Assembly (NCBI RefSeq): GCF_002113885.1
Contig: NW_018407357.1
Span: 792,591-856,590, forward strand
Source of the DNA: Mizuhopecten yessoensis
Taxonomy: Eukaryota
DNA length: 64,000 nt
Direction of reading: 5' to 3'
The position numbers and the translations under genes were made by a program. The notes below the pieces were generated by a model. The model saw nothing but the letters and a program-made list of their open reading frames with translations, searched no databases and was not told the DNA's origin. Shown here in pieces: positions 1-64,000 of the stretch (positions are counted from its first letter, which is position 1; every line of letters starts with the position of its first letter).

Positions 1-479
1 AACTACACAATCTTACCAGATAATACTAGCAAACGGCAAAATTGCAATGAAAGCCTATTCAAAATGGTGCTCTGTATTGTTGTCAAGCGTGACGTCATTA
101 CAATTTGGCGTCAAAAACTACGTAACACATTCCCGCGCTTTTCTGATGTAGCAATATTTGCGTCGCATGACGTGAAAAAATGTAAGAAATAGAAAATTTC
201 ATGGTTTTCCCGTTCAATCCGATATAATTATTTCATTTGTATAAAACGAATATGTGATAACAACCAAAAACCAACGTTATGGCAATGTATCTTCGTAGCA
301 GTCTCAACTATTATTCAAAGGGGCGGGGGCTACGAGTGACGCTTTAACCTAGAAGACAGTTGATGTTTTATCCAAAATAGTGAAATAGGTAAACATTGTT
401 AAAAGATATATTTGCAAAAATCGCTGCAATTTTGACAAAAGGTATATATTTTTTTATGTAAATCATCTTCATGTCCCGG

Positions 480-480
<1 letters not shown>

Positions 481-528
<48 letters not shown>
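481..528. repeat. (CT)n microsatellite
   Basis: About 23 perfect CT units; source of the spurious ERER ORF at 399-629. Confidence 0.97.
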
Positions 529-529
<1 letters not shown>

Positions 530-3500
530 AAGATGGCGTTATTACCAAATCGTTGATATTTAACGTGAGGCCTAAACGTGCAGTTAAAACTGTACATTTG
601 CGTGCTGTGGGACATTTATTTAGTGACAATATGAATTTGAAAGTTTTATTTAAATTTGGTATAGTTACAAACTACAAAACATAAGCTCTAATGAGCTTTT
701 AACCGAGAAAGTTATTTCACAATAGTGCAAAATGTAAGGATATTGAGCGTGAACGGAATATTCTGAACGACAAAATAATGCCATTAACAATTTATATAAT
801 TATAAATAATTAGATTTTAGTATGTAGGATATGTTCCCTCGTGGTTGTTGGACAGTCAGTGAGTCGTTTTCGTAAAAAGCTTTGGTGTCCAGCAGCTTTG
901 CTGCATTTTCTTGTTTTAACTGACAATGTGTTCATATTTTATCAGTCAGATTTTAAAGCAGGGTTGGCACATTGTACACCTGTCATTTTTTTCAGATGAT
1001 ACTGTTTTACAATCCACACACCATCACCAAAAAATGGGCACCCCTCGTGTCATGATGAACCTTCTATTTTTTTAGAGAACGATCTTAAATACTCGCGAAT
1101 ATTTCATTTTCCTCTCAGTTGTTCTAAAATTATGTCTTCCACATTTCATCTATTGTTTCAAGTAAATAGGTGATCTATAAACAGAAAATAAGAATTCCTT
1201 TATAATTTCTATTAAAAGTTTGAGGAAATGTAGCACTTACAATAAATATGATTTTGATAACTATACATCATGTCCGAACATTTCCAAATAAGAGAAATTT
1301 TATAATTTCGAGACCTGGTGATCGGACCTTTAATTGAGGCCATTTTTAATTGTAACGTGTAACAAACAATAAGTTATTTTGCATTAAATGTTGACAACGA
1401 TAAATGTCACTTTTTGAATCATTTGTAAACCTTATACAACACACTTCGTTGTCTGGATACATCAGGTCTAACACCATTGGGAGCCTCTTATCGATGGTTT
1501 CTGTTAATAGTCGATTATTTCACTGTGTATGTAATATATACCTTGTGTCATCTTAACGTCTTTTAACTATGTGAACAAAAGGTATTACACAGAGAAAGTG
1601 AAAGTATATTACTTATGCTATAAGGAATTGTTCAGTGCAAATCCATAATCTTAATTTCCTATTAACTAGATGTATCGAGCCTTGTGTCGGGTGCGGATAA
1701 TTTGTCAGTCTTGGTTGTTGATCAGCGTTTACGGTTGATTAATTCCACATTTGTCAGACGGTTTGTCTCCGACGTCACCACAAGGTTCTTTTTCAGTGTA
1801 ACGCTTGCACCTGCCAGTGACGTCGCAAAAATCGTGTACCACCCGTTCAAAATGCCGACAATCTATTCGGGAAGGTGAAAGACCCTGTAGGGTAAACAGA
1901 CACTAAAGCGAGGCCCGTTAAGCACTGATCTCCTATCTTAAATGTATATACTTAATTCCTATCTGATATTAAACTCCTAAAACTTTGATTATGCCTCAGT
2001 AAATACGCGTGTCGACCACATGTTTCTCTCACAGCCCTTGTTCAAATTAACCATTGTCATATAGTGTATAAAGAAACAGATTCCTTCACAACATCAAGTC
2101 ATGTAACGGAATGTTTCAAACCAGAAGATTGATTCAAAGAGGTTTATCTGTTGTGAAAGAGAAATGTATCTGAAGTGACTGTAATGACTAGGGTTAATTT
2201 GCCTTGTTTACTCTCGTTGTGTGTTTTAGGATGTAGTCGGTACCTTTGGCAACCGTAGAGTCAATATCGGGCTTAATTCAGCGGAAAACACAACCGAATC
2301 TTCATTTAAATAGGCAAGGAGTTTTACCTCCACAAACATACACACCAAATAGTTTGTTTAAGGTCAATTGAGCCTCTTTTCTTATCCATTGACTATACTC
2401 TGCGGTAATCTGCATTGACGGAGGTGCGGTCTTTTGATGCCGTCACCTTGCCTGAGGTCTGGAGATAATTGCAAACAATACCCCCAGTTTTCTGCTAACT
2501 TAATTGCTCCCCAGGGTGTCTCTGACCCCGGGTCCCTCATTGTTAACGCATCATTGACACGCTCCCTCCTAAGATAGACCTAACACCTGTAGGATATATA
2601 CTTTTCAAATTCATTTCATAAGTTTATGACATTTGAATTCAATAACCGAGGTGAATTTACGTATATGCGCAACAATACATGAAAAGAAATCGACTTCCAT
2701 TTTTACCTACTCGTTCTTCCGTCCATTATATACTGGTAGGGACATTAAACCTTGTTCCATGCAAAATATTCGTGCTTAACCGGCAAATAAATCAATAAAT
2801 GTATTTATATTTCATGCTTTTTGACGTATACATTCACCTTAAATGTAGATTCAGATACGATAATGTTTAAATTAATATTAAATTTGAATACGTTAGCATG
2901 TTTACACGCGTATAAAAGTGTTCGATATAGGACATTCCTGCCGCATACGTCTTTTTTTTTATGTTATTACTTGCGTATATATCTAGTAGATAATTGTGAT
3001 CGATATAATCATGTTAATGGCCGTACAAGTCAACAAATTTAAATCAAATTAAACGTTTTTTAAGGCTTCACTTGTCAAATGTTGGACGTATTAGCAATTC
3101 TAGAAACCTGCCAAACTGAGATGAGATAACTTTTAATTTGTTGATATGTGTACTTTAAAGGAGAAATGGATTTTATACCTGAGTATGAAATAGCACAAAC
3201 CAAAATGATATCGATTAAATATTGATCTCGAATCTGCTATCTTTTCACCACTCGACAATTGCTGTCAAAAAAGTGAAATATTGTGTTCTTACAGAACATG
3301 CGATTTCGGATATTCCAATAAATAGCTAATTGGAAATGAGAATCATAAATGCATTTTGAGGGAGCTTTGATTTTTCTATAGAATTTTATTTAATACCTGA
3401 CCGTGAAAGAAACACATGCCATATTGATATGTATTACTTAACGGTTAACTCCGACTTTACTCACAACATGTTTTGCTAATACTCCAAATGTTAATACTCG

Positions 3501-6500
3501 CCAATTAATGTCAAAAAGTGAGCGAATCTGTTCATCAGACCATTTATGCTATTTTGTCTTCATACCTCACACAAGTAGATACAGGTCGATTAAATCGACT
3601 GATTTTAGTGACTTAAAGCATTCAGTGTAATATCTGAAATATCATGATTAATGTGGTAAAAGGAAGCGCTTGAAAGTGATTTTTTTTTATAAAATAGTTA
3701 TCTTCTAGTAACACACTGGCTAAATTTCTGGTACATGTACAAACTTCAACGTCAAACAAAACGTTATAATTTCCACTTTCCGATCGCGTTCGTGTATTCT
3801 ATATATATCGTAATGTTGTATACGTAGGCGAGAAAGTCTCTGTTAGTAGAGAATTAAAACTGAATGGTAAATCTAGGCACCTGCTCTTTAGATTTCAAAA
3901 TAATACGAAGCTATTCCGGGATCTTTGTATACGTGCCCTTGGGAGTTTGAAATTTTTTCATATAATCCTTCATGATAGGAAATAAGAGGTCATAAGATCT
4001 AAGGCAATCTGGAGGATCAAAGGCATGTACACAACTTGTGTATTTGAGTTTATAAAGTAATCTCTACAGTAATTAAACATTAATTGACCAGCCTTTACAT
4101 AAGAATTGTAGTGTTTGTGATCAATTCGTTTAAGGTTAAGACCCTTCCGACGTTTGTTTACATCTCGAGCGATTCCATTTCCCGGAGTAGCTTTAGAGTG
4201 CATTGTTATGGGGTATATTTCAATTATCCAACTCTTACCAAAATAGCAAAGTTTCCGTCACGGCGTGTTCTATTACGATTGAATCACTTCAGTGCGGCGC
4301 TTTCGATTGCATACATGTAGCCTACTACAAACACTCGTGGTGTGACGTAACTAGCAATGTTGACAAAGTCAGTGCTTTATCTTGGAAAACAATAATTACA
4401 CCAAGTGTTGTAATTGCTATGAAGATTAAAGTTGGAGTGTCTTGTTTGTACGTATATTAGCACAAGGGTTTAATCACCCAGCCCCCGTGTTAGATAATAC
4501 ACAATCACAAACAAAGCTCCAATCTATTTCGCTGAATTACAAACATTAGTGATAGTAACCCATATATCTAAAGGACACGATGAACTGGTATCGGCATCTC
4601 TCGCGGAAATTGAAAGCCAATTCAAATAAAAACATTCCAAATCTACCGTGGAATACAGTATGCAGATATTCAATCGGAGTATATACGCACACACATTATC
4701 GATCTTTGATAGTTCTTATCGTGTGAACACTAGGACCCCTAGTGGGTTTACCTTATAATTGCTATTATGTATTGACTTTTCTGTATGAAAAATATCAATT
4801 TAATGTTCAAGTAAATAATTTATTTAAAATAAAATATGGATACTTGGAGTGCTGTGGAAAACCTCATATATGCTACAAAACGAGTGATAAACTTAGTAAG
4901 CAAGTCTTGTTTTATAATCCAGCCATTGTCTATTTCATTTGTATGCGTCCTGCATGAAGCAATGACGAAATTATACAATACGTTGTGTATTTATCAACAT
5001 GAAAATAGGCTCTTCGTATGATAGATATAGCTGATGTGCAGAAACAAAAATGTCGTCACACATGATATATGTGTTTAGAATAACCTATGTGGCGGGCTGT
5101 TAGGACGCATGTAACGGATTGTAATCGACCCTTGTCTCATTTAATGAGTTGTATGAACCTTGTCGTAGGCGTGGTTTCACGTGACGAGTTTCTAGAACAT
5201 TGTCATGCGTGACCAGTTGTTAGGACGTCGATAAATATTCTGTATGCACGTTACCGGGACTCGGACGCGTCCCAGCACTTTCGGACACCAAATACTAGTT
5301 GGCCTCACAGAAGACGGTGTTGATAAACAAGACAATGGTTTATCAAATACTATTCATCAACACCTTACATATACAATACCATGCGTATTGAAATAAACTC
5401 GATCTAACTTTAATGAGATCACTGCTCGTTACCGTTTATTAGTATGTCACTAGGAAGATCTGACAACATCCCACAACTATTATATGGGAAATTCAAATAA
5501 TAAAAGTAATTAAATGTATTGGACTACGGAACGGCAGGCGCCTAGTGTAGAGTAAAACACACCAAACGTCGACATACGGTTTTTGTTCGGACAGGATCCC
5601 CGCACCTCTTTTTTTCTTTCGTTGATCTTTCCGTAAACGAAAAAACCCCACCAACAACCCCATGACAAATGCTTCAACTGTACGGAAGGAATAACCCTTC
5701 GCCATCAGTATACCATCAAATGCCCATTGAACGGTCCCACTCTGTCACGGGGTTTCCAAACTATGAATAGGACAGGTACTGTCACGTCAAGTGATTACGT
5801 CATTACTTCACGTGGGATGTCGTAAGTATGTTAAGGCAGGGACGTATAAAAAAAAATATACTGTCCCTGGTTAAGGAAACCGTAAGATGACATCGATAAA
5901 CGAGCGACACGTGCTATCTCTCTCCCTGTTGTCCAATATCGTTTAATTTTGTTGTTTGATTGTATAACATTATCCTTCTGGTTGTCTGTGGGTAGATCTA
6001 CCCTGGTTTTCTATATCCAATGCCATATCATTATTGTGGTCGTGAAATGTCCTACAGCTATGTCACAAGGACGTGTAACACCTAGAGGAACTGTGGCGAA
6101 GGATGTCACAATGTCCATGGGCATGCACACAGACTTATGACAATATTTGGTTATAAACGCCCCTCTTCACGCGCTGGTGTAACGAGCGCCCCAAGTAGGT
6201 ATCACGCACGCGACAGTCGTCAGTCTTTGTGACGTCACCCTGATCGCTGGGAGTCTTGTTACCAACCGGACTTCTTGGCAGTTGACACTGTATCCCCACA
6301 GGTAAACACTGGACGGAATCGACACAGCATTAACACGTTTGGTGAAATGTTCTGCTGACCAATTTTCGGGAAATCAACATGTCAGCGATCATTATGGAGG
6401 TCGATAAGGAGATCACAGGTCATTATCAGAAAATGACCGTTCAATTGCATTGTTACGGGGTTATCTATTGTTGTACCTCCCAAACCTCGATCGATCGTCC

Positions 6501-6879
6501 GGGAACCGTTTGAGTGCTTTGACTAGGATTTTGTACTCAAGCTCAATAAGTGATTGAAGTGAGAAAAGTGCCTTTTAAAATCTTACGTTATTCAATATTT
6601 TATAGGTACAGTTCTTAGCCTGCTTATTTAGCGAGGCGTTGCAAAACGGCGAGTGAGATTTTCGAAATAAGTCCTGCTGTAAGTTCCATACGGGCTACCT
6701 ACATATATATAACACTGTTGGAATTACTTCTTTGCCCCATATATATGTATATAATGTTGACGAATTACTTCTTATTACCATAGTAACGACCATAAGGTTA
6801 TAACAAACTCGATCTCAAACCTGTTAGATGATATCATCGGTAAACAATAGACCCGTTAGTCTAGACACTCTTGTATATA

Positions 6880-8245
6880 AATACAGGGAGGCTTCATTAC
6901 TCCGGACACTTTGGTTTATGTATAAGGGGAGGCTTCATTAGTCCGGACACTTTAGTTAATGTATATTAGGAGGCTTCATTAGTCCGGACACTTTGGTATA
7001 TGTATACAGGGAGGCTTCATTAGTCCGGACACTTTGGTATATGTATACAAGAAGGCTTCATTAGTCCGGACACTTTGGTATTTATATACAGTAAGGCTTC
7101 ATTAGTCCGAACACTTTGGTATATGTATACAGGGACGCTTCATTAGTCTGTACACTTTGGTATATGTATATTAGGAGGCTTCATTAGTCCGAACACTTTG
7201 GTATATGTATATTAGGAGGCTTCATTACTCCGGAGACTTTGGTATATGTATATTAGGAGGCTTCATTAGTCTGGACACTTTGGTATATGTATACAGGGAC
7301 GCTTCATTAGTTCGGACACTTTGGTATATGTATACAGGGACGCTTCATTAGTCTGTACACTTTGGTATATGTATACAGGGACGCTTTATTAGTCCAGACA
7401 CTTTGGTATATGTATACAGGGAGGCTTCATTAGTCCGGACACTTTGGTATATGCATAGGTGAAGGCTTCATTACTCCGGACTCTTTGGTTTATGTGTACA
7501 GGGAGGCTTCATTAGTCCGAACACTTTGGTATATGTATAGGGGGAGGCTTCATTACTCCGGTCAATTTGGTATATGTATACAGGGAGGCTTCATTACTCC
7601 GGACTCTTTGGTTTATGCATACAGGGTGGCTTCATTAGTCCGGACACTATGATATATGTATACAGGGAGGCTTCATTACTCCGGACACTTTGGTATATGT
7701 ATATAAGAAGGCTTCATTAGTCCGGACACTTTGGTATTTATATACAGTGAGGCTTCATTAGTTCGAACACTTTGGTTTCTTTGTACAGGAATGCTTCATT
7801 ACTCCGGACACTTTGGTATATGAATACAGGGACGCTGCATTAGTCTGTACACTTTGGTATATGTATATTAGGAGGTTTCATTAGTCCGGACACTTTGGTA
7901 TATGTATACAGTGAGGCTTCATTAGTCCGGACACTTTGGTATATGTATATTAGGAGGCTTCATTAGTCCGGACACTATGGTATATTTATACAGGGAGGCT
8001 TCAACAGTGCGGACATTTTGGTATATGTATACAGGGTGGCATAGTCCGGATACATTGGTTTATATACACAGGGAGGCATCGATTGTCCTGATAAATTGGT
8101 TTATATACACAGCGAGGGCTCGCTAGTAACGTATACAATAGAGCTCGTAAGACATATTGACATATGTTTTCAGTGAAACCTCATTAGTCCGGACAATTTG
8201 GTATTCGTATACACACTGGAGCCTCGATAGTCCGGACATCTTGGC
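6880..8245. repeat. 41-bp tandem satellite (acagggaggcttcattagtccggacactttggtatatgtat), ~30 copies, degenerate at right end
   Basis: tccggacac recurs every 41 nt (6901, 6942, 6983...). Confidence 0.95.
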
Positions 8246-8800
8246 TTCCCTACAGTAACCGGAATTTTGGTAGAAGACTAAAATATTTTCTTTTCTTTTC
8301 CCAAACATATCGTCGCGTTGATAACAGTATACTTACTGACTAAGCATGTCAATGCGCATTGTTTTCGATGTCTGAAATAAGTTGGTTCATCCTTGACCCC
8401 GCGGGTAACACTTATCGCTGTGTCCCCCACCCACGCCCCCGCATTACGTGAATGAAAAGGAAGGATGTTTGGTCATAGGGAGATGTACATATACGGCTGG
8501 GGGTCGAGAATGAACATCTTGCGTTTAAGTGATATACTTGTGGAACTATAAGGCAGTGACAAAGTGGGTGTACTGTAAGGCGATAGAGTTACGTACTTTC
8601 ATGCTATTTATGGACATTGAATGTAAGTATACGATATCTCGGTAGAACAGGACGAGAGGAGATACACAGACACTGCCGTGCACTGAACATTACACATCTC
8701 ATGGTCTCAATAATGTATCAAGTGTATATCAGCACTGACATAAACTATAGAGGGTCACTCCGTATAGAGAACACATAGATTCCTGTAAGGTCCAATACTC

Positions 8801-9064
8801 GGCCTGTATTCATGAAACCGTTCTCATGCTTAAGCATGGATTTTGTGCTCAAACCAACTTTCTTGTAACTCACATTAAATCATGTCAAATGATCAAAAAG
8901 TCAAATGTAAACACTGAAAACGTTTTTTGACTTTTGGTCTCTTCAATTTTTCCCAAATCATTGTCAAAATAAAATGTCGTTTATTAATTAACAACGGAAC
9001 AAGAAATCAGGCTTGAGCACAAAATCGATACTTGAGCATAAGAACGGTTTCGTGAATACAGACC
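8801..9064. mobile_element. Non-autonomous MITE with ~55-bp terminal inverted repeats (GGCC/GACC ends, possibly PIF/Harbinger-like)
   Basis: ggcctgtattcatgaaaccgttctcatgcttaagc at left pairs with gagcataagaacggtttcgtgaatacagacc at right; superfamily assignment is inference. Confidence 0.7.
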
Positions 9065-9879
9065 TTGATGACGCGCTAGCCTCGGGGCAAGTACGTATTG
9101 TGAACATTGTCGTCTAATGCGTACATCATCTGACACAGTACATATTTTGTAGATTGCAGACCAAATAGTCTTGTTCAGTACGGTCGTATTGTGTAGCTGT
9201 TAGCCCAAATAATGTACTTCTGGCCTGGAACGTATTGTGTAGCTGTTAGCCCAAATGACACATACAGTTTCTGGCCCGGTACCTATTTGGTGTTCCAAAT
9301 AACGTACTTCTTGCCCAGTACTTGTTTTATACGTTTTAGTCTAAATAACGTACTTTTTGGCCCAGTTCGTATTGTGTAGCTGTTGACCTGTACAGTATCT
9401 GGCCCGGTAACAAAAAGGGAGACAATCCTGGCTATTGTTGTTTTTTAGCCTAAATAACGTGTCTGGTGCGATATGAAAACGATATGATGGAATAACTAGA
9501 GTTTCTAGAAAAAATGCACGCAGTCACTCTTAATTCCTTATCTGAATTTTTTTTTCGATATCACCTTGCAGTATCAGCGGGCATAGCTTGATAACGAGTC
9601 AAATACACCATTTCTATTTTTGTGTGATCGGTTTTCGTGTCATCGAGTTCAATCATTCCGCTCAACAATTTCACAACACTGCAGCGACCCCTGTCTAATT
9701 CGACCATCACCATGACCGATATACCTGTTCGGACTAGACAGGATGTTATATATACCAGGGGTTTGACATGGACATGACAGTGGTTTGTTTAGGGTCAGCA
9801 TGAAGACGGTGACCACGGATGATACCCATTGATCGGGCTACTTAGGGGTTACTTGAAAAGTGTTATCTCACTGAAATGT

Positions 9880-9990
9880 CACGACCTGGACATGATACAC
9901 ACGGTCACATTATACTGATAACGGACAACCCACTCCTTAACTGTCACCCATTGAAAGCTGAGCGGCAAGCAGAGAGCAGCAAGATTTCGA
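9880..9990 (-). mobile_element. Degenerate SINE body fragment (family also at ~19060-19230)
   Basis: Shared motif ggtcac(a/g)ttatactga...; resembles recalled mollusc Meta-type SINE bodies. Confidence 0.4.
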
Positions 9991-10469
9991 TCACACCTTC
10001 CTTCCGACCGCTCAACATCAAGGACAATAGCGAGGTATTTATAGCGAGGCATTTCCAAGTAAAGCGACCCGTGCAGGTTCGAAGAAAAAAATAGCCTGCT
10101 GTATTCCACTACACATGTATCGTAAGAGCCGACTAGTAAGATAATATTGAAAAGACCAAAATTGATCTGATGACTCCATAGTAACACGTGAGCTATTTTT
10201 GTTTCCTATCTATTCTGTCTTCTTTCTTTTCTATGTTCTTTCTTTTTCCGCTGTTGTCTCCTTAGGTATTTGTCCTCGTATGATCCTGGCTATTGGGAGG
10301 ACGTTTAATCCCCAAAATAAACAAATAAAACCAAGTAAGGTGTTAGGAAACGTAATTGTAGTTAAAATAGACAGAAAATATATAGATCCTTAATAAAAAG
10401 AACCTTTTCGTCAGAGTGTTCTCACCTAAGTTGCCTCTTACAAATCAAGCAGTTGGTAACTTTTCGGAT

Positions 10470-10730
10470 CCCCGACTTCCGGCTGTGAGACACGACTTTC
10501 CCGACTTCCAGCTGTGAGACATGATATTCCCGACTTCCGGCTGTGAGACACGACATTCCCGACTTCCAGCTGTGAGATATGATATTCCCGACTTCCGGCT
10601 GTGAGACATGATATTCCCACCTTCCGGGTATAAGACATTACGTTCCCGATTTCCGGCTGTGAGACATGACATTCCCGACTTCCGGTTGTGATAAATGACA
10701 TTCCTGACCTCCGGGTATGAGACATGACAT
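10470..10730. repeat. 29-bp minisatellite (cccgacttccggctgtgagacatgatatt), ~9 copies
   Basis: Direct periodicity. Confidence 0.93.
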
Positions 10731-11509
10731 TTGGTAGAAGGCCTGGTTTATACAGTTTTTTGATTATTCTTTACATATTCTAGATATGTCGATAATTTAA
10801 CATAGAACACACATTTCAACAATAAAGTAAGTTTTACTCACAACTCGAAGCGGCAAATTGTCTTCAAAAGTTAAACTCCAAATATCTTTCAAATCAAATG
10901 TCCATAAAAGGAATGATTAAAGGTTTTTTTCTATATCGGACTTGGCTTACTGACAAAGATATTCAAAATAATTGTATACACAGATAAATACAAATAACTA
11001 GAGACAAAAAACTTTTGAATGTGCTGACGACTGCAAATTTTAAAAGCTCGTTAATTGTTTCTGAACCTCACCAACAGAAGAAGTTAGGTTGATACGACAC
11101 TGATAAGTACACCGATATATCGTCTGGAATGCTGGAATCTCTGGGTTGAGGTCGGGTCATATCGACAAAGTCTTCAATATACACTCGCCAATAATTCTCG
11201 CCTTTTCAACCTGAGTAATTTTTCATGCTGTAATCGTTGGACCTGGTCCTGTTTTAGCTATGAATATACTTTTAACAACATGTGGTGTGATTAAGGCTGT
11301 ATATCACTGCCGATAGATTTATTACCGACTTCATATCGTTGGATTGCCTGATGACGTGAGCATACGTCAACAGAGGGACATGTCCCTTCAGGCTTATCGG
11401 GGTACGTAAGTACTCTGGAAACGTTAGTGTTATATAAATAAATTTTGAATTGTAAACTGAAAATTAACATTTCTAAACTGCAAATGCTTTTCATCGTACC
11501 GATTCTCTC

Positions 11510-14176
11510 AGCATCACACTGACTCTCAACATTACTGACTGACTTTCAACATCACACCGATCGCGACTCTCAACATCGCACCGACTCTCAACTTCACCGA
11601 CTAACTTTCAACATCACATCGACTCTCAACTTCACCGACTGACTTTCACACAAACTCCAAACATCACACAGACTCAAATATCACACTGATTCTCAACATC
11701 AAACTAGCTCTCAACATCACACTGGCTCTCAACATCACACTAGCTCTCAACATCACACTAGCTCCCAACATCACACTAGCTCTCAACATCACACTAGCTC
11801 CTAACATCACACTGAATCTCAACATCACACTAGCTCTCAACATCACACTAGCTCTCAACATCACACTGAATCTCAACATCACACAAACTCTCAACATCAC
11901 ACTGACTCTCAACATCACACAAACTCCAAACATCATACTGGCTCTCAACATCACACAGAATCTCATCATCACACTGAATCTCAACATCACACTAGCTCTC
12001 AACATCACACAAGCTCTCAACATCACACTAGCTCCCAACATCACACTGACTCTCAACATCATTCTGACTCTTAACATCACACTGACTCTCAACATCACCG
12101 TGGCTCTCAACATCACGCTGACTCTCAACATCACACAAACTCCAAACATCACACTGACTCAAAACATCACACTGATTCTCAACATCACACAAACTCCCAA
12201 CATCACACTGACTCTCAACATCACACTAGCTCTAAACATCACACTGACTCTCAACATCACACTAGCTCTCAACATCACACTAGCTCTCAACATCACACTA
12301 GCTCTCAACATCATACTAGATCCTAACATCACACTGAATCTCAACATCACACTAGCTCTCAACATCACACAAGCTCTCAACATCACACTGAATCTCAACA
12401 TCATACCGACTCTCAACATCACACTGGCTCTGAACATCACATCAGCTCTCAACATCACACTAGCTCCCAACATCACACTAGCTCTCAACATCACACTAGC
12501 TCTCAACATCATACTAGGTCCTAACATCACACTGAATCTCAACATCACACTAGCTCCTAACATCACACTGACTCTCAACATCACACTAGCTCTCAACATC
12601 ACACTGACTCTCAACATCACCCTAGCTCTCAACATCACACTGAATCTCAACATCACACTGAATCTCAACATCATACCGACTCTCAACATCACACTGGCTC
12701 TGAACATCACATCAGCTCTCAACATCACACTAGCTCCCAACATCACACTAGCTCTCAACATCACACTAGCTCTCAACATCATACTAGGTCCTAACATCAC
12801 ACTGAATCTCAACATCACACTAGCTTCCAACATCAAACTGACTCTCAACATCACACTAGCTCTCAACATCACACTAGCTCTCAACATCATACTAGATCCT
12901 AACATCACACTGAATCTCAACATCACACTAGCTTCCAACATCAAACTGACTCTCAACATCACACTAGCTCTCAACATCACACTGACTCTCAACATCACCC
13001 TAGCTCTCAACATCACACTGAATCTCAACATCACACTGAATCTCAACATCATACTAGCTCTCAACATCACACTGAATCTCAACATCACACAAACTCTCAA
13101 CATCACACTGACTCTCAACATCACACAAACTCCAAACATCACACTGACTCAAAACATCACACTGATTCTCAACATCACACAAACTCCCAACATCACACTG
13201 ACTCTCAACATCACACTGACCCTTAACATCACACTGACTCTCAACATCACCGTGGCTCTCAACATCACGCTGACTCTCAACATCACACAAACTCCAAACA
13301 TCATACTGGCTCTCAACATCACACAGAATCTCATCATCACACTGAATCTCAACATCACACTAGCTCTCAACATCACACTAGCTCTCAACATCACACTAGC
13401 TCTCAACATCATACTAGATCCTAACATCACACTGAATCTCAACATCACACTAGCTTCCAACATCAAACTGACTCTCAACATCACACTAGCTCTCAACATC
13501 ACACTAACTCTCAACATCACACTAGCTCCTAACATCACACTGAATCTCAACATCACACTAGCTCCTAACATCACACTGACTCTCAACATCACACTAGCTC
13601 TCAACATCACACTGACTCTCAACATCACACTGACCCTTAACATCACACTGACTCTCAACATCACCGTGGCTCTCGACATCACACTGACTCTCAACATCAC
13701 ACAAACTCCAAACATCATACTGGCTCTCAACATCACACAGAATCTCATCATCACACTGAATCGCAAGAACACACTAGCTCTCAACATTACACTGAATCTC
13801 AACATCACACTGACTCTCAACATCGCACTGACTCTTAACATCACACTGACTCTCAACATCACCGTGGCTCTCAACATCACACTGACTCTCAACATCACAC
13901 AAACTCCAAACATCATACTGACTCTCAACATCACACAGAATCTCATCATCACACTGAATCGCAACATCACACTAGCTCTCAACATTACACTGAATCTCAA
14001 CATCACACTGAATCTCAACATCATACCGACTCTCAACATCACACTGACTCTCAACATCACACTAGCTCTCAACATCACACTAGCTCCTACCATCACACTG
14101 AATCTCAACATCACACTAGCTCTCAACATCACACTAGCTCTCAACATCACACTGAATCTCAACATCATACCGACTG
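11510..14176. repeat. 18-bp minisatellite (actctcaacatcacactg/a), ~145 copies, with higher-order variant blocks
   Basis: aacatcac recurs every 18 nt; explains the low-complexity ORFs 12100-14262(+) and 11664-14231(-). Confidence 0.97.
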
Positions 14177-14974
14177 TAACGTTGGACGACCGGTCGGTAG
14201 CTGAGAGAATACAGAACGATTTGTTATACAATATCTACAAGTTTATTTACAATAATTATTGAAGAAAACCCCCATAAGTATGTACTCACACTCACAAACA
14301 CACATTCATACATTCAACACTAAATGTCATTACTCCGGTTGGTGGAGTCACAGTTGCCGCTTGTATACCAATAGTTCCACTGACCATGTGGGCATTACAC
14401 AATACAATCTGGAAAGGATCCGATGGACTAAACAAGTCTCACAAACTTGTGTTCCGCTTTACCATATATTCCACGTCCGCTAATCATGGATGCAGAAGGG
14501 TCTAGCACCGATGTGCTATAATGCAGGCCTCCGGCTCCGCAGATGATCTGAGGACTGCTGCCTCACTGACGAATGATGTCAGTACAACTATGAGTTGTCT
14601 GTCCTTGCAGAACTGACCCACTGTGTGTAGCACCAGTTGTCTGCTCTTGTGGAACTGACCCAATGTGTGTAGCGCCAGTTGTCTCGTCCACATTCCTCTC
14701 ACCTACCAACCCGTTCATGGAAATCACATCGCAGGTGTTATGCATCTGAATTCCGGGTGGTTTTTATGGCAAGATGACATACAGGTCCATCTTGGTCATA
14801 TTGGCTCTCGTGTAGTACTTTGACCACTCGCGGACGCTCTCGCAAACGCATACTTACCTCGAAGCGGGAATATTCAAAAACCGAGACTTATCCAAATAAG
14901 TGATAAAACAATATACATTATCAATACAAACATAAATATATATATACAACATTCCTCTACCAATATGCGATCGT

Positions 14975-16215
14975 GACACCGACTCTCAACATCACACTGA
15001 CTCTCAACATCACACTGACTCTCAACATCACACAAACTCCAAACATCACACTGACTCAAAACATCACACCGACTCTCAACATCACACTGAATCTCAACAT
15101 CACACTAGCTCCTAACATCACACTGAATCTCAACATCACACTAGCTTCCAACATCAAACTGACTCTCAACATCACACTAGCTCTCAACATCACACTGACT
15201 CTCAACATCACACAAACTCCAAACATCACACTGACTCAAAACATCACACCGACTCTCAACATCACACTGACACTCAACATCACGCTGACTCAAAACATAG
15301 CACTGGCTCTCAACATCACACTAGCTCTCAACATCACACTGAATCTCAACATCACACAAACTCTCAACATCACACTGACTCTCAACATCACACTAGCTCT
15401 CAACATCACACTGAATCTCAACATCACACCGACTCTCAGTATCACACCGACTCTGAACATCACAACGACTCTCAACTTCACCGACTGACTTTCAACATCG
15501 CACAAACACCAAACATCATACTGACTCTCATCATCACACTTACTTTCAAAATCACACTGACTTTCAACATTACACAAACTCCAAACATCACACTGACTCA
15601 AAACAACACATTGATTCTCACCATCACACAAACTCCCAACATCGCACCTACCCTCAACATCACACTGACTCTCAACATCACACAAACTCCAAACATCACA
15701 CTGACTCAAAACAAAACATTGATTCTCACCATCACACAAACTCCCAACATCGCACTTACTCTCAACATCACACTGATTCTCAACATCACACCGACTCTCA
15801 ACATCACACCGACTCTCAACTTCACCAACTGACTTTCAACATCACATAAACTCCCAACATCACAGTGACTCTCATCATCACACTAACTTTCAAAATCACA
15901 CTAACTTTTAACATTACACAAACTCCAAACATCACACTGACTCAAAACAACACATTGATTCTCACCATCACACAAACTCCCAACATCGCACTTACTCTCA
16001 ACATCACACTGATTCTCAACATCACACCGACTCTCAACATCACACCGACTCTCAACTTCACCGACTCTCAAAATCGCACTGAATCTCAATATCGCACTGC
16101 CTCTCAACATCACACCGACTCTCAAAATCGCACTGAATCTCAACATCACACTGACTCTCAACATCACACTGACTCTCAACATCACACCCCCACCTTCACA
16201 TTGACTGTCAACATC
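14975..16215. repeat. Second array of the same 18-bp minisatellite
   Basis: Same unit; separated from the first array by ~800 bp of unique DNA. Confidence 0.95.
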
Positions 16216-16529
16216 ACTAACGTTTTCAATTTAGATCTATATTGCTGTCACTATTTTTTGGTTATCTTTCACGACCAGGCACTCATGATATCTCCATTAT
16301 TATTGTTTTTATTTCCGACACAAACGCATCCTTCATACATCCGCATGTTTATTGTCTGCCAATTTGCTGACTTTTCACTGGTAGTTACACATCTGACTAT
16401 TTTCATCATTACACACATATTCAAGTACAGACTTTTCACAAAGAAACAAATCTGAGTACACACTTTTCATCAGGATACAAATCCGAGTACGAACGTTTCA
16501 CCAGGGGAGAAATCCGAGTACAGACTTTT

Positions 16530-17750
16530 CGATGTAAGACACCTACCCTAGTACACACTTTTCACTGTAAGACACCTACCCTAGTACATACTTTTCAGTG
16601 TAAGACACCTTCCCTAGTACATACTTTTCAATGTAAGACACCTACCCTAGTACATACTTTTCAATGTAAGACACCTACCCTAGTACATACTTTTCACTGT
16701 AAGACACCTACCCTAGTACACACTTTTCATTGTAAGACACCTACCCTAGCATAGATCTTTCACTGTAAGACACTTACCCTAGTTCATATTTTTCATTGTA
16801 AGACACCTACCTAGTACATACTTTTCAGTGTAAGACACCTACCTAGTACATACTTTTCAGTGTAAGACACCTTCCCTAGGACATACTTTTCAATGTAAGA
16901 CACCTACCCTAGTACATACTTTTCAATGTAAGACACCTACCCTAGTACACACTTTTCATTGTAAGACACCTTCCCTAGCATAGATCTTTCACTGTAAGAC
17001 ACCTCCCCTAGTACACACTTTTCCCTGTAAGACACCTTCCCTAGTACAGACTTTTCATTGTAAGACACCTACCCTAGTACAGATTTTTCACTGTAAGACA
17101 CCTACCCTAGTACACACTTTTCATTGTAAGACACCTACCCTAGTACACACTTTTCATTGTAAGACACCTACCCTAGTATAGATCTTTCACTGTAAGACAC
17201 CTACCCTAGTACACACTTTTCACTGTAAGACACCTCCCCTAGTACACACTTTTCCCTGTAAGACACCTTCCCTAGTACAGACTTTTCATTGTAAGACACC
17301 TACCCTAGTACATACTTTTCACTGTAAGACACCTATTCTAGTACAGATCTTTCACTGTAAGACACCTACCCTAGTACACACTTTTCACTGTAAGACACCT
17401 ACCCTAGTACAGATCTTTCACTGTAAGACACATTCCCTATTACAGAGCTTTATGGATGGTCGGGTGGCGCAGTGGATAGCGCACTTGCATTTCACCAAGG
17501 CGGCCGGGGTTCGATTCCCAGATGTGACGTGAACAGGTATGGGGTCACCTACCCGACCACGTGTGTTTTCTCCGGGTTCTCCGGTTTTTCTCCCAAAGTC
17601 AGATCCCCCTCGCGCTAACATCTGGTACAACAAGAGTGATTAATATAAGTTGTAAAAACTTGTTTCATAATTGTTGTAAAATAAATAAAGTTTATATTTA
17701 TATTTACAGACCTTTCAATGTAAGACACCTACCCTAGTAAATTCTTTTCA
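16530..17750. repeat. 33-bp satellite (tgtaagacacctaccctagtacacacttttcac), interrupted by a SINE
   Basis: Direct periodicity; the array resumes after 17704. Confidence 0.95.
17452..17703 (+). mobile_element. tRNA-derived SINE (V-domain-like), full length
   Basis: A-box tggcgcagtgg, B-box ggttcgattccc, core ttctccgggttctccggttt, (tttata)n tail; flanking repeat ttacagagcttt (17440-17451) / ttacagaccttt (17704-17715). Confidence 0.85.
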
Positions 17751-17790
17751 CTTGTGACAAACCCAAAAATAACAGACTTCACTGTGAGAC

Positions 17791-17882
17791 ACCATCTTCG
17801 ACACTCCGGGGTTACTCACCTACGCTCTCTGCTCTGTAGAGTGAGTGAAAATGTGCTTAACCCCTGGAGTGTCGAGGATGGT
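17791..17882. mobile_element. ~90-bp palindromic MITE
   Basis: accatcttcgacactccggggtta ... taacccctggagtgtcgaggatggt; gagac directly repeated on both sides. Confidence 0.65.
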
Positions 17883-20749
17883 GAGACACCTACCCGAGGA
17901 CAAACTTTGTGGTTTCTAAGAAACACTGTCTAGGACAGAATACTTGATACTGAGAGTACACTGGTCAATACAAACAAGATCCTTGCCAGCAGACAAATGC
18001 TTTCTCCTATTTGTGGTGAAACAGATTCGAAGGTATTGTGTCGTTCCAAATCTTAGAATGGCTAGAAGGCTAGACTGAATAAACCATTATATTAAGAGAC
18101 GTAAACAATGTACGACGAGCATTCCCGTCAGTAAGTTAACAAAGATGTTGTGTAAAGCGGCGAGTTTATGTAGCGTACACGGTTACTGTCATGTAAATCA
18201 AGAGAAAACACGGATACAGATCTGGGATGGCCGTGAAGACCAGCAATCTCCTTTTGTTTCTTCATGAGAAAGTAAAGCTTAGAGCACTTCAATGCGTATC
18301 AAGACAAACCTCCTACACTGCCTTTCAAACACTGTCTTGATTTCCGATAATCCTTCTGCAAAGCGTTATAATGTGGGTTATCGAGGCCTGCACAATATAA
18401 TGTATCAAGGAGAAAAAAACATTGCGGAGAACCACGAAATCTTTACGGGTCCCATTAACATGTTAATCACGTAATCCAGTCATTAAGGGACTTTGATGTA
18501 GACATGACTAGTCCATTGATTTAATATTAATAAATAAAGTCACATAAAGTTCACTCTTGCTCCCGTGTGACCACAGTCATTACATGTACCTGTACAACAC
18601 ATGATTAACGGGTAGATCAGCGAATCGAACTCCTGTCATTGCCTTTCTTATGAAAAGCAATACAGGGGAGACAACCCTTACTTAATCTGCAATTTTCTGC
18701 TAAGGTTAACTAATAACATAATAAAGTTATTCAGATTTACATTTGTGTTATCATCATCTTCATGTATATTTCAAATCTGAAAACAAATATAGCCAAGATT
18801 GTGAGTAAGAACCTGTATGTACATGTCTATTTGTCTGGAACTGTGTATGTTGTTTTAGTGAGATGCCTCTCTAAAGTCGGCATCACAAAATAAAACAACA
18901 CTCGCCTTCAGCACGCATGTCGATTTGGTTTATTTTGTTTTTGGCTTAACGACCTATCAACAGCTAAGGTTTTTAAGGACGTGCCTCCACGTGTGTAACA
19001 TATACATGCATGTGTGTATGTGTGTGTGTTGGAGGCGGTATGCTGTTGTTAATTCCTCCTGGCGATAGCGCGCATCTGATTACGACTTTAGAGTGCTGCC
19101 TCACTGAAATACCACACCGAAGGCATCCAGCACGTCATTCCACCTGGTCACGTTATACTGACAAGGGGTAAACCAGTGGTTGCGATCCTGAATGTTGAAC
19201 GTTAAGAAGGGAATTCCAGCTTCCCTTTTAAAAAACTTTTGTTTGTCGTGCGGCCTGTTCGTTTATGTGGAGCAAGCGGTTCGGGGTTTTTTAATGCTAC
19301 ATTTTTGGGTATATACAGGCCTTGCAAGGCTCGTCTGAAAGCAGCATCAGATTACTTGGTCCAACCTTATTTTATAAACTCAACCGTTTGGATCGCGATA
19401 AACAAAAGCGGTCCGGTCTGGGGACAGTACAACGCACGTTGAAGCACGAACCCAACAAAACCAGACCAAAATGTATGTCACAGTAAGGTAGAGTATCTAC
19501 TTGATACCATTACAACATGTTCATGTGAATTACACGTGGCGACATATCTAAATATACCTTCAGCACCGTCAATAATCACGGGTGTCGCATACAATCCGAC
19601 CTGTATGGAGATGCCTGTGACGGTTAGGAAGACCCTCACCCCAGTGGAAACTAAATTGATGATTTGACAGTTAACGGAACCAAACAGGAAGATCTGATAA
19701 CGATCGCTTTCTTTGTCAATAAACATACAAATTTCCTAATTATACACAAACATTTATACATAGAAGTACAAACATGCATGATCACACTGTCAATAGACAA
19801 GCTTTTGATCAAAGTGGCTGTCGATTTTGGCCTGATTTTGACACATTCTTATCAGGAGTCGGATCGATGGCTTGTCTACTAAAGGCTGGCTAGTGTATAT
19901 ATGCATCAGCGGTCATATCATTCACGAAGCGGACAGATGAAAATGTGATTATTTTATGATTGATATCAAGTAAACGTTTTGATATGCAAATGCATACTTA
20001 TAATTAGCCACTATTAAAGCGAACCACGCGCTTTTTTTTTACATGGGAAGTATAATCCTGGTAGAGCGATGTATATAATTGACAGTTTCCCACTTAATTT
20101 GGTTAAATAATTTTCTGATTGTGAACGATATATACAACCGAACTATTTATTGTTTACTTCAGATTATCAATATGGTCGTGTCGTTCGTTTTTCCTTTGAA
20201 TTGTATTGGAATATATCTCTCTGTTTAAAAGTAAACCCTCTTATTGTCAACGCCAAATGTCTCACGGATACTTAAAGTTTCAAATGCGTTTGTTGTTATA
20301 TTTGTTTGTATTTTCCTTTGACGACTTGGTCAGTGTAATAAAATAAGGAAATAAGGAAATTGCTTATTGTTTATACTTCAAATACTAGTGGACCATATCA
20401 ATTATAATATATGTGTGTACTGATGTACATATACGTGCGTACATACCGGAACCGGTGTAATCCGGAAACTTGACCAAAATTGTCCATAGGTCCTACATAA
20501 ATAAAAAATAAATAAACATACAACATTTGATAAAGCGCCCTATCTAGCTAACATAAGCCACTCTAAAGCGCTTGACAGTACATAGATATACAATTTTATA
20601 CAGTCAATACAATTAGCATATGTATTACATATAGTTTTATAGGGTTTAACGTCCTTTCAACAGCTAACGGAGTTTAATGACATGTGATAGGACGTTAAAC
20701 ACAATCAAACCAAACTTAAAATAACAAGAAATTGAACTGGAAATCAAGG

Positions 20750-20910
20750 ACATAACATACTCTTCTACATCGGCCACTACCCTCGATCTTAAATTCCAAC
20801 ATGATCGGAAGGGATGGCTTACTACTAAGCTTTACCGGAATTGTGTCGACTTCGATTTTTCTGGTCGTGAACTTTCCCTTGCTTGATAGTAGCATTCCTT
20901 ATCCCCATAC
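20750..20910 (+). pseudogene. Degenerate Penelope-like RT C-terminal fragment
   Basis: Reads approximately SATTLDLKFQHDRKGWLTTKLY..DFDF / VVNFPLLDSSIP, matching the recalled PLE motif SYLDL...TKLYDKRDDF.F.IVNFP.L.SNIP. Confidence 0.6.
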
Positions 20911-21737
20911 GTTTTTTTCAAAGATATCAGAATGAATACTATCGGCAAGGTATATGGCCGCCATTTTTCTTTATGTGATATGAAGTTCGATGTTCTTCAT
21001 TATGCTCAATGATGTGTCTTATTGATTCGTTGTCACTAGCCTCGTTTTCGCCCTGCAGACGTGACAATGCTTGCATTTGACGACATGACGGATTCGTCGA
21101 TGAAGCAGAAGACGTTTACTCTTCCGGAACACCTGGTCTTATTCCCCTTGTACTTTTTCAACGGTCACTTTGACATTATTTTGTTGTTGTGAAGCGACGA
21201 GGTAAACAAAAGATTGTATGTTACGGAAATGTGTTTTCTCTACGTATGCAAGTTCCCTATAGATAACTTGATACAGTCGTGATAGACTGTCGCTAGGACT
21301 GATAGTTTCTCACGAATCCGAGGTCATATGATGATTATAATATCAAGCTGCATCTAATATTTTCATCATTTGACTTACCGATGTTTTAACTGGTTGAATT
21401 AAACGACCTTCACCTGTAAATGACTCTTGGAAATGGTGTGTTGCAGCGTGTCTGCTATGAATCTTCAATTTTCATAATCACGTCTAAAAGATCTTTTTAT
21501 AAAACATACAACTTAGTGATGTCATTGTGTTTTTTATATTTAATAAGGGGAGAAAGCGGCGACAAGAATAACGGATGGTGACGTCACTCTCTATGACGTT
21601 ATATTTCTGAAAATCAATGGCAGGATCAAGTATGCGGAGCGTTTGGATGCCAACTATATTATGTGGGGACTACAATCAGCTGTTTTGCGTCATATGAGAA
21701 ATAGTTCATCCCATGGTTGACAGTTTTATGAATACAT

Positions 21738-22075
21738 TTTTATCCGTCCGTCGTAAACTTTTGTTTGTCCGGCAATCTCCTCCTACATTTTTCGACCGAT
21801 CTCTTTGAAACTTGGTATACATTATAATCATAATATGAAGTTGTGTCTCCCTCAAAAGAATTTTGATTCAACAATTTTTGCAAACGTAATTGCCCTTTGT
21901 TCACTTCAGTATTAGATTTTTGTCCGGAGATTTTCTCCTACATTTTTTATAGCATGTCAGCTAACCACTCTTATAATGATGCAGAGATATATTATTTCAA
22001 TGTAAGAAAGTATATAACACTATAATTATGGCATTCGAGGGACATATATTGTTCCGCCCCGCGGTACTCTTGTTG
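21738..22075. mobile_element. Helentron-type non-autonomous element (HINE-like)
   Basis: tttttat...gtccgtc start, internal repeated tttgtccgg..tctcctacatttt, ends ctcttgtt. Confidence 0.5.
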
Positions 22076-24239
22076 TATTATTATTTACGCAATAGCCTCG
22101 CATTACAGTATATTAAACACCTGTATGATTATATTATTAATGAATGAAATACAATGCATATCAATCTGTAAGATTATATATGAAAAAGCATGTTGCGATG
22201 ACCCCTTGTAAACATCCTTGATCGGTAGACAAGTACACTATATTATGTATCCGCACTATCATGTACGTAGTCGTCGAACCGGACACTTCTAATTGAAAAT
22301 TATCATAGTGGGGAATGACTCGGAGAAGTTTCCGGGCCGATGATAAATTGCTGGCAATTAAATTGTATCTAGACCAGGAAGTAAATAAAAACACGTGTTG
22401 TTTTGATGTTATGCTGCAGCATGTTCGTTACACACTCTTCACGTAAATAAAAGTAAAGCGACGTGTTTGTGCTTATGCAGTCTAGATAAGAAATGTTTTC
22501 TATTCCATATTTAAATTTTGACAAGATATTTAATATCTTCAATGAGTTGGCAAAATTTAATGACCTATACATGTCAACTACAATTGATAAACAGACGAGG
22601 AGATGCATTCATTCTAATATTTAGCATTCCTTATTGAAATGTCTTACATCATATAGTTCTATTTTTGCATTTGATATTCACTCGTATTTAATAGGGTCGT
22701 TCTCGTAAAATGAAGAATACAAGAGTACGATTATAATTTGTATGCTGTTAACTTTTTTCTTGAAATAATTGAAGTTGAAAGATCTTCAAGTATTGAACTT
22801 GTTCTATATAAGTTAAAATTGCACAGGACAGGTGTGATATTAGCGCCTCTTTGCCACCTGTGAGAGAGCAGACTGAAATACATATCTAACGAAAACGTTA
22901 ACGTCTGCATAACGGGATTTTACTATACTGATAAAATATTGATGTTGAAATAACATGAACAATTGTGTGCGCATTGATCTGTGATGGTTGTGAAAGCTGG
23001 CAAATAGCGATGGATTTGGGTGTATAGCGGGTGTTAAGTGGCTGACGTGTGTCAGGTTCGACCAGTTACTGCAAAATTTATTGAAAAACATTGTATGGAA
23101 AGTTGTTTAAATGCATCCAGACGTCACTGAAAATCTGTCGGAATACCCGCAAGTTAGTGCAACTTGTTGTCCGGATAATTGTAGGAAATCAAATTCCGTT
23201 ACATTTAATTTTACAGAAAACATTAAATAATTAAAATGAAGCTAGTACTTCATTTATGAAAAACTACCTCGCTTCAGAGCTTTACTTGACTAAACAGATG
23301 CTTGCCGTTTAACGGAAATTAAAGCCCGGACGCCGGAGTGGCTATTACACTGTCACCGCTTACATCCATTATTGACACAGATTTGACCAGGCCAGGTTGC
23401 AACACAGTCGAAACCAAATAAACTTTCAATTAGACCTGGTCACTAAATGGTTATGTCAAGAGAAATATTTCGTTGGGTATATTCAAAAGTAATGTATGTA
23501 TATAAGATAAATTCTTCATTTATTTATCTATCTCTCAGATTCAGCTTCTCTTGGTTCACCGTACCATTCAATACAAACATTACACCTATACATTTTCCAG
23601 ATCGATCATGTAATGTGCCTGTGTTCAACAAAGCTTTTAACGTGGATTTCCAGACGACGTCCGAAATGCAGTAAAACCTCGATATAATGGCCTTCGTGTC
23701 ACTGCCACCTTGCTTATCGCTAACTATTTTATTGCTATTTTCCGGTCACATTTCTCTAGATACATCTCTAACCCCTTAAATAACGCCAACATCTAGCTGG
23801 TCAAAAGACCGCAGTATAACGGGAATTTAAAGTACATTTCGTTTTATGCTTTTTTTATCATGAAAGATAGACATTTCCAAGAAATCGGAGATATCAGATA
23901 AGTTTGCCTGTCGTGGTGTTTTTTTAGACTTCCCTACGATATTAAACAAATGTGAAGTGCAAGTCCAGCGATAAATTCCTTTATTTTTTGTTCAATGTCA
24001 CACCCTTTTTCTCAAATACCAAATTCGTGCCCATATTAGTTTATCATGTTTGATAGACATTTCCAGAAAATGGAAATATTAGACTGGTTTGCCTGTCGTA
24101 GTTTTTCTTGACCCCCATAGACTTCGCCACCCATACAAGCATCAAAGAGCATAGCCTAGCGGAGAGAAATGGTTTGAAAGCAGGTATTCCAGTCTATAAG
24201 CAAAATACTAAGGCATATATTTTAAAAAAAAAAACTTTA

Positions 24240-24362
24240 TTTATTTTACAACAATTATGAAACAAATTATTTCAACTTATATTAATCACTCTTGTTGGAC
24301 CGGATTTTAGCGTGCAGGGGGTCTTAATGTGGGAGGAAACCGGAGTACCCGGAGAACCCATG
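24240..24362 (-). mobile_element. Truncated copy of the 17452-17703 SINE family
   Basis: Reverse complement of the SINE 3' part (tatattaatcactcttgt; gtgggaggaaaccggagtacccggagaa). Confidence 0.75.
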
Positions 24363-25729
24363 TGGTGGTGTTATTTTAAAAGAACCTGTGTAAGTCCCGG
24401 TACGAAATAGTTTATACCTTGATTATTTTAAGTCCGTTTACCAGGTGTTAACATTCTTCAATTTTGACAAGACGTTTAACTTCATATACGAAATTGGACG
24501 AAAAAACAATGACCTATAAAATAGTTTATTCCCTGCGGTAATTTCTTTATCTCAAACCTCCTCATTGAAATGTCTCATATCATAAAGCTCTATTTTCGCA
24601 TTGATATGGCTCGTTTTTCAAGGGGTTATTTTATTTATTTAAATCAAAATTATATCTAAATATCTATTCATATTGAATCCATTGTTTATTTGCACTTTTG
24701 TAATTACATAAGTAATTTGATGGCAAAAACAAATTAACATAACACCAGAATTACGAAGTATATGTACGATCTCACCCAACACATTCTCCGCGGTAATTAC
24801 CAAGCACACTGCCCTAAACGAAATAAACTGTTTTTAACAAAAAAAAGTAAGATACGTAAATTTATTTAAAACTTTGATGTATGAACATTTTGAATCATAT
24901 TTTACACTATGTGTGACATTTAAGCTGTTAGTGTAATCGATGTTTGTGTGGACAAATATCCTAGATAGGGACCTCCTCAACCACAGGGGAACTCGGCACA
25001 GTATAATCTATATCGGTGAAAGTAAATATATGTTTTCGTGTAATGTATCGAACAATAAAATTGAAATAGCTTCAACCAACCAAATAACACTGGGAATTCA
25101 ATCCGTAGCTGTTTTACATGGCATACGTTTCTTAACAGCCTGTAACAAAAATCAATAAGATTTTTTGTTTTAATAATGATGGCATATGCAACAATACAGG
25201 CGGACAGTGACGTCATAGTCAAGGTGTGTGTAAACGTTTAGTCGTAGTTGATTAACAGGATCGTTCCATACATTTAGGGTACGGCAGAGAAACCGAGGAG
25301 GGGGTGTAGTTCTCTACGTTACCTCCAATACACGCTAAGGCAAGTTATCTTTTTCTACTACATTTGCCTCAAACAAATTACGTAAAGCAAAGGCGTTTTT
25401 TCATTCATTGTGTAAGTTAGAACATTGGCAGTACTATTAAACGAGAACTATTTTCATGACATACCTGGTAAATCGATATTTTACGCTATAGTAACGTGGC
25501 GTCATTATTATGACATCGATACCATTTTGTAGAATTGTTGGTTTGTAACAAAAGTAACACATGGGTTCATCTGATTCTCAGACTGCACTTGGTCATTGCG
25601 CGAATGGACTTATTTCACTCGGCTAAAGCCCTTGATCGAAGGAGAAGAAGAAATTAATCACTTCTGTTAAGCACTAGTACAGACATGTTGCTGGCTATAT
25701 GCTTTAATAGTGTGTGCTTCCGTGTAGGA

Positions 25730-26320
25730 CTAGTCTGCTTCCTTTTGTGAAGGCCAGTGCGGGGTGTGTCTGCTTCCTTTTGTGAAGGTCAGTGTGGGGT
25801 ATGTCTGCTTCCTTTTGTGAAGGCCAGTGTGGGGTATGTCTGCTTCGTTTTGTGAAGGCTAGTGTTAGGCTAGTCTGCTTCCTTTTGTGAAGGTCAGTGT
25901 GGGGTATGTCTGCTTCGTTTTGTGAAGGCCAGTGTGGGGCTTATCTGCTTCCTTTTGTGAAGGCAAGTGTGGGGTATGTCTGCTTCGTTTTGTGAAGGCC
26001 AGTGTGGGGTTTGTCTGCTTCCTTTTGTGAAGGTCAGTGTGGGGTATGTCTGCTTCCGTTTGTGAAGGCCAGTGTGGGGCATATCTGCTTCCTTTTGTGA
26101 AGGCCAGTGTGGGGTATGTCGGCTTCCTTTTGTGAAGGCCAGTGTTGGGTATGTCTGCTTTCTTTTGTGAAGGCCAGTGTGGGGTATTTTTGCTTCCTTT
26201 TGTGAAGGCCAGTGTTGGGTATGTCTGCTTCCTTTTGTGAAGGCCAGTGTGGGGTATGTCTGCTTCCGTTTGTGAAGGCCAGTGTGGGGTATGTCTGCTT
26301 CCTTTTGTGAAGGCTAGTGT
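25730..26320. repeat. 35-bp satellite (tgtgaaggccagtgtggggtatgtctgcttccttt), grading into diverged variants to ~26840
   Basis: tgtgaagg at 25781, 25816, 25851... Confidence 0.94.
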
Positions 26321-26889
26321 CAGGCCAGCCTAACATTCATTTTGTGTATGTTAGTCTGGAGTCAGCCTGCTTCCCGTTGTGTATGTTAGTGTGGGGCCAA
26401 CCTGCTCCCTGTTGTGCATGTTAGTGTGGGGCCTGCCTGCTTCCTGTTGTGTATGCTATTGTGGAGCCAGCCTGCTTCCTGTTGTGTATGTTAGGGTGGA
26501 GCCTGCCTGCTTCCTGTTGTGTATGTTGGTGTGGGGCCACAAAATGAAGCAGACAGGCTCCACAATAACATACACAACAGGAAGCAGGCAGGCTCCACAC
26601 TAACATACACAACATGAAGTAGGCAGGCTTCACACTGGCCTGCTTCTTTTACTGTTGGGCCAGTGTGTTGCCAGTCTGCTTATTGGGGCCAGTATGTGGC
26701 CAGCCTGCTTCCTTTTGTGTTTGGACATTGTTGGACTTGCCTGCTTTCTTTCGTGTAGGGCAAGTGTGGGACCAGCCTTCTTCCTTCTGTGTGGGACATT
26801 TAGGGCCAACCTGCATACTTTTGTGTGGGGCGAGTGTGTGGCCAGCGACGATAACTATACGTAAGAGTTACATCCCTTCGACCGCTATT

Positions 26890-29800
26890 GACGTTGAAAT
26901 AGTCTGGGCCATCCCAGGTCTGGACCAGTCTCCTACATTCATTTTACCTGTCTCCCTTTCCGAGTTGATCTGGGAGACTGTTCCACACCCGGGCGGCCTC
27001 GTAGGAGAAAGATTTGAGTCCATACCTTGTAGTGTTGACCCTAGGTAATACAGCTGTATTCTCTTGTCTGCAATTGTAATTAGTTACCTTTATTTCAATC
27101 ATATCTTGGATAAAGCGTGGAGAAATTTTCTTAACTATTTTATAGACTTCACAGGCCATGTCTCTCAAACGTCTTATATGTAGTAAATCAGAGTTTGATT
27201 TTTGGACTAAAAGTTAAAAGTAAGACGAAAAGTCACTATAAACAAAACGAGGTGATCTTTCTTGATTTTTTTTCCATTTTCCGTACACTTTTTACCGAAC
27301 AGAAATGCCAAACGAGAGGGAAATAATTAAAGCTTGAAAAAAGGAATGAGTTGTAAATAAATTTTCTCCCTTCCTTAGACAAAAAATTACCTCTCCTTTT
27401 CAGTACAGATAATTGTCCGGAGACCTTTTTTACAGAGCTCTGAGATGTGGTAGTCAAAATTCAATAAATCATCAAAATTTACACCTAGTAATTTGACATT
27501 GTTTTCACAATTAAGAGATACACCTCCAACATCAAAAGATTTTATTTTATCAAATGTTCGTTTTCCAATGCTGATTGCCTTAAACTTTTCAGGATTGGCT
27601 TTCAGATCATTTTTACTAAACCAATCAACAACATGAGTACATTCTTTTTCTAAAATGGATTTTAAGACAGTAGGATCATTATGGGTGTAACCCATAGTAT
27701 TATCATCTGCATAGATGTAAAGAGATGAATTTTCAACACAATCAAAATTATCAATTATAAATATGTTGAAAAGAAGAGGGCCCAGGATAGATCCCTGGGG
27801 AACCCATTTAAGAATACCTGACCAGGTGCTGCAATTTGAAGCCAATTTCACCTGCTGACACCTGCTGCTCAGGTAGCTGGACATCAGGCTCACTGCCTGA
27901 CTGTCTAACCCATATGCTTCCAGCTTCCTGAACAGCAGATTGTGGGGGAGGCAGTCAAAGGCCTTGGATAAGTCCATAAGTATGGCAGCAGAACACTCAT
28001 GGCGATCCAGGGCCAAGCGCGTATTTCCTCCACCAATCTCAGCAGGGTCGTTTGGCATCCAAAACCTGGTCTGAAAGCACCTAGAAAAGGATGGAATATA
28101 TTTTCAAAAAAAATCAGAAAGTTGTCGACTAATATCTTTTTCAAAGAGTTTTGAGATATAAGGAAGGATGCTGGCAGGCCTTTAATTCCTGTGCTTGCTT
28201 TAACCTATCTGGAAAAGAAGATGTAGCAATACTGTGGTTAACTGGAGTACATAGAGGCAAGCTAATATTGGAACAACAAGCCTTAAGTAATTTGGATGAG
28301 ATGCCATCTACTCCTGTCGCCTTCTTTACATTAGATTTAGAGATAGTTTGACTAATACAGTGTTCGGATACAGGCTTAAAAGAGAAAACAGAACTATTTG
28401 CAGTGTCCTGTATCCTGTCTAAAATTATGTTAGTACTTACATTTACCCCCATATTACCTATATCCTGTGCTATATTTACATAATAATCATTCAGAATATT
28501 ACACACTTCCTTTTGATCTGTAATAATTCTATTACCTTCCTCAAGTAAAATCCTCTGGTCACCAGCCAAGCCCTTGTTTGATAAGAAGGGCTTGAATGGT
28601 GGCCTGAATTTTTTTGCCCGAGGCCCCCCAGAACAACGTTCAAAGAAATAGGCTTGCAGAGATTGCCTACTAATTTTAGTAACTTAGTTTCTTTGTTTCC
28701 TATAGTCATCCCAAGTATATTGGGTACGATGTTTCTTATAACGATTACAAAGAACTCTTTTTTATATATAGCTCTTCTAAGTTTAGCATTAAAAAAAGGA
28801 CAGTTCTTCTTTCTCACTAACCTCTCCCTGATGGGAGCATGTTCATAGATGACATCAGTCACGAGACGCTCATGGACCCAGTATATATCGTCGATATCAT
28901 CGAATATATAGGCAACATGAAACGGCACACGACCCATGTCAGTGGAGAACGCATTCTCATCAAAGTTCATAAAACACCTCAATCTTTTCCTTTGTTGGGA
29001 TTGGCCCTTGTCCCTTAAATACAGTACATGTCATATGGTGCCAATCACTAAGACCACAATCAAAGGAAATAGTGTTAAAAAGATACATTTGTTGGTTTGT
29101 TGGAACAACATCAAACAGGCTAGGATTACAGTTTTTCATAAAGCAGGTTGGAGATTTAACGATATTCTCCATATCAAAAACATCACATAAATCACTGATG
29201 ATATTTGCACTACCAGTCTTACCTACATTAATATTTAGATCTCCTGCAACTAAAACATTATGATAATGGATACTAATTGAATCCAATTTAATACTTGAAT
29301 CATTGTACACTAGCTGTTTTGGGTTAGAAAGGGGATTATAAACTCCCATAGCAGCCTATTATTGACTGTAAGTTCTAGAACAAGACTTTCCACAGTTCCA
29401 CACTCTGTCTACAGGGGATGTCAGACCTGACATAACAGAGGATACCACTACCACTTGCTGTCCTGTCCTCCCGGAAAGTCCTGTTACCGTCTACTTGAAA
29501 AAGAGACTGATTAAAAGTGTCATTTAATTTCGTCTCTCCGATAAACAGAATGTCAACAGTCTTTTTGTATAGATTTTCAGCAAGCTCATTACATTTATAT
29601 CGAAGACTTTTAATGTTTATACATGCCAGAATAATGTTCTTGTGACATTTACGTCTCAGGCTAGTAAGTTCTTGAAACGGATCCCCAGGGAAGTGTGCAA
29701 AGGGAGGTCACTCCGATCCATTGGAATGGTACTGGGAGAGCCCGACATAGATAAATGGTCAGACATTGTTGACGATGATACGTCAAAGAATACATAGTCT

Positions 29801-30113
29801 GCAGGACGGTCATATGCCCTGACTGGTAATTCAGCACACTTTATGTAGAACCAGTATGTGCACTCTTGTAACTGGTCTATAGATGGCAGTAATGACGCCT
29901 CTGTGGCGCTGAGTACTGTTCACCTGCAGTCTTGGACAGAGAATGGATAAAACAAGTTTTTCTCATCTGGGACGATCTGTCTGCCAATTATCACACAATA
30001 CATATTCGCTACAGTCGTCAAGTTGAAAATTGTCCAAGGTAAAAACTGCCTCTTTCGGATAAAAACTGGTTAAAATGCATAAAAACGTCACAGCCGACAG
30101 AAAGACGGACGTA
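26890..30113 (-). mobile_element. Degenerate CR1/L2-group LINE (PHD-like remnant, AP endonuclease, reverse transcriptase), frameshifted
   Basis: EN motifs ILFIGETKL, LVAGDLNI, PTCF, LSDWH. RT motifs AILMDLSKAFDCLPH, VPQGSILGPLLFNIFI, YADD. C-terminal YGLKSF...VWNSLP...WDG. Split across at least 7 ORF fragments. Confidence 0.93.
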
Positions 30114-30209
30114 CCCACGAAATGATAGTTATGTGACTGCCATATTATGTGACGTTTTTTCTGAAAATTGTGTGACCATATAACTGGTTCTAACGAATTG
30201 ACAGTCATG

Positions 30210-30830
30210 TGACACTGTATGTCCACAATTTATGTGACTCTTTCAATGTCCGTAACTTGTGTGACAATATGTCCACAATTTATGTGACTTTTTCCATGTC
30301 CGTAACTTGTGTGAAACTGTGTCCACAATTTATGTGACTTTTTCAATGTCCCTAACTTGTGTGACAATATGTCCACAATTTATGTGACTTTTTCCATGTC
30401 CGTAACTTGTGTGAAACTGTGTCCACAATTTATGTGACTTTTTCAATGTCCGTAACTTGTGTGACAATATGTCCACAATTTATGTGACTTTTTCAATGTC
30501 CGTAACTTGTGTGACACTGTGTCCACAATTTATGTGACTTTTTCAATGTCCCTAACTTGTGTGACAATATGTCCACAATTTATGTGACTCTTTCCATGTC
30601 CGTAATTTGTGTGACAATATGTCCACAATTTATGTGACTTTTTCAATGTCCGTAACTTGTGTTACAACATGTTCACAATTTATGTGACTTTTTCAATGTC
30701 CGTAACTTGTGTGACAATATGTCCACAATTTATGTGACTTTTTCAATGTCCGTAACTTTCGTGACAATATGTCAACAATTTATGTGACTTTTTCAATGTT
30801 CGTAACTTGTGTGAAACCATGTCTAAAAAT
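30210..30830. repeat. 50-bp subterminal tandem array (gtccacaatttatgtgactttttcaatgtccgtaacttgtgtgacaatat), ~12 copies, decaying to ~31100
   Basis: gtccacaatt at 30221, 30271, 30321...; each unit carries two TGTGAC motifs also found in the TIR. Confidence 0.95.
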
Positions 30831-32680
30831 GTTGTGATTAGTCATGTCCATAAAATATGTGACTCTTTAATGTCCGTATTTTGTGATAACATGTTCATTA
30901 AGTTATGTGACTACATGTATGTACAACTATGTCCATAATGTTGTGTGCCACCTTTTGTCAATAATTTAATGTCTCTTTATGTCCACAATCTGTGAGACTG
31001 TAAATAATTTGTGCATCACTATATGGCCTAAATATTCCCAAAACCTTGTGGGACTGTCTACAATGCTGTATCATTTTATAGAGCTATAATTTTTGTGACC
31101 CATTTTTTCCCCCATTTCTTACTAGTAAATTAAATATTGATCAACTTCATACACGTTGACATATTTATTTACTGCACGTTGACTCATTGTTAATGTCAAG
31201 AATTGCAAAGTTTCCAATGTCAAGACTTTTAAAAGATTTACATTAGCATATTCTGGACATTTTCTTATTCCAGTATTACACTGATTCTTGATCAGGTGGC
31301 AAACAATTGATACATCGTATACTAACCCTGAGACCATCTTTATTGTTATTATCCTGCAATTATTTATTCTACAGAACCTTAACAAAAACAGGACAAATGG
31401 TACATTGTACTTGCAAGCTTTTTATTGTGCAAATTTTGAGGGACATGAATAGGCATGGGCCTATTGCTGGATAACTATAGTATCCGTTCAAGGTCTATTG
31501 GCCAATTAAAGTAGTCTTCTGAGAGACACACATATAGGATGCCGCAGCCATCTTGTTTTTCTCTTTTTATCACACAGATTATATCTGTATACATGTGGGA
31601 GGCAATAATGTGAATGTTTTAAAAAATGACAAAAGCAAAAAATCAATTGTAATTCTTCTACAATTTGTCTTCTATAAAACATGAACCAAAACACTTTTCT
31701 AATTGATTCATTGTTGTTAAATTGTGCAATGCATTATTTCTATTATCATATGCTATTTGGAGCATAATCATGTCATTAAAATTAAGTAATCCAGCAGTAC
31801 CAGGCATTGCAGGATAGTCCTGGACAGCACTGGCAAGCTGTATGTGGCGAAACCAGGCTGTAACTAATACCATCCTGGAAATGGCAGCCACATTTCCTAC
31901 AAAAACTCAAGGAATTTTGGAAATGCACATACAATTGGGACACCATGAAATGTTCCTCTATATAATGCAATCTGCATTAAGAAATTCTGTTTCTTTTGAG
32001 AATTGTTCCAAACAGAATTTAATTCAGATTATGACTCTTTAACATGTACAGACAACACTCTCAACATCTTCAAGCAAACAGTATATGTTGCCATTCAAAC
32101 GATAAAAGCCCAGCAAAATCTGCTGTGTTATTATAATTGGTAACCATTAAGAAGTTATACTTATACAGTAACAACAAGAAATATAGGAATTTATGGAAAA
32201 GGAAATAAAATAAAAAATTAGTCACTACTGCGACATAATGTAAAATCATGTATCTCTTTCATACTAAATGAATGTTAATTATTGTGAAATGCTTTGTATA
32301 GTCAATCAACAGATATATATATATATATGTATATCATCCTTTTACTCCAAATCCAACTCCATAACATCTTTCTGAAATCAAATCTGGTCAATCTACTGCA
32401 TCATCATAACTTGTTGAAATGGAAGCAATATACATAATACTCGAACAGTAAATACAGGATCAAATAAAAAGGTAGAAACAGATCCTTGGGAAAAAGGACA
32501 TCAAATTACCGATTCAGTTACTTCTTGTAACAAAATAAAAATTATGCAAGAAACCATGGATCTTGTGAAAAGCATTAGTTTCTTTTACAGAGAGGTTTTC
32601 AATCAATTTGAAATGGTTTGTTTAGTCCATCAACACAGATATGCAACAATCCCTTCTGCTCAGAGCAGTTATACTTCAGC

Positions 32681-33362
32681 AACAAGATATCCAAGAGGAA
32701 TCTTGGCACCCACCATCGTTTGCTCTTCAATTATTCCTGGATATTTTCCCTTATTTTCTCTTCTTTCCTCTGTTTTCTGTCTACGAAATAGCAATAATAA
32801 CCTTAAAATGTCAAATCCAGGATGGTTCCCTGCTGATTTTTTCTGATCAGTCTTCAAAATCAAAAGGACACAACTAGGGACCAAAGGAAATCTACAAATT
32901 GAACTTGAAAAAGATCCATCTTGTACTTCAAGAAATAGTGATAACAAACTTTCATTGTCAAATCTAAAATATCTGTCTGTTGCCCATATTATTGTTTTAT
33001 AGATATCAAAATCTAAGATGCCGTCTATCGGTCTTATTGTTTTCCAGATCAATCCAAAAAGGTACAATGCACAACTAGGGACCAAGAGGAACCTACATAT
33101 AAAATCTGAGAATGACCCACAGAAATAGCGATAACAAATTCATCAATGAAAATCCAAGATGACTGTCGGCCATATTGTTTTCTTTAGCAAAAAAAGGACC
33201 ACGCACAACTAGGAATCACGGGAAACCTGCATATGAAATTTGAGAATGGTCCTTTAATAACTCAAGAAATAGCAATAACAAGAACTGTGTAAGGACGGAT
33301 GACGGACCACAGACGATGGGCGATTTGAATAGTCCACCATCTGATGATGGTGGGCTAATAAA
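32681..33362. mobile_element. Helentron-type non-autonomous element (HINE-like); shorter relative at 38024-38382
   Basis: Both start acaaga.atcc.agagg.atcttgg..c..accatcgtttg, share caaatc.aggatggttccctgct, have a ggacgga tract and end in the hairpin ccat.tgatgatg..gggctaa. Confidence 0.75.
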
Positions 33363-33405
33363 CATCACTGTCAAATAGTCTTTGTATTTTCCAGAAATTA
33401 TGGAA

Positions 33406-36400
33406 TTACTTTGAGTGATTTATGTAGGATATTTTTTTGATGATAAGGTGGTTAGCTCTGAGGTGGAGAACACCATTGGCCTTTTCACTTTTCTTTTTCA
33501 TTTTTTCGATGACAGCTTGCCTGGGAGTTGTTTTTGTTTTTAGAAAATCACTGAAATACTCTTTCAACTCCTTCATTTCTGCAGCTGTCCACCGCTGGCG
33601 AGATACCCTTGGTGTTTTCTCTTTTGCTTCATCCAGTTCGTCTTCTTCCTCGTCTTTTTCCTCTGTGGCCTCTTCATTGGCTGCCTCTTCTGAATACATA
33701 CACTCCTCTGGATCCATGTTTTGTACTGGGATTGATCTAATAGATAGAATTCATACATTGATTTTTCATCTATTATATACATATTTCACAAGTATGGCAG
33801 ATTTTTTACATTTTCATAAATGCGAAGCACGAGTGAAAATATTTTTGAAATCTGCCATATGAGTCAAATATATCTGACATTTAAAGGGAAACCAGTGAAT
33901 TTTCTTTTTCTTACATTAAGGAAGAAAAAATAGAGGACTCAAATTTCAAACAAATCTGCTACAAACAAGGGCGAGGAACGTTGTTTTATTCCAGTCACTG
34001 CTAGAAATCCCTCTCAAACTGATACAAGAAAGTAATTAAATGAAAACCTGTAATGTATACCATATTTTTTTTTCGTGAAAAAAATGATGCAATGTTAGAT
34101 TAGAAATCTTATACCATCACCATGAGGTGATGAAATCAAATAGATATTTTCCTATATTTAATGTAATAAAATAATCATACCATAAAACAAGATACCTAGA
34201 CAGCAAATATCACAAAATGGCATTTTAGCATTATCACACTTGAATTTGATAAGGCAAGCTAAATACTCACAGGTGATCTGAAGAGTGGAGTTGGGTGTCC
34301 GCATCAGGCAACACAAGGTCTGTTATAGAAAGAAAACAAAATCAATGACAAAACTTCTACAGATGTTATTATTAGTTGATCCTCAGTCCTTCCAGTCTTC
34401 TAATGTTCTTTCCCTAATTATTCCAATAGAACAAAAAAGGTACAAAGTGCAAGAGTCAAGTTTCACGTCAATTTCTGAGGATAATCTGTTAAAAATTGTG
34501 CGGTTCAAAATAACAGCACTGGTATCTGACTTTAAATTATTTATTAGAAAGGTCATGAAACAGATCACCATTTAACTGTAGATCACACTTTTCCAATTAT
34601 TATGAATACTTTTTAAGTGCTCTACAAATCATTACCTCTAATGTCAAAATCATCTAGTTTCTGGCCGCGAAATTTGGATGTCAGGTTGAGATCTTGGATG
34701 AGTAGTATCTTGCTGACCTGGGTCTTTTCGACAAGCCCACTCAACTGTCGGTAATGTTCTTTGTGGACCTTTTTTGTATGCCCAAGATGACTGTACACCC
34801 ATTCAAGCTGATTTTTGTCCAAGTTCATCATCTAGAAAGTTCAAATTAATCAGTGCAAATATACAAAGCATCAACATCATTATTCCGTCTTAAACTTCTT
34901 AAGTTAAAAAAAAAAAAAATATTGTTGAAACTGATCTCATGAAATCAAATTCTATGATATTCTGTTTAACAGACAAGTAAATAAATTCAGAATAACATCG
35001 GTTAGGCCATAATAAATTAATTCCTAAATTCTCATCCAATTTTCTTCAAAATCAGGGCAAGGGGAGGGTTTTTGTTCGTTTTTCTAAGAATTTCTTATAT
35101 TCGTAAATACATGTATGTAAAAATTATGAAATAAAAGTATGTTCAGTGTCTGATTCCAGATTCTTTGTCCGGATGTTGGTTCCCTTATTATAAAACAAAC
35201 ATGGCCGACAGCATGTTTATCACACTGCAGCTACTGACTTTTTTGACAGATTAACTTCTTTACCATGATTCTTATGTGAAATAAAAAATATTGAATTGGC
35301 TACAAAGATTGCTACTTTGATGGTCATTATCACTTTCCATGTATTTATATGTTTAGATTTGTTTTACTCCCACTTTAGTCACGGTCAATCAACAACAAAA
35401 ATAGCGATGTTTTACCAGCATGAATAAAACAGAAGCAACTTAATTGAAATTATAATTTAATTATTCTGATGTTTGTTAGAAAATGGAAGTATTTCTCTTG
35501 TGACATGTCATTATTTTGAAAATATTAACAAAATGTATGATTGTGTATAAATGAGGAGATCAGTATTGTATTATAGTCGGTACATTTTCCCAACGAAATA
35601 AAAAAAAAATCCGGGCAGGCCAAAACAGTCAAGGTAGGTAGGCAGGGATGAGAATCTTGGAATTAATTTATTATGGTCTTGCACTCCTGTTGTAGTCCTT
35701 AGAGTTTGTGTCATTCTACAAAAGCATATCCATATTATTCGCTGTAATTAACTACATTGTGTTAATGTTTAACAGTAGAAAATATGTTACCTGAGTCAAG
35801 GTTGCCATGTACTTCCTCATGCTCACAGATGTGATTTTATGTGGTGCGCGTAGATCGAGTTCCCCACAAACAAATCTCAGCGACTCGTATGCCCTGGCAT
35901 AGTGATTCACTGTTAAATACATAAATATAAAAATTGATCCTACGTATTATTCACCTGTTATATCAATTGAAACAAGATTCATTTGTGAAACAATGCCCTG
36001 ACAAGTAACCTTTCACAAAGAATAGGCAAACAAGGCACAGGTTAATATAAATGTTGATGGAATATGACCAATATTAAATAATATCAGATCTTATTAAGAT
36101 AAAGCAATGTCATTTGATGGGATCTCTAAAACAGACAAGACAGACATGTACAGACCAAAAACAATCTGCCTCCTGATCTTCAATCTCAGAGGAGCATAAA
36201 AATTCTGAGCTTTACTTGCATATTTTTGAAGCATGCTACTACAAAAGTACTTCCAAAGGACCCTGGATTATGAACAACCATGGAGCAAGGAAAGCTTACA
36301 TATATGTATACAGTACATCCTACTTGTCATATCAATAATCAAAATCTAAGATAACAGAGTGTGAGGTCAAAATCCAAGGAAGATGTATCCATTACTTCTC

Positions 36401-39400
36401 CAATTGAAGTAACTCAACATGGCAGGAGGAAACACAGTCAAAGATAAACAATAATACATACATTTTTTATGTTGAAGTTTTAATTTTGCTTTCAGGTTTC
36501 ATTTATATCATTACCTGAATTTGGAAAAAGATACGGGTTTCCCTCCACAATGCCAGAACTTCGTCTACCCTTAACCGATGCCAGGAATGCCAGTGCTCTT
36601 TTGGCATCAGGTGGAATTATCACCGGTACAGGTCTTCCTCTCTTGAATGAACAATTTTGAAAAGGAATCATTTAAAATTATGACATCCAGATTATCAAGA
36701 TTGTTATGATGCAGTGTTAGAAAAGTGTGTATAAATTTCATGTCAAATACGCAATTAGCATTTAATATTAGTTATATTTATGACTTAGCAGATAAATTAT
36801 TTGCTCCAATTTCATGCTTCAAGTTGTGTTTCTCTTGGAATGAATAATTTGAAACTTTTCACATCAATATGGTTTTATGTTCTGAATTACATTAATATTG
36901 AGAACTATATATTGTACTGACCAAAGTCTTCCAATGCTGATAGATGTAAATAAACCTTCACCTTCATCAACTCATATAAACTTAATTGTCATTTTTTTTT
37001 ATTCTGCTGATTAATGATTAATTTTGATTGACTGTCTTCATATTTCTTTCATTTTCCTTCCTTATTACAGTATTTATATCCTATCACTTCCATTAACATC
37101 AATAGTATGAACATCTGGGCCAGTATTCCTGAATCTGTACTCGTGCTTATAAGCACAGATTTCATGATCAAATGAATAATTTTGTTACTCACCAAAGTAT
37201 TGTAAAATAATGCAAGTATATATTGCATACATTGAACAGTATATACAAGTGTAGGGTTTGGGCTCTTCAGAATATTTCCCAAAAATTGATATGATTTGCT
37301 TTATTATCAATTCGAAGCAGAAACAAGATATATGCTTAATAATGAGAATGAATTCATGAATACAATCCCTGTTTTAGAATTCATATTTATATCTTTTGCA
37401 TGCATATACTAGTTAGTATATCCATTCCGGACTCAAAACCTTGCTAAGTATAACACATGTTATTACATTTGCCAACTTTTTCTAACCACCATTTTACATG
37501 ATCCCCAACAACATTTTGGAAATAAATCAATAAATCCATGTACTCCTTTGACAATCGGTCTGCCATCAACAGTTCGATAGAATATCCATCTTGCTACATA
37601 AATGTTAACCTTGTATTTTACCTTTCCTCGCACTCGAAGGAATTCCTGCGATTCTAGCAAATGCTTTTCTACAGGTGAAAGGTCAGACTCGAGGGACTCA
37701 TCAATACCATCAGAGGGCTTGCTTCTTGAGGCATAACACTGAAGCCTGTGTAAATAAAACATTATTTTGTATATTAACATTACCTATCAACTCCATTAAT
37801 GTAACAAGAGGCCCCAACAGCTTTAAAAGTCACCCCAAGTACATACAGTAAACCCCCACATAACTTTCAAAGCAATACAATGTATTTCAAACAACTTTCA
37901 GACTGAATCAAATACAATGCATTTGCAGATAATCAATCTACTACAGTTGGACCTCATAAGTGGAAACAGGAAACATGAACATATTCACAGCAAATTTTAA
38001 AAACGATGATTAATAATGAACATACAAGAGATCCCAGAGGGATCTTGGTGCCGACCATCGTTTGATCTTTATTTGTTCTTTAAAAACTTAGACCTTTTTC
38101 CTTCTATTCTCTTCTTTCCTTGTTTTTCCTCTACGATATAGAAATAATCATTAAACTGTCAAATCTAGGATGGTTCCCTGCTCGTTTGTTTTTCTTTCAG
38201 TGTCCAAATCAAAAGGGCACATTTTAAGACTAAGAGGAACCTACATATGAAATTTGAGAATGAACCATCCAGTACCTTTCAAGAAATAGTGGTACAAAAA
38301 TTGTTCAAGGATGGACAGACAACAGAGACCACAGCCGAAGGGGGATTTGAATACCCCTCCATTTGATGATGAGGGCTAAAAATCAATACAACAGCATACA
38401 TTTTAAAGTCAGAAATAGCCATGTGGAATTATCACTCACTTGATGGTTTCAACCTCTCCTGATCTCCGCTTGTTGTAAAGCAGTATTCTGGCTTGGCATA
38501 GGGCAACTAATCTCCTGAAATTATCTGCAACAAGTTCTAGATGGTCAAGTTCTTTCCTCAGGTATTTTGTGATTTGTTCAATGTCCTTCGGAGAGGGAAG
38601 TTCATTTTTATATTCATATTTCCTACGTGCCAACACCAATCGAGCAAACCTTGTTACTCTTTCCTCCCATTCCAAGTCCATCAGTGCTAGCAATGTCTTG
38701 CAATTTTTTGCTTCCTCGTCATCTGCAGATCCATTTTTTACTATCATAGCCCACTTACTATTGATAAGACGATGCAGGTCGTATTTTAACATAATAGCAT
38801 TGCTAGGGGCAAGCAAATCATCCTCGTCATCTGCATTAGGAATTGCACATTTTATTGCAGCTAAAACAATATCATCAAAATGGTTGGGCTTCAGATAATG
38901 CCATAACCCTTTGGAATCATCTGCTTTTGGGACAAGTGCCTCACACTTAACATCCCCGTCTCCCTCATCATCATCTCCTTCTTCTAGATAAGTCTTTTCA
39001 TCCTTGTTAGACTTTGTATCTCTAAGGGCAAGGAGAAGCCTTGCACATAGCCTCATTCTGGAACTTGCATAATACTTTCTTTTTTCAACATTTCCTCTGT
39101 TACGCCTTAACCAACTTTCTCCCAGTGCCATTACAAGTGGATCATTTTGGGCAGTTTGGGACATCACATCCCTGGTCATAATTGGCAGAACTTCTTTACT
39201 CATGAGTGATGATGGTTCATCCTTGAGATGGCCAGCTAAAACCTGAGCTTGAAACACCAGGTCTTTCCTTCGCATCTTTACAGTGTTTTTTTCATGGCTT
39301 TGGCAATGTCTATAATGAAGCTTTAAATGATCCAACATAACCCATTCCCTACAATTAGGGCAGGGACCATAATCTGTGACATCAAACTTCCCCTTTGGCC

Positions 39401-40083
39401 GCCTGGCCAGGATAATTTCTCCCTGTTTCTTTTCCACGCATTTCCTGTTATGACGGTCGTCTCCGAACTTTCTCAATGATGTAAAATTAGGCTGATCACT
39501 TTTGAGAATGTCTTTAACCATGTCTTGGTTTCTGTGTGTTTTCAAATGTTCCTTTATGTGTAGCACAACTTTCTCACAAAAGTAGCAAGCATGACGGTTG
39601 TCATAAATTCTTACACCTCTACTCTGACCTTGATTCATTTTGTTTTTTTTTATTTTGTATGTTTTAATGTAAAGGGAGCTACTATTAATATCCCGGGTAA
39701 TGTTATCGTCTTCCAAATCAGAGCTTGAATCTTCAGGTCGACATCTCTTCTTAGAACCTGTATCACATATGCCATCTTCATGCTGATCAGCGCCAGGGCC
39801 TCTATGCCTTTTCTCCTTTGAATCTCTGTCACTGCTGTTGTTGTCATCTTCATGCTGATCAGAGCCAGGACCTCTATGTCTTCTCTTCTTTGAATCTCTG
39901 TCACTGCTGTTGTTGTCATCCTCATACTGATCAGAGCCAAGACCTCTATGTCTTCTCTCCTTTGAATCTCTGTCACTGCTGTTGTTGTCATCCTCATACT
40001 GATCAGAGTCACGACCTCTATGCCTTCTCTCCTTTGAATCTCTGTCACTGCTGTTGTTGTCATCCTCATACTGATCAGAGTCA
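33406..40083 (-). CDS. Spliced tyrosine recombinase (Crypton-like YR) with N-terminal zinc fingers and C-terminal Myb/SANT-like tail; 5' part runs into the N-gap
   Basis: Phase-consistent GT-AG exons: >40083-38440, 37745-37622, 36641-36515, 35909-35791, 34831-34636, 34319-34271, 33736-33406 (stop). Motifs: CYFC..HLKTH, CPNC..HYRHC, LYNKRRSGE (catalytic R), VRGK|RGRPVPV (K), ITSVSMRKYMAT (xxxR), HLGHTKKVHKEHY (H, nucleophile Y), RQRWTAAEMKELKEYF. No stops across the seven exons. Confidence 0.9.
35003..35680. mobile_element. Intronic MITE with ~35-bp TIRs
   Basis: taggccataataaattaattcctaaattctcatcc vs ggatgagaatcttggaattaatttattatggtctt. Confidence 0.7.
39770..40083 (-). repeat. 72-bp coding tandem repeat (EDDNNSSDRDSKERRHRGxGSDQY), at least 4 copies, in frame with the YR exon
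   Basis: 72-nt periodicity; this frame is open and continues into LEDDNITRDIN of ORF 38436-39716. Confidence 0.85.
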
Positions 40084-40683
40084 NNNNNNNNNNNNNNNNN
40101 NNNNNNNNNNNNNNNNNNNNNNNNNNNNNNNNNNNNNNNNNNNNNNNNNNNNNNNNNNNNNNNNNNNNNNNNNNNNNNNNNNNNNNNNNNNNNNNNNNNN
40201 NNNNNNNNNNNNNNNNNNNNNNNNNNNNNNNNNNNNNNNNNNNNNNNNNNNNNNNNNNNNNNNNNNNNNNNNNNNNNNNNNNNNNNNNNNNNNNNNNNNN
40301 NNNNNNNNNNNNNNNNNNNNNNNNNNNNNNNNNCCCCCCCCCCCCGGCGGAAAGTGTGGGACCTCGTCTTAACTAGAGGGAAGGGAGAATCGCCGGATTA
40401 CTGACCTGACGCATTTGCCTGTGTTTGGTTATACATACTTTCTTTGCCAGAAAGAAAATTATCAAAGACAGGAAATTGATTGGAAAAAAAATCTAAATAG
40501 AAATAAGTCTGGAAGACAAATCATGACAGTGCTCATGAATGTTTCCTTACACTTTAATTGTACGCATTTTAAGTAAACTGTAATCGGTGAAATAGCCATC
40601 ATCTCTACTAGGCGATAGTTGTCATTTTTTATTATACATTCACACAAAGGGTATGTATGGTTACAATGTACTTGGTGTTTGAT

Positions 40684-43600
40684 CTACATAAATTGTTTAA
40701 CCGTTTCACCACTGCAGATCATAATGTATTCATTCACATCAAACTTCTTGAAACGTACATGTATATATTCAGTAATTGGTTGAACAGCAAAACATGTGAG
40801 CGAATCAATGATCCATTCCCTGCAAACAGCATTGATACTGTATTCTTCATAGACCTCTGAAAAAGTAATGGCAAAAGTAAAAAATGAGCATTGAAAATTG
40901 TAATAACAGTTAAAAACTAATTTATTTTGTAAGTTTTTGATAAAATTTAAATGTTGGTATAATTATTCAAATTGAATTTCTTCAGTGTTGAAAATGGACA
41001 AAATATATTGTTAAGTTTCATAATCTTTTACAAGTCAATACTATAGCATAATTTGATCCCTCCCAATGGAATTGGTTAGTTTCTGAAAATTGTCAAATTA
41101 AAATCTATAAGCATAGCAAAATACAATAAATACAATCTCTTACTTTTCACTGCATTTCTTTCTCCTGGAGATAAAACATTCATTTCTTCACCCTCATGGC
41201 TATAGCATGTGACAATCACAGAATCATGACACACATCTGATGCACCAATGACTGTACCTCCACAAGCCATAATCAACTTTGTTATGTCATCTGAAATATC
41301 AATGAACAGCATGAGTACCATTACTCCATTAGTACTTTTTACTAATTTTCATATACCTAATATTGTTTAAATAGAATTCCATGGAAGTGGATGTGTCGCC
41401 TGCAAAGCAAGCTGGGAGATTATGAAGAAAATGATAAAATTCTCATCATAGTGATAACTATATGTCACCTTTTGCAGGCGACACAAAAATGAGTCACACA
41501 ATGTTATATATCCAAGCATTTTCATAATTTATTTTAGATTTTTCCAGGTACTGTATTGAAAGAAGTTCGAACCAAGGCAACTATATTATCAGAAATTGGA
41601 AGACAAATCAGATCTATACGTGTGAATTATTTGATGAAATTAGTAATAGACTTCCAGGTCATCCTAAAATATATAAAGTTTGTCAAATTAATGTCGGTGG
41701 CATTCTGATCTCTTCAACAGCATTTATGGTCAGGTTGTAAATGAAAAATGTTATCTAAAAGTGGAGGACCTAAAAACTAGTACAAATCATAGTCGTTTTA
41801 TCACACTACATACTGTTAAATGTACTCAAAGATTATAATATGAATACTGAGACTAATTCATTTTTACTAATATCTTTATCCTTACCTTTTGTTAGATCTT
41901 CAGCCTGTCCAATGAGGTGGATATTGAAACCTTTTAGTAGCAGACTAGACTTTGTCCGTGATAGATAGGGCCCATTATGCATCTCAATGGTGCCAGTATC
42001 ACCAATAACCTCGTAGTTTTTCTGCCAAGAAAAATAGCTAGGTTAAAAACAAAATGAAACCACTACTTTAATGCTTAATTCCATTCTGACAAATGCTATT
42101 GTGATAAAAAGTATTTTTCTTGGAATTTTCAATCTTCATGTACATATTTATTTATAACCTCTTAGGCTAAACCACAAAAGATAACAAGTTCATTTCATTC
42201 ATGAATCTGTAGCAAGCAAGTGATGGCTTTCATATATATAGGCAACAGAGAAATGTGTAGCATTAATGAGTTATCTTACCTCTGATTGGCGAATTCCTTT
42301 ACTTCCTGAATCTCTTATCCATTGGAGATTTACAATAAAAACATGGTGTGCAATTGCTTGTAAAAATTTCAGACTTCTGTCACACATTCTGCATTCTTCA
42401 GGTTCTACAATTCAAGGGTGAATTGACAGTTTAATATCATCATGTTAAACACGCATTTTAAAAAAAAATTCTCTCACAAATTTAGTTAGTTATGCAGATT
42501 AAAACTGAATTGACTATTCAATGGTGTAATGATCCAACATAATTAGAATTTTAATATTGCTCTGAAGTTTCTAGATTTAAATCAAGTATTCAACTTATTG
42601 ACAAAATGTCATTTATCCATTTCATACCTGTTTTTATGACAAGATGGGTGATTTTTGGGTGAAAGGAATGAGAAAATCCCCAACCGAACGTTCGGCACAC
42701 ATTTTTGACATCTTCCTGCAGTTATGACAAAAACACCTATATCAGTAGACAGCACAATGTATGCATATATCAATATACTACCACAGCTTTCTGATCACGT
42801 TGAAAAAAAATACTCTCAAGAATGTCGCTATTTTTTATTTAAAAAAGTGCAAAAGACAAAAATCAAGGCATTACACAAAAAACAGATGCTTATCAGACTT
42901 CATACTTGAAACAAAAACTAATGTACATGTACATGTAATACAATATTATCATGTCAACATGTTCACATGAACCATATATCAGGTTGACAAAATTAGCTTT
43001 ATTAATAGAAATTCACTTAAAAAAATCATAATCACTCAATATTATAACCTCCAAACATAATGGCAGAAAGGTCTTGCCTTATTTCTTTGTTTTTGCTTGC
43101 TACAAAGGCTATATTTACTTGATTTTATCACAAGCTTGTTCAAACCTGTTGTGATTGGTTCAGTCCAGAAGTCAAAATTATGGTAGGGGACTGGACCTCA
43201 GTGCCTGTGGTAGGCAACTGGTCCTCAGTGCCAATGGGAGGGGACTTGTCCTCGGTGCCTGTTGGAGGAGACTGGTCCTCATGATCAGTGCCTGTTGGAG
43301 GAGACTGGTCCTCAGTGCCTGTTGGAGGAGACTGGTCCTCATTGCCAATGGGAGGGGACTGGTCCCCAGTGCCTGTTGGAGGAGACTGGTCCTCAGTGCC
43401 TGTTGGAGGAGACTGGTCCTCATTGCCTGTTGGAGGAGACTGGTCCCCAGTGCCTGTTGGAGGAAACTGGTCCTCATTGCCAATGGGAGGGGACTGGTCC
43501 CCAGTGCCTGTTGGATGAGACTGGTCCTCAGTGCCTGTGGTAGGAAACTGGTCCTCAGTGCCTGTTTGAGGGGACTGGTCCTCAGTGCCTGTGGTAGGAG

Positions 43601-44216
43601 ACTGGTCCTCAGTGCCTGTTGGATGAGACTGGTCCTCAATGCCTGTTGGAGGGGACTGGTCCTCAGTGCCTGTTGGATGAGACTGGTCCTCAATGCCTGT
43701 TGGAGGGGACTGGTCCTCATTGCCAATGGGAGGGGACTGATCCTTGGCGAAAGGATGGTGAGACTGACATTCTGTGGATAGTCAATAAATAGTTTATTAT
43801 TATTACATTCTTAACGGCCCGTCAATACATAAAAGGTCATTAGGACCATCAAATAGGGTACAACAAAAAGACTTAAAAGGAAATCACATCAAATAACTAA
43901 AGACTAACAAAACACTTTTTCCATGTAATCCAGAATTTTGTGTATTTAAGTTTCAAAAAGAACTTGTCACATTACGATAAAAATGTTCTCAAATAGACAG
44001 GAAGTCGATGAAGTCCAACTCTTAGCTGGAATATTTATTGTATGGAATAAAGATGACTCCTGCTCTCAGTTCAAAGTTTTCAAATGTACTTTGAATAAAA
44101 TGGTTCTTGGACTTTGGCAGTTCAGTAAACAAGACCACTGAAGTTAAATGTACCTTTGAAACAGGATAGGTCCTCCTCAAACAAGGACTTCAAATGTTTT
44201 CTCTTCTCAAGATATT
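40684..44216 (-). CDS. Spliced BRCA1-like tandem BRCT protein region (separate gene or N-terminal part of the YR protein)
   Basis: Phase-consistent exons 44216-44154, 43771-43146, 42715-42628, 42404-42280, 42021-41886, 41290-41144, 40856-(40684 stop or earlier donor). Translation: IILTSGLNQSQQ|EDVKNVCRTFGWGFSHSFHPKITHLVIKT|EPEECRMCDRSLKFLQAIAHHVFIVNLQWIRDS..SE|KNYEVIGDTGTIEMHNGPYLSR..LLKGFNIHLIG..LTK|DDITKLIMACGGTVI...AVCREWIIDSLTCFAVQPITEY. Confidence 0.85.
43185..43745 (-). repeat. 27-bp coding tandem repeat (EDQSPPTGT)x~20 inside exon 43771-43146
   Basis: Splice-phase-defined frame is open; the one indel (6 nt at ~43281) preserves frame. Confidence 0.85.
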
Positions 44217-46966
44217 CTGGAAGTGAAAATTGATTGATTTAGCATTTATTTCTTTAGTGAATAGAACTAGTTTGAAATGGGGCTTGTTAGTCCAATAAAC
44301 TAGGGTTTCACAATAGTATTTCATACCCAGTGTAGGATTAGAATAATTGCCCACTGTCTTTGTACTAATTGGGCTATTAATAAGGGAAAATCCTGTTGGT
44401 TGAAATTAAAGGGACATCACGTGAAAAGGCATTTTTTTTAATGAATGTATGTATTGTATGCACTTCCACTTATGTTACCTCGCTATCCCCATATTCATAG
44501 TCTGTTCCAAATGTCCAGTTTGACCACTTGAGTTGTTCGGGAAAGCCCTGCTAAAAATAGCGCCGATAACGTCACCTGACTAGGCAGTAAACACAAGTGG
44601 TGCGAGCGAGATGAAACAGTTTCCAAAGGGGCCCCCAGAGAGGGGCTGTCAGGACTTAGATAATCCATGGACTTAGATAATACGCTGTGGGCTATAACAA
44701 CTTCTTACCGCACTATGAAACCAAGTTATATGATTTCTAAGTCTGTATTCAAACTTATTGAACAGTAATTATTCATCATTAGAAGTTAATTGCACACTTG
44801 CCAATATTCAGAATTTAAATTTATTTAGCTTTAAACATAAATTTGTTGCCAATAAAATTAAACAAGGGATGGGGCACAAGTTTTTACAATTTATCACAGC
44901 CTTCTCCCGTCATACATTTACAATTAAATGTNNNNNNNNNNNNNNNNNNNNNNNNNNNNNNNNNNNNNNNNNNNNNNNNNNNNNNNNNNNNNNNNNNNNN
45001 NNNNNNNNNNNNNNNNNNNNNNNNNNNNNNNNNNNNNNNNNNNNNNNNNNNNNNNNNNNNNNNNNNNNNNNNNNNNNNNNNNNNNNNNNNNNNNNNNNNN
45101 NNNNNNNNNNNNNNNNNNNNNNNNNNNNNNNNNNNNNNNNNNNNNNNNNNNNNNNNNNNNNNNNNNNNNNNNNNNNNNNNNNNNNNNNNNNNNNNNNNNN
45201 NNNNNNNNNNNNNNNNNNNNNNNNNNNNNNNNNNNNNNNNNNNNNNNNNNNNNNNNNNNNNNNNNNNNNNNNNNNNNNNNNNNNNNNNNNNNNNNNNNNN
45301 NNNNNNNNNNNNNNNNNNNNNNNNNNNNNNNNNNNNNNNNNNNNNNNNNNNNNNNNNNNNNNNNNNNNNNNNNNNNNNNNNNNNNNNNNNNNNNNNNNNN
45401 NNNNNNNNNNNNNNNNNNNNNNNNNNNNNNNNNNNNNNNNNNNNNNNNNNNNNNNNNNNNNNNNNNNNNNNNNNNNNNNNNNNNNNNNNNNNNNNNNNNN
45501 NNNNNNNNNNNNNNNNNNNNNNNNNNNNNNNNNNNNNNNNNNNNNNNNNNNNNNNNNNNNNNNNNNNNNNNNNNNNNNNNNNNNNNNNNNNNNNNNNNNN
45601 NNNNNNNNNNNNNNNNNNNNNNNNNNNNNNNNNNNNNNNNNNNNNNNNNNNNNNNNNNNNNNNNNNNNNNNNNNNNNNNNNNNNNNNNNNNNNNNNNNNN
45701 NNNNNNNNNNNNNNNNNNNNNNNNNNNNNNNNNNNNNNNNNNNNNNNNNATTACATTTTTTCCAAATCAAATTCATCACTGCCAATTAATCTACTCTTGT
45801 ACTGAATTAACACAGCTAGGGCATTCAATTAAATCCTTGAGAGTATAGTTTTGACTCTTCACAAAAATGACATTTGATTCCTGCGTCTGAAGGGAAATGT
45901 TGATTTAACATACATTTGGATCCTGTATTACCCATGAAATTACAAAATCTTAAGGGTCAAATGCATGCACAGTAACACTAGAACAAAAAACACGGTAAAA
46001 CAGAAAACTATTTAAATCAAACAATGAACAAAACATTGAAAACAATTCATTAAAGCCTCTCTATGTTTTTGTAACATAAAACTTATGACAAAATTACCAA
46101 TATATGATAAATGATAGAATAATAACCCTAATGACGATATGATATGAGAATAAATATCATAGTTTTCCATAATTGCAATTAAGACTGGGAAACTCCACTC
46201 TGATAACAGGAATCCACATTTGCAGTGCACAGCTAGCTCTATATGTAAATTACCCGTAGAAACTATGTCAAACATTCATGTGCAGATGGGTTTGATTTGA
46301 AGAATGACGGACTTGCGATCAAAGCCACAACTCAGACGAACAAAATTGGACGTCCTTACTGATGCTGCGAAGGCAAAGAAAACAGAATGGACACAAGCAC
46401 AGCATTATCTGCGAATTACATAATCGATGTGGGTCCATTGGACAAAATTAAAGGAAGAAGTTAATGTGAAAAGCCACGATGAATTGGCGGCGACACTTCT
46501 GGACATTTGTAAACAAACACCATGTGCAGTTCGCTATTTACTTTCAACTTTCTCTCGTAATAGCGTACGTTTTGTAAACTTTTTAATGAAGCGCACAATT
46601 TTGTTTAAGCAATAAGTTTATTATTTTATAATAAACCTTTGTGTCCTGTACTTTACATTGTACAATAACGAATAACTCACCGCCTGCTCAAAACTTCTCT
46701 CCCTGTCATCTATGTCTTTCTGTTTACCATCACGGGATGTAAAATCGGCGAGCACATATTACGTATTTTTAGATACACAAATTGACCAGGTCTATTTTTA
46801 GATATTTCTTACATATTTTACTTATTGATAACTACGTAACAGTTCAGGTTTGAGGGAAATTAAAATATGAAAACTCCATTGAGGATGATGAAGTTTTGTT
46901 TGAAAAAGTTTTATTTGTACATGCATAAATAAAAACATAGAGAGGCTTTAACAAAATTATATATAC

Positions 46967-47435
46967 TTAGGCCTATGTGTTCCCAATCGTGGTCCTTGAG
47001 CTCCACGTCAGTTATTTTAATGGTGTATCTAGAGTTTCAATATACATAACATAAAACTTCAACATATCAGGATAGGCTCACCCACAAAGATCTGACCTCA
47101 ATGGGGAGCCATGGAAGTAAGTTTAATTAAGCAATGAAAATATTGTAATTCATATGGCACTCCAGTTTTTCCTATGCTTGAACAAAATCAATTCACCAGA
47201 AAAAAAGATGAAATCTAATTAGTTATTCCCTTTAAAAGTTAATATATCAAGCAAATAAAAGGTTTAAAATGAAACTTTATGTTTTAATAAATACTTACGT
47301 TGTATCATCAGATTGAGAGTACACATTCACCATATCATCTTCGTACCCCATAAATTCCACTGGCCACCTAATATTATTTGGTAACCCTTTGAGTTTCACC
47401 CACACATACGTCCGCTTAGTGTTTGCGGCTGCCAT
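46967..47435 (-). CDS. Putative first coding exons with PWWP-like motif
   Basis: Exon 47435-47299: MAAANTKRTYVWVKLKGLPNNIRWPVEFMGYEDDMVNVYSQSDDT followed by gtaagt. Phase-compatible exon 47028-46967: TYTIKITDVELKDHDWEHIGL. Resembles the PWWP pattern VWAKLKGYPWWP. Link to downstream exons is unresolved (gap). Confidence 0.55.
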
Positions 47436-47617
47436 GATTGCACTCTGCAATGTCAAAGGTACTGAGATAAGTGAGAGAAGTACAAAGGTGACTTATATAT
47501 CCTTATTGCCCACCATTTGCATAATTACATTCAAACCTTGTTTCAAACCTTTCTTAATTAACCTCAATTTTGGTCAAACATGCAATAACTGAAGATTCAT
47601 TAATGATCTTAAAATTT

Positions 47618-48010
47618 TATATCAGAAAATCTGGCAGAAATCACGACCAAAAGTAATGAGACTAATTTGTCCATAATTATGTGGTACTATCGAAGGTCCT
47701 TTCATGGTTATCAAATTGGTCTATATCAGAAAATCTGGCAGAAATCACGACCAAAAATAATGTGACTAAATTGTCCATAATTATGTGGTACTATCGAAGG
47801 TCCTTTCATGGTCATCATTTTGTACTATATCAGAAAATCTGGCAGAAATCACGACCAACAATAATGTGACTAATTTGTCCATAATTATGTGACACTATTG
47901 AAAGTCCTTTCACGATGAATAAATTGAATACAGTACCGGGTACAATTGTACTCGAAAATCTGGCAGAAATCCGACCAAAAATAATGTGACTTATTTGTCT
48001 ATAATTATAC
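47618..48010. repeat. ~105-bp tandem repeat, ~4 copies, containing taatgtgac/ttatgtg motifs
   Basis: gaaaatctggcagaaatc.cgaccaa recurs at ~47625, 47729, 47833, 47954. Confidence 0.85.
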
Positions 48011-48950
48011 CACTGAATGGTTTTTTCAGTCACTTGAGTCATGAAATATATGGCATATCATAACATTGTATCAGAAATTAAGAGAGAAATTAAAGCAAAA
48101 AGATAATAAGACTATGTATACTATGTCCATTATTATAATAGGCGACTACATTGAAAAGTCTGTCATGGTCCCAAATTTTTTTTCTTCGCATTTTGCGATA
48201 TGGCGACTGTTGAACCCTGTTTTTCAAAAAATCAGGCCAAAAATAATGTACACAACTGATATTAATATATATATATAATCACATAACTAATGTGACATTT
48301 TTGAAGGTTATACTGGAAAAAAATCAGAAAACTGGACAAATTATAGTAAAAAGTAATGACTTTTACCAATAATCATGTCCATAATATACACATGTACAAT
48401 TCATAATATTTGCCACTACTATCATTAAATAATAGCACATATGATGATCAGAAAGCCTCTCCCCCCAAGCTAATAACTATTGACAATTTCACAAATTTTG
48501 AACATTATTATATATAGAAAGAAGCAGTGTTTTTGCTACCTTGAATTTACAGCAACCTATGCCTTATTGAATTAGGGCAAACAAAATCACTGATAAGAGA
48601 CTTTATGCATTTCCTTTACAATGATAGTTTGAAGTTTAAATTCATTTAGACATCTTTCATTGATGTATCTTAATTATACTAGAATGTCTTGAAGCAACTG
48701 GAAAATAGATTATATAAGAAGTTATGTAGGGACAGGGGAATTACCATGCTATAATTAGGTGCAACATAAGTTCATACCTCCAACTCACTTCTTCGGACAA
48801 TTTCGGCTACAAATCAGCTGCTTTTTGTATAAATATGCACACCAGTCACAACATATACATGTATACTAGTGTGCTTGGAGTTGATATATTATATAAAGTC
48901 TCAAATATACAAAAAATAAAAGATTTTTCATGAATCGAATCGATACTCAC

Positions 48951-49225
48951 CTTTAAAATAGATAGGAAGGACATCATATATTTATTCAATTTCTCCATCA
49001 ATGATATTAATAACTTTATATTTGAATCCAAGATTTGTTGAGTAAGTCGAAAATCCAAGGATGGCATTGGAATCAAAGAAATACACACATTTTTTGACAT
49101 AGTCTTCGATGCAATCAAGTCTTTTAAAATAGCAGTAGTTTAGTGCACTGACCAATTCTGAAAGTTTTTGAAACTCGCAATATCCTATACATTGTGTTGG
49201 TAGATTCTGTTCCGCCATAACGAAT
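48951..49225 (-). pseudogene. Exon-like segment of unknown product with an in-frame stop
   Basis: tttatag acceptor, ATG at 49218, 78 codons, TAA, then aag|gtgagt donor at 48951. Confidence 0.3.
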
Positions 49226-50335
49226 CTATAAAATTGGTAACAATGAGACTAATAAAGGAAGAACATTTGTTTTCGCCTGTAAACCTCTGAAATTAAACCT
49301 AAATGAACAATTTGTGGAAGTAAGTTGTAAGCCTTGTCTGAGAATCCTTGTGCGATCACAATGCAGAGGTGTAAACCTTTTTTAGGACTCTAGCCAAAAG
49401 GCCCTAGTTATTCACTAGCCCTATATTAATTAAATTCTGCAAGCACAAAATTTATTGAAAGTATCAATTCAGCTCACACTGATTGATTGATTGTATTGCT
49501 AAACGTCCCATTGAAAATTACTGATTTACGGCCAACAGCTCAGATACCACAGTATATTACTGTAAGTCAATCACAAATGGACAAATCGATGAAATGCTTT
49601 TACTTTAAAATTACAACTTTATTTAAAATTTAATGATGAATTGCAAGTTTAAATTAATGTCTTTAAATTTCATAAATCTTAAAAAAGAACATATTTTTCA
49701 CTGCTCCTTACAATCAGTCCGTATATTTTTTTCATTATTAGAAAGCCGCCTTAGTATAGAAAGCATAAAAAAAACATGGCGGACAAGCTGGACAGATTGA
49801 TGCAAATTTTTGGGATTATCTGCACTTTAATTTCTGTACCCCATATGCTTATGTCAAATGAAAGAGAATGATTTCAAATACGTAGGGCCATTTTTGGGTC
49901 AGTATTGACTTTCAATGTTATTTATGCTGCGAAAAGTCTATCGTCGGTTCCAGCGTGAATCCATGTGTTTTGTTAGATATTGCCGTAATTTATCTATAGG
50001 TTTAAGATGTTAATTGGTCAATATATTGATGATAAGATTGATTAAAAGAATCTAGGAGTTATATTATCATAACAGTGATGTCATGAACGCTAAGCTCTCA
50101 AACAGTATCCAAACGAAAAACCAAAAGGCCTATCATTTTCGAAGTCCGAAAAGTTTCTGATGACGGCCCTCTGATGAAATCACTTCGTTCGCCTTTTGGC
50201 GATTTGATGTAAATCTTGATCACCGTCAACATCGCGAAGGTGCTTAATATAATCACATTATTTAAGGTATCTTTCGTCACATAATTAAAGGTTCAATCGG
50301 GTGTTACTTCATAAAAAAAATACAGCTAAACTTAC

Positions 50336-50400
50336 CTTTGCATCTCATCTGCCGCCCGCCTGAAACTTGTGCGCAGGTTCCGGAAGTGCTATATAAAATC
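50336..50400 (-). promoter_or_regulatory. Candidate inward-facing promoter and leader exon near the right TIR
   Basis: TATA-like tract (50391-50398), ETS-like ccggaagt, short GC-rich stretch, then consensus donor aag|gtaagt at 50336. Confidence 0.4.
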
Positions 50401-50684
50401 CGCGTCAAGAGAACCCTTGACACAAGAGGCGGCTAACCAAATACGGGAGTACGGTAAATGGAACAAGGGAGATAACCCCTACAATATGCGATACGGACGT
50501 CTAAAATATGGGGAAAAAATGTCTGTAAAATTATGTGACGGATCTCTGATTTTTGTGTGTGTCACATAACAACCATTTCTACGCACTTTAACACTAATAT
50601 CCTATGTGACTGTCACACAATTCTGAAAGGTCACATAACTGTGATATGGGCACAAATTCGGTCACATTACTACTATTTCGTGTG

Positions 50685-50720
50685 AACATCTGAACTTGCC
50701 GCCATCTTGCCGGGTATCCC
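50685..50720 (-). mobile_element. Probable detached 5' tip of the LINE
   Basis: Minus strand reads ggcaagatggcggc (YY1-type motif common at LINE 5' ends), immediately outside the right TIR and co-oriented with the LINE. Confidence 0.5.
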
Positions 50721-51004
50721 ATTTATATTTAACAGACATGTTATGTACTATTTTCATTTTTGTTATGATATGTTTAACAGATTTGTCAAATATTTTACAG
50801 ATCTTTAAAAGGATAGTTTACGTTATGTTTCATCATATTTTATAGCTGTGGTTATCATAAAATATTTTACAGACATTTAATGCAATTTTTCACAGGAATG
50901 TTACATGCTATTTTACATTCATATTCCGTTATATTTAATAAGTATGTTATATAATACACCACAGGTTATGATTGATCCTGCGGTTAACATACATGAACAT
51001 TAAT

Positions 51005-51180
51005 GTTTTAAAACAATAAGAAACACGTTTTTTTCCAAACCTATATTAATCACTCTTGTGAGCCTGGAAGCGCGCAGGGGGTCTTAATGTGGGAGGAAAC
51101 CGAACGAGCAGGTGACCAAAGACCCGGCCCTCTTGGTAAAATGTGAATGCGCTATCAACTGCGCCAGCCAACCATCCGAT
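51005..51180 (-). mobile_element. Diverged, internally deleted copy of the same tRNA-derived SINE
   Basis: tatattaatcactcttgt, gggggtcttaatgtgggaggaaacc, and reverse A-box actgcgcca. Confidence 0.75.
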
Positions 51181-52154
51181 TCTGATTCTCCTTTCCTCGT
51201 TACTGAAGATGTATCATTTGTGACTGTAATTTATAGGGTTATAGGTAAAAAAATATCACAACATTCATGCCATTTCTAGCCACCAAGTTGACGGTGAGTA
51301 AGCTGTGTCTTCCAAATGTAGATCACAACGTATACTATGAGATAACCTGAGGAAATTTGACAATAATGTCAATTTAAGTAATTCATATTGTAAAATGATA
51401 ATAAGTCTACTATATTCATAATGCAACAATGATAGCTATTGTTCGAAAATTCTTTCACTTCTGCGAACAGCACATTTCCTACTGAGGAAAAATGACTAAA
51501 AACACAATGTCTGTTTCTTGCAATATTATTTTGAGTTCAAACAAAATTCTTCGGTTTGGTATAAAGCTGTCAATCTGATTGACAATAAACTTAAACATTC
51601 TAGGTTAAATTAATTATGTGTGATTTAAAACAGCAACATTTCCCCCCTTGGTTTATTAGATCAGATACCATGTAAAATTGTAACGGTCTTAATTTTAGCA
51701 AGTATCTTACAGCTAAGATTGGCTAAGCATTCGAAGGGAGATTACTCATACTAAGGAACACCAGCCTATTATGTAGAGAGATTTGCAGCTAGTTTGCAAA
51801 TGATTTCAAAGTAATCGAGCGGTTTTGGTTGGGAGCCATGCCGAACAAGTCGTTTTCAAAATGAAGAAGTTCGAACATACGATACATTTTAAGATTTTTT
51901 TGTAAAACAGACAAACTTGTTTTGAAAAATATCTTCATTTAGAACTTGCACGGCGACTTTAGAAAATACTAAATTACGTTCTGTGTGGTGTTTCTTGTAT
52001 GACGTGCTTCTATACACTACAGTTTCATATTCCGAAATAAAGTTACTCCTTCGGTTGCGATTACCGAAAATATACTTAGGTTCCAATATACTTTTTCTTT
52101 CTATATGACTTAGTAATTATGGAATGAAAGGGTGGAATGATGTCGTTTTGGCAG

Positions 52155-52687
52155 CGAACTTTTGGTAAAAATGACACCCCAATGATCATATATATACGAG
52201 AACGGCGGAAAGCTCTCGATGTCGAAAATTCGACCCACCTAACGTTCTTGCATCAAAACAACATTTCTAGTTGATGTGAGGAAAAATGTTTAGTACTGTT
52301 CGAGAGATGGATAGTATTTCTTTTAAAAACCTCCTATACGCACGTTAAATGTATTCTCCTTCCGCGGACATTATCTCGATTTCCTCCAAAAACAAACGTC
52401 ATTTCCGAGTATCAAAGTTTTTCACAGTCATCGTGCCACTTTTTTGTATATTAATGAAGTTGACCTCAGCCACGTGCCGAACCCGTAGTGTGATTGGTTG
52501 GAAGCGTAGGCATTTTTTCGCTTAACAAACCAACACTGCATGTTTCGGCACGAGGCTGACGTCAACCTCATTAATATACAAAAAGTGGCACGATGACTGC
52601 GAAAAAATTTGAAACTCGGAAATGGCGTGTGTTAGGTAGGCGGACTTTTCGACACCGAGATTGGGGTGTCATTTTTACCAAAAGTCG
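52155..52687. mobile_element. Foldback/palindromic element
   Basis: Outer arms cttttggtaaaaatgacaccccaat / attggggtgtcatttttaccaaaag; inner ~110-bp arms around a short loop at ~52510. Confidence 0.8.
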
Positions 52688-52959
52688 ATCTAAACCCCTA
52701 AAACATGTAAACTTACTATGAACACCTTAGTTTAGGTCCAAATATAACTGTAACAAATTCTCAGGTCCCTGTGGTTCAGATACCGTGCAAATGCAAAGAA
52801 GGGAAAACGAGCGCTGCCAAGTAGTACTGAAGCCTGTCAAAAGAGCGTCCAAGTGATGAGTTGAATCATGATAATGCTTCATCTCACAAAAACAATATTG
52901 TACAGACGCTTTTGAAGCAAGAGAACTTAGCACAGATTGAGCACCAGGTCTATGTGACN

Positions 52960-53360
52960 CTAGGGGCTGTATATCCACCCGAAATGTCAACGAGAGAGCG
53001 GCTAGGGGCTGTATATCCACCCGAAATGTCAACGAGAGAGCGGCTAGGGGCTGTATATCCACCCGAAATGTCAACGAGAGAGCGGCTAGGGGCTGTATAT
53101 CCACCCGAAATGTCAACGAGAGAGCGGCTAGGGGCTGTATATCCACCCGAAATGTCAACGAGAGAGCGGCTAGGGGCTGTATATCCACCCGAAATGTCAA
53201 CGAGAGAGCGGCTAGGGGCTGTATATCCACCCGAAATGTCAACGAGAGAGCGGCTAGGGGCTGTATATCCACCCGAAATGTCAACGAGAGAGCGGCTAGG
53301 GGCTGTATATCCACCCGAAAGTTCAACGAGAGAGCGGCTTGGGGCTGTATATCCACCCGG
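52960..53360. repeat. 42-bp near-perfect minisatellite (ctaggggctgtatatccacccgaaatgtcaacgagagagcgg), ~9.5 copies
   Basis: Direct periodicity. Confidence 0.96.
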
Positions 53361-54437
53361 ATGTAAGCCTGTTTTGTTAATGGATAAATTATTTTTGGTT
53401 GAACTTTGACGACCCCTGCCCAAAATCTAAAATATTTTCCCTCTCCCCATGATCGACACATTAAGGTGGCTTCTTATTACAAGTGAACAATAGGGAGTTG
53501 CTCACGTTATGCTAACTAGTGTGATGTCAATAAAATACATTTGTTTGTGTTTATGTTGCGTTTGACAAAGAATTAGACGATGTGGTGAGGTAGGTCTGAC
53601 ATGTTTACAGATGTGAACACCACGCCTAGGTGTGCAATGTAATGATAGCTGTGGTTTGGTTGACGCCTCGTATGAATACTAAATGAAGCGACGTGCATAC
53701 TAATGCAGTATGTGGTGTAAGGGTCTAATTAGTGTCCCAGACACTTGTGCTCGACAAAGATGTGAAATATGATTAATAACATTGCAATATAGCTAGTCTG
53801 CGTCTCAAACATTCCTCTTTTGGTTACTAATTTGACGGGAATTTCATATAATTATTTAGCAAGGAAAATTGTTTAACCCCGTACAACTTTTTTTACAAGA
53901 TGAGTTAGGTTCTGCTGCAGCAAAAGCCCACTTTCAGTCCAGGAATATATATCTATATTTTTAATATATTGATGTATTGAATATAAGATAAAATGTCTAA
54001 CGATGTACAAGCCCCTAACATTTGATAAATCATTTAGCATGAATTCCCACTACAGGTGAGGAGTTACTCTTACTGAAAAAACCCGGCTGTTGATACCACG
54101 TCTATTCTGTGAATATCGGCGTTTATATATTATATAAGCAATATAGTGTTTAAGCAATGAAATATGTTCATATCACATTAGTCATAATGCAAAAATAAAA
54201 TGCACACACCTCAACTTGACAACTAAAACATTGAATAAATCATAATTTAGTGACCCAAGCTGCAAACAAGGGTGTTTATCATGTGTGGTTCTCTCAACCA
54301 AATACAAACGCCGGTGATATAACCAGGACTTGTGTGCATTATTCAAAGCACATGTTGGACACATGCACCAAAGGTAGACTTATTGTCTTGTCAACGAAAT
54401 CAGGTAAGTCGCTGTGGATAAATTCCATTTGGATTGA

Positions 54438-55231
54438 AGTACATAGCTATACTGATATCACGTGTCTGATTGGTGTTTTACTATATCTGAGGTACAAAAG
54501 CTGTACTGATATCACGTGTCTGATTTGTGTTTTACTATATCTGAGGTACAATAGCTGTACATATATCACGTGTCTGTTGGTGTTTTACTATATCTGAGGT
54601 ACAAAAGCTGTACTGATATCACGTGTCTGATTTGTGTTTTACTATATCTGAGGTACAATGGCTATACTGATATCACGTGTCTGATTGGTGTTTACTATAT
54701 GTGAGGTACAAAAGCTGTACTGATATCACGTGTCTGATTGGTGTTTTACTATATCTGAGGTACAAAAGCTGTACTGATATCAAGTATCTGTTGGTGTTTT
54801 ACTATATCTGAGGTACAATAGCTATACTGATATCACGTGTCTGATTGGTGTTTTATTATATCTGAGGTACACTAGCTATACTGATATCACGTGTCTGATT
54901 GGTGATTTACTATATCTGAGGTACACTAGCTATACTGATATCACGTGTCTGATTGGTGTTTACTATATGTGAGGTACAAAAGCTGTACTGATATAACGTG
55001 TATGATTGGTGTTTTACTATATCTGAGGTACAATAGCTGTACTGATATCACATGTCTGATTATATGTTACTCTATCTGAGGTACAATAGCTGTACTGATA
55101 TCACATGTCTGATTGGTGTTTTACTATATCTAAGGTACAATAGCTATACTGATATCACGTGTCTGTTGGTGTTTTACTATATCTGAGGTACAATAGCTAT
55201 ACTGATGTCACATGTCTGATTGGTGATTTAC
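54438..55231. repeat. 54-bp satellite (ctgaggtacaatagctatactgatatcacgtgtctgattggtgttttactatat); resumes at 61914-62020
   Basis: ctgagg at 54487, 54541...; both pieces abut single-N joins. Confidence 0.95.
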
Positions 55232-56971
55232 NTAGTTTAGGTCCAAATATAACTGTAACAAATTCTCAGGTCCCTGTGGTTCAGATACCGTGCAAATGCA
55301 AAGAAGGGAAAACGAGCGCTGCCAAGTAGTACTGAAGCCTGTCAAAAGAGCGTCCAAGTGATGAGTTGAATCATGATAATGCTTCATCTCACAAAAACAA
55401 TATTGTACAGACGCTTTTGAAGCAAGAGAACTTAGCACAGATTGAGCACCAGGTCTATGTGACCTGTTTCATTTACCAAATGAAATGCTTTCTGGGAAAC
55501 GTTATGCCTCTAGTGGTGCTCTGGGAAGTGCAATAGGGGGAGACTACCATCGCGCAGCGTTTACGTCATGGATAGCGTGGTTTCGAAAGTGCGTTTATGC
55601 TAAGGGGGATACTTCGAAAGATTGCAATAGAAACATAAAACTATACACTTCACGTGATTTCTGACACGAGTGACGGAATTATTTGAATAGCCCTCGTAAC
55701 ACAAGTCTTAAGATCAAATGTACCATCATCAGTTATAATCGCTTAAAAGAGGCCTTTAAGGTAAAGGTCTCGAGTTCGAACCCTGTAGTTTTCCTACTTT
55801 CATTTTCACTTTATTTTTTTTACTTTCAACTTTCAAACAACAATAATTCTGTAAAATCCATTGCAACATGTGCTTTTTATGGACCAATTCTTTTAAAGGA
55901 CTTAAATATTGCACAATCTGGTAGTGATACAATTTAGCTTAACGTGTTGCTACCATCAATATTATTTCTTTCCCTACAATATCCACAGATTGTATGTTTC
56001 TGAGAGCTGTAACGAACTGCTTTCGTTTGCTCTGTGCCTGGCAATCGGGAACCAAGTTGTGGGATGAGCATTATTCATCGGCTTCGGAGACTTTATATTC
56101 ATGCGACGGGCATCTTGTCCCTGATCATTCCATACATCGCACCTTTCTGTTCAATTTTCCAGAAGTATCAAGTATGTTTCGGATAGGAGAATTACAAATA
56201 TTCAATAGTTATAATGTAAATATAGCAAAAATCAGCTTTATTGGAATTGAGTCTCTGTGACCTATTTTTTTGCTATAGACCCACATTTTACATTTTTTCA
56301 ATTTTATCATCAATCCAATATGGGGAAAAAAAGATGCAGGCCTTCAATCGCAGATATGCCATTTTCTCCTCTGTCAAGTGGTGAAACGGTTTAGTTTTTA
56401 ACTTGACAATTGATGTCGGTATGACCCAAAGGTACCATCATGCAAAAATAAATAATCATTATTGAGGGGTCGTAGTGAACATTTTATGGAATAAATTGGA
56501 GAGGAGATTGCACAGTCAACTTAACCCCTATCCCCAAACCACCTCTCTTAGCTTGCCGATTCTCTCACTCAATATCGACATCCGTATGAGACAAATGAGT
56601 GACCATGAGAACTCTGTACAGCGAGAAATAACAGCTGTCTTAGCAACAAGAGACGACCAAACGCGTTCCTACCTGATGGTATTCCTGTTTTGAATAACAA
56701 GAGGTACCAAGAACTTTCTTACAGTTCACTCTGTGTTGATGGTTGAAGACTTCAAAGTTTAAATGGCTGTATCTAAAATAATGAAATAACATCTGCGAAG
56801 TTAAATTTTACCATTCAATTTGAACTGACACTTCTCATTCAGTTTGTTATAGGAATGCGAGGAACTCGTGCATATAGGTGTATCTTACGTCTTAACACAT
56901 GGTCACACTTTAGGATGAATTCAGCACATTTAATTAATAAATAGTTACAATTTTGTTACATTGCTGGGGAG

Positions 56972-58075
56972 TCATCTTCGTAGATCAGTTGGGGTTTTAC
57001 AGATGGTTACATTGGGTGATCCAAAGAACCACTGATGGATATCGTCATACAATCTACGATACCGTGTGTAGACATCGGGCCGGTGCATTCGATTACAAAG
57101 CTCACAGAACGAGTAATAAGCATCAGATCGAGGCTGGTAATGTCTTCTCCATTTGAAATACTTTAAATATAATGTTTCGTTTTTGTTGAGGTGATTTAAA
57201 AAATGTCCTAGTTGGTCAATGTTTTTGTAATTACTGGTATCTATAAATGACTCCGGCGGTAGATATAAGGAATAATGTCCACCAATACCACGGGTTATGG
57301 GAACAGTGTCAAATTCATTTTGAAATATTTTAAAAGTCTTTTCCGTGATGTAATCCCTACATAAGGAGTTTTCAAATGACAAATAAAACTTGTATGGCGT
57401 TAGACATCCGTGTTCCTTACCCCTAGCACACCTACTGGTACCACAAACTCCAAATATATCTACAGCATGCGTGTTTCTGAGAGCTGTTACGTACTCCTTT
57501 CTTTTGCTCTGTGTCTGACAATGGGAAACAAACCAAGCTGTGGGATGAGCTTTATTCTTCGGCTTAGGAGGCATTGTCGAATTGTGTACAGATGCAAATT
57601 TAAATGTTGTGTTTGGTAGCCGCGCTGACGGGTTAGGAACAGTTCGGAACTCTCCGTACATATGAGGAAAATCCGAATCTCTGCGATACGTCATTGTCCA
57701 ATTAAAAAGTCTCTTCCATTTTTGGATATGATTGTGCTGTGGTGGTGCCTCTTTACCATGAAGAACCCATATTTGTCCTCGTCTCTTCTTCACCGGTTTT
57801 GGACCAAGACGTGGGCCGAAGAAAATCACCACATCTTTATCGTAATAGTCCTGACCTCGTCCAACCGACATAGAACAGTTACTTGGACATCCTCGGAACA
57901 CGTTGTATCTGCTGAACCATTCGGGAGGGTTGTAAAAGTGCATATGAACTTGCCGTGGTTGTGGCATTCCATGGACTGACATCATTTTTGGGAGGACTGA
58001 CATGCCCTCCGACTCTATAATGATGTATGTTAGTACAGAAGAGGCAATGAAGATCATCAACAAAACCGTAGCCAT
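56972..58075 (-). CDS. Alpha-1,3-fucosyltransferase (glycosyltransferase family 10), type II membrane protein, single coding exon
   Basis: 367-aa ORF; N-terminal TM anchor; Glyco_tran_10_N-type motifs EAP and FNWTMTYRRDSD; AWFVSHC; signature YKFYLSFENSLCRDYITEK; FCELC. Acceptor tttcag just upstream (exon starts at 58082). Confidence 0.96.
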   Translation of the reverse strand: MATVLLMIFIASSVLTYIIIESEGMSVLPKMMSVHGMPQPRQVHMHFYNPPEWFSRYNVFRGCPSNCSMSVGRGQDYYDKDVVIFFGPRLGPKPVKKRRGQIWVLHGKEAPPQHNHIQKWKRLFNWTMTYRRDSDFPHMYGEFRTVPNPSARLPNTTFKFASVHNSTMPPKPKNKAHPTAWFVSHCQTQSKRKEYVTALRNTHAVDIFGVCGTSRCARGKEHGCLTPYKFYLSFENSLCRDYITEKTFKIFQNEFDTVPITRGIGGHYSLYLPPESFIDTSNYKNIDQLGHFLNHLNKNETLYLKYFKWRRHYQPRSDAYYSFCELCNRMHRPDVYTRYRRLYDDIHQWFFGSPNVTICKTPTDLRR

Positions 58076-58914
58076 AACAAACCTGAAAATATAAAGTAAA
58101 GACAGATTTTAATATCGTATAACGTAAAGCTATGTTCATTAGTTTCCTATGTCCTTAATATTTTAAGAAAAAAAAAAAATCGCTACTATCGACATGCTAC
58201 ACTATTGTTTCTCCTGATTTAACAGATTGATAGATGGCACAACCTCGGATTTGTCGATTATCATGTATAACTCGAACTCATGATGTGGACCCCTCTGGTT
58301 CGTGTTAACGAGGTTTTACCATATACGTGGGAGACTGGATGGATAAGTAAGGTACCAAGGATCTCTACTACTGCACTGCCGTTTTTCCTGTATATGGTAG
58401 CCATCCCCCTTTACCGCCGTTTGGATATATCTGTAACACATTTGAGTTTGTAAACTTCCGTTGTCCATGTAGCTCAACCGCTTTCACTGATGGTATCGTA
58501 ACATCTGAGGTACAGAGTTTGAATCTCGGTTCGGAACCGCAGAATATTTCAAACTCAGAACACGTTTGTCGATTATTTTTTGTCTATTTTATCTCCATTA
58601 TGCTTGAATACTTGAAACTACATTACACTTAATTGAGGGTCTTATTCTGCTCTTGTAACTATGCCTGGCATTTTTCACCTGTGAGACAGAATACATAAAT
58701 GTTAGCCTATATCTGCTCGCCAATACTTAACATGATCTTCGACATCAGTATTTTATGGAAATCCTCGTGATATAATTTCATATTTTATACACTATATACA
58801 ACTGTATAAGATTGGAGAAAAGGGTGTACCCTTCAGATTGAATTTTGTAAAATAGGGTAGTTGATGTGACAATAAGGATTTATAAACAGGTGAATTGTGT
58901 TGCTTTTTGATGAA

Positions 58915-59985
58915 GATCATATAGGGTAACAGGAGACATACTTAATTGTGTTAATACCGATCATATAGAGTAACAAGGTTAAAAGAGACATACTAAGTTG
59001 TGTTAATACCTCTCATATCGAGTAAAAAGGTTAAAGGAGATATACTAAGTTGTGTTAATACCGATCATATAGAGTAACAAGGTTTAAGGAGACGTACTTA
59101 GCTGTGTTAATACCGATCATATACAGTAACAAGGTTAAAGGAGACATACTAAGTTGTGTTAATACCGACGATATAGAGTAACAAGGTTAAAGGAGATATA
59201 CTAAGTTGTGTTAATACCGATCATATATAGTAACAAGGTTTAAGGAGACGTACTTAGTTGTGTTAATACCGATCATATACAGTAACAAGGTTTAAGGAGA
59301 CGTACTTAGTTGTGTTAATACCGATCATACAGAGTAACAAGGTTAAAGGAGAAATACGAAGTTGTGTTAATACCTCTCATACAGAGTAACAAGGTTAAAA
59401 GAGAAATACGAAGTTGTGTTAATACCGATCATATACAGTAACAAGGTTTCAGGAGACGTACTTAGTTGGGTTAATACCGATCATACGGAGTAACAAGGTT
59501 AAAGTAGACATACTAAGTCGTGCTAATACCGATCATATAAAGTAACAAGGTTAAAGGTGACATACTAAGTGGTGTCAATACCGATCATATACAGTAACAA
59601 GGTTAAAGGAGATATACTTAGCTGTGTTAATACCGATCATACGGAGTAACAAGGTTAAAGGAGCCATACTAAGTGGTGTCAATACCGATCATATATAGTA
59701 ACAAGGTTTAAGGAGACGTACTTAGTTGGGTTAATACCGATCATATAAAGTAACAAGGTTAAAAGTGACATACTTAGTCCTGTCAATACCGATCATACAC
59801 AGTAACAAGGTTAAAGGAGACAAACTAAGTTGTATTAATACCGATCATACCGAGTAACAAGGTTAAAAGTGACATACTTAGTCCTGTCAATACCGATCAT
59901 ACAGAATAACAAGGTTAAGGGAGACATACTATGTTGTGTTAATACCGATCATATAAAGTAACAAGGTTAAAGGAAACATACTAAA
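58915..59985. repeat. 52-bp satellite (taccgatcatatagagtaacaaggttaaaggagacatactaagttgtgttaa)
   Basis: taccgatc at 59059, 59111... Confidence 0.95.
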
Positions 59986-60069
59986 TAAAAACATAAAAAA
60001 AAATCGTATAATAATGTCGTGAAGGGCTACAATTCCTTCTATCGAAATTACAATTCTCTACCAACTTAC

Positions 60070-60290
60070 CTATCCCTGCAAAATACTAGCGTGTCCATGT
60101 TTTCTGTATTGTTATATATGTGGTGTAACTATTCACACTTGGGTGACAATAGCACAGCCTGTTACATCTCTAGCAAAGCATTGATCTCCCTCTGATTTCA
60201 CATACAGTTTTGATACCTTTTTCACAGGAAACGTGTATGTGTGTACCGACCGTCAATATGACGTGATGACAATATTGTCTTATAAAGGTA
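60070..60290 (-). promoter_or_regulatory. Candidate 5'-UTR exon and promoter of the fucosyltransferase
   Basis: Donor ag|gtaagt at 60070; TATA-like tttataag and CRE-like tgacgtga at ~60259-60288. Confidence 0.4.
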
Positions 60291-60594
60291 GTTAGCCTGT
60301 ATAAACAAAGCTTGCCTAAACCTATCGATCATTAACATATTGCTAAACATTGTTTTATCTACTGTTGTGATCAAATCTATTTAAAGTCAGGTCCTTGTAA
60401 TCCAATACACGTTTAAAAATGTAACGACAAGCTCCCCAACGACTCCACAGACAGAATGATTTGTATTTACACAATTTGGTAAAATCATACTGGCTTTTAA
60501 CACTGACAGATAAAGGACAATGGACAATAGAGCATCTCGTGGTTTGTTTATAACTGACACATTAATGGTCAACAATGAAGGGTACATACGTTAT

Positions 60595-61912
60595 GTGTTG
60601 AGTTAATACCGATCATACAGAATAACAAGGTTAAGGGAGACATACTATGTTGTGTTAATACCGATCATACAGAGTAACAAGGGTAAATGAGACATACTAA
60701 GTTGTGCTAACAGCGATCATAAAGAGTAACAAGGTTAAGGGAGACATCCGTTGTGGTGTTAATACCGATCATACAGAGTAACAAGGTCAACGGAGACATA
60801 CTAAGTGTTGTTAATAACAATCATATAAAGTAACAAGGTTAAAGTAGACATACTAAGTCGTGCTAATACCGATCATATAGAGTAACAAGGTTAAAAGACA
60901 CATACTAAATGGTGTTAATACCAATCATATCGAGTAACAAGGTTAAAGGAGAAATACTAAATGGTGTTAATACCGATCATAGAGAGTTACAAGGTTAAAG
61001 GAGGCATTCTAGGTGGTGTTAATACCAATCATATAGAGTAACAAGGTTAAAGGAGACATACTAAGTTGTGTTTATACAGATCATACAGAGTAACAAGGTT
61101 AAAGGTGACATACTAAGTGGTGTTAATACCGAGCATACAGAGTAAGAAGGTTAAAGGTGACATACTAAGTTGTGTTTATACCGATCATATAGAGTAACAA
61201 GGTTAAAGGAGGCATTTTTGGTGGGGTTAATACCAATCATATAGCGTAACAAGGTTAAAAGATACATACTAAGTTGTGTTAATACCGATCATATAGAGTA
61301 ACAAGGTTAAAGGAGGCATTTTTGGTGGTGTTAATACCAATCATATAGCGTAACAAGGTTAAAGGATACATACTAAGTTGTGTTAATACCGATCATACAG
61401 AGTAACAAGGTTAAAGGTGACATACTAAGTGGTGTTAATACCGATCATACATAGTAGCAAGGTTAAAGGAGACATACTAAGTGGTGTTAATACCGATCAT
61501 ACAGCGTAACAAGGTTAAGGGAACATACTTAATTGTGTTAATACCGATCATACAGAGTAACAAGGTTAAAGGAAACATACTAAGTTGTGTAAATTACAAT
61601 CATATAGAGTAACAAGATTAAAGTAGACATACTAAGTTGTGTTAATACCGATCATACAGAGTAACAAGGTTAAAGGAGACAAACTAAGTTGTATTAATAC
61701 CGATCATAGAGAGTTACAAGGATAAAGGTGACATACTAAGTGGTGTTAATACCGATCATACAGAGTAACAAGGATAAAGGTGACATACTAAGTTGTGTTA
61801 ATACCGAGCATACAGAGTAACAAGGATAAAGGTGACATACTAAGTTGTGTTAATACCGAGTATATAGAGTAACAAGGTTAAAGGTGACATACTAAGTAGT
61901 GTTAATACCGAG
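60595..61912. repeat. Second array of the 52-bp satellite
   Basis: Same unit as 58915-59985. Confidence 0.95.
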
Positions 61913-62329
61913 NACTGATGTCACATGTCTGATTGGTGTTTTACTATATCTGAGGTACACTAACTTTACTGATATCACGTGTCTGATTGGTGTTTTACGA
62001 TATCTGAGGTACACTACTTATACAACTTACATATGTTATGTGATTTTTAGTTTTATATCTGCCCCGCGCGTATGGAGTTATCAAGTCCCAGTTGATTAAC
62101 TTATGTTGAACATTTGTATTTTGTAAGTATCAGGATTTTTTTGAAAGATGGTTCCTATTAAACAATAAATTAAACAGCTTAGGTTTTTCAACCGGACAAT
62201 CTTCAATCTGCAATAAGGACTTACAGGCTTGTGTTCACGGATGTCAACATGACCTGGATTCCATCAATAAGATTCATCAGTTTGGGAAAATATGTGTTTC
62301 AACATTTTACTTTTAAACAAACAATATAC

Positions 62330-63350
62330 GTGTTAACATGATGCAACGTTTTAAGACCAACTCGTTTTTTTCTCAGGCATAGACTGAGCTAACGATGTAC
62401 ACCGTTTACCTTTCGTACGATGTTACGATATTATTAACTGTTTAGTCGGTCGTCTAAGGGCACTCCGTCTACCGATATATACGGTGCCTTATGATTACAA
62501 TCCCTAATACTGGAAACTATACGCAGATGACATATTAGAAATAGCCGAAAAAGATGCAGTGGAGTGTTTAACAGACCAACCCTACTGAGTGGATAAACAC
62601 ACTTAAATAAAATCTACCCACGAGGAGGAGCAAAACGGATCCATAGTGTTTATAACGAAGAGAAAAATGGTACCATCAAACTGTTCATTAAAATCTACAC
62701 ATGCAGAAATCAAGAAATCTGGAGGGGAAAAAACAAAACAGAAAAGGCGAATTCCATTGCTGTGACCACCCACCCGGGCTTGTCTATAAACCAAGTGACG
62801 AGGGCAATAAAACAGAGAGCAGAGAGGGGAACAAATCCGAAACAACAATTCAGCCAAACTCAAGATAACGTTCAAAGGCTGGGTCACAATCCCATACGTG
62901 AAAAGGATATCTGAAGCACTTCCTCTACTTATGAATAAACACCAGTTCTTCACCCCGAAGAGAACCTTGACGTCAGTCAGACAGGTACATGTGCATCAGA
63001 AGGATAAGAATAACGTTCTAGAAACAGTAGTAAGGTATATACCAAATCCATGAACGAACTGTAAGCAATCTTACATAGACAGACACTGGGAGAAACCCAC
63101 CTCAAAGATCGTTGAAAAGAGGCAGATCAACAACACCAATTTCTGTAGTATTACACGAAAACAATCCATAAAGCAGTGCAACGAATCGGCAATTGCAAAT
63201 TATATCGTTGATTGAACTAACACAAATCATACAAATTGGTTGGGAAAAACATATCGAAACCAGGCAAAGAGGCAAAACAAATCTGGAGAACACAACGCAT
63301 ACACGAAAACGAAGGGCAACAGCTAAGCCATCCACTCCTGACTATAACGG
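62330..63350 (+). mobile_element. Degenerate Penelope-like retroelement (RT C-terminus + GIY-YIG endonuclease)
   Basis: Fragments YWKLYADDILEI, IKSTHEEEQNGS, VTIPYVKRISEAL, VHQKDK, GIYQI..NCKQSYI..TGR; many stops and frameshifts. Confidence 0.8.
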
Positions 63351-64000
63351 TACTAATCTCGTAACATCGTACAGCAGGTGAACAGTGAAGCTGTGTAAGC
63401 TTAGACGGCCGACTAGCCAGCTAATAGTCTCGTAACATCGTACGACAGGTGAACAGTGACAACGCCCCTTCAATCTAAGCGTGAGAAAAACACCAGTCGG
63501 CCTTCAAACGCTGTGACACGTTCACACGTAAATTGTTTGTGTAAAAAGTAGAACATCGGTACATGAGGGGTTTAAGAATGTTTAGTCTGTTGTTGATCTT
63601 CTGTGAGCGACATAAGTGGCAGGTGCTACGTACGATATCAGGACTAGTCTAACATGTATTGAATAAAATACGGAAAATCTTCCAGGGCACTGTGTTTCAC
63701 CACTTTATTCTTCTTCTTTTTTTCTATTCATTATTTTTTGCTGTTTCTTGGTTTCTGTTGTTTCGTCTTCTCGTGTTTACTTCAAATTTGTGTTACTTTG
63801 ATGTTTGCATTTTTCGTATAATTTATACAGATATATGGGTTAATTTGTTATAATCCATATCTGTTAAAGTCGGCAAGATTGAATGTCGCTCATTTGAGGT
63901 GTCAAGGTATAAACATCTATTTATGCATAGAATTAAGAGTGTTTCAGCGTGGAAGGACCGCTAGATGGATCGTGTTATTGTATACAATTAAAACTTTGAC

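What the first reader, a model, noticed from the sequence alone, without database searches (positions are those of the whole stretch)
30116..50682. Candidate giant animal transposon: CACTA-like ends with a tyrosine recombinase and cargo
Seen: 22-bp imperfect TIRs starting with CAC, motif arrays at both ends, a 20.6-kb span, LINE-like DNA on both flanks, and the traced exon models all on one strand. The only recombinase visible is a YR. Known: CAC/CCC termini with subterminal repeats typify CMC/EnSpm DDE elements, whereas canonical Cryptons are a few kb and lack TIRs; large cargo-carrying YR elements are best known from fungi (Starships). Inference: this is either a YR-mobilised, cargo-carrying TIR element, or an EnSpm-type element that carries a YR as accessory protein/resolvase and has lost its DDE gene. 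I cannot tell from sequence alone whether it is already catalogued.
Basis: partly seen in the sequence, partly recalled or inferred. Interest (0 to 1): 0.92.

Follow-up and report, generated by a model that had tools for sequence, protein, structure and literature searches.

The report
Large recombinase-driven jumping gene in scallop
This 20-kb scallop DNA transposon most likely moves with a cut-and-rejoin enzyme (a tyrosine recombinase) instead of a CACTA transposase; its relatives land in short GTCC repeats, and its gene has picked up a piece of the host BRCA1 gene, so the unproven 'circle' model for such animal transposons can now be tested directly.

Summary
Real mobile element, but not CACTA. 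The genome is the scallop Mizuhopecten yessoensis. A second copy (93-99% identical) shares the exact 3' end with another flank, is collinear across both gaps, and is broken; this copy's sequenced recombinase exons are open. Best boundaries are 30115-50685, between 2-bp AC/GT direct repeats. Gap-free complete relatives in Pecten maximus (20.5 kb) and a ribbon worm (10.9 kb) have the same end plan and sit in (GTCC)n tracts, which are restored by removing the element plus one GT. Joined ends would give inverted arms around an 8-bp spacer, as in a tyrosine-recombinase core site. No DDE gene was found in any complete element. The 'cargo' is mostly one intron-rich gene: PWWP-like, repeats, zinc finger, recombinase, Myb-like; the BRCA1-type BRCT pair is a local capture. 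Likeliest mechanism: excision as a circle, reinsertion at GT cores (inferred, 0.8). It works like a Crypton or Starship. Closest named group is Repbase CryptonV (microsatellite-targeting); sequence membership could not be tested. The scan's look-ups showed this element only on this stretch.

The parts
30115..50685 (-). whole element, 20,571 bp including estimated gaps
30113..30114 (+). 2-bp direct repeat AC (GT in gene orientation) at the 3' junction
   Evidence: same GT after the 3' ends of L006, L008, L009, L011
50686..50687 (+). 2-bp direct repeat AC (GT in gene orientation) at the 5' junction
   Evidence: same GT before the 5' ends of L007, L009, L011
30117..30138 (+). 3' inverted arm, 2 nt inside the GT; proposed recombinase core-binding arm
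   Evidence: role inferred
50660..50681 (-). 5' inverted arm, 4 nt inside the GT; 18/22 match to the 3' arm
   Evidence: role inferred
30130..30911 (+). subterminal TGTGAC motif cluster with a 50-bp tandem array (30218-30814)
50532..50666 (.). subterminal TGTGAC motifs in both orientations
50336..50395 (-). putative promoter and non-coding first exon (TATA-like box, ETS-like CTTCCGG, donor at 50335)
   Evidence: sequence only; similar layout near the 5' ends of L007, L009, L011
47299..47444 (-). PWWP-like exon (ATG at 47435)
   Evidence: matches L002, L003, P0058; the P0058 piece also matches L009, L011; PWWP by ESM features 0.87, a lead
44932..45749 (.). assembly gap, not filled; may hold the missing PWWP linker exon
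44154..44216 (-). exon for the helix after the PWWP-like domain
43146..43771 (-). exon built of a 27-bp repeat (Pro/Thr/Asp-rich linker)
40759..42715 (-). five exons of a BRCA1-type tandem BRCT (42715-42628, 42404-42280, 42021-41886, 41290-41144, 40856-40759 or on to a stop near 40684); captured host DNA
   Evidence: Pfam BRCT E 3.8e-14; BRCA1 E 5e-13 in PDB; found in no other locus than the second copy
40084..40333 (.). assembly gap, not filled; holds the acceptor of the large recombinase exon
38440..40082 (-). large exon: 72-bp repeat, C2H2-like zinc finger, core-binding region, catalytic Arg392 (P0001 numbering)
34271..37745 (-). five exons (37745-37622, 36641-36515, 35909-35791, 34831-34636, 34319-34271) with Lys441, Arg515, His541, Tyr550
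33406..33736 (-). last exon: acidic linker and three-helix Myb/homeodomain-like domain
27387..29707 (-). left flank, outside the element: degenerate LINE endonuclease and reverse transcriptase
   Evidence: multi-copy in reads

Best explanation
An autonomous-type DNA transposon moved by its own tyrosine recombinase. Shown: it is multi-copy with sharp ends; a GT repeat borders both ends; relatives sit in (GTCC)n tracts; the enzyme has the recombinase fold and keeps its catalytic residues. Inferred: recombinase molecules bind the two inverted arms, the Myb-like tail or zinc finger binds the subterminal motifs to pair the ends, strand exchange at the GT cores releases a circle whose joint is two inverted arms around an 8-bp spacer and leaves one GT behind, and the circle reinserts at another GT in a GTCC-like site. 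The PWWP-like domain probably reads chromatin to steer insertion or expression. The BRCA1-type BRCT pair was captured with introns into this gene in the scallop lineage and may tie the enzyme to DNA-damage phosphoproteins (speculative).
For: Second copy with identical 3' end and different flank. Three complete elements from two phyla share 5' GT|TC(A/T)CAC(G/A)AA and 3' TT(C/T)GTNN|GT, with a 4-nt versus 2-nt offset to the arms; the 5' pattern occurs only three times in 701 kb held, each at an end, but it was derived from these three. Removing element plus one GT restores the tract in L009 and L011. A second subfamily (37% identical) with other terminal letters also starts right after GTCC-GT, fixed by an uninterrupted paralogous flank, and ends before GT-ACGTCC. 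Fold matches XerA, XerH, Cre. R392, K441, R515, H541, Y550 kept in 66-69 of 71 homologues. Exons of the two scallop copies differ by 0.4%, the rest by 1.9%, p 6e-8. No DDE gene inside or recurring beside 89 loci. LINE-flank contigs in two runs go on past 30106 with other letters.
Against: No circle, excision or empty allele was read directly; one search did not print the letters past 30106, and those contigs leave the window 7 bp before the predicted junction. A 2-bp repeat is short and easy to get by chance next to GTCC. The first His of the H-x-x-R motif is Thr or Val across the family. This copy sits in a GTCC-like LINE stretch, not a pure tract. Ends were not found in L001, L002, L004, L005, L010 (loci reach only 10 kb). 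Small-exon DDE genes could be missed, and the gaps are unread.
Confidence: 0.8

Rival explanations
1. A non-autonomous EnSpm/CMC-type element moved in trans by a DDE transposase; the recombinase is a passenger or a resolvase.
For: CAC..GGG-like letters near the ends and subterminal repeat arrays resemble CMC ends (family traits from own knowledge). An earlier scan note reports intact CACTA elements in this genome (s1-519434; not checked).
Against: With C..G ends no duplication in three of three elements; relatives end CTC..CAG and CTC..TAG; asymmetric offset and fixed GT core; no DDE gene in any complete element or recurring neighbour; recombinase residues conserved.
Confidence: 0.1
2. A cut-down relic of a large integrating DNA virus of the nimavirus kind: integrase and attachment ends kept, viral genes lost.
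For: Endogenous nimaviruses insert into telomere repeats or 28S rDNA with a distinct recombinase family that has a C2H2 finger, and some are multi-exon (PMC10871703).
Against: No viral genes in three complete elements; no relative in IMG/VR and no close match in BFVD; intron positions shared across molluscs and a ribbon worm. Kinship to nimavirus enzymes was not tested by sequence.
Confidence: 0.05
3. Chance pairing of two small elements around a host gene, or a scaffold joined wrongly at a gap.
For: Two unread gaps; the 5' end of the second copy was out of reach; the genome is rich in repeats.
Against: Second copy collinear from 47067 to the 3' terminus; gap-free relatives show the same ends, gene order and introns; three near-identical proteins at separate loci of P. 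maximus.
Confidence: 0.03

Closest known systems
CryptonV (Kapitonov and Jurka 2012, Repbase Reports 12:2034; known here only through PMC8869645, PMC4455052, PMC5753468)
   Same: Animal DNA transposon with a tyrosine recombinase; target-specific, some families in microsatellites.
   Different: Described from cnidarians. Its size, ends, domains and target motif were not in any paper I could read, so the inverted arms, GT core, PWWP/Myb fusion and BRCT capture cannot be compared.
Cryptons A, I, F, S (PMC3212892; PMC13465315)
   Same: Single recombinase gene, no reverse transcriptase, short terminal direct repeats (F, S), proposed circular intermediate.
   Different: They lack inverted repeats; animal A and I have no terminal repeats and no C-terminal domain; CryptonA is DUF3504, matched by none of 71 homologues here; repeats are 4-6 bp, here 2 bp.
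Starships (PMC10104507; PMC11162782)
   Same: Large recombinase-moved elements with a direct repeat from target homology, occasional inverted repeats and target preference.
   Different: Fungal, DUF3435 captain (no match in 71 homologues), many separate cargo genes, usually far larger; here one gene and one captured exon block.
Nimavirus recombinases (PMC10871703)
   Same: Animal-associated recombinases with a C2H2 finger that insert into simple repeats or rDNA.
   Different: Carried by virus genomes of hundreds of kb; other targets; N-terminal SAM-like instead of PWWP-like domain; sequence kinship untested.
EnSpm/CACTA (CMC) transposons
   Same: Short imperfect inverted repeats with subterminal motif arrays; CAC letters near the ends.
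   Different: No DDE transposase, no duplication outside C..G ends, asymmetric ends, fixed target core.
Tn916/Tn1549 conjugative transposons (own knowledge; fold match 6en0)
   Same: Recombinase acts on inverted ends around a short spacer in a circular intermediate; extra binding sites lie inside the ends.
   Different: Bacterial, conjugative, variable coupling sequences; no chromatin domains or introns.

Membership tests
EnSpm/CACTA (CMC) | DDE transposase in autonomous members | tested here: not met
   None in the window element, L009 or L011, none recurring in 89 loci; gaps unread and small exons could be missed
EnSpm/CACTA (CMC) | 2-3-bp target-site duplication directly outside symmetric CAC/CCC termini | tested here: not met
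   Flanks TT versus TA, TC, TC; relatives end CTC..CAG, CTC..TAG
EnSpm/CACTA (CMC) | short TIR with subterminal repeats | tested here: met
Crypton (broad sense) | DNA element whose only enzyme is a tyrosine recombinase, no RT | tested here: met
   the RT in L009 belongs to a nested LINE on the other strand
Crypton (broad sense) | 4-6-bp terminal direct repeats and no TIR (PMC3212892) | tested here: not met
   2-bp GT repeat plus 15-18/22 inverted arms
Crypton (broad sense) | circular intermediate (proposed, never shown: PMC13565253) | not testable with these tools
   joint predicted
CryptonA | DUF3504 recombinase without C-terminal domain | tested here: not met
   0 of 71 hit PF12012; Myb-like tail present
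CryptonV | target-specific insertion, some families in microsatellites | tested here: met
   L007, L008, L009, L011 in (GTCC)n tracts; window and L006 in GTCC-like repeats
CryptonV | recombinase clusters with Repbase CryptonV sequences; same termini | not testable with these tools
   Repbase and Dfam not available; primary description not held; Kojima 2020 review not held
Starship | DUF3435 captain | tested here: not met
   0 of 71 hit PF11917
Starship | terminal direct repeat, optional asymmetric TIR | tested here: met
Starship | several intact cargo genes | tested here: not met
   one gene plus captured BRCT exons
Endogenous nimavirus | nimaviral core genes inside the element | tested here: not met
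   no further genes in 11-20 kb elements
Endogenous nimavirus | recombinase of the nimaviral family | not testable with these tools
   no sequences in the supplements; not among BFVD or IMG/VR hits

The most novel reading that the evidence does not exclude
These are not CryptonV but an unnamed, animal-wide superfamily of 10-20-kb recombinase transposons that work like bacterial integrative elements (core arms, 8-bp spacer, inner binding arrays), use an integrase fused to exchangeable chromatin and repair domains (PWWP-like, SET, BRCT), and explain hundreds of 'uncharacterized' animal genes.
Probability: 0.3. Interest if true: 0.85.

Novelty: new variant of a known kind. Interest (0 to 1): 0.68.

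Why it matters
How Crypton-type transposons move has been proposed but never shown (PMC13565253). Here the ends predict an exact circle joint and an exact empty site, so one PCR and one cell assay can test the model in animals. The recombinase family is large (635 clusters at E 1e-30; named hits in bivalves, snails, a ribbon worm, a brittle star and beetles; chordate clusters with SET) yet has no Pfam model of its own and is annotated as uncharacterized, so these elements may be missed or misfiled as CACTA. A sequence-preferring recombinase that naturally moves 20 kb in animal cells could be useful for large-cargo insertion. The captured BRCA1-type BRCT pair is an unusual case of a repair-signalling module inside a transposon enzyme gene.

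Tried and rejected
Reading CAC at 30116 as the terminus: rejected, the second copy shares further letters and no duplication results. Reading C..G ends (30114-50684): no duplication in three elements. CCCAC at L009 22169 as its 3' end: an inner motif; the outer end is at 22254. Apparent boundaries in worm metagenome loci (L015/L029, L019/L020) are tails of other repeats. Pfam and PDB sequence searches missed the recombinase; the fold search found it. IMG/VR: no relative. The Mya arenaria locus was not on record. No clear ends in L001, L002, L004, L005, L010. Read laying on 28200-30215 (2,016 letters) did not print the key loose ends and laid nothing on the element's last 100 bp. Ten paper searches found no description of this end plan or domain set; subscription papers and Repbase Reports are not held, so this is weak evidence of novelty.
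Full report
Identity and observation. The large reading frame at 38439-39716 is identical to KP79_PYT07144 of the scallop Mizuhopecten yessoensis. The inverted repeat is there: 18 of 22 letters match between 30116 and 50682, at the edge of what shuffled end regions give. TGTGAC motifs cluster at both ends, with a 50-bp array at 30218-30814. The left flank is a decayed LINE; the right flank has no LINE frame.

It is a mobile unit. A second scallop copy (L006, scaffold NEDP02004995.1) is 93-99% identical over the main blocks and collinear from 47067 down to the terminus, where it shares every letter to 30113 and then enters a different satellite. It has two 1-bp frameshifts in recombinase exons and lacks about 600 bp of the BRCT block; the window copy's sequenced exons are open. 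Coding exons of the two copies differ by 9 in 2,234 bases, the rest by 119 in about 6,370, which points to selection on the gene while the family was moving. In two sequencing runs, contigs of the flanking LINE run on past 30106 for 54 and 80 letters unlike the element; the letters were not shown, so this only fits an uninterrupted site.

Gaps. They were not filled. Both copies have gaps at the same two places and stay collinear across them. Two gap-free relatives have the same order of parts and the same intron positions. Continuity is therefore likely; frame across the gaps is unproven, since the acceptor of the large exon lies in the first gap and a PWWP linker exon is missing from sequenced DNA.

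The gene. The exons read PWWP-like domain, helix, 27-bp repeat, five BRCT exons, 72-bp repeat, C2H2-like finger, recombinase, acidic linker, Myb-like tail. RefSeq joins repeat, BRCT and recombinase in one 1,266-residue model, but its join at the gap is a prediction. The Crassostrea gigas protein P0058 holds the PWWP-like part, repeats and recombinase in one chain, and a PWWP-like exon lies upstream on the same strand in L002, L003, L009 and L011. The domain name rests on a language-model score of 0.87. The catalytic region folds with pLDDT 91.6 and matches XerA, XerH and Cre. R392, K441, R515, H541 and Y550 are kept in 66-69 of 71 homologues; the first His of H-x-x-R is Thr or Val. Six of 71 hit Phage_integrase, none DUF3504 or DUF3435. 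The tail is a three-helix Myb/homeodomain-type fold (best Z 6.5 with Tbf1, a modest score; Pfam Myb in 4 of 40). The BRCT pair is BRCA1-like (E 5e-13) and is found only in the two scallop copies; its exon sizes agree with BRCA1's as I recall them, which suggests capture at DNA level. Other family members carry SET instead.

The ends. Pecten maximus L009 (1702-22254, 20,553 bp, enlarged by a nested LINE) and Tubulanus polymorphus L011 (4595-15530, 10,936 bp) are complete. Both split a (GTCC)n tract. All three elements read GT, then TC(A/T)C, then an arm starting AC(G/A)AA at the 5' end, and the inverse arm, two letters and GT at the 3' end. Removing the element and one GT restores the tract in L009 and L011. 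Joining the ends over one GT gives two inverted arms around an 8-bp spacer, the layout of a recombinase core site (PMC3212892 gives 11-13-bp arms and 6-8-bp spacers). A more distant P. maximus subfamily has other terminal letters yet starts right after GTCC-GT, fixed by a paralogous flank whose tract is whole, and ends before GT-ACGTCC. With CACTA-style C..G ends, no element has a duplication. In window terms the element is 30115-50685 between AC at 30113-30114 and 50686-50687.

No DDE partner. The three complete elements share only this gene; unassigned frames in the window give no Pfam hit; in 89 loci the only recurring neighbours are LINE frames. Short contigs and small exons limit this test.

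Mechanism. Most likely (0.8) the recombinase pairs the two ends, helped by the subterminal arrays, exchanges strands at the GT cores, releases a circle and reinserts it at a GT in a GTCC-like site. Mobility, ends, target preference and enzyme class are shown by comparison; the circle, the binding roles and any role of PWWP or BRCT are inferred. Rivals: trans-mobilised CMC element (0.1), viral relic (0.05), chance or mis-assembly (0.03).

Known or new. It works like a Crypton or a Starship but fails CryptonA, Starship and CACTA membership tests. CryptonV is described as target-specific and microsatellite-inserting (PMC8869645) and is the likeliest home; I put this at about 0.6 and could not test it. 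Nimavirus recombinases are the other lead (PMC10871703). I found no paper that describes these ends or this domain set. Verdict: new variant of a known kind, interest 0.68.

Noticed in passing
window 56972-58075 (-): Intact single-exon 367-residue frame that looks like an alpha-1,3-fucosyltransferase (YKFYLSFENS motif; own knowledge).
   Followed up: no
window 11505-16187, 25733-26846, 58923-61911: Long tandem arrays (18-bp x about 257; 35-bp with an inverted arm; 52-bp).
   Followed up: no
window 32680-33366 and 38020-38385: Two nested copies of a mollusc repeat with a GTCC tract, the same family that serves as target in L009; the element carries copies of its family's own kind of target.
   Followed up: partly
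window 47618-47912: 104-bp x 2.8 repeat carrying the ATGTGAC motif inside the element, possibly an inner binding array or a nested element end.
   Followed up: no
window 35004-35679 and 52391-52633: Small inverted-repeat pairs that look like MITEs.
   Followed up: no
window 50688-50720: CAAGATGGCGG motif on the minus strand just outside the 5' end; may be the start of the LINE whose body lies on the left flank.
   Followed up: partly
L007:3164-4280 and L007:18140-19194: The 5' flank of a truncated P. maximus copy recurs (92%) after the element with an intact GTCC tract; a helicase-C gene lies at 21125-21928.
   Followed up: partly
L009:4600-22254 inner motifs at 22169; L011:4732: Second, inner copies of the terminal arm lie 85-135 bp inside one end in both relatives.
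   Followed up: partly
L004 (beetle Phaedon cochleariae) 8750-9450: Dense GGAATATTC motif arrays upstream of a distant recombinase relative; ends not found.
   Followed up: partly
protein P0028: A family member filed under a bacterial MAG (Candidatus Thiodiazotropha); probably host-clam DNA in the bin.
   Followed up: no
proteins P0116, P0183, P0099: Family members fused to SET (brittle star), beta-flower and fibronectin III domains; some may be annotation joins.
   Followed up: no
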